Assembly (NCBI GenBank): GCA_963843685.1
Contig: CAWJLO010000005.1
Coordinates: forward strand, 790 to 64,789
Length of the DNA: 64,000 nt
From: an uncultured Chloroflexia bacterium
GTDB lineage: Bacteria > Chloroflexota > Dehalococcoidia > DSTF01 > JACRBR01
Direction of reading: 5' to 3'
The notes below the pieces were generated by a model. The model did not search any database. It was not told the origin of the DNA and saw nothing but the letters and a program-made list of their open reading frames with translations. Of this stretch, positions 1 through 64,000 are shown piece by piece. The number at the start of each line of letters is the position of its first letter. Position 1 is the first letter of the stretch. The position numbers and the translations under genes were made by a program.

Positions 1-1
1 G

Positions 2-118
2 GCCCAGGGCGTCAACGTCAAGCTGATCGCGGATATGCTCGGCCATGCGGACGTGTCCACCACGCTCCGGGTGATTCGGATCGGGCCGAGAGTTGTGGTG
101 GAGACGGGGGAGAATTGA
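2..118 (+). CDS. C-terminal fragment of a tyrosine recombinase/integrase-like ORF; it runs off the left window edge and its 3' end overlaps the tmRNA 3' end
   Basis: Frame 2 reads AQGVNVKLIADMLGHADVSTTLRVIRIGPRVVVETGEN*. The LGH..TT box resembles the C-terminal box of tyrosine recombinases, but the usual Y in the R-Y-x-H region is absent. The last 23 nt overlap the ssrA 3' end, as is typical of int-attL junctions. Confidence 0.35.
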   Translation, partial: AQGVNVKLIADMLGHADVSTTLRVIRIGPRVVVETGEN

Positions 119-449
119 ACTCCCCGTCCAGGTGAGCGACGCCCTGAGTCTGCTACAAGCTTATCCCTGCAGTTAGGTCTCGCCGCGTCCGTCCGCTGAG
201 GGCCCGTCCGGATACGGCCAGCCGATGGTCTTAGGCGCGCCTCATCGGCGTCGTGCGCGCAGCGCCCCGGACAAATCGTCGCTCATTCCCATTCCGCCGG
301 GGTTAGTCAGGGATGAACGTCACTGCCTAGGCAGCGAGGGCGAGTTGTGATTCGCCGTTTATTTGTTGGCCACCTGGATTAAGGAGGTCGATGGCCGCCC
401 TCCGCCTGCAACTCAGATCCGCCGATCCCTGTCGAGCCCTTTCGTCCCC
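96..449 (-). ncRNA. ssrA: tmRNA (SsrA), about 354 nt
   Basis: The minus strand starts GGGGACGAAAGGGCUCGACAGGGAUCGG (a tRNA-like 5' end) and ends GGACGGGGAGUUCAAUUCUCCCCGUCUCCACCA (T-arm plus acceptor plus CCA). The 5' GGGGACG pairs with the 3' CGUCUCC. The internal tag reading frame ends ..GESQLALAA-UAG, and smpB lies 1 kb downstream. Confidence 0.85.
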
Positions 450-551
450 ACAGGCGCGGTCAGTGTAGTATAACAGATTCAGCACTCGACATAACGATGA
501 CTAGGTGACGGCGCCGCCGGGTGGCGGGGAGGGCAGGGGAGCGGTGACGGC

Positions 552-1433
552 TCAGGGCGCCCAGGCGAGCGTACTCGCGCCGCGCTCGTCGCGCAGATGC
601 GTCGCCGTGCCGGACGCCGCGGCAATCTCCCACAGCGCCGCCGAAGAGCACGCGTAGAGCACGCTGGCGTCGCGGCCATAGGTGAGGCCCGCCACGGGCT
701 CGGTGAGCGAGGCGATGTGCGCAGGAACGCCGCCGGCCGCCGTCACGGACCACAGGTCACCGGCGGCGTCAGAGCCGCTGGCGGTGGCGTAGGCGACGGT
801 GCGGCCGTCCGGCGCGAACGCGATCGCCGTAATCACGCTGGACGGGGCCGTCGAGGCGAGATGCTGCTCGTTGCGGCCGTCCGCGCCCGCGATCGACAGC
901 TCTGTCGCGCCTTCCTGCGATGATCGCAGCAGCGCGAGCGACGAGCGGTCACGCGAGAGCGCGAAGTCGTCCACGCCGTCCGCAAGCGGAGTCCGTTCAC
1001 CCGTGCCGGCGTCGATCCGCTCCAGATCGACGCTGGAGCCGGTACGGATGACGGCCAGCACGGTCTGGTCATCGAGCCATTGTAGATGCCCGATCTCGAC
1101 GTTGGCGTTCTGCACGGACGGATGCGGGTCACTGCCATCCTCGTTCGCGATCCAGAGCTCGTCAGCGTCGCCGTTGGTGTTCGCGCCGGCCGGCTGCAAC
1201 GCGCGGACGTAAGCGATGCGTTTTCCGTCCGGGGATTCGGCGGGTTGGCGCAGCACGACGCCGTTTCCACCGACCGGGGCCGTGACCAGCGTCGCCTGCG
1301 CCGAGCCCACGTCGTAGGCGAAGATGCTGCCGCCGTCAGCGAGCAGCAGGCGTCCCTTGCCGGGCCCGCCGCAGAGAAACGCCACAGCGGCGATTCCGGC
1401 GAGAGCGAACGTGGCGGCTTTTCGTGCCTGCAT
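552..1433 (-). CDS. secreted or lipoprotein beta-propeller protein with PD40/TolB-like repeats
   Basis: The ORF begins MQARKAATFALAGIAAVAFLCGG (signal/lipobox-like) and carries repeated SPDGKRIAY and APDGRTVAY motifs. It sits immediately downstream of smpB. Confidence 0.55.
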   Translation of the reverse strand: MQARKAATFALAGIAAVAFLCGGPGKGRLLLADGGSIFAYDVGSAQATLVTAPVGGNGVVLRQPAESPDGKRIAYVRALQPAGANTNGDADELWIANEDGSDPHPSVQNANVEIGHLQWLDDQTVLAVIRTGSSVDLERIDAGTGERTPLADGVDDFALSRDRSSLALLRSSQEGATELSIAGADGRNEQHLASTAPSSVITAIAFAPDGRTVAYATASGSDAAGDLWSVTAAGGVPAHIASLTEPVAGLTYGRDASVLYACSSAALWEIAAASGTATHLRDERGASTLAWAP

Positions 1434-1446
1434 ATGCAGCGAGAGC

Positions 1447-1905
1447 CTACCGCGCGCCGTGTCGCAGGGCGCGCTGGATGTCGCGATCCGCGTCGCGCTT
1501 CGCGATGGCCTGCCGCTTGTCCCACTGCTTGCGGCCACGGGCCAAACCCAACTCGACCTTCGCTTTGCCGTCCTTCAAGTACATGCTCAGCGGCACGACG
1601 GTCAGTCCGCGCTCGGCGATGGCGCGCGTCCAGTCGCGGATCTGCGCCTTGTGGAGCAGCAGGCGCCGCGGCCGCGTCGGCTCGTGGTTCTGGTAGCTGC
1701 CGGCATCGTACGCGGCGATGTGCGCGCCGTACAGCCACATCTCTCCATCCCGGGGCTGCGCATGTGCTTCGCGAATGTTGGCGTTGCCGGCGCGAATCGA
1801 CTTGATCTCGGTGCCGGTGAGCGAGATGCCCGCCTCCACGCGCTCGAAGATCTCGTAGTCGTGGAGTGCCTTGCGGTTCGCGGCGACCTGTTTGATCTCG
1901 GCCAT
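1447..1905 (-). CDS. smpB: SsrA-binding protein SmpB
   Basis: 152 aa, MAEIKQVAANRKALHDYEIFERVEAGISLTGTEIKS..., a canonical SmpB. Confidence 0.9.
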   Translation of the reverse strand: MAEIKQVAANRKALHDYEIFERVEAGISLTGTEIKSIRAGNANIREAHAQPRDGEMWLYGAHIAAYDAGSYQNHEPTRPRRLLLHKAQIRDWTRAIAERGLTVVPLSMYLKDGKAKVELGLARGRKQWDKRQAIAKRDADRDIQRALRHGAR

Positions 1906-1919
1906 GCGGCGGGTGCGGC

Positions 1920-3260
1920 CTAGCCGCCGGTGCGCGTGGGCGTCGCGTTCTCGTCGGGCGTCGTCGTCTCCGCCGGGGTCGCGTCCTGCGGCTGCGGCGT
2001 CAGCGCCTCCGCCGGCGTCGTGTCGGTGCCTTCCAGCACGTCGATCGCCTTGAAGAGCTGGACGTCGCGGTTACCGTCGATATCGGCGTCACTCGGCGTC
2101 ACCGCGATGTCCGGCCGGATGCCCACGCCGTCGATCTGCGTGCCGTTGGGCGTCAGCCACTTCGCGATGCTGATGTAGAGCTGTCCGCCGTCCTTCAGGT
2201 CGTTCGAAACGTTCACCGTGCCCTTGCCGAACGACTTCTCGCCGACGATCGTCGCGCGGCCGTTGTCGTGCAGCGCCGCCGAAAGCACCTCGGAGCCGCT
2301 GGCGCTGAAGCGGTTGAGGATGATGACCACCGGAAGCTTCGTGGCGATGCCGCCGCTGTGGGCGCGAAACTCCTGTTTGCTCCCGTCGCGCTCCTGTTCG
2401 GTGAGGATCAGCTTGTCGGCGTCGAGAAAGTCGTTGGCGACGTCAGCCGTGGTGCGGAGCAGGCCGCCGGGGTTGTTGCGCAGGTCCAGGATCACCCCCT
2501 TCTTGCCGCTGTCGAGGATGTCCTGCAACGCCGTCTGCATCTCGCCTTCGGTCTGCTCCGTGAACTCGCGGATGTGGATGTAGCCGATGTCCGTGATCGC
2601 GTTTCCGGCGCCGTCCTTCAGCGTGCCCCCGGGGGGCACCGTGGTGACGCTCGCCACCTTGATTTCGTCACGCTCGATCTCGATCGTCTGCTCGGTCCCG
2701 TCGTCGTGCTTGACCTTGAGCGTGACCTTCGTGCCCTTGGGGCCGCGGATCTTGAGGACGGCCTTCTCCTGCGTCCAGCCGGCCGTCGACTCGCCATCCA
2801 CCTCTTCGATGATGTCACCGGCGCGGATCCCGGCGCGCTGCGCCGGCGTGTCGTCGATCGGCGACGTGATCACGATCTGGCCATTCTGCTCGGCCACGGT
2901 GGCGCCGATGCCTTCGAACGTCCCGCTCGGGCCGACGCTGGTGTTCACGGTGTCCGGGTCGACATAAAACGTGCCGCTGTCCGGGAACGTCTGCAGCATG
3001 CCCGTGATAGCGGCCTCGTACAGCGTCTGCTGGTCGACGAGGGAGGGGTCGACGTACTTCTGCTGGAGAAGCTGGTAGATCTGGTTCAGCTCGTCGAAGT
3101 TGAGGTTCGCCGCGGTCTCGGTGCCGTTATTCGAGGTCTGGGCCGCCGCGCCGGACGAACTGCTGTTGTCCCCGCGCGAGATGTAGCCGACGGCGAAGGC
3201 GAGGATGAGAATTGATGCGCCGAGCAGCCCCAGCACCGACCACCGCGCGGCTTTCAACAT
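1920..3260 (-). CDS. ctpA: carboxy-terminal processing peptidase (S41 family) with PDZ domain and N-terminal membrane anchor
   Basis: 446 aa with a PDZ region followed by the S41 core (GYIHIREFTEQTEGEM...LRNNPGG). An RBS AAGGAG lies upstream. Confidence 0.85.
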   Translation of the reverse strand: MLKAARWSVLGLLGASILILAFAVGYISRGDNSSSSGAAAQTSNNGTETAANLNFDELNQIYQLLQQKYVDPSLVDQQTLYEAAITGMLQTFPDSGTFYVDPDTVNTSVGPSGTFEGIGATVAEQNGQIVITSPIDDTPAQRAGIRAGDIIEEVDGESTAGWTQEKAVLKIRGPKGTKVTLKVKHDDGTEQTIEIERDEIKVASVTTVPPGGTLKDGAGNAITDIGYIHIREFTEQTEGEMQTALQDILDSGKKGVILDLRNNPGGLLRTTADVANDFLDADKLILTEQERDGSKQEFRAHSGGIATKLPVVIILNRFSASGSEVLSAALHDNGRATIVGEKSFGKGTVNVSNDLKDGGQLYISIAKWLTPNGTQIDGVGIRPDIAVTPSDADIDGNRDVQLFKAIDVLEGTDTTPAEALTPQPQDATPAETTTPDENATPTRTGG

Positions 3261-3375
3261 TCGGCCCTGACTCCTTGTGCGAGCCGGACGAGGGCGGGGG
3301 CGCCGACGCCTCGGTCAATCGAGATCGGACGGCAGTCTAACACTCGTACGATCGCGCCAACAATCGAAGATGCGC

Positions 3376-4194
3376 CTACGCGACGTCGCGTCCACGGGGG
3401 TTGCGCGCCGCCTTCTGGTCGTACAGCCGGCGGTCCGCGATCTGCAGCAGCTCACCCGGCGTGCGCGAGTCGTCCGGGCAGACGGCGACGCCGATCGACA
3501 GCCCGAGCTTCACACTCTCCTCACCGGGACTCAATTGAGCGGCCTGGCGCACCGCCGTGGAGAGCTTCTCCGCGGTCGAGCGCCCCTCGTCGATGCCCGT
3601 GTTCGGCAGGATGACGACGAACTCGTCGCCGCCGTAGCGGGCGGCGATGTCGCTGCCGCGGATCTGGCGCGAGATCACCTGGCCGACGAGGCTCAGGAAC
3701 TTGTCGCCGATCAGGTGGCCGTACGTGTCGTTGATGTCCTTGAAGTTGTTCATGTCCATGAGCAGCACCGTGAGCGGCTGGCCGTAGCGCAGCGAGCGCT
3801 CGACCTCGTGCGAGAGCTGCTCGTAGAAGTAGCGGTGGTTGTAGAGGCCGGTGAGGCCGTCGCGGTACGCCATCGTGCGGAGACGCTGGCTCAACTCCTC
3901 GAGGTGCGCTGAGTACGCGCGCTCGAGGTCGACGTGCAGGCGGCGGGACCTCGCTGACATGAAGATGCCGTAGGCGCCGCACGCTACGAGGCCGAACACC
4001 TCGAGCGCGCTCAGGTTCCACCTCGACATAATGTCTGGCCCGGCGAAGATCAACGCTGTCGTCCCGGCGAACAAGAGCGCACCGACCGCGCCGATGAGGT
4101 GGTCGGTTGGCCGGCGCGGCCGGCGCGCCGACGGCTCGGGGCCGATCCCGGTCAGGATGCTCTGGTGAGCCTGCATCGTTGCTGGCGAGTCCAA
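3376..4194 (-). CDS. membrane-anchored diguanylate cyclase (GGDEF domain)
   Basis: Two or three N-terminal TM segments are followed by DGLTGLYNHRYF...RYGGDEFVVILP (GGDEF with RxxD). It is preceded by a roughly 250-nt 5' leader containing a TTCAAC-16-TATGTA promoter-like site. Confidence 0.8.
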   Translation of the reverse strand: MDSPATMQAHQSILTGIGPEPSARRPRRPTDHLIGAVGALLFAGTTALIFAGPDIMSRWNLSALEVFGLVACGAYGIFMSARSRRLHVDLERAYSAHLEELSQRLRTMAYRDGLTGLYNHRYFYEQLSHEVERSLRYGQPLTVLLMDMNNFKDINDTYGHLIGDKFLSLVGQVISRQIRGSDIAARYGGDEFVVILPNTGIDEGRSTAEKLSTAVRQAAQLSPGEESVKLGLSIGVAVCPDDSRTPGELLQIADRRLYDQKAARNPRGRDVA

Positions 4195-4545
4195 GCCCGT
4201 ACGACCCTCGAATCTGGCTTTGCGCGGATCCGCCCCCTGGATCGGTCGCTCTCCACCGGCCGGGAACCGCAGGCCCGGGCTCGATGCGCGTCGATTCCGT
4301 TCGGGGCGTCCTTCTCCTACCAGAGGAGTTATCGGTACCCCTTAAGTCCTCTTGAGACTGATGCGACAGCACGTGCTGAGGAACTCGTCTGTACGCGGCT
4401 CCGTCCAGCCTGGGGGCCGTAGCGGGATCGAATACGGGCCACGTCGTTCCGTGCCCGAGCTCGGTAACCCTACATAACATCTATAGTGCGAAGTTGAAGT
4501 TCCGCGGTCCACTGCCGAGACAGGAGAGGCCGGGGGGGCCAGCCT

Positions 4546-5478
4546 CTACTTCTGTGGCGTCTCGGGAATCCGGGTCGATGATCCGCGCAGGATGTCGATC
4601 ACGGCTGCCAGCGGGTCGCCTTCTTGCTCGTCGTCGTTCAGGCGCCGTTCCGCGCCGACGATGTCGAGTAGCGTGGTGCTGGGAGTCTGAGCCGGCGCCG
4701 GGCTGGACGGCAGTGCGACGGACGTCTCGGCCGGCGGCTTGAGGCCGACGCTGTTGCGCCAGTGCGAGATCATCGCGGCCGTCGAGTCCCGCAGGTCGCC
4801 GGCGCTGACGGCGTCGTCGTCGGTCGCGCGCGTGGCCTGGCGCATGAGCGACAGCTCCGGCAGCCTCGGCTTGGGCACATCGATGCGCGGTGCCCGCAGC
4901 TCGGGCGCGGAGATCTGCGGCATAGTCAGCGTAATCGCCGGGAGCTGGCGTCGCAGCGCCCGCGTCGCCACCAGCGCGACGGCGGCGCAGGCGATTCCGA
5001 CCGCGAGGAGTGGATTCACGCCCAGCCACGCGGTCCCGCCGAGAAACGCCAGGCAGGCGGCGCCGCCGGCGTACCACGGCCAGTGGTCCCGCGGGATTCG
5101 GACACTTGGCAGCGTGATGGCCGGCATTGAAATCGAGACGCGGCGCGTGCCCGTGCCCTCGTCCGGTCCGGGGCCGGATCCGGCTGCCGCTTTGGGCGCC
5201 TTCCGCTTCTTCTGCCGCTTCTGCTTGGAGGACACTGGCTGAATCATGCCCTTGCGGATGAGCACGTCGTCCCGGAAGGCGTCGTACTGCTGCCGCAGTC
5301 GCGACGTCCCGAGCACGCCGTATGCCTCGTTGAGCTCGTCCAGCATGACCCGGCCGCCGGGATTCGTCTGCGCCAGCGCCTGGTACTTGCGCGCCAGATG
5401 CCAGTAGGCCTGGTCAACCATCATGCCGTCGGCGCTGGGGGTGAGCCCCAGGATCTCGTAGTAGTCGCGGTCACTCAT
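4546..5478 (-). CDS. J-domain (DnaJ-like) membrane protein with a degenerate HPD motif
   Basis: The N-terminus reads DYYEILGLTPSADGMMVDQAYWHLARKYQ... (J-domain helix II/III) but has no HPD tripeptide. A lysine-rich linker, one TM segment and a Pro/Ser-rich tail follow. Confidence 0.55.
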   Translation of the reverse strand: MSDRDYYEILGLTPSADGMMVDQAYWHLARKYQALAQTNPGGRVMLDELNEAYGVLGTSRLRQQYDAFRDDVLIRKGMIQPVSSKQKRQKKRKAPKAAAGSGPGPDEGTGTRRVSISMPAITLPSVRIPRDHWPWYAGGAACLAFLGGTAWLGVNPLLAVGIACAAVALVATRALRRQLPAITLTMPQISAPELRAPRIDVPKPRLPELSLMRQATRATDDDAVSAGDLRDSTAAMISHWRNSVGLKPPAETSVALPSSPAPAQTPSTTLLDIVGAERRLNDDEQEGDPLAAVIDILRGSSTRIPETPQK

Positions 5479-5817
5479 TGCAATTCTCTTTCGAGGCGGG
5501 GCTCACTCTACCGAACGCCTCTTGAGTCGGTGACGTTTCCAGATTCGATTGACGCCGGCCACCGTCGGCCGCCCGTTTGTAAAGCGCGCGGCGACGTCAG
5601 GACGCGGAAGGACGGCGTGATCGTCTGTGCGTCAGCAACTCCGAATCCGGCCTTGTGGGAGGGCCGGCAACCCCTGAATAGTCCCCCTGGTTCCCCTATC
5701 CGAATCATCGGCACGCGGGTGCGCGTTCTGGTGTTGCCCGTGTACGTTATGTGAACTTGACCGGACCTGTCACGCCCCTCCCGCGCGTCGCGTTCTCGTT
5801 ATTGGAGGTAACGGGCT

Positions 5818-6030
5818 GTGACATCTTCCTCAACCGACGCCGTCGTCGACTACCGCGGTCGCATCATGTTCTATTGCGACGTGTGCCGGGCCCCGATCAC
5901 CAAGGACGACTTCTTCAACCTCGGCCTTCGCTTCCCGGATGCCGACGAGAGCAAGGACGACTACTGCGAGTCTGAGCTCGTCGACGGCGTGACACACCCG
6001 GCCTGCCTGCGGGCCTCCCGCGCCGGCTGA
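5818..6030 (+). CDS. small Cys-containing hypothetical protein (70 aa)
   Basis: A GTG start is preceded by GGAGGT 9 nt upstream. The CDVC...C..THPAC spacing suggests a zinc ribbon. The amino-acid composition is not GC-frame-artifact-like. Confidence 0.3.
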   Translation: MTSSSTDAVVDYRGRIMFYCDVCRAPITKDDFFNLGLRFPDADESKDDYCESELVDGVTHPACLRASRAG

Positions 6031-6079
6031 GCGGCGGCCCGTCGTCCGGCCAGTGCCCCATCGCGAATACCCTTGAGCA

Positions 6080-6108
6080 TTGACGCGCCCCCGTCTTCGC
6101 GATAGCGT
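6080..6108 (+). promoter_or_regulatory. sigma-70-like promoter (TTGACG-17-TAGCGT) driving the leader of the antiporter gene
   Basis: The -35 hexamer is at 6080-6085 and the -10 at 6103-6108 with a 17-nt spacer; the predicted transcription start is about 6115. Confidence 0.3.
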
Positions 6109-6116
6109 GCCAGCGA

Positions 6117-6232
6117 ACCCACAAAGGGGAGTAACTGGCCCGCCCCTCAAGTCCGGCGGGCAGTCCGGATCGCCAGACCCGGCCTCAACAGCCCGGTCCG
6201 GACAACTCCGCAACGCTGCGCGGAGGCGGTGA
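6117..6232 (+). ncRNA. candidate yybP-ykoY (Mn2+) riboswitch aptamer in the 5' leader of a cation antiporter gene
   Basis: ACAAAGGGGAGUAACUGG at 6121-6138 matches the conserved AAAGGGGAGUAG L1 motif. A GC-rich paired region follows, and the UGAGACC 3' strand overlaps the downstream terminator stem. The regulated gene is a metal-cation transporter, the canonical context for this riboswitch. Confidence 0.45.
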
Positions 6233-6270
6233 GACCTTTGATGACTGTCACGTCATCAAAGGTCTTTTTT
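6233..6270 (+). terminator. intrinsic terminator or attenuator: 13-bp perfect stem (GACCTTTGATGAC/GTCATCAAAGGTC), 6-nt loop, T6 tract
   Basis: The inverted repeat is seen directly in the sequence. It lies 23 bp upstream of the antiporter start, so it is an attenuator of that gene rather than the terminator of an upstream gene. Confidence 0.7.
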
Positions 6271-6292
6271 CGTAGCGGGAGGCCTCGCCGAG

Positions 6293-7501
6293 TTGGAGCT
6301 TCGTCGCTGGCAATGGCCGATCGCCATGGCGCTTCTCGCCTGGCCCGCCGCAAGCCTGCGTATGGGTCTCTGGGGCGCCGGGCAGCCGGTCGAGACGCTG
6401 TGCTACGGCCTCGCCATCGTGTCGGCTGCGTTCCTCCTCACCTGGTGCGCCGAGGCCGCCGAACGCGACATCCCTCGCACGTTAGCGCTGGCCGGGCTCG
6501 CGCTGGTCGCGGTGCTGCCGGAGTACGCCGTCGACATGCTCTTCGCGTGGAAGGCGGGCCACGACCCGTCGTACGCGGCGTTCGCCACCGCGAACATGAC
6601 GGGCGGCAACCGGCTGCTCGTCGGCCTGGGCTGGACGATGGTGGTCGGCATCTTCTGGATCCGCACGCGCAAGAGTCTCCTGGAACTGGCCGCGCTCCAC
6701 CGCACGGAGGTCGGGCTGCTCGGCGTCGCGACCGTCTATTCGTTCGTCATCCCGCTGCGCGGCGGCCTCACGCTCTTCGACGCGGCATTTCTCGTCGGCC
6801 TGTTCTGCGTCTACGTGTATCTCGCGTCCCGCGGCGAGATGGAGGAGGAGTCGTCACTCGTCGGGCCCGCCGAGACGATCGCGAATCTCCCAATGAGACA
6901 GCGGCGGATGCTGGTGCTCGCGATGTTCCTCTACGCTGGTGCGTCCATCCTCGTGGCGGCCGAGCCGTTCGCCGACGGCCTGATCAAGACGGGTGTGCAG
7001 TTCGGCATCGACGAGTTCCAGCTCGTGCAGTGGGTCGCCCCTCTGGCGTCCGAGTTCCCGGAGTTCCTCGTCGCCGGGCTGTTGGCGTGGAGGATGCGTG
7101 CCGACGCGGCGCTCGGCGCCCTCGTCTCGTCGAAAGTGAACCAGTGGACGCTGCTCATCGGCTGCCTGCCCATCGCCTACGCGATCTCGAGCCACAGCAT
7201 CAATCCGCTGCCGACCGACACGCGCCAGACCGAGGAGGTGTTGCTGACGGCGGCGCAGAGCCTCCTCGCCGTGATCATGCTGTTGAACCTGCGCATGTCG
7301 CTGTGGGAAGCGGGCATCCTCGCTGTGCTGTTCCTGGCACAGTTCCTGACACCGCACTCGATCGTCCCGCGCAACGTCTTCTCCGCCATGTACCTGGCGT
7401 TTGCGGCCGTCTTCATCGTGCGGGCATACGTCGAGATGCGGCCGTTTCTCCCGCAACGCGTCTTCCGTGGTCCGGCGCCCGGCCTCGATCGCCCGGCCTA
7501 G
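6293..7501 (+). CDS. CaCA-family cation (Ca2+/Na+ or Ca2+/H+) antiporter, 10-12 TM segments
   Basis: Two alpha-repeat-like motifs are present (GLALVAVLPEYAVDMLFAWKAG and VAPLASEFPEFLVAGLLAW). A TTG start is preceded by GGGAGG. Confidence 0.55.
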   Translation: MELRRWQWPIAMALLAWPAASLRMGLWGAGQPVETLCYGLAIVSAAFLLTWCAEAAERDIPRTLALAGLALVAVLPEYAVDMLFAWKAGHDPSYAAFATANMTGGNRLLVGLGWTMVVGIFWIRTRKSLLELAALHRTEVGLLGVATVYSFVIPLRGGLTLFDAAFLVGLFCVYVYLASRGEMEEESSLVGPAETIANLPMRQRRMLVLAMFLYAGASILVAAEPFADGLIKTGVQFGIDEFQLVQWVAPLASEFPEFLVAGLLAWRMRADAALGALVSSKVNQWTLLIGCLPIAYAISSHSINPLPTDTRQTEEVLLTAAQSLLAVIMLLNLRMSLWEAGILAVLFLAQFLTPHSIVPRNVFSAMYLAFAAVFIVRAYVEMRPFLPQRVFRGPAPGLDRPA

Positions 7502-7534
7502 TGCCAGCGTACGGGTTCGGCGTACGGTGACAGG

Positions 7535-7975
7535 ATGGACGCACGGGACGAGTCTGCCGCGATCTTCGCCAGCGCCCGCGAGCGCCACACGGCCGGCGAC
7601 GTCGCCGGCGGAGTGGATCTCGCCCGGCGCGCGCTCGAGCTCGACCCGGAGAACGTGGAGGCGATCGAGCACCTCGCGACTGTCCTCGTAACGAGGCGCG
7701 CTCGCTACGACGAGGGCCTGGCCCTGATCGAGCGGGCCGTCGCACTGCGCCCTGAAGACGCGGGCCTCTGGTATGCGCTGGGCTGGTGCAGCGAGTTCGC
7801 GGCGCACGAGCAGCAGCGCCGCCCTGCTCCGCGATCGAGCCGAACCCCGCGCGATCTGTATGAGCGCGCCGCGCAAGCGTTCCGGACCTGTCTCTCGCTC
7901 AAGCCCGAAGGCAAGCTCGCGGACGACGCCGAGGACCTGCTCGACCACGTAGAGAACGAACTCTCGCGCCTCTGA
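7535..7975 (+). CDS. TPR-repeat protein
   Basis: 146 aa with TPR-like helices (ALELDPENVEAIEHLATVL..., AVALRPEDAGLWYALGW). Confidence 0.55.
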   Translation: MDARDESAAIFASARERHTAGDVAGGVDLARRALELDPENVEAIEHLATVLVTRRARYDEGLALIERAVALRPEDAGLWYALGWCSEFAAHEQQRRPAPRSSRTPRDLYERAAQAFRTCLSLKPEGKLADDAEDLLDHVENELSRL

Positions 7976-8054
7976 GCCCTCCCCTGCCCCATCCCTGGCG
8001 CCTAGAATGGCAGCGTCGGCCGCAACAACCAGATTCGGAACGAGGACAGGCGCG

Positions 8055-9401
8055 ATGGACATTGAGCAACGTTATGTCGAGCTACATCCTTCGTCGCGTC
8101 GGCTCCACGAGCGCGCCCTGCGCCTCTTCCCCAACGGCGTCACCCACGACATGCGGCACGCCACCCCCTTCCCGCTCTACGTCGCAAGCGCCGCCGGCAG
8201 CCGAAAGGTCGACGTCGACGGCAACCAGATCGTCGACTTCGTCATGGGCCACGGCGCCCTGCTCCTCGGCCACCAGCACCCTGCGGTGACGGAGGCGGTG
8301 CAGGCGCAAGCGGCCCGCGGCACGCACTACGGCGCCTCCCACGAGCTGGAGATCCGCTGGGGCGAGCTGGTGCAGCGGATCGTGCCCTCCGCGGAGCACC
8401 TGCGTTTCACGTCGTCCGGCACCGAGGCGACGATGATGGCCGCTCGGCTGGCGCGCGCCTTCACCGGCCGGGAGAAGATCATCCGTCTGCGCGAGCACTT
8501 CCACGGATGGAACGACAGCGTCAGCGGCCAACCTCAACTCGAGGAGACCGTGCCTTCGTCGCCAGGGCTGACGCGCGGCGCGCTCGAGGGCTCGATCGTG
8601 CTGCCGCAGGGTGACGTCGAGGCCCTTGAGCGCACCCTCCGCGAGGACGGCGGCGTGATCGCGGCGATGATCTTCGAAACGACAGGCGCGCACTGGGGCA
8701 CGGAGCCGATGGACCTCGAATACGTGCGGCGTGCGCGCGAGCTGACGGAGCAGCACGGTGTGCTCTTGATCTTCGATGAGGTGATCACGGGATTCCGTGT
8801 CGCGCCGGGCGGCGCGCAGGAGGCGTACGGCATCACGCCTGACCTGACGACGCTGGCGAAGATCCTCGCCGGCGGACTGCCCGGCGGGTGCGTCGCCGGA
8901 CGCGCTGACGTCATCGACCAGATCGCCATCCGTGATGACGGCACGCGCGACCGCGTCTCGCACCAGGGCACGTTCAACGCCAACCCCCTGTCGTCGGCCG
9001 CCGGCGGCGCGTGTCTCGCACTGATCGAAACCGGCGAGCACCAGCGGCGCGCCAACGAGACGGCCGCGAAGCTCGCCCGCGCGATGAACGCCGTCTTCCA
9101 GGAGGAATCGATCGCCGGCAGCGTCTACGGTCAAGCGTCGATGCTGCACGTCGCGCTCGGCTTCGACCAGCAGCCGCCGGACGGCTACTCGTGGGGCTGG
9201 CGCCGGCTCCCCTGCTCGCCGCCGCGCGTCGCGCCCGCCGCGGCGAAGGCATTGCGGCTCGGCATGATCAACGAGGGTGTGGACTTGATGTCCGGCGGCA
9301 TGATGGTGTCCTCCGCGCACGGCGATGCCGATGTCGACGTGACCGTGCAGGCGTTCCGGCGCACGTTGCGCGCGATGAAAGACGAAGGGCTCGCCGGCTG
9401 A
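8055..9401 (+). CDS. class III aminotransferase, glutamate-1-semialdehyde 2,1-aminomutase-like
   Basis: GSA-aminomutase family motifs are present (DVDGNQIVDFVMGHGALLLGHQHPAV, a Gly-rich PLP region, FDEVITGFR). An upstream in-frame ATG at 8007 would give an Ala-rich extension. Confidence 0.8.
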   Translation: MDIEQRYVELHPSSRRLHERALRLFPNGVTHDMRHATPFPLYVASAAGSRKVDVDGNQIVDFVMGHGALLLGHQHPAVTEAVQAQAARGTHYGASHELEIRWGELVQRIVPSAEHLRFTSSGTEATMMAARLARAFTGREKIIRLREHFHGWNDSVSGQPQLEETVPSSPGLTRGALEGSIVLPQGDVEALERTLREDGGVIAAMIFETTGAHWGTEPMDLEYVRRARELTEQHGVLLIFDEVITGFRVAPGGAQEAYGITPDLTTLAKILAGGLPGGCVAGRADVIDQIAIRDDGTRDRVSHQGTFNANPLSSAAGGACLALIETGEHQRRANETAAKLARAMNAVFQEESIAGSVYGQASMLHVALGFDQQPPDGYSWGWRRLPCSPPRVAPAAAKALRLGMINEGVDLMSGGMMVSSAHGDADVDVTVQAFRRTLRAMKDEGLAG

Positions 9402-9638
9402 CTACTTGTCCGGGAACGTGACCAGCGAGGTCGTGCTCTCGATGCCCGGTATCGTCCGGATCTTGTCGCTGAGGATCGGCGGCACGTCGCTGAGCGACTC
9501 GACCTCGATCTCGATCACGATGTCGTAGGGGCCCATCACCTCGTGCAATTCCTTCACACCGGGGATGGCACGGACCGAGTTCACCACTTCCCTTGTGTTC
9601 CCCGGCTGCGTGACCACCAACACGTACGCCTTGATCAT
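9402..9638 (-). CDS. small Lrp/AsnC-type ligand-binding (RAM) domain protein
   Basis: MIKAYVLVVTQPGNTREVVNSVRAIPGVKELHEVMGPYDIVIEIEVESLSDV. An RBS AGGAGG lies 7 nt upstream of the ATG. Confidence 0.6.
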   Translation of the reverse strand: MIKAYVLVVTQPGNTREVVNSVRAIPGVKELHEVMGPYDIVIEIEVESLSDVPPILSDKIRTIPGIESTTSLVTFPDK

Positions 9639-9876
9639 GCCCTGCCTCCTGCGATTCTGATCAGGTGCGTCAGCGGTTGATCGAGAGGAACGGAGCACCG
9701 ATACTCAAGGAAAACCGCGGGACGAGCGCCTACTTGGTACAGGTTCCGCGAAGCGGCGTCAATCGTGTCTGCGCCCGGCGATGCGTGAACGCCCTAGTTA
9801 GGCGGGCCCTCGCTCGTGAGATACAATGTGTTCTTGGAGCCCGCTGCGCGTCTGCGCCGGGCGACCGCGCCACCGG

Positions 9877-10365
9877 ATGCACGGCGCGGCTGAGGCAAGC
9901 GTGGTCGAAGAGATCTTCCAGACCGACCCCATCAGCTCTCTCGGACTCCCCTTACCCGTATCGATCGGTCGCGACGCCACTGTTGGCGCCGCCCTCGCCG
10001 CCGTGCAGAAGCAGGGCCAGGGTTACGTGCTGATCGTCGACGACGGCAAGCCCGTCGGCATCATGAGCGAGCGCGAAGTCCTCATGCGTGTGGTTGCGCG
10101 CGACGTTAAGTACGACGAGAGCGTCGAGAAATACATGTCGCACGACCCTGAGACGCTGACGCAGAAGGATCAGATCGCCCAGGCGATCCAGATGATGAAC
10201 GAAGGCGGAGAGCGGAACATCCCGATCGTCAACGCGTCCGGCAGAGCCGTCGCCGTGCTCCGGACCGTCGACATCATTCACTTCCTGGCGGAGGCGTTCC
10301 CCGCGCAGGTGATGAACCTGCCGCCGAGGCCTCACCAACTCATCCCGGAACCGGAGGGGGCGTAG
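9877..10365 (+). CDS. CBS-domain pair protein
   Basis: Two CBS motifs are present; a TACAAT -10 sits at about 9822. An alternative GTG start is at 9901. The stop abuts the korA start. Confidence 0.6.
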   Translation: MHGAAEASVVEEIFQTDPISSLGLPLPVSIGRDATVGAALAAVQKQGQGYVLIVDDGKPVGIMSEREVLMRVVARDVKYDESVEKYMSHDPETLTQKDQIAQAIQMMNEGGERNIPIVNASGRAVAVLRTVDIIHFLAEAFPAQVMNLPPRPHQLIPEPEGA

Positions 10366-12227
10366 TGACAACGCTGACGAAACAGTCGAAGCAGCCGGAT
10401 CAGGGCGACGTACAGGAGCTGGAGCGCGTGACGATCCGCTTCGCCGGGGACTCCGGCGACGGCATGCAGCTTGCGGGCACGCAGTTCACCAAGACGTCGG
10501 CCGTGGCGGGCAACGACATCAGCACCTTCCCGGACATCCCGGCCGAGATCCGGGCGCCGCAGGGGTCGCTGCCGGGCGTCAGTGGTTTCCAGGTCAGCTT
10601 CTCCAGCCAGGACATCTACACGCCGGGCGACGCCCCCGACGTGCTCGTCGCCATGAACCCGGCGGCGCTGAAGACGAACCTCGCCGACCTGCCCCGCGGC
10701 GGCATCCTCGTCGTAAACGAGGATGAGTTCAACGAGACCAACCTCCGGAAGGCTGCCTACACGACGAACCCGCTCGAAGACGGCAGCCTCCGCTCGTACC
10801 GGCTCTTCCGGGTGCCGGTCTCGACGCTGAACGGCCGCGCGCTGCAGGAGAGCGGACTCACAGCCGTGCAGGTCGACCGCTGCAAGAACATGTTCGCGCT
10901 CGGCCTCATGTTCTGGATGTACAGCCGCTCGCTCGACACGACGCTGCGCTGGATCGACGAGAAGTTCGGCAAGAACAAGGCCGTCGCTGACGGCAACAAG
11001 ACATCGCTGAAGGCCGGCTATCACTTCGGCGAGACGACGGAGATGTTCGCCGCGCACTACCACGTGCCGAAGGCGAAGCTGAAGCCGGGCCTCTATCGCA
11101 ACATCACCGGCAACGAAGCGACCGCGCTCGGCTTCATCACGGCGTCGAAGCTGTCCGGCCGGCCGCTCTTCTACGGAAGCTACCCCATCACGCCGGCGAG
11201 CGACGTGCTGCACGAGCTGGCCCGCTTCAAGCGCTTCGGCGTGCGCACCTTCCAGGCTGAGGACGAGATCGCGGCGATCGGCGCGGCGATCGGCGCCTCG
11301 TTTGGCGGCGCGCTCGGACTCACGGGCACGAGCGGCCCCGGCGTGGCGCTCAAGAGCGAGGCAATTGGCCTCGCCGTGATGGTCGAGCTGCCGCTGGTGA
11401 TCATGGACGTACAGCGCGCCGGCCCAAGCACCGGCATGCCGACCAAGACGGAGCAGGGAGACCTGCTGCAGGCGATGTTCGGCCGTAACGGCGAGTCGCC
11501 CGTGGCGATCGTCGCGCCGGCCACCGCGTCGGACTGCTACCACATGGCCGTCGAGGCGTTCCGCATCGCCGTGAAGTACCGGACGCCCGTGATCTTCCTC
11601 TCGGACGGTTACCTCGGCATGGGTTCGGAGCCGTGGCTCGTGCCCGACGCGGACGCGCTGCCGCCCATCGACCCCAACTTCGCAGCCGACGCCGCGACCT
11701 TCATGCCCTACGCGCGTGATCCGAAGACCCTCGCGCGCCCATGGGCGATCCCCGGCACGCCTGACCTGGAGCACCGCATCGGCGGCCTCGAAAAGGCCGA
11801 CATCACCGGCAACGTCAGCTACGACCCCGCGAACCACGACAAGATGGTGCGGCTCCGCGCCGAGAAGATCGAACGCATCGTCCAGGACGTGCCCGACGTA
11901 GAGGTCACGGGCGACGATTCGGGAGGCCTGCTCGTACTTGGCTGGGGCAGCACGTACGGCGTCATCACCACGGCCGTGCAACGCGCGCGGGCGCAGGGGA
12001 AGCGCGTATCGGCGGCGCACCTGCGCTACCTGAACCCGCTTCCGGGCAACCTGGGCGAGGTCCTGCGTCGATACGACCAGGTGCTGATGCCGGAGATCAA
12101 CCTCGGACAGATGCGCATGCTGGTGCGCGCGAAGTACCTGGTGGACGTGGTCGGCCTCAACAAGGTCTCGGGCCGCCCGTTCACCATCGCCGAGGTCGAG
12201 AACAAGATCGCCGAGCTGCTCGGCTAG
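10365..12227 (+). CDS. korA: 2-oxoacid:ferredoxin oxidoreductase alpha subunit (long KorA type)
   Basis: 620 aa beginning MTTLTKQSKQPDQGDVQELERVTIRFAGDSGDGMQLAGTQF, with the pyruvate-flavodoxin/ferredoxin oxidoreductase domain. Confidence 0.85.
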   Translation: MTTLTKQSKQPDQGDVQELERVTIRFAGDSGDGMQLAGTQFTKTSAVAGNDISTFPDIPAEIRAPQGSLPGVSGFQVSFSSQDIYTPGDAPDVLVAMNPAALKTNLADLPRGGILVVNEDEFNETNLRKAAYTTNPLEDGSLRSYRLFRVPVSTLNGRALQESGLTAVQVDRCKNMFALGLMFWMYSRSLDTTLRWIDEKFGKNKAVADGNKTSLKAGYHFGETTEMFAAHYHVPKAKLKPGLYRNITGNEATALGFITASKLSGRPLFYGSYPITPASDVLHELARFKRFGVRTFQAEDEIAAIGAAIGASFGGALGLTGTSGPGVALKSEAIGLAVMVELPLVIMDVQRAGPSTGMPTKTEQGDLLQAMFGRNGESPVAIVAPATASDCYHMAVEAFRIAVKYRTPVIFLSDGYLGMGSEPWLVPDADALPPIDPNFAADAATFMPYARDPKTLARPWAIPGTPDLEHRIGGLEKADITGNVSYDPANHDKMVRLRAEKIERIVQDVPDVEVTGDDSGGLLVLGWGSTYGVITTAVQRARAQGKRVSAAHLRYLNPLPGNLGEVLRRYDQVLMPEINLGQMRMLVRAKYLVDVVGLNKVSGRPFTIAEVENKIAELLG

Positions 12228-12239
12228 TCAGGGGCAATC

Positions 12240-13274
12240 ATGGTAACCGCGAATCGCGGAGAAATCGGCGTCACCGGCCTCAGCAGGAAGGACTTCGTGT
12301 CCGACCAGGAGGTTCGATGGTGCCCGGGCTGCGGCGACTACTCGATCCTGGCCCAGACCCAGAAGGTGATGCCGGAGCTGGGCATCCCGCGCGAGAACAT
12401 CGTCTTCATCTCGGGGATCGGCTGCTCCAGCCGCCTCCCCTACTACATGAACACGTACGGCTTCCACAGCATCCACGGCCGCGCGCCGACGATCGCCAGC
12501 GGCCTGAAGGCGGCGCGCCCGGACCTCAGCGTCTGGGTGGTCACCGGTGACGGCGACGCGCTGAGCATCGGCGGCAACCACATCCTCCACGTGCTGCGCC
12601 GGAACGTCGACCTCCAGATCATCCTGCACAACAACGAGATCTACGGCCTCACGAAGGGCCAGTACTCGCCGACGTCCGAGCTGGGCAAGCGCACGAAGTC
12701 CTCGCCCTACGGCACGATCGACCGGCCTCTGCGGCCGCTCAGCGTCGCCATCGGGGCCGAGGCCACCTTCGTTGCCCGCTCGCTCGATGCCGACGCGCAC
12801 CACCTGCAGGCCACGCTGCAGCGCGCGTACGAGCACCACGGCACGTCGTTCGTCGAGGTCTACCAGAACTGCAACATCTTCAACGACGGCGCCTTCGCCG
12901 ACTTCACGGCGAAGGAGGTGCGTGCCGACCGCATGATCATGCTCGAGCACGGCCAGCCGATGATCTTCGGCAAGGAGCGCGACAAGGGCCTGCGCCTCAA
13001 CGGCATGGGGATCGAGGTCGTGCAGCTCGGCAACGGGATCACGGAGGATGACCTTCTCGTCCACGACGAGACGCGCGAGAACCCCAGCATCGCCTTCCTG
13101 CTCAGCCGCATGGACTATCCGGACTTCCCGGTGCCGATCGGTGTCCTCCGGGCCGTGCAGCGGCCGACCTACGACGCGATGATGACCGAGCAGGTCGAGC
13201 ACGCGATCCAGACCGAAGGCGTCGGCGACCTCAAGGAGATCTTCGTCGAGGGTGACACCTGGACGGTGGAGTAG
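12240..13274 (+). CDS. korB: 2-oxoacid:ferredoxin oxidoreductase beta subunit (TPP-binding)
   Basis: WCPGCGDYSILAQTQ...GIGCSSRLPYYMNTYGFHSIHGRAPTIASGLK, a canonical KorB. Confidence 0.85.
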   Translation: MVTANRGEIGVTGLSRKDFVSDQEVRWCPGCGDYSILAQTQKVMPELGIPRENIVFISGIGCSSRLPYYMNTYGFHSIHGRAPTIASGLKAARPDLSVWVVTGDGDALSIGGNHILHVLRRNVDLQIILHNNEIYGLTKGQYSPTSELGKRTKSSPYGTIDRPLRPLSVAIGAEATFVARSLDADAHHLQATLQRAYEHHGTSFVEVYQNCNIFNDGAFADFTAKEVRADRMIMLEHGQPMIFGKERDKGLRLNGMGIEVVQLGNGITEDDLLVHDETRENPSIAFLLSRMDYPDFPVPIGVLRAVQRPTYDAMMTEQVEHAIQTEGVGDLKEIFVEGDTWTVE

Positions 13275-13284
13275 GGGTTCGTCC

Positions 13285-13776
13285 GTGATCTGTCCAGAGT
13301 GCGGATTCGACAACATCCAGGGCGCGGACGTCTGCCGCAACTGCGGCAACGACCTCTACAACCGGCAGCCCGGCCGCGCGCCTGACTTCATCATGGCGCG
13401 CCTGCACGACATTCCGGCGCAATCGCCGGTGCGCGTTGACACGACCGATCCCGTCGCGCTCGCCGTGCGCCTGATGCAGAACGCAAACACCGACTGCGTG
13501 CTCGTGATGAGCGGCGCGCAGCTGGCCGGCATCATCACCCCGTGGGACATCCTTCACAAGGTCGCCGGCCCGAGCGAGGACCTCAACGCCGTGACGTGCG
13601 GCCAGGTGATGACCGCTGACCCCGTGTTCCTGCGTGAGGACGACGACGTCGCCGTCGCCATCAACAAGATGTCGATCGGCGGCTTCCGCCACATCCCCCT
13701 GCTCCAGGGCCGGACCCCGGTCGCCGTCGTCAGCATCCGCGACGTCTTCAGCCACCTCGCGCCGCACCTCGCGTAG
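13285..13776 (+). CDS. zinc-ribbon plus CBS-domain pair protein
   Basis: N-terminal CPECGF...CRNCGN is followed by two CBS domains. A GTG start at 13285 is probable, with a GGGG RBS upstream. Confidence 0.55.
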   Translation: MICPECGFDNIQGADVCRNCGNDLYNRQPGRAPDFIMARLHDIPAQSPVRVDTTDPVALAVRLMQNANTDCVLVMSGAQLAGIITPWDILHKVAGPSEDLNAVTCGQVMTADPVFLREDDDVAVAINKMSIGGFRHIPLLQGRTPVAVVSIRDVFSHLAPHLA

Positions 13777-13844
13777 CGCCCTAGTCCGCCCCCGTTCGGT
13801 CCGTTACGATTGCCTCCACACCACGGGAGACGCACGGAGCGACG

Positions 13845-14771
13845 TTGATGGCGCAAGCACCAGGTATTTCGCTACGGCCGATGGTTGAGGGCGACCTCGG
13901 TGTCGCCTCCTACATCGGCCGGGAGGCCATGGACGGCCTGCGGCTCAGTCAGGGCGAAGAGGTGCGGCCCTGGCAGCCGCGAGCGCCCTTCATGCAGCGC
14001 CACCTGCTCGGCACGGACCCCGACGGCGCCTGGATCGCCGAGATCAACGGCGCTCCCGTCGGCTACACCATGTCGCTCGTACGCGGCGACATCTGGTTCC
14101 TCTCGCAGCTCTTCGTCCAGCCCGACCAGCACGGCCATGGCGTCGGCGCTGCGCTGCTGGAGCGGACGCAGGCGTACGGTCGCGCGCGAGGCGCCACGAT
14201 CTTCTCGGTGATCGCGTCGTCGTCACGCGTGGCACACGCCCTCTACATGCGCGCCGGCATGTTCGCGACCGGCATCGGCTACCGCATGACGGGGCCTCTG
14301 GCGCCGCTCACCGAGCTGCCCGACGCAGACGCCAGCAAGAAGCGCATCGTCGACTGTAGCGGCTGGCAGGACCGCATCGCCGAACTGGACCGCGAGGTGT
14401 TCGGCGCCGAGCGGCGTCAAGATCACGCCTTCTATCTTGACGCCGAGAGTGCGGGCGCGCCGTCGGCGTCCTTCGGCCTCAGCCGGGACGGTCGCCTGCT
14501 TGCCTACGGCTACGCCGTCGCCGGCGACGGATTCATCGCACCGCTGGCCGCCTCGGAGCCGCAGGACCAGCTCCCCGTCCTGCGGATGGCCGCGGAGTGG
14601 CTCTCGGCGCAGCAGGAGAACGGCGACGTGCTCGTCTTGTCGCACAACCAGACGATCATGCGGGCGCTGCTCGCGGCGGGATGGAAGAGCCGCGGCTGGG
14701 TGTTCTTCATGACCTCCGCGCCGTTCGGCAAGTTCGACCGGTACCACCCGGCCGGCGGCGCGCTCCTGTAA
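13845..14771 (+). CDS. GNAT family N-acetyltransferase (two-domain)
   Basis: 308 aa with the acetyl-CoA-binding motif QLFVQPDQHGHGVGAALL. Confidence 0.6.
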   Translation: MMAQAPGISLRPMVEGDLGVASYIGREAMDGLRLSQGEEVRPWQPRAPFMQRHLLGTDPDGAWIAEINGAPVGYTMSLVRGDIWFLSQLFVQPDQHGHGVGAALLERTQAYGRARGATIFSVIASSSRVAHALYMRAGMFATGIGYRMTGPLAPLTELPDADASKKRIVDCSGWQDRIAELDREVFGAERRQDHAFYLDAESAGAPSASFGLSRDGRLLAYGYAVAGDGFIAPLAASEPQDQLPVLRMAAEWLSAQQENGDVLVLSHNQTIMRALLAAGWKSRGWVFFMTSAPFGKFDRYHPAGGALL

Positions 14772-14796
14772 CGTCGCACGCGGCCTATACTGGAGC

Positions 14797-16278
14797 GTGC
14801 CGACCGCCGCCAACACCACGTTCCCACCCGTCACCGCCGCCTGCGTCCGCGAGCTGCAGCGCGCGCTGGGCCGTGACCGTGTGCTCGCGACGCCGGAAGA
14901 GCTGATCGCCTACGAGTACGACGGCACCATCGAGCGCGGCAAGCCCCAGGCCGTCGTCTTCCCCGAGAGCACCGACCAGGTGGCGGCCGCGGTCAAGGTC
15001 GCCTACAGGTTCGGCGTGCCCGTAATCCCGCGCGGCGCCGGCACCGGGCTCAGCGGCGGCGCCATCGCGACCGTGGGTGGCGTCGTCATCGCGCTCACCC
15101 GCATGAAGCGCGTCCTGGAGGTCGACCCGGTGAACCGCATCGCCGTCGTCGAGCCGGGCGTCGTGAACCTGGACCTCAGCCGGGCCGTCGCCGGTCACGG
15201 CCTGTTCTACGCACCCGATCCCTCCAGCCAGCGCGCCTGCACGATCGGCGGCAACGTCGCCGAAAACGCCGGCGGTCCGCACTGCCTGGCGTACGGCGCG
15301 ACGACAAACCACGTGCTCGGCGTGGAGGTCGTGCTGGCCGACGGCGAGGTCGTTTGGCTCGGCGGCCGCACGCGGGACGTGCCCGGCTACGATCTCACCG
15401 GCGCCTTCGTCGGCTCCGAGGGTACGCTCGCCATCGCGACGAAGATCGTCGTGCGGCTGATGCGGCTGCCGGAGTCGACCCGCACGATGCTCGCCATCTT
15501 CGACTCGGTGGACGACGCCAGCAACGTCGTCTCCTCGATCATCGCTGCGGGCATCGTGCCGGCGGCGATGGAGATGATGGACCGCAACATCATCGCCGCC
15601 GTCGAGCCCGTGATCCACTCCGGCTACCCGCTCGATGCGGAGGCGGTGCTGCTGATCGAGGTCGACGGCCTCGAGGAGGCGACCGTCGAGCAGGCGGAAG
15701 AGGTGCGTCAGATCTGCGAAAACCACCACGCGCGAGAAGTGCGGCTCGCCGTCGATGCGAAGGACCGCGACCTCCTCTGGGCGGGGCGAAAGTCGTCGAT
15801 CAGCGCGCTCGGCCGGCTCTACCCCAACTACTACGTGCTCGATGGCGTGGTGCCCCGTACGAAGCTGCCGGAAGTGTTGCGCGAGGTCTACGCGGTCTCG
15901 GAGCGCTATGGCCTGGCCGTCGCGAACGTCTTCCATGCCGGCGACGGCAACCTCCATCCCAACCTGCTGTTCGACGAGCGCGAGCCGGGTGTGACGGCGC
16001 GCGTGCTGGAGGCCGGCGCCGAGATCATGCAGCTCTGCGTGGCGGCCGGCGGCAGCATCACCGGGGAGCACGGCGTCGGTCTGGAGAAGCGCGACTTCAT
16101 CGCCTGGGTGTACGACGAAGGCGATCTGGCCGCGATGAGCAAGCTCAAGGCGGCGTTCGGCGCCGAGGAACGATACAACCCCTGCAAGGCATTTCCGACC
16201 CATCGCGGCTGTGGGGAGGTCAACCAGGCCCACGTGCAGCGGCTCGCGGCGGCGCTGGGACCGGACGTCTATGTCTAG
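14797..16278 (+). CDS. glcD: glycolate oxidase subunit GlcD (FAD-linked oxidase)
   Basis: FAD-binding PCMH domain (VIPRGAGTGLSGGA) plus the C-terminal oxidase domain. Confidence 0.8.
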   Translation: MPTAANTTFPPVTAACVRELQRALGRDRVLATPEELIAYEYDGTIERGKPQAVVFPESTDQVAAAVKVAYRFGVPVIPRGAGTGLSGGAIATVGGVVIALTRMKRVLEVDPVNRIAVVEPGVVNLDLSRAVAGHGLFYAPDPSSQRACTIGGNVAENAGGPHCLAYGATTNHVLGVEVVLADGEVVWLGGRTRDVPGYDLTGAFVGSEGTLAIATKIVVRLMRLPESTRTMLAIFDSVDDASNVVSSIIAAGIVPAAMEMMDRNIIAAVEPVIHSGYPLDAEAVLLIEVDGLEEATVEQAEEVRQICENHHAREVRLAVDAKDRDLLWAGRKSSISALGRLYPNYYVLDGVVPRTKLPEVLREVYAVSERYGLAVANVFHAGDGNLHPNLLFDEREPGVTARVLEAGAEIMQLCVAAGGSITGEHGVGLEKRDFIAWVYDEGDLAAMSKLKAAFGAEERYNPCKAFPTHRGCGEVNQAHVQRLAAALGPDVYV

Positions 16279-17566
16279 TCTGACGGCCACCGCCAACGCT
16301 GACCGCTTCGTCGCCGCGCTCGCACCCTCGCTCGCGCCGGGGGGCGTGCGGCGCGACGATCTCGGCGAGTTCGTGGTCGACGGCATAGCCCCGTCGGTCG
16401 TGGTCGCGGTCGCGAGCCTGGAAGAGCTGCAGGCAGTGCTTCGGGAGGCGCACGGCGAAGGCCTGGCCGTCGTGCCGGCGGGGGGCCGCCAGCATTTGGG
16501 CGCCGGCAACGTCCCGTCGGCGTACGATGTCGCGCTGCGGCTCGCCGGGCTGGACGCAATGGTTGCGCACGAGCCGGCCGACATGACCGTGACGGTGCAG
16601 GCCGGCATGCGCCTGGCCGCGCTCAACGAGCACCTCGCGCGTCACGGCCAGACGCTGCCGCTCGATCCGCCGTGCGGTCCCGAGGCCACCGTGGGCGGCG
16701 TACTCGCGGCGAACGCGTACGGCCCGCTGCGGCACGCGTTCGGCACCGCTCGCGACTGGCTCATCGGCACGCAGGTCGTGCACGCCGATGGCGGCACGAG
16801 CCGTTCCGGCGGCCGGGTGGTGAAGAACGTGACCGGCTACGACACACACAAGCTCTACGTGGGCTCGCTCGGCACGCTGGCCGTGATCGCGGAGGCGACC
16901 TTCAAACTCGCTCCCTTGCCGAAGGTGGACCGGACGCTCACGCTCTCGTTCGATTCCGCCCGCGCCGCGTGCGGAGCAGTGCTGGCCGCCCGCGACGCCG
17001 GGTTGGCGGTTCACGCGGCCGAAGTGCTGTCTCCGGCGGCAGCGTCCGCGGTCTGCGGAGAGTCGCGCTGGGTGCTGCTCCTGCGCGTGGCCGGCGGTCC
17101 GGCGGCGGTCGAACGCAGCCTGCGCGACCTTCCGTCGCTCACGCGCGGTTCAACCATCTCGCAACGTAACGATTCGGCGCTCTGGGATGCGTGGGCGCAC
17201 GAGTTCAACCCGCGCGGGTTGGCCGCGCGCGCGGCCGTGCTGCCGTCCTCAGTGGCGCCGGCAATCGAGGCGCTCGACCGTGCGCTCGCGGGCTCCGCGC
17301 AGCGATTGTCAGCCACCGTGGCCGCTGGCCTGATCCGCATCGTTCTCGACGCCGCTGGCGACGAGGCTGCGGTCGTGGACCGCGCGAAGGACATCGTGTC
17401 CATGCACAACGGCACCGTCGTCGTCGATGCCGCCTCGCCCGCCCTGAAGGCGCGCATCGACGTGTTCGGCGCCTCGCGATCGGATCTGGCCATCATGCGA
17501 CGGCTCAAGGAGCAGTTCGATCCGCAGCGGATCCTCGCACCGGGTCGCTTCGCAGGGAGGCTGTGA
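16271..17566 (+). CDS. glcE: glycolate oxidase FAD-binding subunit GlcE
   Basis: The ATG overlaps the glcD stop (ATGTCTAG), and an FAD_binding_4 domain is present (VVPAGGRQHLGAG). Confidence 0.75.
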   Translation: MSSLTATANADRFVAALAPSLAPGGVRRDDLGEFVVDGIAPSVVVAVASLEELQAVLREAHGEGLAVVPAGGRQHLGAGNVPSAYDVALRLAGLDAMVAHEPADMTVTVQAGMRLAALNEHLARHGQTLPLDPPCGPEATVGGVLAANAYGPLRHAFGTARDWLIGTQVVHADGGTSRSGGRVVKNVTGYDTHKLYVGSLGTLAVIAEATFKLAPLPKVDRTLTLSFDSARAACGAVLAARDAGLAVHAAEVLSPAAASAVCGESRWVLLLRVAGGPAAVERSLRDLPSLTRGSTISQRNDSALWDAWAHEFNPRGLAARAAVLPSSVAPAIEALDRALAGSAQRLSATVAAGLIRIVLDAAGDEAAVVDRAKDIVSMHNGTVVVDAASPALKARIDVFGASRSDLAIMRRLKEQFDPQRILAPGRFAGRL

Positions 17567-18825
17567 TCGTCGATTCAACCCACGTCCACGAGGCCACGCC
17601 GTCGCTCGCCGCGGACATCGCGCGCTGCGTGCACTGTGGTTTCTGCCTGCAGGCGTGCCCGACCTACCTTGAGCTCGGCATGGAGACGGACTCCCCGCGC
17701 GGCCGCATCGCCCTCATTGATGCGATGACGTCCGGGCGGGCGGAGCCGTCCCCCTCCTTGCTCGGCCACCTCGACCTCTGCCTCCAGTGCCGCGCGTGCG
17801 AGACGGCGTGCCCCTCCGGCGTCGCATACGGCCGGATCATGGAGACGGCGCGCGCGACGGTTTTGGAGAGCCCCGCCCGGCCGACGTCCTGGCGCCTGCG
17901 TGCGCTCCTGTTGCGGGCCGTGCTGCCGCATCGGTCGCGTGTCGGCGCGCTGATGGGCGCCCTGCGCCTGTACCAGCGTTCGCCGTTGCCCATGCTGGCC
18001 CGCCGCGTGCCTGCGCTCCGCGGGGCCGACGCGTCGCTGCCCCGGCTCCCGCACGCGTCGTTCCGCCCACCGGAGCAGCCCGCCGGGCTTACGCGCTCCG
18101 TCGCGATGCTGACGGGCTGCGTGATGGGCCAGATGTACCCGCGCAGCCACGCCGCGACCGTCCGCGTCTTGAACCGGCTCGGATATCGCGTGCTCTTCCC
18201 GGAGGGCGAGACGTGCTGCGGCGCACTCAGTTTGCACGCGGGCGACCGCCGCTTTGCGCGAAAGCTCGCCCGGCGGAACGTCGACGCGTTCCTCGCCGCA
18301 GGGGTTGAGGCGATCATCGTCGACTCCGCCGGCTGCGGCTCCACGATGAAAGAGTACGGCGAACTGCTGGCGTCGGACCGGACGTACGCAGAGCGCGCTG
18401 AGCATTTCGCCGCGATGACGAAGGACGTGCTCGAGTTCGTCGCCGAGCACGATCTCGGCGCGTTGGGCGCCGTCCCTCGCTCCGTCACCTATCAGGACTC
18501 GTGTCATCTCGTGCACGCCCAGAAGGTCGCGCGGGCGCCGCGGGTGATCCTCTCGGCCATCCCGGGGCTGGAGCTGCGAGAGATGACCGCCCCTGACCGA
18601 TGCTGCGGCAGCGCCGGCCTCTACAGCTTCGTCCAGCGCGACATGTCCGCCCGGCTGCTCGACAGCAAGATGGACGACGTGCTGGCGACCGGCGCATCCA
18701 CCGTGGCCACCGCGAACCCTGGCTGCATGTCGCAGCTCGAGGCCGGCCTGCGCCTGCGCAACGCCCGGGGCTCCGTCGTCCACGTCATCGAGCTGCTTGA
18801 TGAGGCGATGCGCGCCGGCGTGTGA
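17563..18825 (+). CDS. glcF: glycolate oxidase iron-sulfur subunit GlcF
   Basis: A GTG start overlaps the glcE stop with GGGAGG upstream. Two 4Fe-4S motifs (CVHCGFCLQACP, CLQCRACETACP) and a CCG domain are present. Confidence 0.8.
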   Translation: MIVDSTHVHEATPSLAADIARCVHCGFCLQACPTYLELGMETDSPRGRIALIDAMTSGRAEPSPSLLGHLDLCLQCRACETACPSGVAYGRIMETARATVLESPARPTSWRLRALLLRAVLPHRSRVGALMGALRLYQRSPLPMLARRVPALRGADASLPRLPHASFRPPEQPAGLTRSVAMLTGCVMGQMYPRSHAATVRVLNRLGYRVLFPEGETCCGALSLHAGDRRFARKLARRNVDAFLAAGVEAIIVDSAGCGSTMKEYGELLASDRTYAERAEHFAAMTKDVLEFVAEHDLGALGAVPRSVTYQDSCHLVHAQKVARAPRVILSAIPGLELREMTAPDRCCGSAGLYSFVQRDMSARLLDSKMDDVLATGASTVATANPGCMSQLEAGLRLRNARGSVVHVIELLDEAMRAGV

Positions 18826-18840
18826 GCGGCGCGTCTTCCC

Positions 18841-20457
18841 TCACCGAAGCGCGGCGACGGCCTCCAGCACGCGCTCGACGCTCTGTCGCACCGGCGCCGC
18901 CCCGTCAACGTGCACCAGCCGATCCGGCTGCGCCTCGTCCGGCTGCTCGAATCGCTCCCGCTGCGCCACGTACGTGTCCCAGCGCGCGTCCGACGCCCCC
19001 GCCGGTTCCTCCGCCCGCTGCACCATGCGTCGCCGCACGGTCTCTTCGTCGGCTGCGACGTGCACGACCAGCGCTCGCGCCTTCGTTTCGTCCGCCACGC
19101 GCAGCGCCGCGGTGCGGTCGACGGCCCGCGCGTACGTCGCGTCCAGCACCACGGGCAGCCCGGCGCGCAGATATCGCGACGCCCGGGCGTGCATCGCCCC
19201 ATACACGCGTTCGCGCGATTCCTCGGTGTAGATGCCTTCGCCGTACGCCTCGCCGCCGCCTCGGACGTTCGATTCGCCGAGGAGCCGCCGGCGCGTCGCG
19301 TCCGACCGGACGAACGCCGCCCCGAGCCGCGACGCCACCGCCGCGCCCACGTAACTCTTGCCCGAACCCGAGAGCCCGCACATGAGTACGAGGATACGGC
19401 CGTGCGGCGCCGCTGTGTACCTGCCGGAAAGCGCGAAGTACGCGCGCGCCCGCTCGACGGCGGCAGCCCGCTCAGATTCCGGTACCTCCGGCTCGTCCAC
19501 CTCCATGCTCTCGACCTTGCCGCGCACGTACGCGCGGTACGCGCGGTAGAAGTCGAGCACGCAGGGCAGCGTCTCGTCGTCCACGGCGTCCAGATACGCG
19601 CTCATCAGCTCGTCCGCGAGGTCTTCGCGCCCCCGGAAGTCCAGGTCCATCGCCAGGAAGCCGATGTCGCCCGCAACGTCCCCATAGCGGATGCGGTCGT
19701 TGAACTCGATGCAGTCCATCACGCAGATGCCGCCGTCCGGACGGATCACGATCGAGTCGCTGCGCAGGTCGCCGTGGCAGTCGCGCACGCGGCCTGTCGC
19801 CGCCCGCTCTTCGATCAGCGCCGCCCGGTCGAGAAGAAACCGGGCGACGTAGCCGCGCACGCGGTTCTGCTGGTCGCGCGTGATCGTCCTGCCGACGAAC
19901 GCCGCCGTCTGCTCGAAGTTCTCATCCCAGTTAGCGCGCAGTGCTTCCGGCGAACCGAAGCGCGCGATCCGCTCATCGGAGGCCGAAGTCGCGTGGAACG
20001 ACGCCAGCACAGCCGCAATACGACGGATATCGGCCGCCGTGACGGTCCCCCGCCGAAGCATCGCCGGCATCATCTCCTCCGGAGGCATACGGCGCATCTT
20101 CACCGCGTACTCGATCGCTTCGCCATCGCCGCCGACGCGATACCCACGCTCGGCGCGCACGATCTGCTCCACTCCCAGATACGCCTCCGGGCAGAGCCTC
20201 CGATTGAGGCGGACCTCCTCCTCGCACATCAGCCGGCGCCTGTCGAGCGTGCTGTAATCGAGAAAGTGGAGATCGAGCGGCTTCTTGATCTTGTAGGCGT
20301 ACGCGCCGGCCAGCACGACGTAGGAGATATGCGTTTGAATGAGCTGGATGTCGCCGGCTTCGTGCGGGTAGGCGTTCGGTAGGAGCAGCGACTGGATCAG
20401 CTCTGGCAGCGGAGCGCTCACGCGTGCAGTCTGCGGTGCCCGCCGCCGCCCCGTCAA
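18841..20457 (-). CDS. bifunctional protein: aminoglycoside-phosphotransferase-like (APH) kinase domain fused to a P-loop AAA/zeta-toxin-like kinase domain
   Basis: The N-terminal half has an APH/choline-kinase fold (HGDLRSDSIVIRPD...D). The C-terminal half has a Walker A (LMCGLSGSGKS). It resembles the Rv2004c-type conserved actinobacterial/Terrabacteria protein. Confidence 0.7.
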   Translation of the reverse strand: MTGRRRAPQTARVSAPLPELIQSLLLPNAYPHEAGDIQLIQTHISYVVLAGAYAYKIKKPLDLHFLDYSTLDRRRLMCEEEVRLNRRLCPEAYLGVEQIVRAERGYRVGGDGEAIEYAVKMRRMPPEEMMPAMLRRGTVTAADIRRIAAVLASFHATSASDERIARFGSPEALRANWDENFEQTAAFVGRTITRDQQNRVRGYVARFLLDRAALIEERAATGRVRDCHGDLRSDSIVIRPDGGICVMDCIEFNDRIRYGDVAGDIGFLAMDLDFRGREDLADELMSAYLDAVDDETLPCVLDFYRAYRAYVRGKVESMEVDEPEVPESERAAAVERARAYFALSGRYTAAPHGRILVLMCGLSGSGKSYVGAAVASRLGAAFVRSDATRRRLLGESNVRGGGEAYGEGIYTEESRERVYGAMHARASRYLRAGLPVVLDATYARAVDRTAALRVADETKARALVVHVAADEETVRRRMVQRAEEPAGASDARWDTYVAQRERFEQPDEAQPDRLVHVDGAAPVRQSVERVLEAVAALR

Positions 20458-20466
20458 ACGGACCGT

Positions 20467-21474
20467 TCAGCCCGCCGACGGTCCCAGGACGCGCCGCACG
20501 AGGTCCGCGAGCGGCTCCTCCGGCCTCGCGCCGACGTGGCTGATCACTTCTGCCGCCGCGATGCCCCCGATACGGCCGCACGTCGCCAGCGGCAGCCCGC
20601 GCGTCAGCCCGAACAAGAACCCCGCCGCGTACGCATCCCCCGCACCGGTCGAGTCGACGACGTGCGCCACAGCCTCCGCGTCGATCACGTGCAGTTCGTC
20701 ATCGCCCGCGACGATGACAGAGCCCTTCTCGCTCCTCGTCAGCGCGGCGATCTCGCACTTCGTGCGCACGTGCTGCAGCGCCTCGTCGAAGGTGCGCGAC
20801 TGGTACAGCGACATGATCTCGTGCTCGTTGGCGAACAGGACGTCGACGTGGTGCTCCACGAGGTCCAGGAACTCCTCGCGGTGCCGTTCCACGCAGAACG
20901 GGTCGGACAGCGAGATCGACACACGGCGCCCGGCGGCGTGTGCAAGGCGCGCCGCCTTCAGAAAGGCCTGCTTCGCGCCCGGCGGGTCCCACAGGTAGCC
21001 CTCCATGTACGTGACCGACGACGCGGCGATCACCTCCGCATCGACGTCATCGGGCTGCAACTCGCTCCCCGCGCCGAGGAACGTCTGCATCGTGCGCTGT
21101 GCGTCTCCGGTCACGAAGATGAGGCAGCGGCCCGTCGGCGTGCCCCCGGTCGCTGCAGGCACGTCGAACGCCACGCCCGCCGCGCGGATGTCGTGCCGGA
21201 ACACCTGCCCGAGCTGGTCGTCGTTCACCTTGCCGATGTAGGCCCCGCGCCCGCCAAGCGACGCCAGCGCGGCCATCGTGTTTCCCGCGGACCCCCCCGA
21301 TACCTCCACCGCCGGCGGCATGCCCGCGTACAGCTCCTCCGCCCGCGCCGCGTCGATCAGCGTCATCGCGCCCTTCGTCAGCCCGTTGGCCGGAAGGAAG
21401 GCCTCGTCGGCGTGCGCGATGACGTCGACCATCGCGTTTCCCATCCCCACCACGTCGAAGGTCGTGCCGCTCAT
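20467..21474 (-). CDS. PfkB-family carbohydrate/adenosine kinase
   Basis: GMGNAMVDV...DSTGAGDAYAAGFLFG (PfkB signature 2). Confidence 0.75.
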   Translation of the reverse strand: MSGTTFDVVGMGNAMVDVIAHADEAFLPANGLTKGAMTLIDAARAEELYAGMPPAVEVSGGSAGNTMAALASLGGRGAYIGKVNDDQLGQVFRHDIRAAGVAFDVPAATGGTPTGRCLIFVTGDAQRTMQTFLGAGSELQPDDVDAEVIAASSVTYMEGYLWDPPGAKQAFLKAARLAHAAGRRVSISLSDPFCVERHREEFLDLVEHHVDVLFANEHEIMSLYQSRTFDEALQHVRTKCEIAALTRSEKGSVIVAGDDELHVIDAEAVAHVVDSTGAGDAYAAGFLFGLTRGLPLATCGRIGGIAAAEVISHVGARPEEPLADLVRRVLGPSAG

Positions 21475-21661
21475 CCGCTGCTCCTCGCGCTCGTGCCCGC
21501 GCCGCAAGGTGAATACCGGGTGTCCCGGGCCGTGTCAACGCGGCGTCGTGGTTATGTCTTGTACCGACCGCCGGGGATCTGGAGCCCGGAAGATGTGACG
21601 GAGTCAACGGTTCTGCTACTATCCCGCAAACGAGGGCAACACCGTGAGGAGGCATATCCCC

Positions 21662-22579
21662 GTGCGCAAAGTCCCACTCCTGATCGTAGCGCTGGTTGCG
21701 CTGCTTGGCGTCGTTGCCGTGGCCTGTGGCGGCGGCAGCAAGAAGACCATTAACATTCCGGGCGTCGGAAACGTGTCGACCAGCAACAAGCTGCCGTCGG
21801 ACTTCCCCAGCGACTTCCCGACGTACAAGGGCGCCGACGTGCAGGCGAGCACCACCGGCACGTACAACGGCATCTCCGGGCTCTACGTCGTCTGGCAGAC
21901 AGGCGACAGCGTCGACAAGGTGAAGTCGTACTTCGACGACCAGTTCAAGAGCAGCGCGTGGAAGTCGACCACTACCGCGACCACCAACGGGACCTCGTAC
22001 TGGATCGTCACGAGCCCCGACGGCAAGAAGGAAGGCTACGTCAGCGTCTCGGACGTAAGTGGCAAGACCTCGATCTCGGCCGCCATCGGCGACAGCACCA
22101 GCGGGTCCGATAACAGTTCTGACAACTCGGGCTCCTCCTCCCAGGACACACCGACATCGAGCGACAGTGGCAGCTCGAGTTCCGACAACAGCGGCGATAA
22201 CAGCTCCAGCTCCGCGAATCTGCCGGACGAAGTGAGTCTTGACTCTAACTTCCCGAAGGACCGAGTGCCGTTTCCGGACAACACGCGCGTTACGAGTTCG
22301 TCGTCATACAGCAGCAGCGGCGAGACGAACTACATCGTCGAGATCTACGTGAAGGACTCCGCTTCGAACGTCAACGACTACTTCAAGAACGAGCTGCCGA
22401 AGCACAACTGGACGAACGCGTTCACTTCGAACTCGAACGGCTCTTACCTTCAGACGTACGGTGGTGCCACCCCGTCTGACCCGTCGCAGCAGGGGGAGAC
22501 GTTGAACCTCACGATCCAGGACTCCGATGTGTCTGGCTACGTGGACGTCACTATCCTCGTCTCCGTCGCCGGCTCGTAG
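21662..22579 (+). CDS. secreted lipoprotein with Ser/Asp/Gly-rich low-complexity linkers
   Basis: GAGGAGG lies 9 nt before the GTG start. A signal peptide with a LVAVAC lipobox is followed by long SSDNSGSSS tracts. Confidence 0.55.
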   Translation: MRKVPLLIVALVALLGVVAVACGGGSKKTINIPGVGNVSTSNKLPSDFPSDFPTYKGADVQASTTGTYNGISGLYVVWQTGDSVDKVKSYFDDQFKSSAWKSTTTATTNGTSYWIVTSPDGKKEGYVSVSDVSGKTSISAAIGDSTSGSDNSSDNSGSSSQDTPTSSDSGSSSSDNSGDNSSSSANLPDEVSLDSNFPKDRVPFPDNTRVTSSSSYSSSGETNYIVEIYVKDSASNVNDYFKNELPKHNWTNAFTSNSNGSYLQTYGGATPSDPSQQGETLNLTIQDSDVSGYVDVTILVSVAGS

Positions 22580-22599
22580 CAGCCGCCTCGCGCGATCGC

Positions 22600-22642
22600 G
22601 ACGAAGCCCCGGCCCGCTAGGCCGGGGCTTCGTCTTGTGCTT
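22600..22642 (+). terminator. intrinsic terminator: 15-bp perfect stem (GACGAAGCCCCGGCC/GGCCGGGGCTTCGTC) plus a T-rich tail
   Basis: Seen directly, 20 bp after the lipoprotein stop. Confidence 0.65.
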
Positions 22643-22684
22643 CAATTCGAGCGACATCACAGTCGATAGGCCCGAGGTCGAACA

Positions 22685-23934
22685 ATGATCTCCGTCGAAG
22701 AGGCGCTCGAGCGCATCCTCGCCTACGTCAGCCTCTTGGAACCGGTCGAGCAGCCCCTGCTCGAGGCGCTGGGCCAGGTCGTCGCTGACGACGTTATCTC
22801 GGACATCGACATTCCCCCGCTTGGACAACACGTCGATGGACGGCTACGCCGTGCGCGCGGCCGACACCTCCGGCGCATCGTCCGAGCGGCCCGTCTCGCT
22901 GAACGTGACGGGCGAGCTGGCCGCCGGATACGTGTTCGAAGGCACGGTGCGAGCCCGGCGCCGCCGTCCGCATCATGACGGGCGCCCCCATGCCGGCGGG
23001 CGCCGACGCCGTCGTCCCGTTCGAGGAGACCGACGAGCCGCAGGGACGCGCCTTTGGCTCCTTCGCCAAGTCCCGCTCGTCCGTCGGTGTGCTGAAGGGC
23101 GCATCGCCCGGCGCGAACGTCCGCAACCGCGGCGAGGACGTGCGGCGCGGCCAGGTCGTCCTCTCGAAGGGCGCCGTGCTCCATCCGCCGCAGCTCGGCG
23201 TCCTCGCGTCGCTGGGCATGGCGACCGTCCGCGTCTACCGCCGCCCCACGATCGCCATCCTCTCCACCGGCGACGAGGTGCAGCAGCCCGGCACGCCGCT
23301 CCGTCCCGGCCAGATCTACGACAGCAACGCCTACAGCATCGCCGCGATGGTCCAGGAGGCCGGCGGCGTGCCGAAACTCCTCGGCATCGCGACGGACACC
23401 GTCGAAGCGCTCACGGCAAAGCTGCGCCAGGGCCTCGACTGCGACATGCTCGTCACGTCCGCCGGCGTTTCGCGCGGCGACTACGACGTCGTCAAGGACG
23501 TCCTGGCGAAGGAGGGCGAAGTCGCGTTCTGGACCGTGCGCATGCGGCCGGGGAAGCCGCTCGCGTTCGGCGCGTTCCCGTCAGGCGACCGCCGCGTGCC
23601 GCACATCGGCCTGCCCGGCAACCCCGTCAGCTCCATGGTCTCGTTCGAGCTGTTCGGCCGCCCGGCGATCTTCAAGATGCTCGGCCGCACCGACTGGCAG
23701 CGGCCCGTTGTGCGCGCCGTCGCCGAGGAGCCGATCACGAACCCCGACGCCCGCCGGGTGTACGCCCGCGCCATCGTCACGAAGCGCGACGGCCGCTACT
23801 ACGCCTCGCTCACCGGGCCGCAGGGATCGGGCATCCTCACGTCGATGGCGCTGGCCAACGCGCTCGCGATCGTGCCGGAGGACGTACCCGTCGTCGAAGC
23901 AGGCCAGGAGGTCGACGCGATCCTGCTCGACTAG
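22685..23934 (+). pseudogene. moeA: molybdopterin molybdenumtransferase MoeA, interrupted by two +1 single-base insertions (about 22820 and about 22950)
   Basis: The three reading frames carry consecutive MoeA segments: MISVEEALERILAYV...DIDIPP, then DNTSMDGYAVRAADTSGAS...YVFEGTV, then EPGAAVRIMTGAPMPAGADAVV... through the C-terminus. Confidence 0.6.
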
Positions 23935-23936
23935 CG

Positions 23937-24245
23937 TCACATTTCGACGCTGAAGCGCGCGAAGCCCTGGCTCGCCTCGCTGTACTCGCAGTCGACGTCT
24001 TCCACCTTCGCGAACCGGGGCCCTTCACGGACAACCGCGACCAGCGCGTCGATGGCCGCGTCTTCGCCCTCGGCGACGAACTCCACGCCGCGGCCGTCGT
24101 CGCTGTTGCGCACCCAGCCGGTGATGCCGCGCGCCGTCGCTTCCTGGCGCACGAAGTCACGAAACCCGACGCCCTGCACGCGCCCGGTCACCGTCGCCTG
24201 CACCCTCTTCGTCGGCAGACCTCCCGTCGCTCGGCCCTCCCGCAT
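23937..24245 (-). CDS. acyP: acylphosphatase
   Basis: [18 protein letters not shown]...[18 protein letters not shown], intact. Confidence 0.75.
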
Positions 24246-24321
24246 AGTCTATCGTCGCGCCGATGGCAGCATACGTGCAACCGCCCGCTTCGGGACGCGC
24301 GGCCCGTGCTATCCTCCAGCG

Positions 24322-25265
24322 ATGCGCGTCGTCTTCATGGGCTCGCCCGAATTCGCCCTTCCCTCGTTACGACAACTGATCGCCCACGGACACGACGTCG
24401 TCGGTGTGTTCACGCAGCCCGACCGCCCGTCGCGGCCGCGGCCGCAAGCCCGCACCGCCTCCGGTGAAGATGCTGGCGCTTGAGCAAGGGCTGCCGGTGT
24501 TCCAGCCCGCCTCGGTCAGCAAGCCGGAGTCCGTCGAGCAGCTACGCCAGCTAGCGCCGGACGTCGGCGTCATCGCCGCATACGGGCAGATCCTGCGGCA
24601 GCGGGTGCTCGACGTGCCGCCGCTGGGCGTGTTGAACGTCCACGCGTCGCTGCTGCCCCGCTGGCGGGGCGCTGCGCCGATCCCGGCGGCGATCCTGGCT
24701 GGCGACGCCGTCACCGGCGCCACCATCATGCAGGTGCGCCTCGCGCTCGACGCCGGCCCGATGCTGGCGCGCGTGGAGGTGCCCATCGGCGCCGACGACA
24801 CGACCGCGACGCTGACGCCGCGCATCGCCGAGGCCGGCGCCGAGCTGCTCGCCGACGTGCTGCCGAAGTGGGCGGCCGGCCAGATCGTCGCGGAGGAGCA
24901 GGACTGACGCCCTCGCGACTTACGCGCCCCAGATCGAAAAGTCAGCGGCTCTCATCGACTGGGCGTCCGACACAACGGAGATCGTGTGCCGCAAGGTGCG
25001 CGCCTACGACCCGTGGCCGGTGGCGTATACGCTCGTCGACGGGCAGCCGCTGCGCGTCCTCGCGTGCGCGCATGCCTCGGAAGCCGGCGACGCGGCGCCG
25101 GGTACGGTCTTCCTTCGCGATGGAGCGCTGTGCGTCGCCACGGTCGGACGGGGCGGTGGCGATCTGACGCGGGTGCAGGGGCCAGGCGGCAAGCCGATGT
25201 CCGGCGCGGAGTACGCGCGCGGCCACGCCGCTGTCATCGGGCGGAAACTGGTCGGCGGGGGCTGA
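24322..25265 (+). pseudogene. fmt: methionyl-tRNA formyltransferase Fmt, interrupted by two +1 single-base insertions (about 24431 and 24905)
   Basis: Frame a reads [37 protein letters not shown]. Frame b reads [25 protein letters not shown]...KWAAGQIVAEEQD. Frame c reads DALATYAPQIEKSAALIDW...VRAYDPWPVAYTL...VQGPGGKPMSGAEYARG. Together these give a complete Fmt. Confidence 0.6.
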
Positions 25266-25577
25266 TGGCCGCGCTGCGGCGGCGAATGGGCGAACAGACA
25301 TCGCGATCGATAGACCTCGCGCGGCGAGAGTGCTAAACGGCGTTGTTTTCATCCTGCGGGCGTACGATCGCGCTCGTCGGCGCCTGTGCGTTGCCGGGGA
25401 TGATTGACTGGTTACATCGTGGCGGATCGTGCTGCGACACTAACAGCGTGCCCGACGGATCTCCGAGCGATTGGTGTCACGGCGGACGGTGCTGGGCGAC
25501 GCCCCATGGCGTCTGCTACGCTCCCCCCACGCTCGGGCGCGCCCTCTGTGGGTACAGAGCGTGAGAGGCGAAGTAGC

Positions 25578-26312
25578 GTGGGATCGGGGAAGGTTCTCAA
25601 ATCCGTGTCGCTGACGTCCGCGAGACTCTGCACCGTGGCGTTGGCGGCTCTTGCCCTGCCCCTGCTCGCGTCGTGCAACTCGTCGTCCGGCGGGGCGGGG
25701 ACGGCGACGAGCGTCGCGATGGCCACGGCACCCGCGTCGGCCAGCGGTGACGCTGCGCTTGCCGAGACCATGCTGATGGTGAAGGACGACCTGCCGTTCG
25801 ACTGGCACGCCGCTCCCCATCCCACCAATAACGATGAGGCGACCCTGTCAGCGGCCTGCGGCCGGACTTCGGCGCCGGGCATCACGGCGCGCGCCACGAG
25901 CGTCGAATACCTGTTCGACGGTCAGTCGCCCGGCATCATGGAGGTACTCAGCATGTTCGACTCTGAGGCCGACGCGCGAGCCAGTGTCGACGGAGCGACG
26001 GCGTTCATCGACTGCGCGATCACCCAGATCAACGGCGGCGCCATCGATACCGCCGAACAGCGCTACTCCGGCGCCATGAGCAGCCCCGTCGCGGTCGCGA
26101 GTGGTGGCCAAGGATCAGCCGCGTTCGAGATCTCGGCGACGGTCTCGTTCACCTCGTCCAGCGGCCGGGCCACGGCGGCGTACACGTTCGTGTTCGGCTC
26201 AAAAGGGCGTGTGGAGTACGAGATCTTCGTGCGTGGGAGCGGCGAAGCGTTCGATCCGGACGAGCTCTCCGACTACGTGCAGACGGCCACGAGCCACATC
26301 TCGCTGCAGTAA
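25578..26312 (+). CDS. lipoprotein of unknown function
   Basis: A GTG start has a purine-rich RBS upstream. Signal peptide ...LPLLASC is followed by a Ser/Gly linker. Confidence 0.5.
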   Translation: MGSGKVLKSVSLTSARLCTVALAALALPLLASCNSSSGGAGTATSVAMATAPASASGDAALAETMLMVKDDLPFDWHAAPHPTNNDEATLSAACGRTSAPGITARATSVEYLFDGQSPGIMEVLSMFDSEADARASVDGATAFIDCAITQINGGAIDTAEQRYSGAMSSPVAVASGGQGSAAFEISATVSFTSSSGRATAAYTFVFGSKGRVEYEIFVRGSGEAFDPDELSDYVQTATSHISLQ

Positions 26313-26333
26313 CGAGAGCTTGAGCCCGTTACG

Positions 26334-28229
26334 CTATCCCCCCGCGCGGGCGACGTCCGCCGGCGCCACGACCCGCAGCGGGATCGTGTCGGCGTAGCGG
26401 TCCTCGATCACGATGTCGCCGTCCGCCACGTCGCGGCAGGCGTCGCAGCGGATGCACTTCGCGTCGTCGATCGACCAGGAGCCGGGGCCGCCGACGATGG
26501 CCTGCGTCGGGCAGATCTCGGCCGCGCCGGAGATGTGGTCGCGCTGGCTGACGACCCGGTATCGGATGAGGTCGGGGCAGACCTTCGCCGGGCAGCGGTG
26601 CTCCAGCGCGTGGGCGTCGTACTCCTCGCGGAAGAACTGCAGCGTGTTGTTGATCAGCACCGGCGAGAGCTGGCCGTGGAAGCAGTTGGAGTTCTGCATC
26701 GACGCCGCCAGCGACTTTATGTGGTCGACGTCGCTCGCTTCGCCCTGGCCGCGGGCCGCGCGGTTCAGGATCTCCAGCATGCGCTGGTTGCCGATGCGGC
26801 ACGTCGTGCAGCGCGCGCAGGACTCGTCCTCGACGAACCACGACGTCATCACGTTGACGTCGACGACGCACGACGTGTCGTCCAGGAAGACGATGCCGCC
26901 GCCGCCCATGCCGGCGCCGAGCGGGCGGAACGGCTCCGGCTCCAGCGATATGTCGGCCGCGACGCTCGCCGGCAGCATGCCCGAGAGCGGGCCGCCCTGC
27001 TGCATGGCCTTCCACTGCCGCCCGCCCGCGATGCCGCCGACGGTCTTCAGCAGGTCCTGCACCTTCGTCCCGAACGGCACTTCGACGCATCCCGTCCGGG
27101 CGACCCTACCCGAAACGGTAAACATCTTCGTGCCCAGGTTCATGTCCGTGCCGACGGTGTTGTACTGGTCCCGGCCCACGCGCATGAGCGTCGTGACGCA
27201 GGCGTAGGTCTCCACGTTGTTGACGTTCGTCGGCTTCGCCAGCACGCCGCTCTGCGCCGGGAACGGCGGCTTGATGCGCGGCTGGCCGCGCTCGTCGTTC
27301 ACCGACGAGATGAGGCCCGTCTCGTCGCCGCAGACGTAGGCGCCGGCGCCGCGCACTACCTCCGCATCGAAGTTGACGCCGGTGCCGAGCGCGTTCTCGC
27401 CGAGGATCCCTCTCTCGCGGCATTGCTCGAGCGCGCGGTTGACGCGGTCGTTGGCCAGCGGGTACTCGTCGCGGAGGTAGATCCAGCCGTGCGTGGCGCC
27501 GCTGGCGTGCGCGCCGAGCAGCAGGCCCTCGATGAGCATGTGAGGGTCGCTCTCCATGACGACGCGGTTCACCCAGGCGCCCGGGTCGCCCTCGTCGGCG
27601 TTGCACACCAGGTACTTCGGCTCGGCGTTGGCGGTGCGCAGGAAGTCCCACTTGGTGCCGGTCGAGAAGAAGGAGCCGGAGTGGCCGCGCAGCGTCGAGC
27701 CCTTGACGAGGTCGATCAGCTCCAGCGGCGTCATCTTCGTTGCCTCGAAGAAGTGCGAGTAGCCGCCGCGTGCGATGTAGTGGTCGATGTTCTCCGGGTC
27801 GATGACGCCGCAGTTGTGCATGAGCCAGCGCGTCTGCCCCGCCATCCACTCGATGCTGTCGAGGGCAGGCACGCCGTCCGCGCTGACCGGAGACGGTGCC
27901 GATGGCGAACTCCGTCGCTACGCCCGCCAGCGCCGCCTTCGCGAACGCCTCAGCCTTGTCCGGCGTGACGTGGCCATAGAGGACCGACTGCCCACCCGGC
28001 TTCGTCACCTGCACGACGGGCTCGGCCCACGACATGCCGGTGTCGCCGGTCTGCATCACGTCGAAGCCGGCGCTCTCGCCGAGCTTGCGCAGCGCAGCCA
28101 GCGTCTCGTCGGCATGCGACGCGAGCGACGACGTGTTGATGGAGACGATGAACAGCGGCCGCGACGGCTGCTCGACGGCCTTCCAGGCGGCGTCGGCGGC
28201 TGCGCGCAGCTCCTCGTACGACGGCATCA
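26334..28229 (-). pseudogene. nuoF: NuoF-like NADH-binding flavoprotein (51-kDa subunit homolog with thioredoxin-like N-domain and C-terminal 2x[4Fe-4S] ferredoxin domain), interrupted by a -1 frameshift at about 27885
   Basis: The N-terminal 115 aa (MPSYEELRAAADAAWKAV...EFAIGTVS) are in one frame. The remainder (ADGVPALDSIEWMAGQTRWLMHNCGVIDPENIDHYIARGGY..., an SLBB domain, CxxCxxCxxxC) is in the -1 frame. The ATG overlaps the nuoE stop (TGATG). Confidence 0.6.
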
Positions 28230-28705
28230 GGCCTTCTCCTTCAGGTCGCGGGCGAAGCGGACGGTGTCCGCCGCCGTGAGGGGGCCGACGACCTTGCCGT
28301 CGAGCCAGACCTGCGGCGCGTGCTCGCACGTTCCGTTGCACTGCGCCAGGACCATGCCGACCTTATCGCCCTCGGTGTTCTGGCCCATGCCGATGCCGAG
28401 CTCCGCCTCGAGGATCTTGCGGACGTGCTCGCCGCCCTTGAGCCGGCAGGCAGGGCCGCTGCACCAGCCGATGAGCGTCTTCGGCGGCGGCGTCAGGCGG
28501 AACTCGCTGTAGAACGTGACAGCGCCGTAGACACGCGCCTCGCTGAGCCGCAGCTGCCGCGCGACGACGGACATCGACATCTTCGGGATGTAGCCGTAGC
28601 GGTGCTGGACGCGGTGGAGCGCGGCGAGCAGGTCGCCGTCACCGGGCTTGAGGTCGCGGATCAGGTGCTGGATCTCGAGCGTGGCTTCGTTGTCGAGAGG
28701 CATGC
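28227..28705 (-). CDS. nuoE: NuoE-like 2Fe-2S thioredoxin-fold subunit (24-kDa subunit homolog)
   Basis: MPLDNEATLEIQHLIRDLKPGDGDLLAALHRVQHRYGYIP...CSGPACRLKGGEH...CNGTCEHAP. CAGGAG lies 12 nt upstream. Confidence 0.8.
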
Positions 28706-28737
28706 CGGCGGGCGCTCCTGATTGTGCGCCGCATTCA

Positions 28738-30142
28738 CTATAGGGGAGGGTGGGTGGTTCGGGACAACGAGCGCGTGCCGGACGCTGCCATGCCCTGGTG
28801 CAGGCCGTAGCCCCCACGCTTCGCCGTGTACATCCGTCGAACCAACCATCTTCGCGCCGACGTCGTCGCCCATCTTGATGCTGTAGTTCTGCCGCGGTCC
28901 TCCGGGTAAAGATCTTGCGTCATCGTCTCGAGGGATAGAGGCCCTGCGACGCGGCGTGCGGTGGTCGGGCTTGTCGGCGCTGTAGCCGGTCTTGATGATG
29001 GGCTGCGCGAACGGCGCCGCGAACAGCCACCGCCGCGTGATCCAGTCGGGCGAGAACGCGGGGTTGATCTTCTTCAGCGCCGGCTCGTACAGCGCCCACA
29101 GCTCGTCCTCGGACATCGAGAGGTACGGGTGGTCCTGGCTCAGGTAGTTGGAGATGTAGAGGATGTGCTCCCCGCCGTAGTTCTCCGGGCCGACGAAGTT
29201 CGTGTGCTCGATCACGGCCAGGAACGGCATGCTGCGGTCGCCGATGTTCATCCAGTAGATGGGCGAGAGCGAGCGCTTCATCGTCAGCACCATGCACAGC
29301 GCCGCCTGCCACCCCACCGCCCCGAGCTGCCGCTCGTACTCCGGCGTCAGCGGCGGCGCCATCTTCTTGAACAGCAGCGACGGGATCGCCGCCACCACAG
29401 CGTCGGCCGCGACCTCCGTGCCGTCCGCCAGCACGATGCCGGTCGCGCGGTTGTCCTTGGCCGTGATCCGCTGCACCGGCGATGACGTGCGCACGTCGAC
29501 GCCGCCGGCCCGCAGGCGTCGCTCCATCTCGTCGATGTACACCGCGAAGGAGCCCATCAGGTAGCCCAGCTCCTCCTTCTGCGACACCCCCTGCCGCGAC
29601 TGGAAGCGCAGGTGGATCTTGCTCCACAGCCACGCCATCGCGACCTGGTCGTAGGCGTCGCCGTACTTCCCGTGGAGCATGACGCCCCAGAACTTGTCGA
29701 ACACCGCCTTGGAGACGTTCTTCTCGATCCAGTCCTTCGCCGTGATGCGCTCGAACTCCGCCCAGTCGTCGCGCCGGCGCAACCGCAGCCCCATCAGGCC
29801 GAGGCGGATGCGGTCCAGCGGCGGCAGCGGGGCGAACTTCAGCAGGTCGAAGGGCGTTACCAGCGGGTAGAGCTTGCCGTCCGTGAACCAGCCGACCTTC
29901 GACTCGATCCACTTCAGGTCGCCGCCGTAGCCCAGCTCCTTGATCAGATCGATGATCGTCGTGTCGGTGGAGAACAGGTGGTGGTAGTACGACTCGAGCT
30001 TCGTGCCGCCGACCTCGAAGGTGCGGACGAGGCCGCCGAGCTGGTCGCTCGCCTCGTACAGCGCGACCTCGTGGCCGCCCTGCATCAGGCGGTAGGCCGT
30101 GGTCATGCCGGCGACGCCGCCGCCGATGACGACGACCTTCAC
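28738..30142 (-). pseudogene. NAD(P)/FAD-dependent oxidoreductase (amine-oxidase/desaturase-like), with a C-terminal region disrupted by about three single-base indels (28840-28945)
   Basis: The N-terminus has a Rossmann dinucleotide-binding motif (MKVVVIGGGVAGMTTAYRL). At the C-terminus, protein-like segments alternate between frames (..KPDHRTP, then VAGPLSLETMTQDLYPEDRG, then QNYSIKMGDDVGAKMVG, then ..RMYTAKRGGYGLHQGMAASG..*). The last frame stops 30 bp before nuoE. A GTG start overlaps the stop of the upstream gene. Confidence 0.5.
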
Positions 30143-31377
30143 TTCCGGCCCGACCCCTCGACCGCGGGGCGGCCCGGACGCGCGACCGCCGGCACCGTCT
30201 CCTCGAGGTCCTCGACGAGCGCCTCGGCCTCCGCTTCCGCCTCAACCCGCGCGGTGCCCTGCAGCATCTCGCCGAAGCTGAGGTCCATCGACCACATCAG
30301 AATGAGGCCGGCGGCGACGACGGGCAGCAGCAGGATGGCGTGCAGGCCGATGGCGTACGCGGCGGCGTCCTGCTGCAGCGTGCCCGCGCCGGCCGCGCCG
30401 AAGGCGATGATCGTCTTCGACACCACCAGCTCGAACGCGCCGACGCCGCCCTGCGTGGCGACGATGGCGATGGCGAGGTTGGCGGCGGCCGTGATCAGCA
30501 GGAAGACGGTGAAGCTCTCGTGGATGCCGAACGCCCGCGCGACGATGAAGTACACCGTCGCTTCCAGCGACCAGGAGATGAGCGACGTCAGCCACGCGAA
30601 GAACAGGTCGACGGGGCTGCGCAGCGCGTGCAGGCCGTCGAAGAACGAGTGCAGGATGCCCTCCACCTTCGGCTTGACCCGCGCCGGCGCAAACCGGTGC
30701 ACCAGCCGGTGGAGCAGCCGCCGGCCGCTGTCCGAGAGCGCGAGGTAGAACAGGATGCCGAGCGCGATGCCGAACAGCACAGCCATGACGATGCCCAGCC
30801 CCACGAAGTTCAGGTCGTGCCCGAACACCTTGAAGCTCGCCTGGTCGCCGACGATGGCGGCGCAGATGAACATCATCGGGATCAGCGTCACGCCGTCGAA
30901 CAGCCGGTCCACGGCGATCGTGCCCAGGGACGTCGTCTTGCTGATGCGTTCGCGCTGGCCGAGCACGTAGGCCCGCGCCAGCTCGCCCGCGCGGGCGGGG
31001 AGGACGTTGTTCGCCATCAGGCCGACGAGGACGACGGGATAGAGGCGGAGCGCGCTGACCTTCTTCACGGGACGCAGCAGGTACTGCCAGCGGACGGTGC
31101 GGACGAAGAGGCCCAGGAAGTAGATCGGCAGCGCCAGCAGGGCCAGCTTCCAGTCGGCGTTCTCGAAGGCCCGCTTCATGTCCGGGAACTTGTCCCAGTT
31201 GCGCCACACAAACCAGCCCAGCAGGAGCCCGGTGACGACCATGCCAATCCAGAAACCGCGGCTCTTGAGCAAGGTGGGAGTCTCCAGTGGGGGAATACGG
31301 GCCGGCCGGAGGGCGCTCGCTGTTATGTTCGGCCGCCGGACCCGCGCATTATAGAGTCCGCGCCGGGGCCGCCTCAA
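30139..31377 (-). CDS. UPF0104 / lysylphosphatidylglycerol-synthase-TM-like (flippase-like) integral membrane protein
   Basis: About 8 TM segments, a YbhN/LPG_synthase_TM-like topology, and an acidic EAEAEAEALVEDLEE tail. The N-terminal start is uncertain. Confidence 0.6.
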   Translation of the reverse strand: MRRPRRGLYNARVRRPNITASALRPARIPPLETPTLLKSRGFWIGMVVTGLLLGWFVWRNWDKFPDMKRAFENADWKLALLALPIYFLGLFVRTVRWQYLLRPVKKVSALRLYPVVLVGLMANNVLPARAGELARAYVLGQRERISKTTSLGTIAVDRLFDGVTLIPMMFICAAIVGDQASFKVFGHDLNFVGLGIVMAVLFGIALGILFYLALSDSGRRLLHRLVHRFAPARVKPKVEGILHSFFDGLHALRSPVDLFFAWLTSLISWSLEATVYFIVARAFGIHESFTVFLLITAAANLAIAIVATQGGVGAFELVVSKTIIAFGAAGAGTLQQDAAAYAIGLHAILLLPVVAAGLILMWSMDLSFGEMLQGTARVEAEAEAEALVEDLEETVPAVARPGRPAVEGSGRK

Positions 31378-31424
31378 TGAAGCTGTGGCGCCCGAAGATC
31401 AAACGATCCTCGGGCGCCCTTATG

Positions 31425-34400
31425 TCACTTTATGATGTCGCTCAGCGGGATCTTCCGCACCACGTTCCCCGCCGAGTCCGCCACCAGCACGGACGTGCCG
31501 TCCGTCGCGATGCCCACCGGCCGCTCCAGCGGCGACTGGCCCTCGCGCGGCAGCGCGTACGAGGCGACCTGCTTCCCCGCCTGGTCGAACACCAGCACGT
31601 TGCCATCGGACGACGAGGTGCAGCCGACGCTGCCGCACGGGTTGGGGTCCGTGACCAGGAGCCGCCCGTCGGGCAGGAGCGCGAGGTACGGCCGGTCCGT
31701 CACGTTAAAGCTTCCCCATGACGGGACAGGGATCTCGCTCTTCTGGTTGAAGTCCTTGTCGAGCACGAGGATGCGCTGGTGCCAGAAGTCGGCGATGTAG
31801 ATGTCGCCGTTCGGCGCCACCGCCAGGCCCGTCGGCTCCTTGAGCTTCAGCGTCGCCGCCGCGTCTTCGTCCTTCCCGCCGATCTGCCGCACGTAATCGC
31901 CGTCCGGCGTGTACTCGACGATGCGGTCGTTGCCCGTGTCGGCGATCAGGATGTTCCCGGACGGCTCCACGACGATCTTGCGCGGGCCGTAGAGCTTCAT
32001 CGGATCCCCGCCGGCGTCGACCTGGCCGCCGCTGCCCCAGCTCGTGACCTTCTTCAGGTCCTTGTCGAGCTTCACGATCGTGTGGTTCCACGTGTCGGCG
32101 ACGTAGACCGTGCCGTCCGGCGCGACGGCCATCGACCACGGCTGGTTGAGCTGCACGTCCGAGCCGAAGCCGCCGGCCGCGGCGATGAACTTGCCGTCGG
32201 CGTCGTACTTCTCGATGCGGCTGTTGCTGGTCGCGCTGTCGGCGACGTAGATGTTGCCCTGCGCGTCGAACGCGACGTCAGCCGGCGCGCTGAGCTGGCC
32301 CAGCGCCGTGCCCGTGCCGCCGATGACGATCTGATCGCCTTCGGTGTGGACCGTCGGCCCAACGGGTTGCGTGGGCACGCCAGTGAAGTCGGACGGGAAG
32401 AATGCGACGGCATCGGAGTCGCCGACCGGCGCCGGCAGCGTGCGGCGCACCCAGAAGTCGAGCCAGTACTTCACCTCGCCGGAGAAGAGATCGCTGAAGA
32501 AGTTCTGCGACGAGTACATACCGTCCGCGCCGCGGTACTCCTCCGGGAACCAGCGCCGGTGGTGATACGGGATCGGCTGGCCGTAGCCGCTGCCGACCTG
32601 GACGTTCGGCGCGTCGTCTTTGCTCGCGAGCACGACGGAGCCCGGTGGAGGCGTGTACGCCGACGACATCGACGGGTAGTTGACGGCCTTGTAGTTCCGC
32701 AGGTACCACGCCCACGGCCACGTGTACCCGTCGATCGGGTCCACCTCAATCGGCAGGTTCTTGCCCTGGCCGGACTGCTTGGCGTACTGGTCGATGCGGT
32801 CCATGAGCGCCGGGATGTCGCCGGAGGTCTGCGTGTAGACCAGCAGCTCATCCGGCACCTCGCCGTGGTCCTGGGTCGTGAGCACGCTGTCGAGATACGT
32901 CGTGTTGTCCGGATGGCCCCACGAGGCGAGGATGCCCGCGCGCAGCGTGAAGACGCCGGCGGCGGCGATGAATCCCACCAGTGCCACCTGCCACGCCGTA
33001 CGTCTGCTGTACCCGCGGTACGACCAGTACACGGCGACGAACGCGACCAACACCAGGATCCAGCCGCCGATCGACGCAGGCGAGCGCCAGCCGATGATGA
33101 CGAACACCAGGATCGCGAGCGCTGAGGCGACGGCCGCGTACATGTACGGCGCGAAGCGCTCGATCTTCGGGATGTCATCTCGCAGGTCCGTGCGCTGGAG
33201 GAAGTCGCCGACGAACTTGCCGGCGAGCACCGCCAGCGGCAGCGCGATGTGCACGTTCAGCCACGGCATCTTCTCGCCGGCGACCGTCAGCGCGAACGCC
33301 GTGATCACGGCCCAGTACATCAGGAAGCGCGTCAGGCGGTCCATCGGGAACGCCAGCACGGCCACGACGACGAGCATGAACGGCAGCACGATGTGCAGCA
33401 GCGAGACCTTCTGGAACTGCGGGCCCGATGGCAGCAGCAGCAGCGCGATGATGGCGACGAAGATCGCCGCGACGTAGAGCGCGTACTGCAGCTTGCCGCG
33501 GATCGCGTAGTAGCAGGCCGCGATGATCGAGAGGATCAGCGGCAGGAACTCGTACACGGGGATGGTGATGAAGTAGTAGTAGTCGGGCTGGTTGCCGCGG
33601 CGCACGTCCTGCTGGCTGATCCAGTAGTCCATCGAGCCCCAGATGCCCGAGAAGAAGCCCGCGGGGTTAGAGAAGAACGTCGTGTAGAGGAGGACGAACG
33701 GGATCCAGAAGCAGGCGGCGGCGATGAGCCAGACCTTCGGCTTCCACAGCATGCCCAGCGACACCGAGACGGCGATCAGCGACCAGATCATCACCATCGC
33801 CACGCCGAACTCCTGCGTGGCGATGTGCGAATCGCTGTTGTCGCCGGCGCGGTTGCGCCACTCCTTGCCGAAGAACGGCAAGAACTGGACGCCCGCCGCG
33901 TACTGCGGCAGCGCCAGCGTCCCCATCACGATCACCAGGTTCGCTTCTGGAGGCAGCTCCTCCAGGTCGTAGCGCTCTCGCCACTTCTGGAGCCACGGCC
34001 AGCCTATGGCGATCGCCCAGGCGATGAACGAGAGGCCGATGATGAGCGCCGCATACTGCGCCGTCGACATGTTCTCCGACTTCGCGCGGATGCGGTCCGC
34101 CAGGTGCGTCGCGAACATGAAGTCCATGAACAGGATGAAGGCGCCGACGGTCATGAACGTCGTCTCCTTCGTGCAGAAGGAGCCGGCCATGAATCCCGCC
34201 GTCAGGTAGAGGTAGCGGTCCTTCTGCGTGGCGATGTACCGCCACATGAAGATGACGATCCCGAACGTCCAGAACGCGGTGTAGATGTCCTCGCGCGTGA
34301 AGCGGCTGTAGTACATCAGCGTCGGCGAGATGGCGATGAAGGCCGCGGCCGCCAGCGCGCCGACTGTGCCGAGCTGTCTCCGGAACAGCCACGGCATGAA

Positions 34401-34811
34401 GACCAGGGCCGTGCCCAGCGTGGCGGCCAGCGTCCGTGCCTGGAACTCCCCGTCCTGGAAGATCCACATGACGAAGCCGTTGCCGATGAACTGGAACGGC
34501 CCGTGCATGAAGGGCACGTGCTTGTAGTTGTCGGTGTTCGCCGTGCCGAACGTGAAGAACTCGCGGAGCGCCTTCGTGAAGCCGTAGCTGAAGTAGCCGT
34601 GCAGGCTCTCGTCGTGGTGCATGGCCCGGTCGCCGAGCTGGTAGAAGCGCAGCACGGCCGCGAAGACGACCAGCACGCCGTAGGCGGCCAGCTCCCAGTA
34701 GCGCGTCGCCAGCCCCGTGATCCGCTCGCGCGTGGCCTCGTCCACGGCGAACGTCTTCAGCCGTTCGCCCGTCGTGCCCCCGTACTGAGCCTCGGGTTCC
34801 TGCACGCTCAT
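31425..34811 (-). CDS. large membrane protein: N-terminal GT-C-like (PMT/ArnT-like, TIGR03663-type) polytopic domain fused to a C-terminal NHL-repeat beta-propeller
   Basis: 1128 aa. The N-terminal half has more than 12 TM segments and a HHDESLHGYFSYGF motif typical of TIGR03663/PMT_2-like proteins. The C-terminal 300 aa contain repeated NHL-like units (GNIYVADSATSNSRIEKY, GTVYVADTWNHTIVKL, GNILIADTGNDRIVEY, GDIYIADFWHQRILVL). Confidence 0.7.
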   Translation of the reverse strand: MSVQEPEAQYGGTTGERLKTFAVDEATRERITGLATRYWELAAYGVLVVFAAVLRFYQLGDRAMHHDESLHGYFSYGFTKALREFFTFGTANTDNYKHVPFMHGPFQFIGNGFVMWIFQDGEFQARTLAATLGTALVFMPWLFRRQLGTVGALAAAAFIAISPTLMYYSRFTREDIYTAFWTFGIVIFMWRYIATQKDRYLYLTAGFMAGSFCTKETTFMTVGAFILFMDFMFATHLADRIRAKSENMSTAQYAALIIGLSFIAWAIAIGWPWLQKWRERYDLEELPPEANLVIVMGTLALPQYAAGVQFLPFFGKEWRNRAGDNSDSHIATQEFGVAMVMIWSLIAVSVSLGMLWKPKVWLIAAACFWIPFVLLYTTFFSNPAGFFSGIWGSMDYWISQQDVRRGNQPDYYYFITIPVYEFLPLILSIIAACYYAIRGKLQYALYVAAIFVAIIALLLLPSGPQFQKVSLLHIVLPFMLVVVAVLAFPMDRLTRFLMYWAVITAFALTVAGEKMPWLNVHIALPLAVLAGKFVGDFLQRTDLRDDIPKIERFAPYMYAAVASALAILVFVIIGWRSPASIGGWILVLVAFVAVYWSYRGYSRRTAWQVALVGFIAAAGVFTLRAGILASWGHPDNTTYLDSVLTTQDHGEVPDELLVYTQTSGDIPALMDRIDQYAKQSGQGKNLPIEVDPIDGYTWPWAWYLRNYKAVNYPSMSSAYTPPPGSVVLASKDDAPNVQVGSGYGQPIPYHHRRWFPEEYRGADGMYSSQNFFSDLFSGEVKYWLDFWVRRTLPAPVGDSDAVAFFPSDFTGVPTQPVGPTVHTEGDQIVIGGTGTALGQLSAPADVAFDAQGNIYVADSATSNSRIEKYDADGKFIAAAGGFGSDVQLNQPWSMAVAPDGTVYVADTWNHTIVKLDKDLKKVTSWGSGGQVDAGGDPMKLYGPRKIVVEPSGNILIADTGNDRIVEYTPDGDYVRQIGGKDEDAAATLKLKEPTGLAVAPNGDIYIADFWHQRILVLDKDFNQKSEIPVPSWGSFNVTDRPYLALLPDGRLLVTDPNPCGSVGCTSSSDGNVLVFDQAGKQVASYALPREGQSPLERPVGIATDGTSVLVADSAGNVVRKIPLSDIIK

Positions 34812-37472
34812 CTCTGCGCCGCCTCCACCTCGCCTGTCAGGCCCGTCGTTCGATATATCGTAACCGCTCCGTATTGCGCCGCCACCGGCATCGATTGGAA
34901 CTTGTCCATGCCCGGGCCCGGGTACAACTGCCTCTCAACATCTCCTACGATCACGAAGGTGATCCCGTATTTCTTGACGATCCGGTCCATCTCTGCCTGG
35001 TCCGTCGTCGTGTACAGGCCGGCGAGATCCTTCATCCGCTCATCGCATTCGGAGCAACGCCCGCCGCGCCACTGGTCCTCGTGCCCTCTCCAGCCCACCA
35101 CGGCCGGGACGCCCGTCGCGGTGGAGAACCGCGCGAACTCTGGATTGTAATCGTCTTTCGCTGCCTCCGCGATGACGAAGTCCTGCCCCTGGGCGATGCC
35201 CTGGAGCCACGCGACGGCCTGCTGCTCGTCCGGAGAGAGGAAGCGGCTGGCGTGGAGACTGCCGTCGAAACTGTGAATGCGGTTGGCCGTGCCTCCGAAC
35301 GGGAACGTCGCCGCCCCCAACAACACCACGACGGCCAGCACCGCCCACCCCGCGCGATACCACGTCGCTCGCGGAAAGCTCGCCTTCCACCGGCTGCTCA
35401 GGTAGTACACGGCGAACCCGGCCGCGACCGCGAGCATCATCCACGCCTGGTAGTAGAGCTTGAACACGGTGTTCATGCGCGAGTGGAATACGTCGCCCAC
35501 GAAGAAGAACTCCGTGCCGAGCACCAGCAGCAGCGCCGTCGCGATCAGCCCCAGCACGAAGATCAGCGGCTCACGCTCGCCGTCCGGCTCAGCGCCGGCG
35601 TCGCGCCGTGCCGTGACCTCGCACCACAGCGCGACCAGCGCCGCTGCCAGGAGCGCGCCGAGGAAGAGCGCCGTGACCCAGCCGTTGCCACGGTCGCCGA
35701 TCTGCGTGAACAGCCCGGTGTGGCTGCCGCCGAGGTTCGCGCTGCCATTCGTGTGCTCGAACAGGAAGACGGCAGCCCAGCCGGCGATGACGAGCACCAA
35801 CGGCACGAAGGAGATCGCCGTCATCCTCCGCGTGATGCGGTCGCGTGCGGCCAGCAGCCGCGCCCCGACGAGCGGCAGCGCGAGCGCGAAGAGGGGCCCC
35901 CAGAAGATCAGCAGGTGCAGCGGCTTGGTCGCCGGGATGCTGATGTTCGGATTGGAGACGACGGCGCCGATGCCACTCGCCTGCGACGTGAAGCTCAGGT
36001 AGAACGGCAGGTACAGCACCACCGCCAGCACGATGAGCGGCACGGCGAACGACAGCGCCTGCACCGCCAGCTCCGCGATCCAGCCGCCAAAGTACATCCG
36101 CGCCAGCACGATCAGCTCCAGCACGATCACCAGGCCCACCACGCCCGCGCCGGCCCGCCCGCCGAACGTCGTCGCGAGCGCGAACGCCAGGAGATTGACG
36201 ATCAGCCCGACGATCACGACGTTCCACGTGGTCTGTGTGAACGTCGTCGCCGCGGGCGGTGGAGCGCCCGTGTCGCGCGCGCGCCAGATCTGCATGCCGT
36301 CCTTCAGCGTCGCCGCCCCGACGACGACGAACGCCATCGTCGCGATGTCCCACGTGTTCAGGAACGCCAGCCCGCCGACGATCATCGCCGCCGCGGCGAG
36401 CACCAGCGGCCGCTCCAGCCAGAACGCGAGATCGAGCGGCTCCGCGCTGCGGTACAGCGTCAGTGCCAGCGCCACCGCGATCAGCACGAACGGCAGCGCC
36501 ATCACATGCGGGTGCAGGTCGCCCAGCACGAAGCTGAACATCGGGAACTCGGTGATCACCCGCGCGGTGTCGTCCGCCTGGTTGAGCGGGTAGATGCGCG
36601 ACGCGTTGAAGAAGCCGAAGAACGCCGACGGGAACCAGCTGTGCCGCGCAGCCTTCGGCCCCAGCCCCATCGATATCGATCCAGTCGTAGAAGCTCTGGT
36701 TGCCGATGTGGCGTGACGACAGGAAGACGAACACCCAGCTGAGATTCCCCATCACGACGAGGAACAGCCCGCCGGCGACCCCGAACAACGGCGGCCGCCA
36801 CCTCAGCATCGAGCGCCCTGACTCCCCCGCCGGCGCCGGCGCACTCGCCGACTCGCGCATCTCCACCAGGTTGTAGACCAGCCCGGCGGCGCCGACGAGC
36901 GCCATCGCCGCGATCATCGCCAGCCCGACGTTGTACGCGACGTCCGTCGGCACCTCCGCCAGCCGGCCCGTCATGGCGACCAGCAGGTAGCCGAAGTAGT
37001 AGTACGCGACGGTGTGTCCGGAGAGCCACGGGTCCTGCGGCGGGAAGTGCGACGCGCGTGTCGCCGCATTCACGTACATCAGGTCCATCGGCTGCTCGGT
37101 GATGTTCGCGTAGCCTACCTTCGACCGCAGCCAGACGACGATCGCGAAGACGACGAAGAACAGCAGCTCGACGCCCAGCACGTACCAGCCGTGAGCCGCC
37201 ACCCACGTCCTCAGCCCCGCTCGCTCGCGATACACGACGACGCCGGACCCGAAGGCGATGAGCACCAGCACGAGCGTGACGCCGCCGTTCGAGTTCGGCA
37301 GCACCTGCAGGCTGTTGAGCAGCCAGAACAGGTATCCGACCAGCAGCAACCCGAACGGCTTGGAGAGCGCGTATCCGCGGTCAGGCAGGCGCCGGAAGAG
37401 CGCCTGGCACAGCGGGAACGCGAGCGTCCCGATCAGCAGGAGGACGAACCACCACCGCAGCGTCTCGCTCAC
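34808..37472 (-). pseudogene. Chlor_Arch_YYY (DUF2298/TIGR03662) family membrane protein, with a +1 frameshift at about 36665
   Basis: The N-terminal 270 aa carry the signature HTVAYYYFGYLLVAM. After SFYDWIDIDG the protein continues in the +1 frame (PKAARHSWFPSAFFGFFNASRIYPLNQ...ITEFPMFSFVLGDLHPHVMA...). The stop overlaps the start of the downstream GT-C/NHL gene. Confidence 0.55.
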
Positions 37473-37583
37473 AGCGGCGTGCGGTCCGTCGCGGACGCGG
37501 GAGCGGCGTCGCGTCGATGAGACGTTGACTGCGGCGGCGCCTGTGAGGATCGCGGCTGTCGGACGGGAACGGCCCTCCCTGCG

Positions 37584-38564
37584 TTACTGAAACAGCGCTT
37601 CGACGAACTCCCGCGCATCGAACGGCGTCAGGTCCTCCGGCTTCTCTCCCGTGCCGATGAATCGCACCGGGATCTCGAGCTGATCGGACACGGCGAACAC
37701 GATGCCGCCCTTCGACGTGCCGTCGAGCTTCGTCAGGCAGAGCGCCGTGATCGGCACGACGTCCGCGAACGCTTTCGCCTGCACCAGCGCGTTCTGGCCC
37801 GTCGTCGCGTCCAGCACCAGCATCACCTCGTCGGGCCCCTCGGGCAGCTTGCGCTCGATGACGCGCCGGATCTTCCCCAGCTCCTCCATCAGGTTGAACT
37901 TCGTGTGCAGGCGCCCGGCTGTGTCGATCAGCACCACGTCCGCCCCGCGGCTCTCGGCCGCCGTCATCGCGTCGAACACCACCGCCCCCGGGTCGGCGCC
38001 CTGCTTGTGCGCGACGACGTCCGCGCCGACGACTTCGCCCCAGCTCTTCAGCTGCTCGATCGCCGCAGCGCGGAAGGTGTCGGCGGCCGCAACGACGACC
38101 TTCTCGCCGTCCTCACGATACGCCTGCGCCAGCTTGGCGACGCTCGTCGTCTTGCCGGTGCCGTTCACGCCGACGATCAGGATCACGGACGGCCTGCCGG
38201 GCGGCGGCGGTTCCTCCTCGCCCCAGATCCGCCCCTTCGCCGTCCCGGCCTGCAGCACCTGCACCAGCTCGTTCTGCAGCAACTCGCGCACGGCGGCCGG
38301 GTCCTTCACCCGGTCGCGCTCGACCTTCATCTGCACCTCACCGAGGATCTTGTGCGTCGTGGAGACCCCCGTGTCGGCGCCGATCAGCAGCTCCTCCAGC
38401 TCCTCCCAGATGTCGTCGTCGAGCTTGGCGCGGTCGAAGAGGCCGGAGATGCTGCCGAACCACCCCTTCCGGGTGCGCTCGAGCGCCTGCTCGGTCTTCT
38501 CGTCCGTCTCCTTGGTGCGCTTGAAGATACGAAGAATCAGCGGCCTCCCTTTGTGCCGGGGCAT
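37584..38564 (-). CDS. ftsY: signal recognition particle receptor FtsY
   Basis: LILRIFKRTKETDEKTEQ..., an NG domain with GVNGTGKTTSVAKLA, DTAGR and TKLDG. The start is chosen at MPRHKG; upstream is Ala/Arg-rich filler. Confidence 0.85.
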   Translation of the reverse strand: MPRHKGRPLILRIFKRTKETDEKTEQALERTRKGWFGSISGLFDRAKLDDDIWEELEELLIGADTGVSTTHKILGEVQMKVERDRVKDPAAVRELLQNELVQVLQAGTAKGRIWGEEEPPPPGRPSVILIVGVNGTGKTTSVAKLAQAYREDGEKVVVAAADTFRAAAIEQLKSWGEVVGADVVAHKQGADPGAVVFDAMTAAESRGADVVLIDTAGRLHTKFNLMEELGKIRRVIERKLPEGPDEVMLVLDATTGQNALVQAKAFADVVPITALCLTKLDGTSKGGIVFAVSDQLEIPVRFIGTGEKPEDLTPFDAREFVEALFQ

Positions 38565-38632
38565 TCTAGCGAGTGGGATCGAGGGGGTGAAGCGAGGGCC
38601 CGGCCGCGCCGTAGCGGTGCCGCTCGCCATGC

Positions 38633-41600
38633 CTATTCGAGCAGGTCCGTGTCGACGTCCGCCAGGCGGAGGCTCAGCACGCGGGAGACGCTGTCGGCGC
38701 CCATCGAGACGCCATAGATCGTGTCGGCCGTCTCGATCGTGCGGCGGTTGTGCGTGATGATGATGAACTGCGTCCGCTGCGAGAGCGCCCGCAGCTCCTC
38801 GACGAAGCGGCCGACGTTCGCCTCATCCAGGGCTGCGTCCACCTCGTCCAGCACGCAGATCGGCGACGGGTTCGCCTGCAGGAGCGCGAAGAGCAGCGCG
38901 ACGGCCGTCAGGGAGCGCTCGCCGCCGGAGAGCAGCGCCAGGGAGCCCAGCTTCTTGCCGGGAGGCTGCGCGTAGATCTCGACGCCCGGCAGTCCGTACT
39001 CGTCGGTCTCGCCCAGCTCCAGGCGCGCCGTCCCGCCACGGAAGAAGGCGCTGAAGTAGCGCTCGAACTCCCGGTTCACGAGCTTGAACGTCGTGCGGAA
39101 GCGGTCGCGGATCTCCGTCTCCAGCTCGCCGATCGCGTGGTTGAGCTGCTCCTCGGCCTGCGACAGATCGCCGAGCTGGCCGCTGAGGAAGTCGAACCGC
39201 TCGCGGCTCTCCTCGTACTCGCTGGCAGCTTCTTCGTTGACGGGGCCAAGCGCGCGGATCTGCGCCCGCAGGTCGGCGATCTGGTCGCGCATCTCCGTCG
39301 CGTTGATCGGCGCGCCGCCGCGGATCGGCGGCAGGTCCGGGCCGTCTTCGCTGCGCATCCATCCCGGCAGGTCGCCGGCGACGCGCGCGTACGACTCTGC
39401 CGGCTCGTCCTCGGGCTCCGGTTCTGGCTCGGGCGCGCGCTCGACGTCGCCGTCGGCCGTCGCGACGAACCCCTCGCCCTCCAGGCTCGCACGCAGCTGC
39501 TCCAGCTCGTCGCCGCGCGACCGGACGTCCGATTCGGCCTCGTAGACCATGCGCTCCGCGCTGCGGATCTTCTCGTTCGATTCGGCGAACTGCGCGGCGA
39601 GCGCCCGCTCGCGCGACTCAAGCTGCGTTGCCTCTTCGCGCGCCGGCTCCAGCTCCGCCCGCAGGGCGTCTGCTTCTTCGTTCTTCGCGCTCAGCTCGCG
39701 CTGCGTCGCGCCCAGGCGCGCCGCGACCGCCTGCGCCTCCTCGCGCATGCGCGTCTGCTGCTCTTCCTTCGTGGCGATCTGGCGCGCCAGGCGTTCGTGG
39801 CCCACGCGCTCCGCATCCGTCACCTGCCGCTCGGAGCGCAGCGCGCCGTCGAGGCTGGCGACGTGGGCGGCCTCCTCCGCGATAGCGTCGGCGAGGGTGC
39901 GCCGTTCGTCTTCCAGCTCCACCAGCGAGGCGCGCGCCTGCTGCTCGCGCGCCGAGGACTCTCGCGCTTCCGTCGCCCGCGTCTGGCGTTCCGCCTCGGC
40001 GCGCTCCCGCCGCTCGCGCAGCGTTTCGATTCGCTCGTCGCGTTGGCGGACGGTCAACGTGTGTGCGCGCAATCGCGCTGCAAGTTCCGCCAGTCGCGGC
40101 TTCGCCTTCGCCAGGTCCGTCTCGATGCGCGCGCCCGTCGTCCGCCGCACCTCGATCTCGGCCCAGAGTTCTACCGCGCGACGCTCGGACTCCTGATGCA
40201 GCCGCAACGCATCCCGCAGCGCCGACTCCTTCTCCTCGATCAGCGGCCGCAGCCGCGCAACCTCCGCCGGCAGGTCGGCCATCTCGCGCTCGCGTACGAA
40301 CGTCGCCTCGATGGTGGCTTGCGATCCCGCCGACACCGAGCCCACCGGCCGCACCAGCACGCCGTCCATCGTCGCCACAGCGCCCGCAAGGCCGCGGCGG
40401 ACCACGCGCTGGGCGAACGAGATGTCCTCCACCACGACCGTCCGGCCGAGCACCGTGTCGATGAGCTTGCGGTAGCGGCCCTCGCAGCGCACGAGGCCCG
40501 ACGCGACGCCGACCATGCCGCGCTCCTTGATCAGGTGCAGCGGCCGGGTCTCCTGGAAGCTGTCGAGCGCGTACATCGTCGCGCGCCCGCTGTCGCCTTC
40601 GAGCAGCAGCGCCGTCGCGTTGCGGATGTCCGCCTCCCGCTCCATCACGATCGCGAAGAGGTTCTCTGCCAGTGCGGCCTCGATCGCCTTCTCCAGCCCG
40701 GGGGGCACGCGGATCAGCTGACCGACCAGCCCCACGACGCCGCGCAGTTCGATGTCCGCGGGCACGGTCTCCCGCTTGATGATGCCGCCCGCTTCGAGGA
40801 TCATCCGTACGCCGGCGTCGGGCAGCTGCGGCGTCGTGTCCAGCGTCTCCACCAGCTCCAGCCGCACCTGCGCCGCCTCGAGCTGCGTCCGCAGCGAGCG
40901 CAGCTCCTCTTCGATGGCCGTCTGGTCGCGGCGATACGCCGCCGCGGCATTGATCTCGCGCTCGCGCTCCTTCGTGGCCTGTTCGAGCGTTGGCGCTACC
41001 TCCGCGGCCTCGCGCACGAGCCGCGCGTAGTCGCGCGCCCACGCCGCCACGTCGCCGATCAGCTTCTTCCGCTCTTCCAGCGACACGTCGCGCTCGCGGC
41101 GCAGCGCCGCCGCGTTGTCGGACGCATCCGTGATGCGCTTGCCCAGCTCCTCGACGGCGACAAGGGCACGCGCGGTGGCCTGCTCGTCGGCCATCGCTTC
41201 GCGCTGGAGCCGCAGCAGATCTTGCTCGACGGTCGCCAGCCGTTCGCGGTGCCGCCTCAACTCTTCCTGCGCGGTGGCCAGCGTCGCCTCCAGCTCGGCT
41301 GTGTCGGGTACCACGGCCGCGCTCGCCTGCGCCGACGCGTCGGCCCGCAACGCCGTCAGCTCCGCCGCCAGCTCCTCCAGCCGTTCGGCCAGCATCTTTC
41401 CGCGCTCGGTGTCGAGCGCGGCTCGCCGTTCCAAGTCGCTGACGTAGTCCCTCAGCTTGCGCAGTCGCTCTTCGCGCACGGCGATCTCGCCGCGCCGCTC
41501 GCCGATCGCCGCGCGCAGCTGGACGAGCCCGTCCTCGCACGCCTTCGCGTCGCGCTTGACCGCCTCGAACTCCTCCTTGCGCTGATCCTGCGTCGTGATC

Positions 41601-42331
41601 GCGGCCAGCAGCGCCTCGTTGACCTCGCGCCACTGGTGCCCGTACCACGCGTGCAGCGTCGTCGCCAACTCCGCCGCAAGCTCCCGGTACTTCCCCGCTC
41701 GCCCCGCCTGCCGCTCGAGCTGGTTGATGCGCGGCTCGATCTCGCGCACAAGCATGCGCACGCGGTCCATGTTCTCACGCGTCGCCTTCAGCTTGTGTTG
41801 CGCGTCCTCGAGCTGTGTGCGGTAGAGCCGCACCTCGGCTGCCTCTTCGATCAGCCCGCGCCGGTCCTCCGGCCGCAGGCTCAGCACCTGCTCAACCATG
41901 CCCTGGCCCATGAAGGCGTAGCTGTTCTGGCCGACCTGCGCCCGCATGAAGAGGTCGACGACATCGCGGAGCCGGACCTTCGAGTTGTTGATCAGGTACT
42001 CGTTCTCGCCGCTGCGGTACGCCCGGCGCGAGACGACGACCTCGTCGAACTCGATCGGCAGCCAGTGGCCGCTGTTGTCGAGCGTGATGTTCACTTCTGC
42101 GACGCCCATCGGCGCGCGCTTGTCGCTCCCGGCGAAGATCACGTCTTCGGTCTTGCGGGCGCGCAACATGCGGCTGGCGTGCTCGCCCAGCACCCAGCGC
42201 AGCGAATCGGCAACGTTCGTCTTACCGGTGCCGTTCGGGCCGACGACGCAGGTCACGCCCGTGCCGAACTGCAGCGCGGTCTTGTTCGCGAAGCTCTTGA
42301 AGCCCTGGATCTCCAGCTTCTTCAGGTACAA
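38633..42331 (-). CDS. smc: chromosome segregation protein SMC
   Basis: 1232 aa with N-terminal Walker A (GPNGTGKTN), long coiled coils, a hinge, the C-terminal signature LSGGERSLTAVALLFAL and Walker B DEVDAALD. A TTG start overlaps the rnc stop. Confidence 0.9.
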   Translation of the reverse strand: MYLKKLEIQGFKSFANKTALQFGTGVTCVVGPNGTGKTNVADSLRWVLGEHASRMLRARKTEDVIFAGSDKRAPMGVAEVNITLDNSGHWLPIEFDEVVVSRRAYRSGENEYLINNSKVRLRDVVDLFMRAQVGQNSYAFMGQGMVEQVLSLRPEDRRGLIEEAAEVRLYRTQLEDAQHKLKATRENMDRVRMLVREIEPRINQLERQAGRAGKYRELAAELATTLHAWYGHQWREVNEALLAAITTQDQRKEEFEAVKRDAKACEDGLVQLRAAIGERRGEIAVREERLRKLRDYVSDLERRAALDTERGKMLAERLEELAAELTALRADASAQASAAVVPDTAELEATLATAQEELRRHRERLATVEQDLLRLQREAMADEQATARALVAVEELGKRITDASDNAAALRRERDVSLEERKKLIGDVAAWARDYARLVREAAEVAPTLEQATKEREREINAAAAYRRDQTAIEEELRSLRTQLEAAQVRLELVETLDTTPQLPDAGVRMILEAGGIIKRETVPADIELRGVVGLVGQLIRVPPGLEKAIEAALAENLFAIVMEREADIRNATALLLEGDSGRATMYALDSFQETRPLHLIKERGMVGVASGLVRCEGRYRKLIDTVLGRTVVVEDISFAQRVVRRGLAGAVATMDGVLVRPVGSVSAGSQATIEATFVREREMADLPAEVARLRPLIEEKESALRDALRLHQESERRAVELWAEIEVRRTTGARIETDLAKAKPRLAELAARLRAHTLTVRQRDERIETLRERRERAEAERQTRATEARESSAREQQARASLVELEDERRTLADAIAEEAAHVASLDGALRSERQVTDAERVGHERLARQIATKEEQQTRMREEAQAVAARLGATQRELSAKNEEADALRAELEPAREEATQLESRERALAAQFAESNEKIRSAERMVYEAESDVRSRGDELEQLRASLEGEGFVATADGDVERAPEPEPEPEDEPAESYARVAGDLPGWMRSEDGPDLPPIRGGAPINATEMRDQIADLRAQIRALGPVNEEAASEYEESRERFDFLSGQLGDLSQAEEQLNHAIGELETEIRDRFRTTFKLVNREFERYFSAFFRGGTARLELGETDEYGLPGVEIYAQPPGKKLGSLALLSGGERSLTAVALLFALLQANPSPICVLDEVDAALDEANVGRFVEELRALSQRTQFIIITHNRRTIETADTIYGVSMGADSVSRVLSLRLADVDTDLLE

Positions 42332-43072
42332 CTAGGCGATCTCCTGTTCGTCGATCTCGTTCAGCGCGCGTTGCGCCGCTTCCTTCTCGGCCATCTGCTT
42401 GCTCCGGCCCTCTCCCACTCCCAGCGGCTTCCCGCTCACCATCACCTGCACCGTGAAGCGGCGCGCGTGGTCGGGCCCCTCGGTCTTCAGGAGCTTATAC
42501 GACGGCGTCGTCTGCCATCGCGACTGGATCACCTCCTGCAGACGCGACTTCGGGTCGTGCGGCATGCCTTTCTTGCGCAGCGCCTGCAACTCGTCCTTCA
42601 GCGTCCGCCGTACGAACGCGCGCACCGCCGCGATGCCGCCATCGAGGAAGATCGCGCCGACGAGCGCCTCGTACGCCCGCGCCATGTTCGTCGGCCGGCG
42701 CCGGCCCCCCGCTGCGTCTTCACCCCGCCCGAGCTGCAGGTACTCCCCCAGCTCGAACCGCGCCGCCGCGCGCGCCAGCGTATCCCGCCGCACCAGGTGC
42801 GCCCGCAGCTCGGTCAGCTTCCCCTCGTCGACGTCCGGGTACTCGTTGTAGAGCTGCTGCGCGACGACCACGCCGAGCGCCGCGTCACCGAGGAACTCCA
42901 GCCGCTCGTTGGAGCCAACGTCGATGCCGGGGTTTTCGTTCAGGTAGGACGTGTGGACCAGCGCCTGCTTCAGCAGGCTCGGATTCTTGAACTTGAGGCG
43001 CAGCCGCGCTTCGAGCTCCTTCCAGTCCGGCACGGTCCCACCTCTCGTCGCGGGGAGCCCTCGAACGCCCAT
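42332..43072 (-). CDS. rnc: ribonuclease III
   Basis: ERLEFLGDAALGVVVAQQLY (the RNase III signature) plus a C-terminal dsRBD. The longer upstream extension to 43213 is Ala/Arg/Pro-rich and unlikely to be coding. Confidence 0.85.
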   Translation of the reverse strand: MGVRGLPATRGGTVPDWKELEARLRLKFKNPSLLKQALVHTSYLNENPGIDVGSNERLEFLGDAALGVVVAQQLYNEYPDVDEGKLTELRAHLVRRDTLARAAARFELGEYLQLGRGEDAAGGRRRPTNMARAYEALVGAIFLDGGIAAVRAFVRRTLKDELQALRKKGMPHDPKSRLQEVIQSRWQTTPSYKLLKTEGPDHARRFTVQVMVSGKPLGVGEGRSKQMAEKEAAQRALNEIDEQEIA

Positions 43073-43333
43073 GGCCCCGAAAACGAAGACGACCGCCCGG
43101 GGCGGTCGTAGCGCGCGGCAATCGAACGGTGCGACCGGCGCCCGATCTGCTCGGGGATGCCGCGGCACCCCTGCGCGGATCGCGCCGTTCACGCTCCAGC
43201 CGGTTGCGGCCATCGGGGTTCCTTCCCCACGCGTCCGCTTACCCGATTGAACCCGCCCGTCGCCGAACCGTGCTGATCATAGGTACCCGCCGGTCGGAGT
43301 GTCAAGGCGAGGCGCCTGCCTATACTGCGCCCG

Positions 43334-44617
43334 ATGACAACCATGAGTCCGTCTCCGGCGGAACTGTCACGCGACCTTCGTACGGCCCTGGCGCCACCTG
43401 TCCGAAACGCCCTCGACGCGATCGTGGCTGCGGCTGGCGGCGCCGCCGTCTACGCGGCCGGCGGCGTGCCGCGCGACCTGCTCCTAGGCCGCGCGCCTCG
43501 CGATCTCGACCTCGTCGTCGAAGGCGATGCGATCGCCGTCACGCGGACCGCGTTGCCGCAGGTCAGGATCGTCACCCATGCGCGCTTCGGCACCGCGGTC
43601 GCGACGGTCGGCGGGGCCACCATCGACGTCGCGATGGCCCGTGCCGAAACCTACGCGCGACCAGGTGCGCTGCCCCGTGTGCGTCCCGCCTCGATCGACG
43701 ACGACCTCCACCGCCGCGACTTCTCGGCCAACGCCATCGCGCTGCGTGTCGACGGCGAGCCTGGGCTGCTCGACCCTTGCGGCGGTATCGCCGACATCGC
43801 GGCGCGCCGCCTTCGCGTCCTCCACGACGCGTCCTTTACCGACGATCCCACGCGCATCTTCCGTGCGCTCCGCTACGCCGCCCGGCTTGGATTCACCCTC
43901 GACGCCCACACCGCCGCCCTCCTCCGGGACGGTGCTGCGTTCATCGAGGCGTTGAGCGGCGCGCGCGTCCGTCGCGAGTTCGAGCTGATCTTCCAGGAGG
44001 AGACAGCGGGGATCACGCTGGAGGCCTGTCAGGTGGCGGGTGTGCTGCGAGCGGTGCACACCGCGCTGCGTTGGGATCACGCGCGCTCGCAGGCGCTGGC
44101 ACTGCACGCCGGACGCGCGCCGCGCCCGTTGCTGGGGTTCGCGCTGCTCGCCGGTGCGGCGTCACCGGACGACGCCGACGAGATCAGCGCGCGGCTGCGT
44201 CTCACGCGGCTCGAGGCCGCCGCCGTGCGTGCGATGCCCGCGCTGGCCGCGGTCGCTCCGACGCTCTCCCGCCGCGAGGCGAAGCCGTCCGGCGTCGTCG
44301 TACTGCTCGATCGCTTCCCGGCAGCTGCGGTCGCGGCGTTTAGCGGCATCGCGCCCGAGCCGATTGCGAGGCAACTGGCCCTTCGTTACCTTGACGAATG
44401 GCGGCGCGTGAAGCCGCTCCTGACGGGACGCGACCTCCAGGATCTGGGCGTGCCCGCCGGTCCGCAACTTCAGCGAGGCTTGCAGCTGATCCGCGCAGCC
44501 CGCCTCGACGGATGGGCGAGCGAGCGCGACGATGAGCGTGCGCTGGCGATGCGCTTCGCAAAGAGCATCAAGGACTCGGCCGCGGCCACGTCCGCCCTGG
44601 AGCTTCATGACGACTGA
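43334..44617 (+). CDS. cca: CCA-adding tRNA nucleotidyltransferase / poly(A) polymerase family protein
   Basis: GGVPRDLLLGRAPRDLDLVV...RRDFSANAIAL (Pol-beta NTase head domain). Confidence 0.8.
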   Translation: MTTMSPSPAELSRDLRTALAPPVRNALDAIVAAAGGAAVYAAGGVPRDLLLGRAPRDLDLVVEGDAIAVTRTALPQVRIVTHARFGTAVATVGGATIDVAMARAETYARPGALPRVRPASIDDDLHRRDFSANAIALRVDGEPGLLDPCGGIADIAARRLRVLHDASFTDDPTRIFRALRYAARLGFTLDAHTAALLRDGAAFIEALSGARVRREFELIFQEETAGITLEACQVAGVLRAVHTALRWDHARSQALALHAGRAPRPLLGFALLAGAASPDDADEISARLRLTRLEAAAVRAMPALAAVAPTLSRREAKPSGVVVLLDRFPAAAVAAFSGIAPEPIARQLALRYLDEWRRVKPLLTGRDLQDLGVPAGPQLQRGLQLIRAARLDGWASERDDERALAMRFAKSIKDSAAATSALELHDD

Positions 44618-44912
44618 ACCACAGCGGCAAACGTACACCTGCGTGGTCTGCGGCGAGCCCGTCACCGCGGCGATGTCGGCGGAGTGCAACTGGTGCGACG
44701 GCCGTTACCATCTCAACCAGCGTAACGACGTCGATGCCAAGGACTGCGGCGCGGTGTGGATCGATGAGCAATATTTAGCGCTTCAGTTTGCCTGTCAGAA
44801 CTGCCTCGACAGCCAGTCCGCAGACTCAGCGTCGGGACCCACCGCGCGCGAGTCAACCGCGGCGCCACGCCCCGGTGCCGCCCGCCCGCGCCGTTACAAG
44901 AGGCGCGAGTGA
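44607..44912 (+). CDS. small Cys-rich (zinc-ribbon-like) protein
   Basis: The ATG overlaps the cca stop. CVVCGEP...CNWCDGRYH...CQNC, with an unusually AT-rich codon patch (GAGCAATATTTAGCGCTTCAGTTTGCC) and a basic tail. Confidence 0.4.
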   Translation: MTTEPQRQTYTCVVCGEPVTAAMSAECNWCDGRYHLNQRNDVDAKDCGAVWIDEQYLALQFACQNCLDSQSADSASGPTARESTAAPRPGAARPRRYKRRE

Positions 44913-44928
44913 ACGGCGGCCGTCCGTA

Positions 44929-45315
44929 GTGGCCAGGAAGAAGCGCCAGCGACCGGCCGAACAGGCGGCGTCCTCCCCGGTGCAACACGCCGCCGTGACC
45001 GTGTCGGACACCAGCCCGACGCCCGCACGCGCTCACCCTGATTGGCGCTGGCGGACGTTTCCCGTCCTGTGCGCGTTCGTTGTCGGCCTGCTCGCCGCCA
45101 GCTTCATCAACGGCCGTCCGAACAACAGCGTCGCCGCCATCGTGCAGATCGCCGCACTGCTTGGCGTCAGCTACTGTCTCGCCCACCTCTTCGTCATGAA
45201 CGTCGTCGTCGCCGGGCGCATCAAGCGCCGCCAGCAAGCGGCGGAGCGCGGCGAGCAACTCGACGAAGACTTCGAGGAAGAGCTCGTCTACCCCGACGAC
45301 CCGCCGTCGCCCTAG
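44929..45315 (+). CDS. small membrane protein (2 TM segments) with an acidic tail
   Basis: GTG start; FPVLCAFVVGLLAASFI...IVQIAALLGVSYCLAHLFV; C-terminal EDFEEELVYPDDPPSP. Confidence 0.3.
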   Translation: MARKKRQRPAEQAASSPVQHAAVTVSDTSPTPARAHPDWRWRTFPVLCAFVVGLLAASFINGRPNNSVAAIVQIAALLGVSYCLAHLFVMNVVVAGRIKRRQQAAERGEQLDEDFEEELVYPDDPPSP

Positions 45316-45752
45316 ATCTCCCGCGACAGCCAGGCGACGCCCGGGCGCTGGCACGGCCAATCGCGGCGCGGCAGCGGCCGGTACCCCAGCCTGATCCAGA
45401 AATACATGCTGATCCCGTGCGCCGCCGTCGCCGGTGCGTACACCACCCGAGAGCCCGCACGTCGCAGCGTCCCCTCGACGAGCGCCGCCGCCGCCATCCC
45501 GGCGCCGCGCCGCGCCTGTTCGCGAGGCATCGCCACCATCGTCAGCATCGCGGCGTCGCGCGATGGTTCGTGCAGCCGATAGGCCACCACGCCCGCGTCC
45601 GCTCCGTCAGCCACGACGATCCGCAGCGTTTCGTTCGCCATCCACTCAGCGAGATCGAAGTCGGCGTGTCCCGCGTTCGCCGCGACCTCCGGCAGCCACG
45701 TATCGAGCCACGTTGCGTCGTCCGCACGGCTCTCTCGCAGCGCGATGTTCAC
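45312..45752 (-). CDS. GNAT family acetyltransferase
   Basis: A GTG start overlaps the dinG stop (GTGA). VVAYRLHEPSRDAAMLTMVAMPREQARRGAGMAAAAL. Confidence 0.5.
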   Translation of the reverse strand: MNIALRESRADDATWLDTWLPEVAANAGHADFDLAEWMANETLRIVVADGADAGVVAYRLHEPSRDAAMLTMVAMPREQARRGAGMAAAALVEGTLRRAGSRVVYAPATAAHGISMYFWIRLGYRPLPRRDWPCQRPGVAWLSREI

Positions 45753-48580
45753 GCCGGCGCCACCGCGTCCGGCCGCGCGAGCCACGCCGCCGCTTCGCCA
45801 CCGAGATCGCGCAGCGGCGGCTCGCGCAGGTCGCACGGCGGCAGCGATCGCAGGAACGAGTCGCCGTACCGCTTGCTGCGCAGCCGCCGATCCAGCACGA
45901 CCATCACGCCGCGGTCCGTCTTGCGCCTGATCAACCGCCCGAACCCCTGCTTGAAGCGCAGGATCGCCTGCGGCAGCGCGTACTGCTCGAACGGCTGGTC
46001 GAAGAGATCGGACCGCGCCTGGAACACCGGGTCGGACGGCACCGAGAACGGCAGCCGCGCCATCACGAGCAGCGACAGCGCCTCCCCCGTCACGTCGACG
46101 CCCTCCCAGAAGCTCGCCGCACCCAGGATCACCGTGCGATGGCTCTCGCGCAGCGTCGTCAGCAGCTGCCGCGGCGAGCCGTCGATCCCCTGCCCCAGCA
46201 CCAGGATCTCGTGCTCCTCCAGCGGCCGCTTGATCCCGTTGTACGCGGCCCGCAGTCCTGCGTGCGAGGTGAACAGCACCAGCGCCCGCCCCTCGCTCGC
46301 CCGCACCAGCTCGATAATCGCCTGCTGCACCGCTGCCAGGTACCCGTGCTCATTCGGCTCCGGCATGTCGCTCGGTGCGAGGATCAGCGTCGACCGGCGA
46401 TAGTCGAAGGGCGACCCGAGCAGCAGCTCGCGCGAGTCGTCAAAGCCGAGCCGCCCCTTGGTGTAGTCGAAGTTGCCGTCGGTGCTCAGGGTCGCGCTCG
46501 TCAGCACGACGCTCTCCTTCGGGCCGAACAGCCCCGCGCGCAGTGTCTCCGCGACGGAGAGCGGCGCGCTCGCCAACGTGGGCGCGGCGGCGTCGCGTCG
46601 AGGCATCGTCAGCCAGCAGATCGTGTCGCGCTCGTCCTTGCCGATGATGTGTGTCAGTCCGGCGCGGAGCTGCTCCCCGGCGTCGTACAGCTCGGCCGCC
46701 TCCGCCGTCACGGCGTCGCAGTCCAGCACGTCGGCCGGATCGGCCTGCGTCAGCGCCTCGTGCAGCTCCTCGACCACGCCGAGGACTGATGCGATTAGCT
46801 CCTCCGTCTCGAACCACGCCACCTCGACATCCGACCAGTCGGGCTGCACGCGCATCGCGCGGTTGATCATGATCCGCTCATCGTAGTCGTTGCGCCCGCT
46901 CGAGTGCTGCTGGCCGAACTCCAGCAGGAGGCGAAAGAACGGCGGCACGCGGTCTCGCGCGCGCGTCACGGCCTGCATCAGCGTCCGCGCGAGCGCCTGC
47001 AGCTGCGGTGCCGGCCCTAGCAGCTGCTGCGACACGCGCGTCGCCGCGAACACCGTCCCGACGAGTCCGCCTTCACGATCCCGCGCAAGTCGCGTGTGCA
47101 GCCGGTCGAGCCACGCCGCGACGTCCGCCTCTGACGCCGCGAAGCCAAACTGGCTCGTCGCCTCGTCCTCCAGGTGGTGCGCTTCGTCGACGACGAGGTT
47201 GTCGTACTGCGGTAGCACGTTGCCACCCGTGCGTACGTCGGACAGCAACAATGCGTGGTTCACCACGACGAGGTGCGCCGACTCCGCGCGCTTCTTCGCC
47301 CGCCACAAGAAGCACGAGCCGTCGCGCACGTATTCGCACTGCATGGCGATGCAGCCGCCGTCCTGCGCGCTCACCCTGGCCCACGGGAGATCTTCCTCGC
47401 GGCGGAGGTTCAGCTCGGCGCGGTCGCCCGTCGTCGTGTGCGCCAGCCAGAACAGCAGCCGCACCAGCACGCGCGCCTCCTCCGGCGCAAGACTCGCCGC
47501 CTTCGTCGCCGACGCCCACCGCAGCAGGCACAGGTAGTTGCGCCGCCCCTTGAGCTGCGTCACGCGCAGGTCCTCGGGCCCGATACCCGCCGCCGCGAGC
47601 AGCCGCCGCGCTATCGGCACGTCCTGGCCGATGATCTGCTCCTGCAGGTTGATCGTGTTCGTCGAGATCACGGCCCGGCTGTTGTTCCGCACCGCGTGCA
47701 GCGCCGTCGGGATCAGATACGCCAGCGACTTTCCGACGCCCGTCCCCGCCTCGACGATCAGTTGATCACCCTCCGCGATCGCCTCAGCGACGGCGCGTGC
47801 CATGCTCGCCTGCTCGGGCCGCTCCTCGAATCCTTCCAGCGCCTCACGTGCCGCGCCCGACGCGATCAGAGCCGCGGCTTCGTCGGGCGCGACCGTGATG
47901 CGTCGCGTCGAGGGCGGCGACGCCTCGTCGATCCGCGACGGCGCCTTCACGAAGCCGTGCACCATGCCGTCGTGCTCGCCGTCGCCGGGCCGGCGCGGGT
48001 GCTCGACCGCGACTTCGCGGAACAGGTGCCGCAGGGTCCACGAGCTGGCGCCGGAGATGCGGTCCGCCTCCGCGAGCAGGTCACGCGGCGACGCAGCTAG
48101 CCGCTCGCGCAGCGCCAGGAACACGCGCATCGCCGCTTCCGCATCCGCCCCCGCGCGGTGTCGCGTCTCGAACTCGATCTGGAGGTAATCGGCGATCGCG
48201 CCCAGGGAGTGCTGCCGCAGGTCGGGCAACAGCAGGCTCGCCAGCTCGAACGTGTCGTACGTCGGGCCGAACACCTGCACGCCCTTGCGTGCGAGGAAGC
48301 CCGTGTCGAACGTCGGGTTCTGACCGACCACCGGGTCCATGCCGATGAACGTTTCGATCTCGCCCGCGATGCTGCCGAAGTGCGGCGCGGCCTCCAGCTC
48401 GTCGCCGGCGATCCCTGTCAGCAGCGCGATGCGGTACTCGAGCTTGCGCTCCGGGTTGACGAGCGAGTGATACGTGGCGATGGGGCCGCTGGTATCGAAG
48501 CGGATCGCCGCGACTTCGATGATCTCGTCGTGCTCGGGGTCGAGCCCCGTCGTCTCGAGATCCAGTGAGACGTATGCCAT
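45749..48580 (-). CDS. dinG: DinG-family ATP-dependent helicase with N-terminal DnaQ-like 3'-5' exonuclease domain (Gram-positive type)
   Basis: The N-terminus reads MAYVSLDLETTGLDPEHDEIIEVAA (exo I motif). The helicase core has VEAGTGVGKSLAYL, DEAHHL, a Fe-S Cys cluster and C-terminal motifs. Confidence 0.85.
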   Translation of the reverse strand: MAYVSLDLETTGLDPEHDEIIEVAAIRFDTSGPIATYHSLVNPERKLEYRIALLTGIAGDELEAAPHFGSIAGEIETFIGMDPVVGQNPTFDTGFLARKGVQVFGPTYDTFELASLLLPDLRQHSLGAIADYLQIEFETRHRAGADAEAAMRVFLALRERLAASPRDLLAEADRISGASSWTLRHLFREVAVEHPRRPGDGEHDGMVHGFVKAPSRIDEASPPSTRRITVAPDEAAALIASGAAREALEGFEERPEQASMARAVAEAIAEGDQLIVEAGTGVGKSLAYLIPTALHAVRNNSRAVISTNTINLQEQIIGQDVPIARRLLAAAGIGPEDLRVTQLKGRRNYLCLLRWASATKAASLAPEEARVLVRLLFWLAHTTTGDRAELNLRREEDLPWARVSAQDGGCIAMQCEYVRDGSCFLWRAKKRAESAHLVVVNHALLLSDVRTGGNVLPQYDNLVVDEAHHLEDEATSQFGFAASEADVAAWLDRLHTRLARDREGGLVGTVFAATRVSQQLLGPAPQLQALARTLMQAVTRARDRVPPFFRLLLEFGQQHSSGRNDYDERIMINRAMRVQPDWSDVEVAWFETEELIASVLGVVEELHEALTQADPADVLDCDAVTAEAAELYDAGEQLRAGLTHIIGKDERDTICWLTMPRRDAAAPTLASAPLSVAETLRAGLFGPKESVVLTSATLSTDGNFDYTKGRLGFDDSRELLLGSPFDYRRSTLILAPSDMPEPNEHGYLAAVQQAIIELVRASEGRALVLFTSHAGLRAAYNGIKRPLEEHEILVLGQGIDGSPRQLLTTLRESHRTVILGAASFWEGVDVTGEALSLLVMARLPFSVPSDPVFQARSDLFDQPFEQYALPQAILRFKQGFGRLIRRKTDRGVMVVLDRRLRSKRYGDSFLRSLPPCDLREPPLRDLGGEAAAWLARPDAVAPA

Positions 48581-48683
48581 GCGTGGTCGCGGTCTAGACG
48601 GCAGGGCGATCCGGCCGAAACGGCGAAGGATCTGCCTGCGCGTGCGCGAAGTCTAACACGCAGGCATACGGCGAATCGCGCGC

Positions 48684-49409
48684 TTACGTTGCGAGACCAG
48701 GCGCCGCTTCTTCGAGGCTGTCTTCTGTGAAGTAGGTCAGCTTGCCCTGCAGCAGGCCGTGGTGCGCGTGGAACCGCCCGGCGTGCAGCTCGCGCAGCAT
48801 GTCCTCCCCCGACGTCAGATCCTGCTCGAAGACGGTGCAGTAGAACCCGATTCCTGACCGCGAGTGCGCGTCGCTGCCGCCGGTGACAGGCTTACCCAGC
48901 ACCTTCGCCACGCGCAGCGCGAAGAGATTCTCGCGCGGTGTGTTCGCTCCGTTCAACGCCTCGATTGCGTCCACGAGCTGAAACACCGGCATCCGCTCCG
49001 CGGCCTGCTCGGGCGTCATCGTGAACGGCTCCTTGCCCTGTTTTCGGAAGTACACCGGGTCGAACCAGTGCCGGAACGGGTGCGCCACGACCATGTAGCC
49101 GCCAATCTCGTCCAGCACGCGCCGCAGCTCTTCGGCGCGCCGGATGCCCGCGACGTACCCCTTCAGCCCCACGACGATCATGTGCCCGAGGTCCGTCGAG
49201 ACCTCCATGCCGTTGTTTACGAACAACGGCGCGTGGCGCTCCCGGTACTCGTTCAGTTTGTATGTGTCCCAGAGCCGGTCGTGCTCGGTGATGTTGAGGC
49301 CGGTGAGGCCGCGCGCCTTCGCCTCTTCTGCGAGATCCTCGGGGTTGAGTCCGCTGTCGGACGCGCCCGCGGTCGTGTGCACGTGCATGTCGAGGATCGT
49401 TCCAGGCAT
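48684..49409 (-). CDS. PHP-domain metal-dependent phosphoesterase
   Basis: MPGTILDMHVHTTAGASDSG...NITEHD... (the PHP His motifs). Confidence 0.7.
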   Translation of the reverse strand: MPGTILDMHVHTTAGASDSGLNPEDLAEEAKARGLTGLNITEHDRLWDTYKLNEYRERHAPLFVNNGMEVSTDLGHMIVVGLKGYVAGIRRAEELRRVLDEIGGYMVVAHPFRHWFDPVYFRKQGKEPFTMTPEQAAERMPVFQLVDAIEALNGANTPRENLFALRVAKVLGKPVTGGSDAHSRSGIGFYCTVFEQDLTSGEDMLRELHAGRFHAHHGLLQGKLTYFTEDSLEEAAPGLAT

Positions 49410-49449
49410 CGTTCGAACTATAGCAACGGCCTCGTTTAGCTTCGACGCG

Positions 49450-49866
49450 CTACCCGAGCTGCGCCAGCCACGGCAGGGCCCACCCGAACGCCACGGCGAA
49501 CAACAGCCCGGCGACCAGCGCGGCGCGCCGCACCGGCGGCACGGCCATCGCCGGGATCACTGCCACCGCCGTCAGCGCGAGCACCATCGCCGTGTACACC
49601 TCGTTCGGGCTGCCCAGGCCACCGTCGGGACGCCGCGCGTCGATGCCGCCCAGCGCCATCCCCAGCACCAGGCCCACCGCCGTCAGCATGATGATCGCCG
49701 CGAAGTGGATCACCACCGAGAGCGCCATCACGCTCGTTCCCGGCGGCGCGATCCGCTGCGCAAACCCCGACCGGTCGTTCGAGCGCACGAGCGCGATCGC
49801 CGCCAGCGGCGTCAGCAGGAGCGCCAGCGCATAGCCCACCACGAAGCCCGCGAACACCTCGGCCAC
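49450..49866 (-). CDS. small integral membrane protein (4 TM segments)
   Basis: A GTG start overlaps the ispE stop (TAGTG); hydrophobic throughout. Confidence 0.45.
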   Translation of the reverse strand: MAEVFAGFVVGYALALLLTPLAAIALVRSNDRSGFAQRIAPPGTSVMALSVVIHFAAIIMLTAVGLVLGMALGGIDARRPDGGLGSPNEVYTAMVLALTAVAVIPAMAVPPVRRAALVAGLLFAVAFGWALPWLAQLG

Positions 49867-50768
49867 TAGACCGCCCTGATCGTCGTCGCCGAACGGCGCG
49901 TCGTCGCGCGCACCGGTCGCGGCTCGAATCCCAGCACGCGGATCCGGTCGCTCATGACGCGCGCGTCGTCGCGCGCGGACAGCAGCAGAAAGAACGACGG
50001 CCCGGCGCCGCACAGGTGCGGCACGTGCCCCTGCGCGCGCAGCGCGTCCATCGCGATTTCGGTCTGCGGCTGCATGCTCGCCGTCACCGTCTCGAACACG
50101 TTCTGCAGCTCCGCATCCACCAGCTGCCGTCCCGCGGAGATCGTCTCCCGTACTCCCAGCGTCACGTCCCCCGCGGTGTAGGCCTCCGGTCCCAGCGCCG
50201 CGAACATTGCCGCCGTCTTCTCCCCGCGCTCGTTCTGCGGCGGTGTCGCCAGCAGGATCGGCGGCGCCGCGGCGTCCGGCAGCGGCTCCACCTGCTCACC
50301 GCGGCCACTGATCAACGCAGCGCCGCCGAACACGAAGAACGGTGGGTCGGAGCCCACCTCTCCCGCCAGCTCCGCGAGGTTCTCGCGCGACTCCCCCAAC
50401 TCCCACATCCGGTTCAGTCCGCGCAACACCGCCGCCGCGTCGCTGCTGCCGCCGCCGAGGCCCGCCGCCACCGGCACCCGCTTCTCGATCGAGATCCGCA
50501 CGCCGCGTCCGCCGCCGGCACGCCGGCTCAGGGCCAGCGCCGCGCGGTACGCCAGGTTCGACTCCGGCGGCGCATCTGGCAGCGCGCCCGCCTCCGGACC
50601 GTTGATCTCGACGCTGATCTCCCGCGCATCGCGGAGGGTCACTACGTCGTGCAGATCGATCGTCTGCAGCACGCTGCGCAGTTCGTGGTAGCCGTCCGCA
50701 CGCTTTCGCAGCACCTCCAGCGTCCAGTTGATCTTCGCCGGCGCGATCACACGCACAACGCCGCTCAC
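49866..50768 (-). CDS. ispE: 4-diphosphocytidyl-2-C-methyl-D-erythritol kinase
   Basis: VIAPAKINWTLEVLRKRADGYHELRSVLQTIDLHD, then a GHMP kinase motif (PVAAGLGGGSSDAAA). A GTG start overlaps the ksgA stop (GTGA). Confidence 0.8.
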   Translation of the reverse strand: MSGVVRVIAPAKINWTLEVLRKRADGYHELRSVLQTIDLHDVVTLRDAREISVEINGPEAGALPDAPPESNLAYRAALALSRRAGGGRGVRISIEKRVPVAAGLGGGSSDAAAVLRGLNRMWELGESRENLAELAGEVGSDPPFFVFGGAALISGRGEQVEPLPDAAAPPILLATPPQNERGEKTAAMFAALGPEAYTAGDVTLGVRETISAGRQLVDAELQNVFETVTASMQPQTEIAMDALRAQGHVPHLCGAGPSFFLLLSARDDARVMSDRIRVLGFEPRPVRATTRRSATTIRAV

Positions 50769-51601
50769 TGGTCCGGCCTCGCGATCCACGCCCGCGTGAT
50801 CGCCGCCCACTCATCGATCGACAGCACCTGCGGCCGCAGCGTCACGTCGATCCCGGCCGCCTTCATCACGCCGTCGACCACCTCCTGCTTCACGTGCAGG
50901 CCGAACGAGAGGCTGTTCCGGAGCTGCTTGCGCGGATTGCCGAACCCGGCGCGCACGATGCGGAAGAAGACGTCGAGCGGCACGGTCACGCGCGTGGCTG
51001 GCAGCACGTCGATGCGCACGACCGCGGATTGCACCTTCGGCGGCGGCGAGAACGCGCCGGGCGCCACGCTCATCACCATGCTCGTGTCGCCGTAGACCTG
51101 CGTCGCCACGCTCAGCAGCCCCATCCGTCCCGGCTTGGCCACCAGCGCCTCGGCCACCTCCAGCTGCACCATCACGACCATGCGACGCGGCCGCTCGTCT
51201 CCTTCGAGGAACCGGCGCAGCACCGGCGCCGCGATGTTGTATGGCAGGTTCGCCACGACGACGTACGGCGCGTGAGCCCCGCCATCCCGTAGCAACTCGC
51301 CCGGCGTCCGCTCCAGCACGTCCCGTTCGACGATCGCGACGTTCGACGCGCCGGCGAATCTCGTCCGAAGCGCGGCAATCAGGTCGCGGTCGATCTCCAC
51401 CGCGACGACGCGCGTCGCCCGCTCCGCCAGGATCGCCGTGAGCGAGCCGAGCCCCGGCCCCACCTCGAGCACGGCGTCGTCCGGCGCGAGTTCCGCCGCG
51501 TCGACGATGCGGTTCAGGAGGTTAGTGTCCGATAGAAAATGCTGGCCAAAGCGCTTCTTGGGCCGGTGCGGTACGCGCCTACGAGAGGATGTAGATGTCA
51601 A
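50765..51601 (-). CDS. rsmA: 16S rRNA (adenine1518/1519-N6)-dimethyltransferase
   Basis: KKRFGQHFLSDTNLLNRIVDAA...VLEVGPGLGSLT. Confidence 0.85.
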   Translation of the reverse strand: MTSTSSRRRVPHRPKKRFGQHFLSDTNLLNRIVDAAELAPDDAVLEVGPGLGSLTAILAERATRVVAVEIDRDLIAALRTRFAGASNVAIVERDVLERTPGELLRDGGAHAPYVVVANLPYNIAAPVLRRFLEGDERPRRMVVMVQLEVAEALVAKPGRMGLLSVATQVYGDTSMVMSVAPGAFSPPPKVQSAVVRIDVLPATRVTVPLDVFFRIVRAGFGNPRKQLRNSLSFGLHVKQEVVDGVMKAAGIDVTLRPQVLSIDEWAAITRAWIARPDQ

Positions 51602-53039
51602 GCCACTTCGACTGCCAGTGCACCGTCGCTCCGTCCGGATAGCCCAGGTCGATGATATACCCCTTCACCGCGCCGCCCGTGTCCGCCGCTACGGCGTAGC
51701 CGTATCCCGGAATGAACATCTTCGTCCCCAGCGGGATGACGTTCGGGTCCACCGCCACGATACCGTACGTCACGATGGCGCCCGTCGCCGTGTGCCCGTA
51801 TGCCGGGTCGCTCGACGAGCGGCCGCTGCTCGCCGCGTCGTACCACGTAGCGTAGACGTTGATCGTCCGTACGACGTTCAGCGATCCGGGCGAAACGTCG
51901 GCTCCCTGCTGCGGCGGGTACAGGATCACCGTGTCGACGGGCGGCGGATCGTACTCCTCGTCCAGCAGCGTCCGGCCGACCTCTTCGCCGTTCACGTACG
52001 CGATGTCGTAGTGCCGGATCCGCACGCCGTCATGACCCGCGATCGTGCGTATCGATCCCGGCGGCAGTGACGGATCGACCTTGTAGATCGTCTCGCTCTC
52101 CACGTACTCGCGCTCTTCACTGCGCGACGCCGAGAGCTGGACGACGCGCACCGCCATGCCCGCCACGACCGGCGTGTCCAGGGGCGGGTCCGAAAGTGCC
52201 CCCTGCGGCAGCGCGATGCCCGCGGCCGTCAACGCGTCCCCGACCGTGCGCTCGAACGTGTAGATCACACGGTGGTCGCTGGGCAGCGTCACCGTCAGCG
52301 CTTTCGCGTGCCGCAGCTCGATCAGCGTGTCCGCATCGAGCGGCGCCTGCAGATCCGGCGTCACGCGGTCCGCCGGGCCGACGGTGAGCCCCGCCTCGCG
52401 CAGCGCCTGCGCAACCGTGGGCCGGCTCGATGTCGACACGACTTCGTGGCCGTCCTCGTCGACGGTGAATGGCACGGCGCGCCGGACGTCGATGATGATG
52501 CCGCCCGTGGCCGTCGTCGTGTCCGCCAGTGCGGCGTGCGACGCGAAGAGCCGCGGCGGATCCACCGGCGCGTTCAGCGACACCAGCGCACCGTCCTGCA
52601 GCACGCTGTCGCGATCGCCGACGGCGACGCCGGCTTCATCGAGCAGTTGGTCGATCGTCACGGCATGTGTGTGAAGGTGATACGTGAGCCCGTCGGCCCG
52701 CAGCGTGACGTCGTGCGCGCGCTCCACCCGCAGGACGTCGATCCCGCCGCCGTCGAGCGCGGTAACGCGGTCGCCCGCCTTCAGCCGCACGCCGGCGCCT
52801 TGCAGTACGGCCGAATTACTCGACATATTCGTCGATACCGTGAAGTCCCGCCCGTCCGCCTCGACGCGCACGCGACGCGGTTGGAGCACCACATAGCCGA
52901 AGACGCTGACGATGAGCACGGCCGAGAGGACGGCAAGGTGGCCCCGCCGCCCGGAGTCGAGGAAGAGGCTGCGCTCCCCCAACCGCTCCGCGAACCGGCC
53001 AAGCCGTCGCCACGCTTCCCGTCCGTCCATGCGCGGCAT
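51579..53039 (-). CDS. YabE-like cell-wall protein: DUF348 repeats plus G5 plus C-terminal 3D (MltA-like) domain
   Basis: An N-terminal TM anchor is followed by three DUF348-like repeats. The C-terminus reads YGHTATGAIVTYGIVAVDPNVIPLGTKMFIPGYGYAVAADTGGAVKGYIIDL (3D domain). It sits upstream of ksgA as in Firmicutes. Confidence 0.7.
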   Translation of the reverse strand: MPRMDGREAWRRLGRFAERLGERSLFLDSGRRGHLAVLSAVLIVSVFGYVVLQPRRVRVEADGRDFTVSTNMSSNSAVLQGAGVRLKAGDRVTALDGGGIDVLRVERAHDVTLRADGLTYHLHTHAVTIDQLLDEAGVAVGDRDSVLQDGALVSLNAPVDPPRLFASHAALADTTTATGGIIIDVRRAVPFTVDEDGHEVVSTSSRPTVAQALREAGLTVGPADRVTPDLQAPLDADTLIELRHAKALTVTLPSDHRVIYTFERTVGDALTAAGIALPQGALSDPPLDTPVVAGMAVRVVQLSASRSEEREYVESETIYKVDPSLPPGSIRTIAGHDGVRIRHYDIAYVNGEEVGRTLLDEEYDPPPVDTVILYPPQQGADVSPGSLNVVRTINVYATWYDAASSGRSSSDPAYGHTATGAIVTYGIVAVDPNVIPLGTKMFIPGYGYAVAADTGGAVKGYIIDLGYPDGATVHWQSKWLDIYILS

Positions 53040-53127
53040 GTGGCCTCCTGTGCCGCTCCCTGCCTGGGCGCAAAGGGACTCGCGTAGACAAGCGCCGCAC
53101 GCCGGCGGCGCTTTGGTGGAGAAGTAA

Positions 53128-53394
53128 GGTCGTGCACCCGCTGTCGATCGGGCCCTTCGGCTTAACGGCGCTAGCCAGCTCCGGCCCGGTAACCCTACGG
53201 CACCCGAAGCAAACTACTTACCGCTGCTTCCTTCCGGACCTGACGGGGTTCATAGCGCTTCGCCGCGTAGGACCAGGCCCTCAACGCCGCTCGGCGCAGC
53301 CAGTTCCCAGGTACACCAACCTCGAGCGGGGATTCAGCCCCGCTATAGCGGCTTGCGGGTACAGGGCACCGCTGGCTCCCCGCCTAGCACGACC
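53128..53394 (-). ncRNA. ffs: signal recognition particle RNA, long Bacillus-type (Alu domain plus S domain), about 267 nt
   Basis: The minus strand reads GGUCGUGCUAGGCGGGGAGCCAGCGGUGCCCUGUACCCGCAAGCCGCUAUAGCGGGGCUGAAUCCCCGCUCGAGGUUGGUGUAC... then GUCAGGUCCGGAAGGAAGCAGC (domain IV) and ends ...GAUCGACAGCGGGUGCACGACC. The 5' and 3' ends pair (GGUCGUGC/GCACGACC), and there is a near-collinear match to the B. subtilis scRNA Alu and S domains. Confidence 0.85.
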
Positions 53395-53401
53395 GTCAGG
53401 C

Positions 53402-53429
53402 ATCCTACCACGCGCCTGTCGCTCGTCAA
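53402..53429 (-). promoter_or_regulatory. promoter of ffs (TTGACG-17-TAGGAT) placing the transcription start at the predicted SRP RNA 5' end
   Basis: The minus strand reads CTTGACGagcgacaggcgcgtggTAGGATgcctgac, and the SRP RNA 5' GGUCGUGC begins 7 nt downstream. Confidence 0.5.
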
Positions 53430-53608
53430 GTGACGCCGCCGTCCGCCCGATGCGCCTCTGCACTCACCTTATGACAACGGACACCCTATCTTTAGCGCGC
53501 GACGTATGGGCCCGTTCGCACCACGATCAGGGTCGCACCTGACGTAACGCGCCTGCCTCGATCTTGTATATTGCCGATCCAGGCGACGTAACGTGGAGGG
53601 GGCGCACG

Positions 53609-54727
53609 ATGGTCGATTCACTGCCGAAGTTCACCGCGGCTGCGGTCCAGGCAGCGCCAATCTTCCTCGATCGTGACGCCACCGTCGACAAAGCGTGCGC
53701 CCTCATCGCCGAGGCGGCCGAAGCAGGCGCCGAGCTCATCGTCTTCCCCGAAACCTGGATCCCCGGCTACCCCTTCTGGCATACCGCCGAGGGCGTGCGC
53801 AACAGCGAAACCTACGCCCGCCTCTGGAAGAACGCCGTCGAGGTGCCGTCGTCCAGCACCGATCGCCTCGCCGACGCCGCCCGGGCTGCCGGCGCCTACG
53901 TCGTCATCGGTATCAACGAACGCGACACCGTCGGTCGCGGCACGCTGTTCAACACGCTGCTCTACCTCTCGCCGGATGGCGAGATCGCCCACAAACACCG
54001 CAAGCTCATGCCGACGTTCACCGAGCGCACGATCTGGGGCATGGGCGATGGCAGCGACCTCGGCCTGCTCGACACGCCCCTTGGCCGCATGGGCGGGCTC
54101 ATCTGCTGGGAGCACGAGATGACGCTCGCCAAGTACGCGCTCTACGCGCAGGGCGAGCAGGTGCACTGCGCCGGCTGGCCTGCCTACTCCGCGCAGAACA
54201 GTCACATCGATTTCGGCATGCGGCAGTACGCGTTCGAGGGCGCGTGCTTCGTCGTGTCGGCCTGCGGCGTGCTGATGCCCGGCTCGCTGCCCGAGGCGTT
54301 TGGCGGCGACAAGGTGCCGTCCAACGGCGGGAGCGCCATCGTCGCGCCGAACGGCGACTATCTCGCCGGGCCCGTGTACGGCTGCGAGGAGATCATCTAC
54401 GCCGAGATCGACCTTGAGCTGACGATCCGTGAGCGCCACTCGCACGACGTCGCCGGCCACTACGCGCGGCCCGACATCCTCCAGCTCATCGTGAACGCCG
54501 AGCCGAAGCCGATCGCGACCTTCGCCGGCGTGGACGGCGTCTCCGACACGTCGCTTGAGATGGCGACGGCCGGCGAGGTCGCTGACCGCCTCGAGGCCGT
54601 GCGCGAATACCTCGGCAGCTTGATTGAGCGCATCGAGGGCGACGGCGACGCCGAGGTCAACGAAGCCATCGCCGAAGCGCTCGCCTCCATCGACATGGCG
54701 GCCGCCGGCATGTGGAACGGCTCGTAG
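53609..54727 (+). CDS. nitrilase / carbon-nitrogen hydrolase family protein
   Basis: GGAGGGGG lies 6 nt before the ATG. IVFPETWIPGYPFW...a catalytic Cys context (GGLICWEHEM..) and a nitrilase-type C-terminal extension are present. Confidence 0.75.
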   Translation: MVDSLPKFTAAAVQAAPIFLDRDATVDKACALIAEAAEAGAELIVFPETWIPGYPFWHTAEGVRNSETYARLWKNAVEVPSSSTDRLADAARAAGAYVVIGINERDTVGRGTLFNTLLYLSPDGEIAHKHRKLMPTFTERTIWGMGDGSDLGLLDTPLGRMGGLICWEHEMTLAKYALYAQGEQVHCAGWPAYSAQNSHIDFGMRQYAFEGACFVVSACGVLMPGSLPEAFGGDKVPSNGGSAIVAPNGDYLAGPVYGCEEIIYAEIDLELTIRERHSHDVAGHYARPDILQLIVNAEPKPIATFAGVDGVSDTSLEMATAGEVADRLEAVREYLGSLIERIEGDGDAEVNEAIAEALASIDMAAAGMWNGS

Positions 54728-54798
54728 CGCACGTGACCCCCGCCGCGCCAAACATCAACCGCACCAACGCCGCGCCCGCGACGAGCCTCCGCGGCCAC

Positions 54799-55425
54799 AT
54801 GCGCCGCCGCAAACTCCCCTACGACGCAACGCTCGCCCGCAAACACATCATCAAGCGCGACCCCGTGATGCGCGCCATCGTCCGCGCCGTCGGCGCCTAC
54901 GACCTGGAGGTCCGGGGCCGCCCGTACGAGGCGTTGCTGCGAGCCATCCTTTACCAGCAGCTCGCCGGCCCGGCCGCCGCCGCCATCGAGCGGCGCTTCC
55001 TCGCCATCTTCGGGGGCATCCCGACGCCCGCCGCGCTCGCGGACGTCTCGGACGAAGCGCTGCGCACTGCCGGCGTGTCGCGCCAGAAGGCGGGCTACAT
55101 GCGCAGCCTCGCCGAGCACTTCGCCTCCGGCGCGATCGACGAGCGCGCCCTGCAGCGTGCGCCTGACGACGAGGTGATCGCCGAGGTGACGCAGATCAAG
55201 GGCATCGGCCGCTGGACGGCCGACATGCTGCTGCTCTTCTGCCTCGGCCGCCCGGACGTGCTCCCCGTCGGCGACCTCGGCATCCAGAACTCCATACGCA
55301 TCGCCTACGGGCTGGACGCCATGCCGTCGCCGAAGCAGATGGAGGATCTGGCGGAGCCGTGGCGCCCGTACCGCAGCGCTGGCACGTGGTACCTCTGGCG
55401 CCGCGGCGATCTGGTCACGCTGTAG
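54799..55425 (+). CDS. HhH-GPD DNA glycosylase (AlkA / 3-methyladenine glycosylase II-like)
   Basis: AILYQQLAGPAAAAIERRF...VTQIKGIGRWTADMLLLFCLGRPDVLPVGDLGIQ (helix-hairpin-helix followed by the catalytic Asp). Confidence 0.7.
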   Translation: MRRRKLPYDATLARKHIIKRDPVMRAIVRAVGAYDLEVRGRPYEALLRAILYQQLAGPAAAAIERRFLAIFGGIPTPAALADVSDEALRTAGVSRQKAGYMRSLAEHFASGAIDERALQRAPDDEVIAEVTQIKGIGRWTADMLLLFCLGRPDVLPVGDLGIQNSIRIAYGLDAMPSPKQMEDLAEPWRPYRSAGTWYLWRRGDLVTL

Positions 55426-55430
55426 AGCTT

Positions 55431-55808
55431 ATGTACGAAGCCGACGACGACACCTTCGAGCGGATGATGGGCGAGGCGATCGACCGCCTCCCCGAGCGGT
55501 TCCGCGAGCGCATCGCCAACGTCGAGTTCGACATCGAGGATCATGCGCGGCCCGAGGACTACGGTCGCACGCGTACCCCACGCGGCGCCATGCTGCTCGG
55601 CATCTACCGCGGCGTCCCACTGACGAAGCGCGGCGCCTACTACAACTTCGCCCTGCCCGACCGCATCGTCGTCTTCCGCGGCGCCTTGCAGCAGATCTCC
55701 CGTGACGAAGACGACCTCCGCGAGCGCGTCGCGCACGTCGTCCAGCATGAGGTGGCGCACTACTTCGGGATCAGCGACGACCGCCTGCGCGAAATCGACG
55801 CGTACTGA
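55431..55808 (+). CDS. COG3824-type small zinc metallopeptidase-like protein
   Basis: MYEADDDTFERMMGEAIDRLPERFRERIANVEFDIEDH...VVQHEVAHYFGISDDRLREID (HExxH). Confidence 0.6.
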   Translation: MYEADDDTFERMMGEAIDRLPERFRERIANVEFDIEDHARPEDYGRTRTPRGAMLLGIYRGVPLTKRGAYYNFALPDRIVVFRGALQQISRDEDDLRERVAHVVQHEVAHYFGISDDRLREIDAY

Positions 55809-55820
55809 GCTCCGCGCCGT

Positions 55821-56633
55821 TCACTCGATCGGCGAGTCCGCCCGGTTCCCCCACTCCTGCCACGAGCCGTCGTAATTCCGCACGTGCGGATACCCCAGCA
55901 CGTGCTTCAGCACGAACCACGTGTGCACCGCGCGGATGCCGAGCTGGCAGTGCGTGATCACGTCCCGGTCCGGAGTGACGCCCGCGTCCTCGTACATCCG
56001 GCGCAGCTCGTCGACCGGCTTCAGCACGTTGTCGCCGGCCATGGCCTCGGTCCACTCGACGTTCACCGCGCCCGGGATGTGCCCGCCGCGGGCTGCCCGT
56101 ACCGAGCGGCCCGCGTACTCGTCCAGCGACCGCACGTCCAGTACGACCTCGCCGGCGCGGTCGATGGCGTCGCGCACGTCCTGCCACGTCGCCTCGTTCT
56201 CGGTGTTCGCGCTCGTCGGCGCGGGATACGCGGCCGCCGGCGGCTCGACGACTTCCGACGTGACCGGACGCCCCTCCCGCAGCCAGCGTTCGCGCCCCCC
56301 GTCGAGCACGTGTACGTGGCCGGGATGCCGGTAGTAGTCCATCGTCCAGTATCCGCGGATCGCGTACACGCTGTTGCGGTCGCCGTACCACACGACAGTC
56401 GTCCGCGGTCCGATGCCGAAGCGGCGCATCAGCGCCGAAAACTGCTCGGCGGTCGGCGGGTAGCCGCTGGATTCGTCGCCGTTCCGAAGCAGGTCGCCGT
56501 GGGGCTCCACCCAGAGCGCGCCCGGGATGTGCGCCGCGTCGTACGTCGCCTTCTCGATGCTCGACTCCAGCACCCGGAGGTCCGGATCACCGAGGTGCTG
56601 CTCCAGCCACTCCGGCGTCACCAGGACGCTCAC
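55821..56633 (-). CDS. thiosulfate / 3-mercaptopyruvate sulfurtransferase (tandem rhodanese domains)
   Basis: An inactive N-terminal rhodanese domain is followed by an active domain with CQLGIRAVHTW. Confidence 0.8.
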   Translation of the reverse strand: MSVLVTPEWLEQHLGDPDLRVLESSIEKATYDAAHIPGALWVEPHGDLLRNGDESSGYPPTAEQFSALMRRFGIGPRTTVVWYGDRNSVYAIRGYWTMDYYRHPGHVHVLDGGRERWLREGRPVTSEVVEPPAAAYPAPTSANTENEATWQDVRDAIDRAGEVVLDVRSLDEYAGRSVRAARGGHIPGAVNVEWTEAMAGDNVLKPVDELRRMYEDAGVTPDRDVITHCQLGIRAVHTWFVLKHVLGYPHVRNYDGSWQEWGNRADSPIE

Positions 56634-57100
56634 GGCACCACCTCAGGTGCGTCGCTACGGCCGGTGCTGCGGGCCAGGTCCGACATCTCACTCGCCATCC
56701 CCTCGTCCAGCCGCATGAACACGCCGTCGCCTTCTGCCAGCAGCTCGCCGCTACTGTCGCGGACTTCCGCGCGCAGCTCGATCAGGCGCGCCCGGTCCTT
56801 CACGACCCACGCCTCGACCCGCAGCCGTCGGTCCAAGTGAACCGGTTTGCGGAACCGCACGTTGAGCCGAGCCGTCGCGCCCCACTTGGCGGCGTGATAC
56901 ACGGCCCAGCCCATCGTCTCATCGATCAACGTCGAGACGATGCCGCCGTGCATGCGGCCGGGATAACCCTGCTGGTAGTCGCAGGGCGTGTACTCGCAGA
57001 TCGTGCGCTCGCCCTCGCGGCGGAACTCCATATGCAGCCCGCGCTCGTTCGCCGGGCCGCAGCCGTAGCACAACCGTGCAGGCCGTTCGCGCTCGTTCAC
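56630..57100 (-). CDS. PaaI/YbgC-type hotdog-fold thioesterase with N-terminal Cys pair
   Basis: CYGCGPANERGLHMEF...GRMHGGIVSTLIDETMGWAV. Confidence 0.65.
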   Translation of the reverse strand: MNERERPARLCYGCGPANERGLHMEFRREGERTICEYTPCDYQQGYPGRMHGGIVSTLIDETMGWAVYHAAKWGATARLNVRFRKPVHLDRRLRVEAWVVKDRARLIELRAEVRDSSGELLAEGDGVFMRLDEGMASEMSDLARSTGRSDAPEVVP

Positions 57101-57480
57101 GACCCGACTCCCACGGTCGCGCGGCCCTCGATCAGCACCTCACCGCGCTGGTTCGCGCATTGGATAGCGTACTCCGATGTGCCGTCCGACGATCTCGTCA
57201 GCTGCGCCGACGCCGTGACAGTATCGCCCGGCCGCGTCGGCGCCTTGAAGCGCACCTTCAGCTTCCCGCCGCCAGACCACGCCTCACCGAACGCCGCGTA
57301 CATCATCTCCCCGATCAGCGCGAGCACGAGCATACCGTGCGCGATAGTGCCCTCGAACGGCGTCGACCGCGCGTACGTTTCGTCGATGTGGATAGGGTTG
57401 TGGTCGCCCGATGCGTCCGCGTAGGCGCTGATCTGCGCCTGACTGAGAGTCCGCACGACCGGCTGCACTTCGACGTTCAC
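57097..57480 (-). CDS. MaoC-like (R)-specific enoyl-CoA hydratase/dehydratase (hotdog)
   Basis: ISAYADASGDHNPIHIDETYARSTPFEGTIAHGML. Confidence 0.7.
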   Translation of the reverse strand: MNVEVQPVVRTLSQAQISAYADASGDHNPIHIDETYARSTPFEGTIAHGMLVLALIGEMMYAAFGEAWSGGGKLKVRFKAPTRPGDTVTASAQLTRSSDGTSEYAIQCANQRGEVLIEGRATVGVGS

Positions 57481-57881
57481 GAGCCGCCGCCCGGCGCCAT
57501 GATCGTCGCCCGCGCCCGCACGCCTCGGCCGCCGTCCGGCGCGATCTCGAACTCGATCACGCTCACGACGAAGCCCTGCCGCTCCGAGCGCTGTGCTACC
57601 CGCCCCGTAAGCGTCAACGGTTCGCCCGCATGCAGGACGGCTTCCTGCTCGACCTCCTGTCCCGTGTGCAGCGAGCCCTCGGGCAGTGCGATGTGCTCCT
57701 GTAGCGCTGCGAGGCCCAGCGCAACCGCGGCGAGGGGCGGAACCGTGTCGCCGTACGCGTTGCCGTCGCCGACCGCGCGTGCGTACGCGTCAACCGCCTG
57801 GTTCGTCACCGTGAATGTCGTCGGTGGGAGTTCGTGCCCGCGTGCCAGCAGCGTGATGTTCGTGGGGGCCGATGATGCCAT
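57477..57881 (-). CDS. MaoC-N / FAS1-like dehydratase hotdog-domain partner protein
   Basis: The stop overlaps the downstream MaoC start, which points to a HadAB-like two-subunit dehydratase arrangement. Confidence 0.55.
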   Translation of the reverse strand: MASSAPTNITLLARGHELPPTTFTVTNQAVDAYARAVGDGNAYGDTVPPLAAVALGLAALQEHIALPEGSLHTGQEVEQEAVLHAGEPLTLTGRVAQRSERQGFVVSVIEFEIAPDGGRGVRARATIMAPGGGS

Positions 57882-57999
57882 CGCCTGTAACCTACGGGCC
57901 GCCGTCACGGAATGTCAATTCAACCGCGTGGCATGAAGAAACGCGCCCGTCGAGCGCGTCTCCTGTTTCGTCGAACGGCGGCGGAGCGCTAGCCGAGCG

Positions 58000-58347
58000 C
58001 TAGATGCAGGGCGTCTTCATGTACGCCTCGCCCCACTGTTCCAGCTCCATCAGCGCCTCGCCGAGCTGCCGTCCCTTCGGCGTCAGCTCGTACTCCACCC
58101 ACGGCGGCATCACCGCCACGATGTTGCGACTGACGACGTCCAGCGCCTCCAGGTTCTTGAGCCGGTCTCGGAGCGTGCGCGAATTGCAGCCGCCGACGTT
58201 GTGCGAGAGCTCGTTGAAGCGCCGCTTCCCGCTCATCAGCTCGTGGATGATGTGCGGCACCCACTTCTGACCCAGCAGCGCGAGCGTCGCGCGCACCGGG
58301 CAGTACAGGTCGTTGTCGTCCAGGACGAGTTTCCGCTCAAGCACCAT
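58000..58347 (-). CDS. HxlR-family (MarR-like winged helix) transcriptional regulator
   Basis: CPVRATLALLGQKWVPHIIHELMSGKRRFNELSHNVGGCNSRTLRDRLKNLEALDVV. Confidence 0.8.
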   Translation of the reverse strand: MVLERKLVLDDNDLYCPVRATLALLGQKWVPHIIHELMSGKRRFNELSHNVGGCNSRTLRDRLKNLEALDVVSRNIVAVMPPWVEYELTPKGRQLGEALMELEQWGEAYMKTPCI

Positions 58348-58441
58348 CTCACTTGTGTTCTACTTGATCGAACCTGCGCCTGTAAAGCGTCACGACTCCA
58401 GCTTGACGCATGCGCCGTCCGATGCACGTCTCCGCTTCCCG

Positions 58442-58888
58442 CTAACCGAGCGCGGCCAACGCCTTCCTCTGGTCCCGGATCTGGCCGGGTCCGTTGTGCT
58501 CCACGTACCTGATCACGCCGTCCTTGTCGATGACGACCGTCATCCGCTCCGCGATTCCCAACGCCTCGTTCCAGCATCCGTACAGCTGCGCAACCTGCCC
58601 CTTCATGTCGGCAAGAAGGCTGTGCTTCAGCCCCTCCTTCTCCTTGAAGGCCTTGTGCGAATAGATGCTGTCGCGACTGATCCCGAGGATTCTTGCGCCC
58701 TTCCCCTCGAACAGCGAGTAGTCGTCGCGATACGCGCACATCTCCGTCGTGCAGAAGCCGGAGAAATCCAGCGGATAGAACACCAGCACCACCGGCTGCC
58801 CGCGCAGCGACGACAGCTTTACCTCCTGGTTGGCGTCGTCCCGCAGCGTGAAATCCGGCGCTTCCTGGCCCACCTCGACGTCTGCCAT
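58442..58888 (-). CDS. peroxiredoxin (AhpC/TSA family, AhpE/Bcp-like)
   Basis: GGGAGAGGAG lies 7 nt upstream. APDFTLRDDANQEVKLSSLRGQPVVLVFYPLDFSGFCTTE (peroxidatic Cys). Confidence 0.8.
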   Translation of the reverse strand: MADVEVGQEAPDFTLRDDANQEVKLSSLRGQPVVLVFYPLDFSGFCTTEMCAYRDDYSLFEGKGARILGISRDSIYSHKAFKEKEGLKHSLLADMKGQVAQLYGCWNEALGIAERMTVVIDKDGVIRYVEHNGPGQIRDQRKALAALG

Positions 58889-58979
58889 CGCGTTTCGCTC
58901 CTCTCCCATTCTCATGCCCGCCTTATCCGCAGCAAGATCAGCCTAACCCAGGCCGACCTCCTGCACGAGCGCTCCGAGA

Positions 58980-59660
58980 TTACGGATCGAGACCCAGCGC
59001 CGTCCGTTCGATAACGTCGAGCGCCTGCAGCGCCTTTTGCCGCCGCGCGCGCTCGGGAAGCGCGCTGTAGCGGGGCGCATCGCCGGCGAGACCGTCGCTC
59101 ACGAAGACCAGGCGCGAGGCGAACAGTGGGCGCAGTGCGTCCCAGTACGGCCGCTGCAGCCGAGCGACGGCCAGGTTCCGCTCGAAGTTGCGCCGCCGCC
59201 GGGCGGGGTCGCCCTCACGCTGGCGGCGCACGATGGACTCGTCCGGCGTGAGCACCACGATCGCATCGCAGCACCCCAACTCGCCCCGTTCGACGCGCTC
59301 GCGGTACATGGCGACTGTCTCCGAGATCAGCCGCGCACGGTCGAACTCCGGGTGCGTCACGTCGAGGTCGCAGATACCCCAGAGAAGCTGCCCGATCCAC
59401 TCGGTGTCGAAGATTGCAGGCCGAGTCTCGGATACGCCGAGCGCCCGCTTCCAGCGCCGGCACTCGTACTCCAGGAACAGGCGCCGGTTGTGCATCAGCG
59501 CCGCTTCGTCGGCCGGCGGCGCGGCCGGAATCTCGCCCGACCAGTCGGGCGACTCCGCCAATTCGTGGATCACCACGCCGTCCAGCTCGGCCGCCAGCCT
59601 CGCGCACAGCGTCGACTTCCCCGCCGCCGATGCTCCCTGCACGCCGATGATGGGATGCAC
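58980..59660 (-). CDS. P-loop AAA-domain kinase-like protein
   Basis: IIGVQGASAAGKSTLCARLA (Walker A); otherwise uncharacterized. Confidence 0.55.
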   Translation of the reverse strand: MHPIIGVQGASAAGKSTLCARLAAELDGVVIHELAESPDWSGEIPAAPPADEAALMHNRRLFLEYECRRWKRALGVSETRPAIFDTEWIGQLLWGICDLDVTHPEFDRARLISETVAMYRERVERGELGCCDAIVVLTPDESIVRRQREGDPARRRRNFERNLAVARLQRPYWDALRPLFASRLVFVSDGLAGDAPRYSALPERARRQKALQALDVIERTALGLDP

Positions 59661-59795
59661 GAGCCTCTGCTCCCCTTCTTGACCCTGAATCGGGCACCCT
59701 TGATCCTGTCGGTCTATCGTCGGGAGATTCTACAGGAGTAACTTGCTGCATCTGACGCGCACCCCCCCGATCACGACGCACCACCGGATCACGCC

Positions 59796-60326
59796 ATGAC
59801 CGTCGAGTTCGGCGTGGCGCGCGGGATCGACGCGCAGGCGTTCGGCCAGCCCGGCCAGCGCACGTTCCGCCTGCGCATCATCGGCGGCGGCTCCGAGTCG
59901 GCATCGCTCTGGCTCGAAAAGGAGCAGATGCAGGCCCTCAGCCTCGCGCTCAAGCAGATGCTGTCGCAACTCGAGTACGACCAGGACCCGCCCGCCGCCG
60001 ACGCAGGGGAGTTCCCCGTCGTCGCGGAACACGATTTTCGCGTCGGCCGAATGGGCATGGGCTTCAACGCATCCGACCGTACTGTCGTGCTCTACGCGTT
60101 CGAGCTGGGCGTCGACGAGGACGAAGAGGAGCCGACGCTGCGCCTGCGGATGACCCAGGAGCAGTGTGCGTCACTCTCGGTGCAGCTCGACGACATCATC
60201 GCCGGCGGCCGGCCCGTGTGCCCCCTCTGCGGACTGCCGATGGACGCCTCCGGCCACGCCTGCGTCCGCTCGAACGGCCACTCCCGCCAGCCGATTCCCG
60301 AAGAGAGCGACGACGAGGAGAGCTGA
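59796..60326 (+). CDS. DUF3090-family protein
   Basis: A conserved C-terminal RPVCPLCGLPMDASGHACVRSNGH motif and an acidic tail. Confidence 0.55.
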   Translation: MTVEFGVARGIDAQAFGQPGQRTFRLRIIGGGSESASLWLEKEQMQALSLALKQMLSQLEYDQDPPAADAGEFPVVAEHDFRVGRMGMGFNASDRTVVLYAFELGVDEDEEEPTLRLRMTQEQCASLSVQLDDIIAGGRPVCPLCGLPMDASGHACVRSNGHSRQPIPEESDDEES

Positions 60327-60331
60327 CGCCG

Positions 60332-61106
60332 CTACTTCAGTGATCCCGCCAGCACCGTCGCGCCGCCGGGCGCGCCGTCGTCGGCTTGCTGCACATCGAT
60401 GGCCATGCGGTCGAATGCGGACAGCTCCACGTTGAGCGCGGCGATCACCGTGCCGTTCGCGTCCGGCCTCAGCACCACGCCGGTGCTGGCGCTCGCCCCA
60501 CTGAACAGCCACAGCCGGTAGACGAGCCCGGCGGGCGCGGGCGGGAGGTCCGTGACCGCTACCGTTGCGTGACCCCCGGCGCCGGGCGCGGCGATCGCGC
60601 GCACGTCGCGCCCGCCGTACGACGCGCTCATCGTGAACAGCCGCTGGCTGCGCACCAGCGTCTCGATCGCGTCGCGGTTCTTCGCCAGCTCGTCGTCACG
60701 CGGTGCGTTGCGATCCCCCAGCACCACGGCCCAGCCCGTCACGCCGCCCACCAGCCCCAGGATGAACGCCGCGGCCATGCCCAGCGATGCCCAACGCAGC
60801 AACGGGTTCGACGAGTCGCGGTCCATCCGAAACGGTAGCAATCGCCGCGGGCGCTCCGGTTCGACGCCCGTCGCTTGCTCGCCATCAACGCGAGCGGCCG
60901 CCAGCAACCGCAGCCGCGCTTCGCGTCGCGGCGACAGCTCGTCCAGCGCATCCGGCAACGCCAGCAACGTCGCCTGCGTCCGCGCCAGCAGCCCCCGGCA
61001 ACGGGCGCACGCGCGGAGGTGATCGCCCGCCGCCTCCGCCTCGTCGCCGTCGAGCGCGCCGAGTGCGTAGCCGTCGATCAACTCGTCGACGTGCGCCTGC
61101 ATCCTC
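60332..61106 (-). CDS. anti-sigma factor (zinc-finger N-domain, TM segment, RskA-like C-domain)
   Basis: The start (GTG or ATG) overlaps the stop of the sigma gene. HLRACARCRGLLA (ZAS-like), a TM helix, then an RskA-like extracytoplasmic domain. Confidence 0.7.
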
Positions 61107-61692
61107 ACGACGCGACCTCCCGGTCGAGCGACTGCCGTAACCGGGCGAGGCCCAGCCGCACCCTGCTCTTCACCGTGCCCACGGGCGACTTCACGATCTT
61201 CGCGATCTCCACGAACGTGAGCCCCTTGAAGTACGCCAGCTCGATCGCCGCGCGCTGGTCCTCCGGCAAGCGCGACACCGCCCGCCGGATCTCGTCCCGG
61301 CGCAGTCCCCCGTAGACGTCCGCAAAGACGTCGACGTCCGCCGCCAGCATCCACGCCTCGTCCAGCTGCGTCGTCTTCTGGCGGTTGACGGGCCGCCGCA
61401 GCCGGTCGATCGCCCGGTTGTGCACGATCGAGAGCAGCCACGGCCGCGCCAGCCCGACCCGCCCGTCGTACGTGCCGGCGTGCCGCCAGATCGACAGGAA
61501 CGCGTCCTGCACGACCTCTTCCGCTGTCTCCATGTTCGCAAGCATGCGGTACGCCAGCGTGAACGCCCTCCGGCTGTGCCGGTCGTACAACGCCCCCAAC
61601 GCCTCCACGTCTCCACTGGAGATGCCGGCGAGCAACTCCTCGTCCGTCGGCTCGATCTGGCGCGCGTCCAGCATCTGCGGCCTGCTATCCAT
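61105..61692 (-). CDS. ECF (sigma-70 family, group 4) RNA polymerase sigma factor
   Basis: Region 2 (FLSIWRHAGTYDG...LLSIVHNRAIDRLRR) and region 4 (LAYFKGLTFVEIAKIVKSPVGTVKSRV). Confidence 0.8.
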   Translation of the reverse strand: MDSRPQMLDARQIEPTDEELLAGISSGDVEALGALYDRHSRRAFTLAYRMLANMETAEEVVQDAFLSIWRHAGTYDGRVGLARPWLLSIVHNRAIDRLRRPVNRQKTTQLDEAWMLAADVDVFADVYGGLRRDEIRRAVSRLPEDQRAAIELAYFKGLTFVEIAKIVKSPVGTVKSRVRLGLARLRQSLDREVAS

Positions 61693-61859
61693 ACGTCATC
61701 GCGGCCCGGCCCGATCACGCGTGCCAGAAATGCCCGCCCGATCCGGCGCTATGGTTCGACTATGCGCTTCAACACCTCATTTGTGCAATACGTCACAATG
61801 CGTGCCACGCATAGCGCGCAGCACCCCGCCATCTCCAAGCAGGCCTCGGGGTCTCACCG

Positions 61860-62633
61860 ATGACCATGTCCGGCTCGCCTACCGACACCTTCCGGGAGTG
61901 GCACGAAGCGTGTGATATGCTCACTGTAGATTCGAAATCTCGGAAGACAGGCCGTTTGGGAACCCGCTACACCCTGCTCCGGCCCGGATTGACTCCCTAC
62001 CAGGACGCCTGGCAGCTTCAGCGAAGCACGGCCGATCGCGTACGTGAAGGCGCCCCGCCGGCCCTCATCCTCCTCGAGCATCCGCCCGTCTACACGCTCG
62101 GCGTGCGAGGCAACGACGAGCATCTGCTCCTCAGCCAGGAGGCCTACCTCGCCCGCGGCGCCGAAGTCGTTCGCAGCGACCGCGGCGGTGACGTCACCTT
62201 CCACGGCCCCGGCCAGCTTGTCGGCTATCCCGTCATGAACCTCCGTGCGTGGGGCCAGGGCCCCGTCTGGTACGTGCGCGGCCTCGAATCGATCCTCATC
62301 GACGTGCTCGCCCGCTTCGGCATCGCCGGGGCTCGCGCCGAGGGCCGCCCGGGCGTCTGGGTCGGCAGCGAGAAGGTCGCCGCCATCGGTGTCCGCGTCT
62401 CCCGCGGCGTCACGACACACGGCTTCGCCCTCAACGTCAACACGGATCTCTCGTACTTCGCCCACATCGTCCCCTGCGGCCTGCCGGACGCCGGTGTGAC
62501 GTCGATGCAGCGCCTCACCGGCGAGACCTTCGACATGGACGAGGTCGAGCGGGAGACCGCGGCCGCGTTCGAGCGGCAGTTCGGCCTCGAAGAGGCCGTG
62601 CCTGAGATGGCGGAGGTGGCCGGTGGTCGCTGA
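61860..62633 (+). CDS. lipB: lipoyl(octanoyl) transferase
   Basis: LLEHPPVYTLGVRGN...RGGDVTFHGPGQLVGYPV...KVAAIGVRVSRGVTTHGFALNV. The start codon is uncertain (an alternative ATG is at 61917). Confidence 0.8.
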   Translation: MTMSGSPTDTFREWHEACDMLTVDSKSRKTGRLGTRYTLLRPGLTPYQDAWQLQRSTADRVREGAPPALILLEHPPVYTLGVRGNDEHLLLSQEAYLARGAEVVRSDRGGDVTFHGPGQLVGYPVMNLRAWGQGPVWYVRGLESILIDVLARFGIAGARAEGRPGVWVGSEKVAAIGVRVSRGVTTHGFALNVNTDLSYFAHIVPCGLPDAGVTSMQRLTGETFDMDEVERETAAAFERQFGLEEAVPEMAEVAGGR

Positions 62634-63552
62634 AACGCGCCCCGTCCCGCGCAAGCCCGACTGGCTGAAGGTGCGCTTCCCCGGCGGCGAGCGCTACCAG
62701 CGCCTCAAGAACCTCATGCGCGAGCAGCGGCTCAACACCGTGTGCGAGGACGCCCGCTGCCCGAACATCGGTGAGTGCTGGAACGCCGGCACCGCCACGT
62801 TCATGATCCTCGGCGACGTCTGCACCCGCTCCTGCGGCTTCTGCGCCGTCACCACCGGTCGTCCCGGCGAGATCGATGTCATGGAGCCGTACCGGGTCGC
62901 GCAGGCCGTGCGCGCGCTCGGCCTCGACTACGTCGTCATCACGTCGGTCAACCGCGACGACGTCGTCTCCGGCGGCGCCGAGATCTTCGCAGCCTGCATC
63001 AAGGCCATCCGCCAGATGGACCCCGCCGTGCGCGTCGAGGTGCTCATCCCCGACTTCAAGGGCAACTGGGACGCCCTCGCGACCGTCGTCGACGCGCGGC
63101 CGTTCGTGCTGAACCACAACGTCGAGACCGCACCGCGCCTCTACCACCTCGTGCGCCCGCAGGCGCGCTACGAGCGCTCGCTGGAGCTGATCCGCCGTGC
63201 GAAGGACGCCGCGCCCGACATGCTCACGAAGTCCGGCTTCATGGTGGGGCTCGGAGAGACGAAGGACGAGCTCTTCGCCGTCATGCGCGATCTCCGCGAG
63301 CACGGCTGCGACATCGTCACCATCGGCCAATACCTCCGTCCGACCGCCGACCACCTGCCCATCGATCGCTATTACGACCCGTCGGAGTACGAAGCGTTCC
63401 GCGCATACGGCCGCGATCTCGGCTTCACGCACGTCGAGGCCGGCCCGCTCGTGCGGTCCTCGTACCACGCCGAGAAGCAGGCGGCCGATAAGCGGGCCCG
63501 CATCCGAGACGCGCGCGACACGATCCCGCTGGAGCAGGTGCACCGTGGCTGA
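62623..63552 (+). CDS. lipA: lipoyl synthase
   Basis: CEDARCPNIGECWN and CTRSCGFCAV (two Fe-S Cys motifs). It overlaps lipB. Confidence 0.9.
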   Translation: MVAETRPVPRKPDWLKVRFPGGERYQRLKNLMREQRLNTVCEDARCPNIGECWNAGTATFMILGDVCTRSCGFCAVTTGRPGEIDVMEPYRVAQAVRALGLDYVVITSVNRDDVVSGGAEIFAACIKAIRQMDPAVRVEVLIPDFKGNWDALATVVDARPFVLNHNVETAPRLYHLVRPQARYERSLELIRRAKDAAPDMLTKSGFMVGLGETKDELFAVMRDLREHGCDIVTIGQYLRPTADHLPIDRYYDPSEYEAFRAYGRDLGFTHVEAGPLVRSSYHAEKQAADKRARIRDARDTIPLEQVHRG

Positions 63553-64000
63553 GTACGACATCGCCATCATCGGCGGCGGCCCCGGCGGTTACGTGGCGGC
63601 CATCCGCGCCGCCCAGCTCAAGCAGCGCGTCGTCCTGATCGAGAAGGAGCGCGTAGGCGGCCTCTGCCTCAACTGGGGCTGCATCCCCAGCAAGGCGCTG
63701 CTCTGGAACGCCGAGGTCGTCAACCTGGTGCGCGACGGCGACACCTACGGCGTGGCGTTCGACAACGTCCGCTTCGACATGGCGAAGGCCATCGACCGCA
63801 GCCGCGAGATCGTCGACCAGATGGTGAAGGGCGTCGAATTCCTGCTCTCCAAGAACGGCGTAACGGTGATCACGGGCGAGGCCACCTTCGTTTCGCCGAA
63901 ACGGCTGCGCGTCAACGGCGAGACCGTCGACGCGCGCAACGTCATCATCGCCACAGGCGCGCGCCCGCGCACGCTCCCCGGCCTCGAGACCGACGGCGAG
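63545..64000 (+). CDS. lpdA: dihydrolipoyl dehydrogenase (E3), 5' partial; it runs off the window end
   Basis: A GTG start overlaps the lipA stop. VAEYDIAIIGGGPGGYVAAIRAAQL...GGLCLNWGCIPSKALL (redox-active disulfide). Confidence 0.8.
   Translation, partial: MAEYDIAIIGGGPGGYVAAIRAAQLKQRVVLIEKERVGGLCLNWGCIPSKALLWNAEVVNLVRDGDTYGVAFDNVRFDMAKAIDRSREIVDQMVKGVEFLLSKNGVTVITGEATFVSPKRLRVNGETVDARNVIIATGARPRTLPGLETDGE

What the first reader, a model, noticed from the sequence alone, without database searches (positions are those of the whole stretch)
2..449. Integrase 3' fragment overlapping the tmRNA 3' end, likely the attL junction of an element integrated in ssrA
The window begins inside a plus-strand ORF whose C-terminus has a tyrosine-recombinase-like LGHxxxxTT box. 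Its last 23 nt are the reverse complement of the tmRNA acceptor/T-arm 3' end. ssrA is a classic integration target, and integrases that use it end inside the duplicated 3' segment. The element body would lie to the left, outside the window. The catalytic Tyr region looks atypical (RVIRI instead of RY.H), so the integrase may be degenerate, or this may be a remnant.
Basis: partly seen in the sequence, partly recalled or inferred. Interest (0 to 1): 0.55.

Follow-up and report, generated by a model that had tools for sequence, protein, structure and literature searches.

The report
Dead integrase stub beside tmRNA gene
The window opens on the last piece of a mobile-element integrase gene next to the tmRNA gene, but a roughly 0.2 kb deletion has removed its catalytic tyrosine, so it is an ordinary decayed relic of an element that once inserted there.

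Summary
tmRNA (ssrA) lies at 96-449 on the minus strand. A plus-strand ORF running in from the window edge ends at TGA 116-118, 23 nt inside the tmRNA 3' end, and carries an LGHADVSTT box.

Window 1-93 is an insertion: a sister strain (L001, 98.4% identical over 11.8 kb) matches the window only from base 94 onward. It has an enoyl-CoA-hydratase-like ORF beyond the tmRNA instead.

Codons 1-24 (window 2-73) belong to a large tyrosine-integrase family (PF14659+PF00589). In Dehalococcoidia this family sits next to ssrA in about 10 kb, satellite-like elements bounded by a 25-27 nt repeat of the tmRNA 3' end.

Homology stops one residue before the catalytic Tyr. Window 74-95 is the tmRNA-proximal half of the terminator hairpin that intact relatives carry. 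So about 215 nt (136 alignment columns against short-spacer relatives) are missing: the Tyr, the integrase tail, the arm-type repeats and half the terminator.

The overlap with tmRNA is therefore run-on of a broken frame, not a native integrase feature.

The element body and the second repeat lie outside the window and could not be retrieved. This is an ordinary finding of low interest.

The parts
2..73 (+). Remnant of a tyrosine-integrase gene. These 24 codons (AQGVNVKLIADMLGHADVSTTLRV) correspond to residues 328-351 of a 375-aa family member and include the Box II LGH histidine. The fragment is cut by the window edge on the left and by a deletion on the right.
   Evidence: Translation. tblastn to the integrases next to tmRNA in L067, L024, L054, L029, L074, L005, L078, L016 and L066, where every alignment ends at residue 23-24. 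20/25 identity to P0054, E 8e-12. 56/72 nt and 19/24 aa identical to L112. Only integrase-family hit in the window.
73..74 (.). Deletion junction (within about 1 nt). Integrase homology ends here and homology to the terminator hairpin begins.
   Evidence: Alignments A1 and A3. Relative to L112, the 215 nt at 10157-10371 are absent, starting exactly at the TAC Tyr codon.
74..95 (.). tmRNA-proximal half of the element-borne terminator hairpin (arm ttcggatcgggcc, 75-87) plus an 8-nt spacer. The distal arm and loop are missing.
   Evidence: 17/18 match to L017 and an exact 13-mer in L026 at the same position relative to the tmRNA end. Complete hairpins in L112, L026 and L017 with the same arm sequence, and analogous hairpins in L054, L024 and L067. 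The L112 hairpin folds at -28.7 kcal/mol, z -4.9. The window transcript has no stable fold, z -0.17. The segment is absent from sister strain L001.
74..118 (+). Run-on tail of the broken ORF (IRIGPRVVVETGEN*). It is read from hairpin and tmRNA-antisense DNA and is not integrase sequence.
   Evidence: No homology to any integrase C-terminus. 118 of the 120 best homologues have Y immediately after TTLR[VI]. The VETGEN* ending appears in this frame at every tmRNA 3' end surveyed, whatever lies upstream.
96..120 (.). The 25 nt of the tmRNA 3' end (TGGTGGAGACGGGGGAGAATTGAAC) that form the direct repeat (att core) of this element family in relatives.
   Evidence: Exact 25-nt repeat in L112 at 641-665 and 10394-10418. 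Repeats of 25-27 nt in the pairs L024/L036, L029/L071, L066/L062, L072/L010 and L063/L044. Only one copy in the window, even allowing 3 mismatches.
96..449 (-). Complete tmRNA (ssrA) gene with encoded CCA and tag GESQLALAA.
   Evidence: ARAGORN. Rfam RF00023, 124 bits, full model. 100% identical to the sister strain L001.
1447..1905 (-). smpB, a host-side context gene. It marks the conserved synteny SmpB, CtpA-type protease, GGDEF, DnaJ, Na/Ca exchanger that is shared with L001 and L112.
   Evidence: ORF list. Pfam labels on the matching genes of L001 and L112.

Best explanation
A small integrative element of a Dehalococcoidia family once inserted into the 3' end of ssrA. Intact relatives of this family are about 10 kb, look like phage satellites and use a tyrosine integrase.

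Inferred from relatives: the integrase recombined the element's attP with the tmRNA 3' end. attP carries a 25-27 nt copy of that 3' end, followed by its own terminator hairpin and arm-type repeats. After insertion the last 25 nt of the tmRNA and its terminator were supplied by the element. The integrase gene then pointed toward the tmRNA.

Shown here: an internal deletion of about 0.2 kb joined integrase codon 24 to the loop of the terminator hairpin. That is about 215 nt measured against L112, or 136 alignment columns against short-spacer relatives. The deletion removed the catalytic tyrosine, the last ~25 codons, the arm-type repeats on this side and half the terminator. The broken frame now runs over the remaining hairpin arm and the antisense of the tmRNA acceptor/T-arm to a chance TGA in the T-loop.

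Consequence (inferred): this copy encodes no active recombinase and has lost one attachment arm, so the element or its stub is locked in place. tmRNA itself is intact.

Not known: whether a full element body or only a stub lies to the left.
For: - **tmRNA and ORF coordinates:**
- **Insertion versus empty site:** L001 is 98.35% identical over window 94-11904 and unrelated before 94. An enoyl-CoA-hydratase-like ORF lies beyond its tmRNA.
- **Family membership of codons 1-24:**. The family carries PF14659+PF00589 and has 1453 homologues at E<=1e-10. L112 Int scores PF00589 1.1e-28.
- **Loss of the Tyr:** homology ends at residue 351 of 375. The next residue is Y in 118 of 120 homologues and in all nine ssrA-adjacent relatives.
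- **Half hairpin:**
- **Size of the gap:**
- **Intact model with the same synteny:** L112 has a 9.7-kb element between 25-nt repeats. Its Int stops 162 nt before the tmRNA. TTGGCGTCA occurs 3 times, only near the two junctions, against 0.13 expected.
- **Decay is common at this site:** of the seven relatives with enough flank to judge, four (L005, L016, L054, L074) retain only part of the integrase. P0068 is frameshifted and also reads through the tmRNA antisense.
Against: - Only 24 codons of the integrase are visible.
- The closest relative is 78% identical in DNA, so the ancestral sequence and the exact deletion size are inferred, not observed.
- The sequence left of the window was not obtained, so no second repeat, element genes or composition shift could be checked.
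- Read-level support for the 73/74 junction cannot be examined. The window may begin at or near a contig end, where assemblies are weakest.
- The L001 flank shares an unexplained 8-mer (GGGTGATT) with window 68-75.
Confidence: 0.8

Rival explanations
1. Assembly artefact. The first ~73 nt were joined wrongly to the tmRNA flank at a contig end, and the real genome has either an intact integrase and attL or no integrase here.
For: Several representative genomes have contigs that begin or end exactly at the tmRNA 3' end (L030, L033, L102, L096, L077), so this locus does break assemblies. The window's own leftward sequence and its integrase are absent from every collection searched.
Against: De Bruijn mis-joins need a shared k-mer, and there is no repeat at 73/74, only 1-2 nt of possible microhomology. 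Both sides of the junction come from the same kind of element in the correct order and orientation, which a random chimera would not produce. Comparable natural decay is seen in independent genomes.
Confidence: 0.08
2. Integration-split or integration-remodelled integrase. The att crossover lies inside the int gene (as in SSV-type archaeal integrases), so the excised circular form would restore a Tyr-bearing C-terminus from the other end of the element.
For: The ORF does cross the att core, and the C-terminus differs from the family consensus.
Against: Homology breaks at 73/74, which is 22 nt outside the 25-nt core (96-120). Bases 74-95 are element DNA that stays contiguous with the core in attP (positions in L112) and are absent from the empty site. 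Excision therefore cannot change codons 25-31. Intact relatives keep the whole int gene, Tyr included, on one side of the core.
Confidence: 0.03
3. A functional integrase with an unusual C-terminus that natively ends inside the tmRNA repeat.
For: Native overlap of a recombinase ORF with attL/ssrA exists in this class of bacteria for DsiB-type serine recombinases (PMC3146451).
Against: No tyrosine occurs after the LGH box in this frame. Reading the other two forward frames of window 60-118 directly from the sequence gives no YxH-type motif either. Pfam profile positions 163-172, which hold the nucleophile, are unmatched. The family's intact members stop 52-1309 nt before the tmRNA.
Confidence: 0.02

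Closest known systems
Genomic islands and prophages integrated by tyrosine integrases into the 3' end of tRNA/tmRNA genes (as catalogued in Islander, PMC4383910)
   Same: Foreign DNA abuts the 3' end of ssrA. A tyrosine-integrase gene sits next to the junction. The element restores the target gene's 3' end. In relatives a displaced 25-27 nt 3' fragment marks the far end.
   Different: This copy is decayed: the catalytic Tyr and the adjacent attachment arm are deleted. The far end cannot be seen from this window.
Dehalococcoides ssrA genomic islands with the DsiB serine recombinase (McMurdie et al. 2011, PMC3146451)
   Same: Same bacterial class and same target, the ssrA 3' end in the T-loop region. 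Islands and repeat fragments accumulate there (L113 and L037). A recombinase ORF overlaps attL/ssrA.
   Different: Those islands use a CcrB-like large serine recombinase whose ORF natively reads into attL, with a 20-bp repeat. Here the enzyme family is a tyrosine integrase, the repeat is 25-27 nt, and the overlap is a by-product of a deletion.
Lambda-type (heterobivalent) attP organisation with arm-type binding repeats. This comparison rests on established knowledge of lambda Int; it was not tested biochemically here.
   Same: Intact relatives have short direct repeats close to the att junctions. TTGGCGTCA occurs twice next to the tmRNA-side core and once about 110 nt inside the far-end repeat, and GGCGTCG-type motifs lie next to the far-end repeat. 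The integrase has an N-terminal SAM-like domain plus a catalytic domain.
   Different: Binding to these repeats is inferred only. In the window the repeats on this arm are gone.
Phage satellites of the PICI / capsid-forming PICI kind
   Same: The intact relatives are about 9.7 kb. They encode an integrase, HTH_17 (AlpA/Xis-like) proteins and an AAA_25 or DUF927/primase-polymerase replication module. They also carry a few head-assembly genes: head maturation protease and small terminase in L112, major capsid in L111.
   Different: No helper phage, induction or packaging has been shown. None of these genes is visible in the window itself.

Membership tests
Tyrosine recombinase / phage integrase (PF00589) | Sequence homology to the catalytic domain | tested here: met
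   The fragment matches profile positions 143-162 of 172 (E 0.016, below the gathering score). It is 20/25 identical to the family member P0054 (E 8e-12). It is 78% identical to L112 Int residues 329-351, and L112 Int itself scores PF00589 1.1e-28.
Tyrosine recombinase / phage integrase (PF00589) | Box II histidine (LGH) | tested here: met
   LGHADVSTT at codons 13-21, aligned to the invariant LGH of relatives.
Tyrosine recombinase / phage integrase (PF00589) | Catalytic tyrosine nucleophile about 10 residues after the Box II His | tested here: not met
   Position 25 is Ile. No Tyr occurs anywhere in the remaining 14 codons. 118 of 120 homologues have Y at this position. The Tyr codon is the first base triplet of the missing segment.
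Tyrosine recombinase / phage integrase (PF00589) | Upstream catalytic residues (Arg-Lys-His-Arg) and the N-terminal DNA-binding domains | not testable with these tools
   They would lie left of window base 1. The leftward sequence could not be retrieved.
Island integrated in a tmRNA gene (Islander-type definition, PMC4383910) | Foreign DNA begins at the 3' end of the target gene relative to an unoccupied site | tested here: met
   L001 is collinear with the window from base 94 (2 nt beyond the encoded CCA at 96-98) and unrelated before it.
Island integrated in a tmRNA gene (Islander-type definition, PMC4383910) | Displaced 3' fragment of the target gene as a direct repeat at the far end | not testable with these tools
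   No second copy within the window, even allowing 3 mismatches. The far end would lie left of the window. The feature is present in the relatives L112, L113 and L111 and in five genome pairs.
Dehalococcoides ssrA-GI (DsiB type, PMC3146451) | Large serine recombinase (Resolvase + Recombinase domains) next to attL | tested here: not met
   The window fragment is of the tyrosine-recombinase type. Serine recombinases of that kind were found at ssrA in other loci (L087, L091) but not in this window.
Integration-split integrase gene (SSV type) | att core lies inside the int ORF, so integration separates the gene's two parts | tested here: not met
   The break in homology (73/74) lies 22 nt outside the core (96-120). 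Bases 74-95 are element DNA contiguous with the core.
Phage satellite (PICI-like) | Compact element with integrase, AlpA/Xis-type regulator, replication module and a partial set of head or packaging genes | not testable with these tools
   Seen in the relatives L112 and L111. The corresponding region of this genome is outside the window.

The most novel reading that the evidence does not exclude
The ssrA-targeting, tyrosine-integrase elements seen intact in relatives may be an undescribed family of phage satellites in Dehalococcoidia. They are about 10 kb, carry head-protease, small-terminase or capsid genes, and bring their own tmRNA 3' end, terminator and arm-type repeats. They would be distinct from the known DsiB serine-recombinase islands, and the window would hold a decayed member.

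A more speculative variant: the Tyr-less but otherwise DNA-binding integrase might still occupy the ssrA site and hinder new integrations.
Probability: 0.3. Interest if true: 0.35.

Novelty: new member of a known kind. Interest (0 to 1): 0.15.

Why it matters
It matters little on its own. It is a pseudogenised integrase marking a past insertion at a classic hotspot.

It is still useful in three ways:
- It is a strain-level marker, since the sister strain L001 lacks the insertion.
- It is a caution for annotation. The 38-codon ORF that overlaps tmRNA is not a gene product, and the tmRNA gene here has lost its element-supplied terminator.
- It points to a family of small tyrosine-integrase elements at ssrA in uncultured Dehalococcoidia. 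The literature found here describes only serine-recombinase ssrA islands in this class.

Tried and rejected
**Attempts to extend the window leftward all failed.**
- Look-ups of the window's own proteins found the SmpB and GGDEF products only on the sister-strain contig (L001 = L109) and a 1.9-kb JGI contig. A 50-200 kb contig that also carries them was never returned.
- The window's propeller and protease proteins are not on record.
- An exact 30-mer across the junction gave 0 hits in genome contigs.
- A back-translated pattern for the integrase fragment gave 0 hits in viral contigs and in metagenome contigs.
- A 28-mer of the hairpin arm plus the tmRNA end gave 0 hits in metagenome contigs.
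Padded to 40 aa, it found no candidates.
- None of the 120 best family members carries the window's tail.

**IMG/VR** holds only distant relatives of the integrase, at most 34% identical over a near full-length match, so it gave no model element.

**Readings considered and rejected:**
- A chance ORF.
- A native overlap of the integrase with att.
- An integration-split int gene.
- A frameshift that hides the Tyr. The other two forward frames of window 60-118, read directly from the sequence, contain no YxH-type motif.

**Left unexplained.** The 8-mer GGGTGATT is shared by window 68-75 and the L001 flank. I estimate a few percent probability of this by chance, but it fits no simple deletion or excision scenario.

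**Technical note.** ARAGORN missed about a dozen tmRNA genes in relatives that a profile search found. Its negatives were therefore not used to call partial copies.

Full report
**What is in the sequence.** ARAGORN and Rfam both place a complete tmRNA gene at window 96-449 on the minus strand. Its tag is GESQLALAA and it scores 124 bits over the whole RF00023 model. smpB follows at 1447-1905 on the same strand. Frame 2 of the plus strand is open from base 2 to a TGA at 116-118 and reads AQGVNVKLIADMLGHADVSTTLRVIRIGPRVVVETGEN*. Its last 23 nt (96-118) are antisense to the tmRNA 3' end.

**The left 93 bases are an insertion.** A look-up of the window's SmpB returned a 13-kb contig of a sister strain (L001, GCA_964418935.1). 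L001 is 98.35% identical to window 94-11904, and its tmRNA is 100% identical. Identity ends at base 94, 2 nt beyond the encoded CCA (96-98). Beyond that point L001 has unrelated sequence and an enoyl-CoA-hydratase-like ORF, named from reading its sequence rather than from a profile search. Foreign DNA therefore abuts the tmRNA 3' end in the window and not in its closest known relative.

**Identity of the fragment.**
- On its own the 38-aa peptide hits PF00589 only weakly (E 0.016, profile positions 143-162 of 172).
- A scan of one genome per species for the 22-nt tmRNA 3' end returned 107 stretches, almost all from Dehalococcoidia/Chloroflexota MAGs.
- Nine of the 92 loci with a complete tmRNA carry a homologous integrase within 3 kb downstream of the tmRNA, always converging on it.
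- A profile of three full-length members found 1453 homologues with PF14659+PF00589.
- The closest homologue, P0054, is 20/25 identical to the fragment (E 8e-12).
- Every alignment stops at codon 23-24 (TTLRV). The next residue is Tyr in 118 of the 120 best homologues and in all nine ssrA-adjacent relatives. This is the Box II LGH...Y motif with the nucleophile, as established for tyrosine recombinases.
- The window's tail has no Tyr in its own frame. Reading the other two forward frames of window 60-118 from the sequence shows no YxH-type motif.

**What replaced the integrase tail.**
- Window 73-90 matches the sequence immediately beside the tmRNA end in L017 at 17 of 18 positions. Window 73-85 matches L026 exactly.
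- In L017, L026 and L112 this sequence is the tmRNA-proximal arm of a strong hairpin (gccccgatccga...tcggatcggggc). L054, L024 and L067 have analogous hairpins with different stem sequences.
- The L112 hairpin folds at -28.7 kcal/mol (z -4.9) and is followed by a U-rich run. The equivalent window transcript has no better-than-random fold (z -0.17), and no terminator-like site lies downstream of the tmRNA.
- Multiple alignment shows the window lacking 136 columns present in five relatives, from the TAC Tyr codon to the hairpin loop.
- Against the closest DNA relative, L112 (56/72 nt identical over the coding part), the missing segment is L112 10157-10371, which is 215 nt.
- That segment holds the Tyr, the last ~25 codons, two TTGGCGTCA repeats and the distal hairpin arm.

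**An intact model of the ancestral state.** P0047 is 19/24 identical to the fragment. Looking it up gave L112, L113 and L114. These have the window's synteny: Int, then tmRNA, SmpB, CtpA-type protease, GGDEF, DnaJ and a Na/Ca exchanger.
- In L112 the tmRNA 3' end at 10394-10418 is repeated exactly (25 nt) at 641-665. The repeats bound a 9.7-kb element.
- The host-type terminator hairpin sits outside the distal repeat. The gccccgatccga hairpin sits inside the element next to the regenerated tmRNA, so this hairpin is element-borne.
- TTGGCGTCA occurs three times in 18.7 kb, all close to the two junctions, against 0.13 expected. Related GGCGTCG motifs flank the distal repeats of other members. 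This looks like a lambda-type attP with arm sites, which is inferred and not tested.
- Element genes include a head maturation protease, a small terminase, an AAA_25 protein and two HTH_17 proteins. The related element in L111 has a major capsid protein and a DUF927/primase-polymerase module.
- Partial 25-27 nt copies also pair with full tmRNAs in five other genomes.

**Explanation.** An element of this family integrated at ssrA by tyrosine-integrase recombination and supplied the tmRNA's last 25 nt and its terminator. This step is inferred from relatives.
- A later internal deletion of about 0.2 kb fused integrase codon 24 to the hairpin loop. This step is shown by the two-sided homology.
- The frame then runs over non-coding DNA to a chance stop in the T-loop.
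- The same VETGEN* ending appears in that frame at every tmRNA surveyed, whatever lies upstream. The overlap therefore carries no information about the integrase.
- The gene cannot encode an active recombinase, and the adjacent arm is gone. The insertion should be fixed unless it is removed by another deletion.
- Decay of these integrases at ssrA is frequent. Of the seven relatives with enough flank to judge, four (L005, L016, L054, L074) retain only part of the integrase. P0068 is a frameshifted copy that also reads through the tmRNA antisense.

**Rivals.**
- An assembly chimera cannot be excluded without reads. However, there is no shared repeat at the junction, and both flanks are element parts in the correct order and orientation.
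- A split int gene restored on excision is excluded. The break lies 22 nt outside the core, within DNA that stays attached to the core in attP.
- A native overlap of integrase with att is not a property of this family, whose ORFs stop 52-1309 nt before the tmRNA end.
- Native overlap is a property of the DsiB-type large serine recombinases of Dehalococcoides ssrA islands (PMC3146451). I found these reading straight into the tmRNA end in other loci: L087 and L091 carry Resolvase+Recombinase domains.

**Limits.** The sequence left of the window could not be recovered from any collection. The second repeat, the element genes and any composition shift therefore remain untested for this genome. The window has no second core copy and no other integrase of this family.

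**Verdict.** It is wrong about why the ORF overlaps the tmRNA. This is a decayed new member of a well-known kind of system (integration at tDNA/tmRNA genes, PMC4383910) and is of low interest.

Noticed in passing
L087 4489-5961, L091 3715-5298; also L058, L088, L055, L015, L106: Large serine recombinases (Resolvase + Recombinase +/- Zn-ribbon domains) whose ORFs read without a stop into the tmRNA 3' end (...LVETGEN*). This is the DsiB-type arrangement described for Dehalococcoides ssrA islands. In the tblastn survey 12 of 92 species-representative loci had a serine recombinase within 3 kb of the tmRNA end, against 9 with the tyrosine integrase.
   Followed up: partly
L112 641-10418 (same element in L113 and L114): Intact 9.7-kb element bounded by an exact 25-nt repeat of the tmRNA 3' end. 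It encodes Int, two HTH_17 proteins, AAA_25, a head maturation protease and a small terminase, so it looks like a phage satellite. It carries its own terminator hairpin for the regenerated tmRNA, and TTGGCGTCA repeats lie close to both att junctions.
   Followed up: partly
L111 1576-11690: A related element with a major capsid protein, DUF927 and a primase-polymerase-like gene. Here the homologous integrase sits at the far end next to the partial repeat instead of next to the tmRNA, although the att arms have the same orientation. The int module therefore occupies different positions in this family.
   Followed up: no
L113 552, 1538, 11291; L037 372, 458, 546: Three copies of the tmRNA 3' end in tandem, one full gene plus two fragments. 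In L113 an acetyltransferase gene lies between the two fragments. This points to stacked or decayed insertions at ssrA, as reported for Dehalococcoides.
   Followed up: no
P0068 (481 aa, from a 1.8-kb metagenome contig): A frameshifted member of the same integrase family whose frame runs on through the terminator region and across the whole tmRNA antisense. It is an independent example of a broken int ORF overlapping ssrA.
   Followed up: no
window 68-75 and L001 11817-11824 (flank of the empty site): The 8-mer GGGTGATT occurs at the window's deletion junction and also 3 nt from the tmRNA end in the sister strain's otherwise unrelated flank. It may be chance (a few percent) or a trace of shared history. 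No simple scenario fits.
   Followed up: partly
L030, L033, L102 (contig starts); L096, L077 (contig ends): Several representative-genome contigs begin or end exactly at the tmRNA 3' end. This suggests that population heterogeneity at this insertion hotspot regularly breaks metagenome assemblies. The window's abrupt start inside the integrase may have a similar cause.
   Followed up: no
L002, L004, L020, L026, L027, L031, L043, L047, L058, L060, L067, L083, L088, L089: ARAGORN reported no tmRNA in these loci although a profile built from the other tmRNAs finds full-length genes there. tmRNA calls from ARAGORN alone under-count in this clade.
   Followed up: yes
window 53130-53392 (-): A bacterial large SRP RNA (RF01854, 198 bits). 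This is an ordinary housekeeping RNA and fits a Chloroflexota origin.
   Followed up: no

Follow-up and report, generated by a model that had tools for sequence, protein, structure and literature searches.

A probable yybP-ykoY-type Mn2+ riboswitch in the leader of a CaCA-superfamily antiporter gene from an uncultured Dehalococcoidia lineage

The manganese-sensing riboswitches of L. lactis and X. oryzae, known from crystal structures, are ON switches in which the RNA forms a four-way junction with two stacked legs, carries the L1 motif GGGGAGUA/(A/G)AGACC and an L3 bulge with a conserved CA, and shares the 3' strand of helix P1.1 with an intrinsic terminator (PMC6754395). The metal is contacted by N7 of an invariant L3 adenine, A41 in L. 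lactis and A48 in X. oryzae, and Mn2+ stabilises P1.1 against invasion by the terminator strand (PMC6754395). The validated mntP riboswitch of E. coli (PMC12153347) acts at translation; its expression platform is long and has no terminator, its L3 reads ACAUACU, and its gene encodes MntP rather than a CaCA protein. In B. pertussis, a leader of the same riboswitch family (BprK) controls the CaCA Mn exporter BP3410; transcription ends inside the leader when Mn is absent, and Mn induces it (PMC8546581). The NiCo (czcD) riboswitch is also a metal sensor built as an H-shaped four-way junction, and it too keeps a terminator from forming (PMC6754395), but it binds several metals within the junction and lacks both the L1-L3 docking interface and the GGGGAGUA/GAGACC motifs.

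Here we describe a leader in a 64,000-nucleotide stretch of DNA (the window) from an uncultured member of the phylum Chloroflexota, class Dehalococcoidia. The best explanation, to which we assign a probability of about 0.82, is a yybP-ykoY Mn2+ riboswitch acting as a transcriptional ON switch for a CaCA (CAX_Af-type) antiporter gene. The leader is an ordinary, so far unannotated member of the known manganese-sensing (yybP-ykoY) family. Defining family features were taken from PMC6754395 and PMC12153347, and the leader shares with the L. lactis and X. oryzae RNAs the four-way junction with two stacked legs, the L1 motif, the CA of L3 and a P1.1 3' strand common to the terminator. It differs from them in being GC-rich (68%), in its P1.2 (AC/GU, theirs GC/GC), in the class of the downstream gene and in its L3 bulge. 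The features of the locus, all on the + strand, are as follows.

6081-6109, + strand: promoter, from sequence; -35 TTGACG at 6081-6086, 17-nt spacer, -10 TAGCGT at 6104-6109
6122-6240, + strand: yybP-ykoY-type aptamer with a four-way junction, from folds, anchored pair tables, covariation and our covariance models R1 and R2
6122-6127 / 6235-6240, + strand: P1.1, the switch helix, 6 bp, CAAAGG/CCUUUG
6128-6133 / 6231-6234, + strand: L1, GGAGUA (with the conserved A6130) opposite GAGA
6134-6137 / 6227-6230, + strand: P1.2
6138-6144 / 6155-6161, + strand: P2
6163-6172 / 6194-6203, + strand: P3.1
6173-6180, + strand: L3 bulge, CCAGACCC
6175, + strand: L3 adenine, assigned by alignment as the probable equivalent of the invariant Mn2+-contacting adenine
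6181-6183 / 6191-6193, + strand: P3.2
6206-6211 / 6220-6225, + strand: P4
6231-6270, + strand: intrinsic terminator, from a terminator scan; 15-bp stem, loop UGUCAC, U6 at 6265-6270
6277-6282, + strand: ribosome-binding site GGGAGG, from sequence; 10 nt 5' of the TTG start and outside the terminator
6293-7501, + strand: regulated gene, a CaCA-superfamily antiporter of the CAX_Af type, 402 aa, two Na_Ca_ex domains

The promoter-like TTGACG-17-TAGCGT element of the original prediction is present at 6081-6109, and TTGAC(G/C)-N17/18-TAGCGT is kept in 14/14 orthologous leaders with variable spacer and flanks; both hexamers are also retained in three orthologs without the aptamer. A consensus promoter scan called no promoter at 6081-6109, because the -10 hexamer fits TATAAT at only 3/6 positions. 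Transcription would start at about 6115-6118. The conserved motif that had been singled out, ACAAAGGGGAGUAACUGG, was found at 6121-6138, and the structured GC-rich helices said to follow it resolve into three hairpins (6138-6161, 6163-6203 and 6206-6225). The window contains the composite GGGGAGTA-N80-110-GAGACC a single time, no match arose in 100 shuffles (0.00 expected), and the fold z-score of the leader is -5.4; the architecture therefore stands above chance. A second copy of the aptamer was sought throughout the window and none was found, the best other match scoring 12 bits (E = 4.5). In the orthologs GGAGG is kept at the position of the ribosome-binding site, and their starts are ATG or TTG at the homologous codon.

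The helix order P1.1-L1-P1.2, P2, P3.1-L3-P3.2, P4 was seen in folds and is backed by covariation, and 12/14 cores formed the same three hairpins independently in single-sequence folding. Pairs were counted by anchoring on flanks and by model-based realignment; MAFFT on its own placed P4 and the hairpin loops wrongly, and anchoring P4 by its own MFE is biased. In the clade of 14 sequences, 95% of cells are paired and two-sided changes occur at 9 pairs, compared with 2.3 ± 1.1 when shuffled and 0-2 in slid registers. P1.1 and P1.2 are invariant within this close clade; their covariation derives from the 17- and 48-sequence alignments, both fitted to the model, and the search pattern had already fixed P1.2 and the inner pairs of P1.1 in alignment A4. 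The 17-sequence alignment shows covariation at 20/32 pairs, including 3/6 in P1.1 and 2/2 in P1.2. Among 48 distinct sequences 96.1% of cells are paired (67.5% in shuffles), and the covariation score is 0.618, where slid registers reach no more than 0.112. The proposed check on covariation-supported helices thus came out positively, the helices of the four-way junction covarying in 14, 17 and 48 sequences.

At the putative metal site, GGGGAGUA at 6126-6133 (A6130) lies opposite GAGACC at 6231-6236; both are invariant in all 14 leaders, and the same L1 motif is aligned likewise in E. coli mntP by model R2. In L3, the alignment sets A6175 against the CA of the mntP loop ACAUACU, and CA occupies bulge positions 2-3 in 48/48 distinct aligned aptamers. 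The pair C6171-G6195 is CG in 48/48 sequences (columns 86/140), and together with G6172-C6194, directly above L3, it is a candidate for the G-C receptor pair of P3.1 that, in this family, takes the cross-helix A-minor contact made by L1.

Downstream of the junction, the perfect 13-bp stem and T6 tract that had been claimed are present: GACCUUUGAUGAC (6233-6245) pairs with GUCAUCAAAGGUC (6252-6264) across a 6-nt loop, and T6 occupies 6265-6270. The terminator scan extended this to a 15-bp stem at 6231-6266 by adding A-U and G.U pairs with two U of the tract. The stem contains 6 G-C pairs, the hairpin energy is -23 kcal/mol, and the hairpin recurs in 14/14 orthologous leaders at -18 to -26 kcal/mol; 22 nt separate the end of the T-tract from the TTG at 6293. 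As originally predicted, the 5' arm overlaps the aptamer: GAGACCUUUG (6231-6240) both opens the terminator 5' arm and forms the 3' strand of L1/P1.1, an overlap strictly kept in 14/14 leaders. Since the P1.1 3' strand lies within the terminator 5' arm, the pairings of P1.1 and terminator are mutually exclusive, and the antiterminator geometry is that of an ON switch. The MFE structure of the nascent RNA to 6245 is the aptamer with P1.1 (-56.4 kcal/mol), and for the full-length leader the terminator state has -75.6 kcal/mol compared with -59.6 kcal/mol for the enforced aptamer state.

The hairpin and U-tract lie downstream of a 70-aa ORF (5818-6030) on the same strand and could on that account be its plain terminator. 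We regard this as extremely unlikely, because the hairpin is 200 nt beyond the stop codon of the ORF with the conserved promoter and aptamer in between, its 5' arm belongs to the aptamer, and two orthologous loci (L010 and L016) lack both aptamer and terminator yet keep the ORF and the promoter.

RF00080 is the best-scoring Rfam family for the region, but at 16.5 bits (local E = 0.016, match 6114-6254) it falls far below the gathering score of 45, and the cmsearch check attached to the original prediction therefore gave no significant match at that threshold. The model used was the Rfam 15 copy, which has 177 positions and is without the 3' P1/L1 strand. We rejected this miss as a refutation: the validated E. 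coli mntP riboswitch reaches 41.6 bits with RF00080 and is unreported at gathering, as were all 20 other aptamer-bearing loci searched (0/20 reported; 17/20 verified by our own model). Of 10 loci run through Rfam as a batch by E-value, L022, L053 and L055 likewise went unreported and were later confirmed by our own models. The RF00080 criterion is thus non-discriminating in the copy used, because validated and canonical members are missed too. A general Rfam scan of the region gave no match to the NiCo riboswitch.

Our narrow first model, R1, missed both E. coli mntP and L022; with three divergent matches added it became R2, whose training set of 14 Dehalococcoidia and 3 Actinomycetota leaders contains no E. 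coli sequence. The window aptamer scores 100.3 bits with R1 and 94.6 bits with R2. With filters off, R2 matched E. coli mntP (L081, 10465-10573) at 54.6 bits (E = 9.8e-13) over model positions 1-107, the sole significant match in 20 kb (runner-up E = 0.11), and the alignment runs full length through L1, P2, P3.1, the CA of L3, P3.2, P4 and GAGACC. Two GGGGAGTA occurrences in L080 (1800 and 2020) were set aside as chance, with R2 scores of 13.4 and 9.5 bits (E > 0.2). The covariation, the R2 match to mntP, the retained L1 and L3 residues and the terminator overlap together support the yybP-ykoY identity that had been proposed.

The leader is kept upstream of the orthologous antiporter in 13/16 informative Dehalococcoidia loci, and the aptamer has been lost from three orthologous loci whose promoter remains; regulation is therefore dispensable in some lineages. 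This loss, the Rfam score below threshold and the accumulation of the terminated B. pertussis leader as a ~200-nt RNA, BprK (PMC8546581), would each fit a ligand-independent leader, whether a constitutive attenuator, a short structured RNA or a decayed, non-switching riboswitch. Such a leader is very unlikely, however: purifying selection falls precisely on the residues of the ligand site, each peripheral helix shows compensatory change in alignments of 14 to 48 sequences, the overlap of P1.1 with the terminator is strictly kept, and a validated riboswitch is matched strongly over its full length.

The gene was predicted to encode a TTG-start metal-cation antiporter, and the ORF at 6293-7501 indeed contains PF01699 (Na_Ca_ex) twice (E = 6e-22). 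The only solved structure matched by the antiporter is 4KPP (CAX_Af; 4kpp_A, E = 3.7e-94, residues 33-373), and its alpha-repeat motifs LPEYAVD and ASEFPE are kept, aligning with LPEYAVD and ASESPE of 4kpp_A. The protein has more than 6000 homologs, and NCBIfam gave no name either for it or for the upstream 70-aa ORF. The statement that this gene class is typical of the riboswitch has its CaCA precedent in B. pertussis BP3410 (PMC8546581), which belongs to the same transporter superfamily and has two Na_Ca_ex domains; the window switch is predicted to follow the same logic. The two systems differ in phylum, and BP3410 apparently belongs to another CaCA branch, judged by structure matches: its reported closest crystallised homolog is M. 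jannaschii NCX, that of the window antiporter 4KPP.

Outside the Dehalococcoidia clade, CaCA homologs with a canonical aptamer upstream occur in Thermomicrobiales and Actinomycetota (L022, L053 and L055), and in L059 and L070 a canonical aptamer lies between a CaCA homolog and TerC. Among protein-seeded loci, 16/80 have the riboswitch ahead of CAX_Af-type CaCA genes. A scan of metagenomes for the L1/P1 flavour of the window aptamer, blind to gene content and with downstream genes classed by longest ORF and Pfam spot checks, placed TerC downstream of about 78 of the 108 classifiable matches, CAX_Af-type CaCA downstream of 17 and P-type ATPases downstream of 2. From the riboswitch and the genomic association with TerC, the antiporter is predicted to be a Mn2+ exporter.

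The L3 bulge of the clade is slightly atypical. The L. lactis bulge is approximately UCAAUUC, and seven nucleotides are usual; CCAGACCC has 8 nt, with C at bulge position 1 and a CCC tail. Differences in L3 sequence may adjust how tightly individual family members bind metal (PMC12153347), and the closest structurally characterised relative of the antiporter, CAX_Af, is described as a H+/Ca2+ exchanger, not a Mn2+ exporter (PMC10227063). The same fold and ON logic could accordingly serve a physiological response to other or broader divalent cations (Ca2+, Cd2+, Fe2+ or Co2+), which we consider unlikely. The metal-contacting CA and the entire L1 are unchanged; elsewhere CaCA homologs stand behind aptamers with L3 ACAGCAU, identical to that of TerC-associated aptamers; and a TerC-associated aptamer (L139) also has C at bulge position 1. 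An adenine N7 contact is moreover unexpected for a hard ion such as Ca2+ (PMC6754395), and Mn export has been shown for a CaCA protein under the same riboswitch class (PMC8546581). A narrower proposal, that the Dehalococcoidia aptamer with its 8-nt L3 (C-C-A-N-A-C-C-C) is a specificity variant of shifted metal selectivity or affinity, tuned to the cation of its exchanger, seems to us decidedly unlikely. More likely than such a shift is a milder reading, in which the presence of the riboswitch identifies CaCA transporters of the CAX_Af branch, so far described as H+/Ca2+ exchangers, as exporters of Mn2+ under physiological conditions in several phyla.

For the preferred Mn2+ ON switch, in which Mn2+ is the probable ligand of the leader, the following mechanism is proposed, with the docking step modelled on published structures of family members. 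Transcription would begin a few nucleotides past the TTGACG-17-TAGCGT promoter, and the nascent RNA would fold into the four-way junction with its two stacked legs, P1.1-L1-P1.2-P2 and P3.1-L3-P3.2-P4. At low Mn2+ the downstream strand GUCAUCAAAGGUCUU would invade the weak 6-bp P1.1 (CAAAGG/CCUUUG), the 15-bp terminator would form, and RNA polymerase would halt at U6, 22 nt short of the start codon. When Mn2+ is high, the ion would bridge L1 (GGGGAGUA/GAGACC) and L3 (CCAGACCC, adenine 6175) so that the legs dock; P1.1 would be locked, the terminator 5' arm withheld, and polymerase would read through into the antiporter gene. The antiporter made in this way would export surplus Mn2+.

Taken alone, the leader is a matter of routine annotation and adds a further Mn2+ riboswitch, from an uncultured Dehalococcoidia lineage, to a known family. 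At its gathering threshold, RF00080 in its Rfam 15 copy misses the window RNA, mntP and the 20 sampled loci, and Mn2+ riboswitches would consequently be under-called in annotations that rely on this model. The recurrence of the riboswitch before CAX_Af-type CaCA genes and their proximity to riboswitch-TerC units lead to the prediction that this branch exports Mn2+ in vivo, and the riboswitch likely marks CAX_Af-type antiporters as Mn exporters. If true, Mn2+ export by CAX_Af-type proteins would add to what is so far one experimental case among CaCA proteins, that of BP3410 in B. pertussis.

The 5' leader of the antiporter gene contains the elements listed below, and the promoter-like hexamers, L1 motif, GC-rich helices, terminator and TTG-initiated gene are all present as the original prediction described them. 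The gene, a 402-aa ORF, carries two Na_Ca_ex domains.

Elements of the antiporter leader (all on the + strand; from sequence unless stated)
6081-6086 and 6104-6109, +: promoter, -35 TTGACG and -10 TAGCGT, spacer of 17 nt
6121-6138, +: 5' conserved segment ACAAAGGGGAGUAACUGG
6138-6161, 6163-6203 and 6206-6225, +: three GC-rich hairpins (folding)
end at 6240, +: 3' conserved segment GGUGAGACCUUUG
6233-6245 / 6252-6264, +: terminator, perfect 13-bp stem, loop UGUCAC, T6 at 6265-6270
6231-6266, +: terminator stem as extended to 15 bp by the terminator scan
6277-6282, +: ribosome-binding site GGGAGG
6293, +: antiporter start codon TTG

A single copy of the composite pattern GGGGAGTA-N80-110-GAGACC is found in the window, where 100 shuffles give an expectation of 0.00, and the fold z-score of the leader region is -5.4.

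Rfam at gathering thresholds reported for the whole window a tmRNA (96-449, - strand, 124 bits) and a bacterial, Alu-domain-type large SRP RNA (53130-53392, - strand, 198 bits), and nothing else; the two RNAs are consistent with the window coming from a Chloroflexota genome. In a permissive local scan RF00080 (yybP-ykoY) was the top family at 6114-6254, with 16.5 bits (E = 0.016) and thus below its gathering score of 45; formally, this is the cmsearch outcome that the original prediction had named as refuting it. The sub-gathering score says little, because the same model also misses the validated mntP riboswitch of E. coli K-12 (L081 10462-10558, 5' of b1821), which scores 41.6 bits and is not reported at the 45-bit threshold (Rfam 15 copy), as well as 20 further aptamer-carrying loci, none of which is reported at gathering with that copy. 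These 20 loci have 39-77% GC, and the genes behind their aptamers encode TerC proteins, P-type ATPases or CaCA proteins; 17 are significant with the model built in the present analysis. The RF00080 copy has 177 positions, lacks the 3' P1/L1 strand and shows a long, mostly deleted 3' segment in its alignments.

Homologs of the antiporter number in the thousands, the closest (75-91% identity) all being encoded in metagenome-assembled genomes of Dehalococcoidia or other Chloroflexota. Seventeen close orthologous loci were taken from genomes, of which one ends short upstream; GGGGAGTA lies ~150-170 nt 5' of the gene in 13 of the 16 informative loci, and the leader around it is alignable over its whole length in the aptamer-bearing orthologs. 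The aptamer is absent in three orthologs (L007, L010, L016), which retain the promoter and the upstream small ORF; this looks like lineage-specific riboswitch loss. The L007 leader still carries a degenerate hairpin and U-tract (CCUUGAUGGGCC...GGCAUCAGGGGUCUUUUUU).

A consensus promoter scan made no call for TTGACG-17-TAGCGT because the -10 hexamer agrees with TATAAT at only 3/6 positions. TTGAC(G/C)-N17/18-TAGCGT is kept in all aptamer-bearing leaders, with variable spacer and flanks, and the same hexamers are kept in the three aptamer-less orthologs. Judged from sequence, the conserved hexamers are the phylogenetic footprint of a real promoter, whose position places the predicted transcription start a few nt 5' of P1.1. 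Directly 5' of this promoter lies a 70-aa ORF (5818-6030, +) with a CxxC...HxxC pattern and no match in Pfam or NCBIfam. Fifteen close orthologous loci keep this ORF in synteny; the encoded proteins are 31-71% identical and share the pattern F.C..C..P...DDFF.LGLR.P...ES..DY..AEL.D...H..C. The ORF product may be a small metal-binding protein tied to the antiporter locus. The translated ORF at 3376-4194 (-) contains a GGDEF motif (RYGGDEF) and may therefore be a diguanylate cyclase; the ORF at 4546-5478 (-) has a DnaJ J-domain followed by a long low-complexity tail.

R1, a covariance model from Dehalococcoidia leaders, retrieved four divergent relatives, all from Actinomycetota (L059, L070, L055, L053). 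Alignment A3, the clade plus three of these matches, gave the widened model R2, which was built without any E. coli sequence. Run with filters off on the E. coli mntP locus, R2 recovered the mntP riboswitch at full length (54.6 bits, E = 9.8e-13) as the sole significant match in 20 kb, the alignment spanning GGGGAGUA, P2, P3.1, the L3 CA, P3.2, P4 and GAGACC. R2 also confirmed L053 (32.8 bits) and the leader of a Thermomicrobiales locus, L022 (29 bits, E = 1.4e-5), both immediately 5' of CaCA homologs.

Single-sequence folding of the cores gave the same three hairpins in 12/14, and helix pairing was counted with anchoring on the conserved flanks and compared with shifted registers.

Paired cells per helix, with the range in shifted registers
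P2: 97%; 37-45%
P3.1: 99%; 28-56%
P3.2: 90%; 12-55%
P4: 99%, biased by own-MFE anchoring; 49-58%

The junction helices covary in all three alignments. A2 (MAFFT, aptamer only, n=14) is 95.1% paired with both-side changes in 9 pairs, against 2.3±1.1 when shuffled (0/500 reach 9) and 0-2 in slid registers. A3 (fitted to R1, n=17) is 97.3% paired with such changes in 20/32 pairs (5.5±1.7 shuffled, ≤5 slid). A4 (fitted to R2, n=65, 48 distinct) is 96.1% paired with both-side changes in 403 cells, against 67.5% and 116±10 cells when shuffled, and scores 0.618 vs ≤0.112 in slid registers. P1.1 and P1.2 show no variation inside the close clade (A2); in A3, which is model-fitted, covariation is also found in P1.1 (3/6 pairs) and P1.2 (2/2 pairs).

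Structures of yybP-ykoY RNAs show two stacked legs with a four-way junction between them, a sarcin-ricin-like L1 whose conserved adenine is extruded into P3.1, an L3 in which N7 of an invariant adenine contacts Mn2+, and P1.1 as the switch helix (PMC6754395, PMC12153347). In the window, L1 is GGGGAGUA (A6130) facing GAGACC, and the P3.1 extension is UCG/CGG (UCA/UGG in other members), a pair that covaries (GC in 36, AU in 12 sequences). P1.2 is AC/GU, and these two pairs change compensatorily to GC, UA and UA in the wider alignments. L3 is a one-sided bulge, CCAGACCC, at 6173-6180. Over 48 distinct aptamers the bulge reads N-C-A-N-N-N-N, with "CA" in 48/48; A6175 is predicted to sit where the Mn2+-contacting adenine does. 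The only oddities of the clade's L3 are the C at bulge position 1, shared with the TerC-associated L139, and its 8 nt with a CCC tail, the usual bulges being UCAUUAC, ACAGCAU and UCAGCAC. The RNA nevertheless falls inside the known family range, because L3 also varies among validated members, one of which, alx, has no P2 at all (PMC12153347).

Nucleotides 6231-6240 serve both as the 3' L1/P1.1 strand and as the start of the terminator 5' arm, which bears out the predicted overlap. The MFE structure of the nascent RNA to 6245 is the four-way junction with P1.1 (-56.4 kcal/mol); with the 3' arm transcribed, the terminator state reaches -75.6 vs -59.6 kcal/mol for the enforced aptamer state, a gap of 16, P1.1 alone being worth ~ -5 kcal/mol and the terminator hairpin -23 kcal/mol. 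The terminator forms in 14/14 leaders, and L022 has its own, overlapping the 3' strand of its P1.1. Since the terminator state is energetically favoured, the default would be OFF, with the terminator outcompeting P1.1 once its 3' arm is made, and ligand-stabilised P1.1 would turn the switch ON, as has been demonstrated for the X. oryzae and L. lactis riboswitches (PMC6754395). The ribosome-binding site is unsequestered, and control of the antiporter therefore appears purely transcriptional. The upper terminator stem GAUGAC/GUCAUC (6241-6245 / 6252-6256) is invariant in sequence in 14/14 leaders (homologous positions, L001-L017), whereas P2, P3.2 and P4 covary freely; a search for an alternative pairing partner of this stem found none.

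A gene-blind metagenome scan with AAGGGGAGTAAC-N65-95-GTGAGACCTT listed at least 120 loci, and R2, run on 99 of them, gave a significant aptamer match in 63. Downstream genes were sorted by BLAST, inspection and Pfam spot checks.

Downstream genes among the matches listed
TerC family: about 78 loci
CAX_Af-type CaCA: 17 loci
DUF1232 then VTT/DedA gene: 6 loci
P-type ATPase: 2 loci
OAD_beta: 2 loci
unknown: 3 loci
contig end before any ORF: 12 loci

The yybP-ykoY regulon classically includes TerC proteins and P-type ATPases. CaCA homologs 46-47% identical to the window protein lie behind aptamers with L3 ACAGCAU, identical to the L3 of TerC-associated aptamers. Two Actinomycetota contigs (L059 2366-4818, L070 about 1378-3729) have a yybP-ykoY aptamer between two transporter genes, immediately 3' of a CaCA homolog and 5' of a TerC-family gene. 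Since no obvious terminator lies 3' of this aptamer, it may act at the level of translation. Aptamers also stand directly 5' of OAD_beta genes (L084 6282-7565, -; L153 39-818, +), which encode the beta subunit of Na+-transporting oxaloacetate decarboxylase (PF03977; E = 4e-153 for L084) and are an unusual target of this riboswitch. In L112, L101, L144, L150, L158 and L186, all of 35-36% GC, the gene behind the aptamer encodes a small DUF1232 protein and the next one a VTT/DedA-domain membrane protein, both domains being confirmed by Pfam in L112. One locus, L082, has two aptamers (313-408 and 1478-1567).

Of the solved CaCA structures, PDB 4kpp_A (E = 3.7e-94) is the only one that the window protein hits at an E-value of 1 or below, and the acidic motifs of both alpha-repeats are retained. 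4KPP is CAX_Af, the A. fulgidus H+/Ca2+ exchanger. A structure of such an exchanger exists (PMC10227063). In B. pertussis a yybP-ykoY riboswitch governs the CaCA-superfamily protein BP3410, which is Mn-induced and exports Mn, and whose transcription halts in the leader without Mn (PMC8546581). The nearest crystallised homolog of BP3410 is reported to be M. jannaschii NCX. BP3410 and the window protein share riboswitch family and transporter superfamily but, as their nearest structures differ (NCX vs 4KPP), probably belong to different CaCA branches.

The evidence supports the original interpretation of the leader as a yybP-ykoY-family riboswitch, a transcriptional ON switch for a CaCA antiporter. 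Its ligand is most likely Mn2+, and the antiporter most likely exports this ion. The RF00080 copy used here (Rfam 15) leaves an annotation gap, missing Mn2+ riboswitches of known type. The pairing of this riboswitch with a CaCA protein is already known experimentally from BP3410; the prediction made here is that CAX_Af-type exchangers are Mn2+ exporters.

Follow-up and report, generated by a model that had tools for sequence, protein, structure and literature searches.

Insertions that break five conserved genes in a 64-kb Chloroflexota window indicate a consensus artefact

Five conserved genes in the window (the whole 64 kb stretch of soil-type Chloroflexota DNA analysed here, 68% GC) switch reading frame mid-gene: moeA, fmt, a nuoF-like gene, the gene for an FAD-dependent oxidoreductase and the gene for a DUF2298 ("YYY") membrane protein. 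The lesions are present in the sequence, specific to the window, biased towards insertion and located off homopolymers, and the same signature is found in related metagenome-assembled genomes (MAGs) built from Nanopore reads only. These results indicate that the affected block is a consensus artefact and not a real biological feature. The explanation that we favour, with some reserve, is that the frameshifts are assembly consensus errors rather than mutations of the organism, both alleles of co-assembled strains having been kept at variable sites.

Distribution and nature of the frame breaks

A codon-usage HMM applied to all six frames of the 64 kb placed every mid-gene frame switch between 22.7 and 37.5 kb (at ∼22811, ∼22949, ∼24904, ∼27890, 28955–28697 and ∼36671) and found no frame break in the remainder, where each coding segment terminates no more than 57 nt from its own stop codon. 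One candidate outside the block, at 49922, was rejected, being the normal ispE stop adjoining a GTG start. Those parts of the flanks that are comparable to relatives, at 15–22.6 kb and 37.5–44.8 kb, are clean, and no hidden frameshift was found on checking acyP, nuoE, the LPG_synthase_TM/UPF0104 gene or the gene for the 1128-aa PMT_2 + NHL protein. Rfam and tRNA scans returned nothing within the block, and its edges show no island-like discontinuity in base composition or GC skew.

Individual events (Table 1) were mapped with a custom aligner giving frameshift-aware protein-to-DNA alignments against orthologues. Raw six-frame ORF tblastn proved too noisy at 68% GC, and best-hit filtering with the frameshift-aware aligner was used instead; the survey of relatives at all loci combined tblastn frame comparison with a banded aligner.

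Table 1. Genes and insertion events of the block (coordinates in the window)
Feature	Coordinates	Strand	Description	Basis
moeA	22685..23934	+	MoeA_N, MoCF_biosynth, MoeA_C; three successive frames	L007/L001 orthologue alignments; Pfam on repaired protein
moeA +1	22820..22823	+	CCG-CTT-G-GAC; relatives have CTC/TAC/CAC then GAC
moeA +1	22949..22950	+	GTG-C-GAG; relatives have GTC/GTT/GTG then GAG
Acylphosphatase gene (acyP)	23937..24245	-	Intact
fmt (methionyl-tRNA formyltransferase)	24322..25265	+	Three frames and a short internal out-of-frame stretch
fmt +1	24432..24433	+	TCGC; L059 has TCC, L058 has AGC
fmt +1	24903..24905	+	GACT; L058 has G-CT, L059 has GAC-; makes an in-frame TGA
fmt hidden compensating pair	25146..25159	+	+1 (25146) and +2 (25158-59); four codons misread
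Window-specific intergenic insertions	25309..25385	.	+4, +1, +1, +1 against close relative L058; no deletions
nuoF-like gene	26334..28227	-	Complex1_51K, SLBB, NADH_4Fe-4S; split after residue ∼115
nuoF-like +1	27885..27886	-	Coding strand GGT-C-AGC; relatives have GGG/GGC then next codon
nuoE (2Fe-2S thioredoxin-like)	28227..28721	-	Intact
FAD-dependent oxidoreductase (Amino_oxidase/DAO family)	28661..30142	-	3' end scrambled, natural stop lost
Dense indel patch, FAD oxidoreductase	28823..28952	-	17 nt in, 1 nt out against L063, L062
LPG_synthase_TM (UPF0104) gene	30139..31377	-	Intact
PMT_2 (GT-C) + NHL-repeat protein, 1128 aa	31425..34811	-	Intact
DUF2298 membrane protein ("YYY")	34808..37472	-	Split after residue ∼268
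DUF2298 +1	36665..36668	-	GAT-GGGG-CTG; only event within a four-base homopolymer

The HMM and the alignments together bear out much of what an earlier note on this DNA had claimed: that five conserved genes are frame-broken, that the breaks are confined to the block while the rest of the window is clean, that the acyP, nuoE, GT-C/NHL and UPF0104 genes are intact, and that most lesions are +1 insertions, often off homopolymers. Its count of nine sites was too low. The +1 and +2 insertions of the hidden pair in fmt cancel, so that no ORF break is visible there, and the FAD oxidoreductase, to which three sites had been assigned, shows multiple events between 28952 and 28890 by frameshift-aware alignment and far more indels than that across its 130-nt patch. 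Nor is the block uniform, as had been supposed: the lesions are patchy, nearly all of them falling in 22.8–29.0 kb, with 36668 as an isolated outlier. Chance clustering is unlikely, at roughly (0.231)^5 or ∼7e-4 for five to six independent clusters in 23% of the window, although this rough figure is uncorrected for the post hoc choice of block.

Over the coding sequence, ∼26 nt are inserted and 1 nt is deleted; when the window is compared with L058, there are 8 insertion events and no deletions. Hardly any lesion has a homopolymer setting, and the one event in a G run, at 36668, may be an ordinary homopolymer error. Neither nonsense substitutions nor larger deletions were found in the affected genes. 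In the FAD oxidoreductase, displacements from L063 between fixed anchors across 28952–28823 are +4, +3, −1, +3 and +7 nt; the net +16 leaves the final codons and the stop out of frame, and with its natural stop lost the ORF extends to 28661, over the start of nuoE. All other relatives match L063 and L062 (91% identical) in length across the conserved coding part of the patch.

Since every isolated event needs a +1 shift, it might be asked whether full-length proteins are still made by programmed +1 ribosomal frameshifting or recoding, the more so as the zero frame runs into a stop at 24905 (GAC-TGA-C). We reject this as extremely improbable, because the seven isolated sites have no slippery motif in common and because no site is conserved in any orthologue, every one of which keeps to one frame throughout. 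The P-site tRNA at GAC-TGA would be expected to fail to re-pair in the +1 frame, and the FAD oxidoreductase patch would need at least six shifts within 60 nt. A CTGAC motif seen at three sites was dropped as post hoc, being absent from the remaining sites.

Repaired genes and their relatives

Four of the five genes (moeA, fmt, nuoF and DUF2298) were rebuilt by removing the extra bases, and each then translates as a full-length ORF that ends in a single stop and shows no further lesion. Compared with the closest relatives, repaired fmt has a dN/dS of 0.17 and repaired nuoF one of 0.19–0.21; codons 1–378 of the FAD oxidoreductase, which lie upstream of the damage, have one of 0.07. Unaffected neighbours give similar values (0.075–0.145), and the amino-acid identity of the affected genes to relatives is no lower than that of neighbouring genes.

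The nearest relatives in genome collections reach at most ∼83% protein identity, and searches of metagenomes gave none above 83%; close relatives were obtained only via a protein search and the contigs of its matches. No exact-sequence match to two intact window proteins was found in the collections searched. More than 20 related loci could be compared, each with a single intact ORF per site, and none has a break in common with the window. The earlier note had offered the same interruptions in sister genomes as the mark of real pseudogenes, while leaving the choice between artefact and recent pseudogenisation undecided; the evidence favours the former and tells against the latter.

Very recent pseudogenisation of a contiguous set of genes would account for frames that are truly broken in the given sequence, and for the grouping of the breaks in one neighbourhood. 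Nevertheless, we consider it very unlikely. At least 15 independent events would be required, nearly all of them insertions, and bacterial pseudogenes decay mainly by deletion. We found no lesion shared with the related loci compared, no relaxation of selection (dN/dS 0.07–0.21) and no stops or larger deletions arising in these genes, and perfectly intact genes are interleaved with the affected ones. A +1 insertion compensated by a +2 insertion 12 nt away, or 17 insertions in 130 nt, is an implausible pattern of natural mutation. Furthermore, other species assembled from Nanopore reads alone carry the identical signature at different positions. It is likewise highly improbable that the extra bases are real products of a recent, insertion-biased local mutational process acting over 6–14 kb, such as an error-prone repair or synthesis tract; were this so, one process would have disabled five genes simultaneously, namely fmt, moeA and those for a NuoEF-type flavoprotein, the FAD oxidoreductase and the DUF2298 envelope protein.

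Origin of the extra bases

Three related loci, L038, L013 and L001, have contig names of the kind found in the Microflora Danica (MFD) long-read catalogue, whose Nanopore-only assemblies were made with Flye and given a single Medaka polishing round (PMC12313526). L038 (an MFD MAG) carries patchy +1 insertions of unlike bases, 12 in its GT-C gene, 4 in SMC, 2 in moeA and at least 4 in DUF2298; L013 (also an MFD MAG) has one such +1 in its GT-C gene, and L001 has one frame change in DUF2298. Such +1 insertions are absent from 14 other related loci, whose platforms we judge from their short-read-style or JGI contig names. The window itself most probably derives from a long-read MAG of the same Nanopore-only type.

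Two sites in fmt suggest a merging of strain alleles. At 24903–05 and 25156–64 the window is the union of an L058-like and an L059-like allele; at the second of these it reads GTGGCGATC, against GT--CGATC in L058 and GTGGCG--C in L059. L058 is 93–96% identical to the window at the DNA level and its Fmt is intact (312 aa). We infer that a second, co-assembled strain probably contributed the other alleles, and the sequencing platform is inferred likewise. Under this explanation, wherever the strains differ the consensus step would, for some single- or multi-nucleotide variants, retain both alleles instead of choosing one. Strain variants mostly lie at synonymous third codon positions, so that an extra unlike base beside a third position would produce a +1 frameshift. 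Extra bases would accumulate in numbers where variants crowd together, as they do in the variable C-terminal tail of the FAD oxidoreductase. Some bases of that patch depart from a simple two-allele union, for example an extra C in TATCCCTC, an extra GTA and a GC repeat.

To what extent the +1 events resemble such doublets was assessed on 30 alignment-called events pooled from the window (where 5 of 7 are doublets), L038 and L013, and classed by hand from printed contexts. Unlike-base synonymous third-position doublets make up 24 of the 30, against 51% for random insertions aligned by the same program (p = 0.001), an enrichment that is moderate (p ∼1e-3) and sensitive to the aligner's placement of gaps. 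Same-base extensions account for 1 of the 30, against 29% for random insertions (p = 4e-4). We dropped the doublet pattern as near-decisive evidence: simulated random insertions likewise give 44–51%, and so we take it as moderate support.

A second kind of artefact is possible, if less probable in our view: very low depth, or bridging or gap-filling by one or a few uncorrected long reads, with no strain alleles involved. Random insertion errors would then survive polishing. The ∼13% of inserted bases in the 130-nt patch at 28952–28823 is near the raw error rate of long reads, about half of random insertions imitate third-position doublets, and patchy events with clean genes of 3–4 kb between them are what local drops in coverage would give. 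Set against this are the strong depletion of same-base insertions noted above and the two-allele union in fmt, which is unexpected from random error, as well as the undiminished amino-acid identity of the affected genes. Furthermore, residual Nanopore consensus errors have been described as homopolymer indels (PMC9262707), unlike nearly all events in the window.

Consequences and likeness to known systems

Our conclusion for the organism is that its own copies of the five genes (fmt, moeA, nuoF-like, FAD oxidoreductase and DUF2298) almost certainly work. The biological significance of the block is thus low and its practical significance greater. Automated annotation of this contig will split or drop five genes and, in fmt, will also translate four codons wrongly although the ORF looks unbroken there, and metabolic reconstruction would record false losses of Moco biosynthesis and initiator-tRNA formylation. 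The signature, patchy +1 insertions of unlike bases beside synonymous third positions and unconnected with homopolymers, also occurs in publicly available MAGs that were built for related species from Nanopore reads only, and polishing focused on homopolymers would not target it. As a possible marker of stretches where strains are microdiverse, it is a useful quality-control flag.

The block resembles genuine bacterial pseudogenes in that conserved genes are interrupted by frameshifts. It differs from them in the absence of relaxed selection, of stop substitutions and of lesions shared with relatives, and in events that are insertion-dominated, implausibly dense and partly self-compensating.

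Another likeness is to the frameshift errors of Nanopore MAGs, in which consensus indels truncate or split called genes (Sereika et al. 2022, PMC9262707). That the related Nanopore-only MFD loci are frameshifted, while the other assemblies checked are not, fits this class. The classical Nanopore error, however, is the homopolymer indel, whereas the window has a single event in a four-base run (GGGG), and same-base insertions are fewer than chance would give.

Haplotype merging in long-read consensus, where indels arise at nucleotides that differ between haplotypes, is known from early FALCON assembly (Korlach et al. 2017, PMC5632298). That case concerned a diploid bird and PacBio CLR reads, whereas here we would be dealing with strains in a metagenome and probably with Nanopore, Flye and Medaka. 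The indels of that published case were spurious, shifted the frame of otherwise conserved genes and were confined to the merged regions. In the window the likeness lies in extra unlike bases where close relatives vary and in the union of alleles at two sites.

Frame breaks within the block

GC content is ~68% across the whole window, and the edges of the block (22685-37472), where the earlier note had described single-base frameshifts in five conserved genes, show no compositional break. Because raw ORF lists are uninformative at this GC content, we trained a codon-usage model on long, high-GC3 ORFs and segmented the six frames by a Viterbi pass. Outside 22.7-37.5 kb, all coding segments end within 57 nt of their own stop codon; the sole doubtful junction there, at 49922, was rejected as a frame break, being a normal gene boundary (ispE stop, then a GTG start). 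Inside the block, the frame is left hundreds of bases ahead of any stop at ~22811, 22949, 27890, 28955 and 36671, and at 24904 the frame switch itself creates a stop.

Querying a single genome of each species with the intact 1128-aa PMT_2+NHL protein gave 51 related loci, all in Chloroflexota/Dehalococcoidia MAGs, the closest at ~80-83% protein identity. Frameshift-aware alignment of orthologous proteins from four related loci (L007, L019, L001 and L002) with the window DNA gave the events tabulated below; gene identities were confirmed by Pfam. By this approach acyP, nuoE, LPG_synthase_TM (UPF0104) and the PMT_2+NHL (GT-C/NHL) protein, all four previously reported as intact, are free of internal frameshifts, as are ftsY and three more flanking genes. 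For SMC, the alignment with the L019 orthologue stays in one frame. When one base is removed at each site, moeA, fmt, nuoF and DUF2298 read as complete ORFs, each with a single terminal stop; of the five broken genes, the rebuild covered these four. The broken frames of the earlier note are real, but its count was somewhat too low, given an extra pair of events in fmt and a patch in the FAD oxidoreductase.

Frame-disrupting events in the block, and full-length RNA genes outside it (end-to-end matches to their models)
Feature	Position	Strand	Detail	Basis
moeA	~22820 and ~22950		two +1	frameshift-aware alignment
fmt	24433 and 24905		two +1	frameshift-aware alignment
nuoF-like gene	27885		one +1	frameshift-aware alignment
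FAD oxidoreductase	28952-28890		several events	frameshift-aware alignment
DUF2298 ("YYY") gene	36668		one +1	frameshift-aware alignment
tmRNA	96-449	-	tag peptide GESQLALAA	model match
Bacterial large SRP RNA	53130-53392	-		model match

The gene cluster at 26334-37472 is a conserved one, present in many Chloroflexota MAGs (L001, L002, L007/L019, L052, L062 and others). It encodes a DUF2298 membrane protein, a PMT_2+NHL glycosyltransferase-like protein, LPG_synthase_TM, a FAD oxidoreductase, NuoE and a long NuoF-like protein. In the related locus L062, a further gene of 350 aa separates the oxidoreductase from nuoE, and moeA is missing beside acyP. The DNA identity of L062 to the window (15051-33560) is 83-93% inside the block versus 80.6% in the left flank, which may only reflect more conserved genes, and would also fit a different strain history of the block.

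Further damage in fmt and the FAD oxidoreductase

Proteins retrieved with the repaired Fmt as query include an intact one of 312 aa at 95% identity (L058), and others at 90% and 88%; the contigs of these close relatives (L058-L061) share 84-96% DNA identity with the window. Both fmt insertions are visible in the DNA alignment too, along with a further +1 at 25146 and +2 at 25158-59, which cancel each other, so that four fmt codons are misread while the ORF stays unbroken. More insertions, present in the window only, lie in intergenic 25309-25385. Against L058, the window shows eight insertion events and no deletions.

A ~67-nt segment that L058, L059 and L060 have after fmt, ahead of the lipoprotein gene, is absent from the window at 25418-25421; either natural variation in length or a further defect of the assembly could account for this. 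The adjoining 25421-25681, in which no Rfam family was found, comprises non-coding DNA and the start of the lipoprotein gene (signal peptide ending ...LLASC, near 25600-25680), and is 96.5% identical to L058, versus 93% across fmt.

At the 3' end of the FAD oxidoreductase, L063 and L062 (91% identical) match all other relatives in length. Measured between fixed anchors from 28952 to 28823, the length differences of the window from L063 are +4, +3, -1, +3 and +7 nt, that is, 17 nt inserted and 1 deleted within 130 nt. The net +16 takes the reading frame past the natural stop and on across the nuoE start (28721), with an apparent overlap at 28661-28800; a gene caller would give the oxidoreductase a false, long C-terminal extension.

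Artefact or mutation

No break is common to the window and any relative compared by protein and DNA alignment. The dN/dS of repaired fmt against L058 is 0.17, that of repaired nuoF 0.19-0.21, and that of the first 378 FAD oxidoreductase codons, upstream of the damaged end, 0.07; intact neighbours give 0.075-0.145. On these values, an inactivation could only be extremely recent, although it would comprise at least 15 separate events. Bacterial pseudogene decay has a deletional bias. Nearly every lesion here is an insertion (insertions to deletions about 26:1), opposite to that bias and so in favour of an artefact.

When the frames of eight genes were compared by tblastn across 17 related loci, three loci, L001, L013 and L038, showed frame changes; there were none in the other 14, whose contig names are short-read-style or JGI (platform inferred from names). 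The isolate names of the three (MFD05942.bin.2.242, MFD05942.bin.2.347 and MFD01561.bin.c.1) fit the Microflora Danica long-read catalogue, which is Nanopore-only, assembled with Flye and given one Medaka polishing round (PMC12313526). By banded aligner, L038 and L013 events are almost all +1 unlike-base insertions, patchy and at positions differing from the window's; in L038 they number 12 for the GT-C gene, 4 for SMC, 2 for moeA and at least 4 for DUF2298, and nuoF, fmt, UPF0104 and ftsY are clean. L038, a public chromosome-level Nanopore MAG (OY969567.1), holds at least 22 +1 non-homopolymer frameshifts (locus ~2600-13400 and 21000-23000); L013 and L001 hold one or two each.

Of the two explanations the earlier note had left standing, an artefact is the right one, on five grounds: the lack of shared breaks, low dN/dS, the insertion bias, the restriction of frame changes to MFD MAGs among the loci surveyed, and the similar signature of the events in L038 and L013; that the extra bases are real is very unlikely.

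Origin of the extra bases

Classical Nanopore error, described as homopolymer error by Sereika et al. (PMC9262707), is ruled out, as the events avoid homopolymers; only that at 36665-68 involves a run of four identical bases. Programmed +1 frameshifting was also rejected: the sites have no slippery sequence in common and are not conserved, and the FAD oxidoreductase would need at least six shifts within 60 nt. No motif is shared among the isolated sites. Read on the coding strand, the inserted base adjoins a third codon position and is unlike it (CTT followed by G, and likewise GTG/C, TCG/C, GAC/T, GTC/G and GGT/C).

Variants between strains are for the most part synonymous changes at third positions, so that retaining both alleles would yield exactly such unlike-base doublets. 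At one fmt site where relatives disagree, GACT is the union of G-CT (L058) and GAC- (L059); at another, GTGGCGATC is the union of GT--CGATC and GTGGCG--C, again from relatives that differ. The main alternative, likewise an artefact, is random insertion in a poorly covered or unpolished patch. As a null model, simulated random insertions were run through the same aligner, giving 51% synonymous unlike doublets (44-49% in a gene-level simulation), 29% same-base extensions and 20% nonsynonymous changes. We classed 30 alignment-called +1 events (window 7, L038 22, L013 1) by hand from printed contexts: 24 were synonymous unlike doublets, 1 same-base and 5 nonsynonymous. The excess of doublets (p = 0.001) and shortage of same-base insertions (p = 4e-4) come from a pooled test dominated by L038. 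Because of this, because about half of random insertions mimic the doublet pattern, and because several extra bases at 28.8-28.95 kb misfit a simple two-allele union, we regard the support for merging of strain alleles as moderate, and not as proof. Such merging has a counterpart in the long-read consensus errors of Korlach et al. (PMC5632298), where merged haplotypes produced indels at the nucleotides that differ between them.
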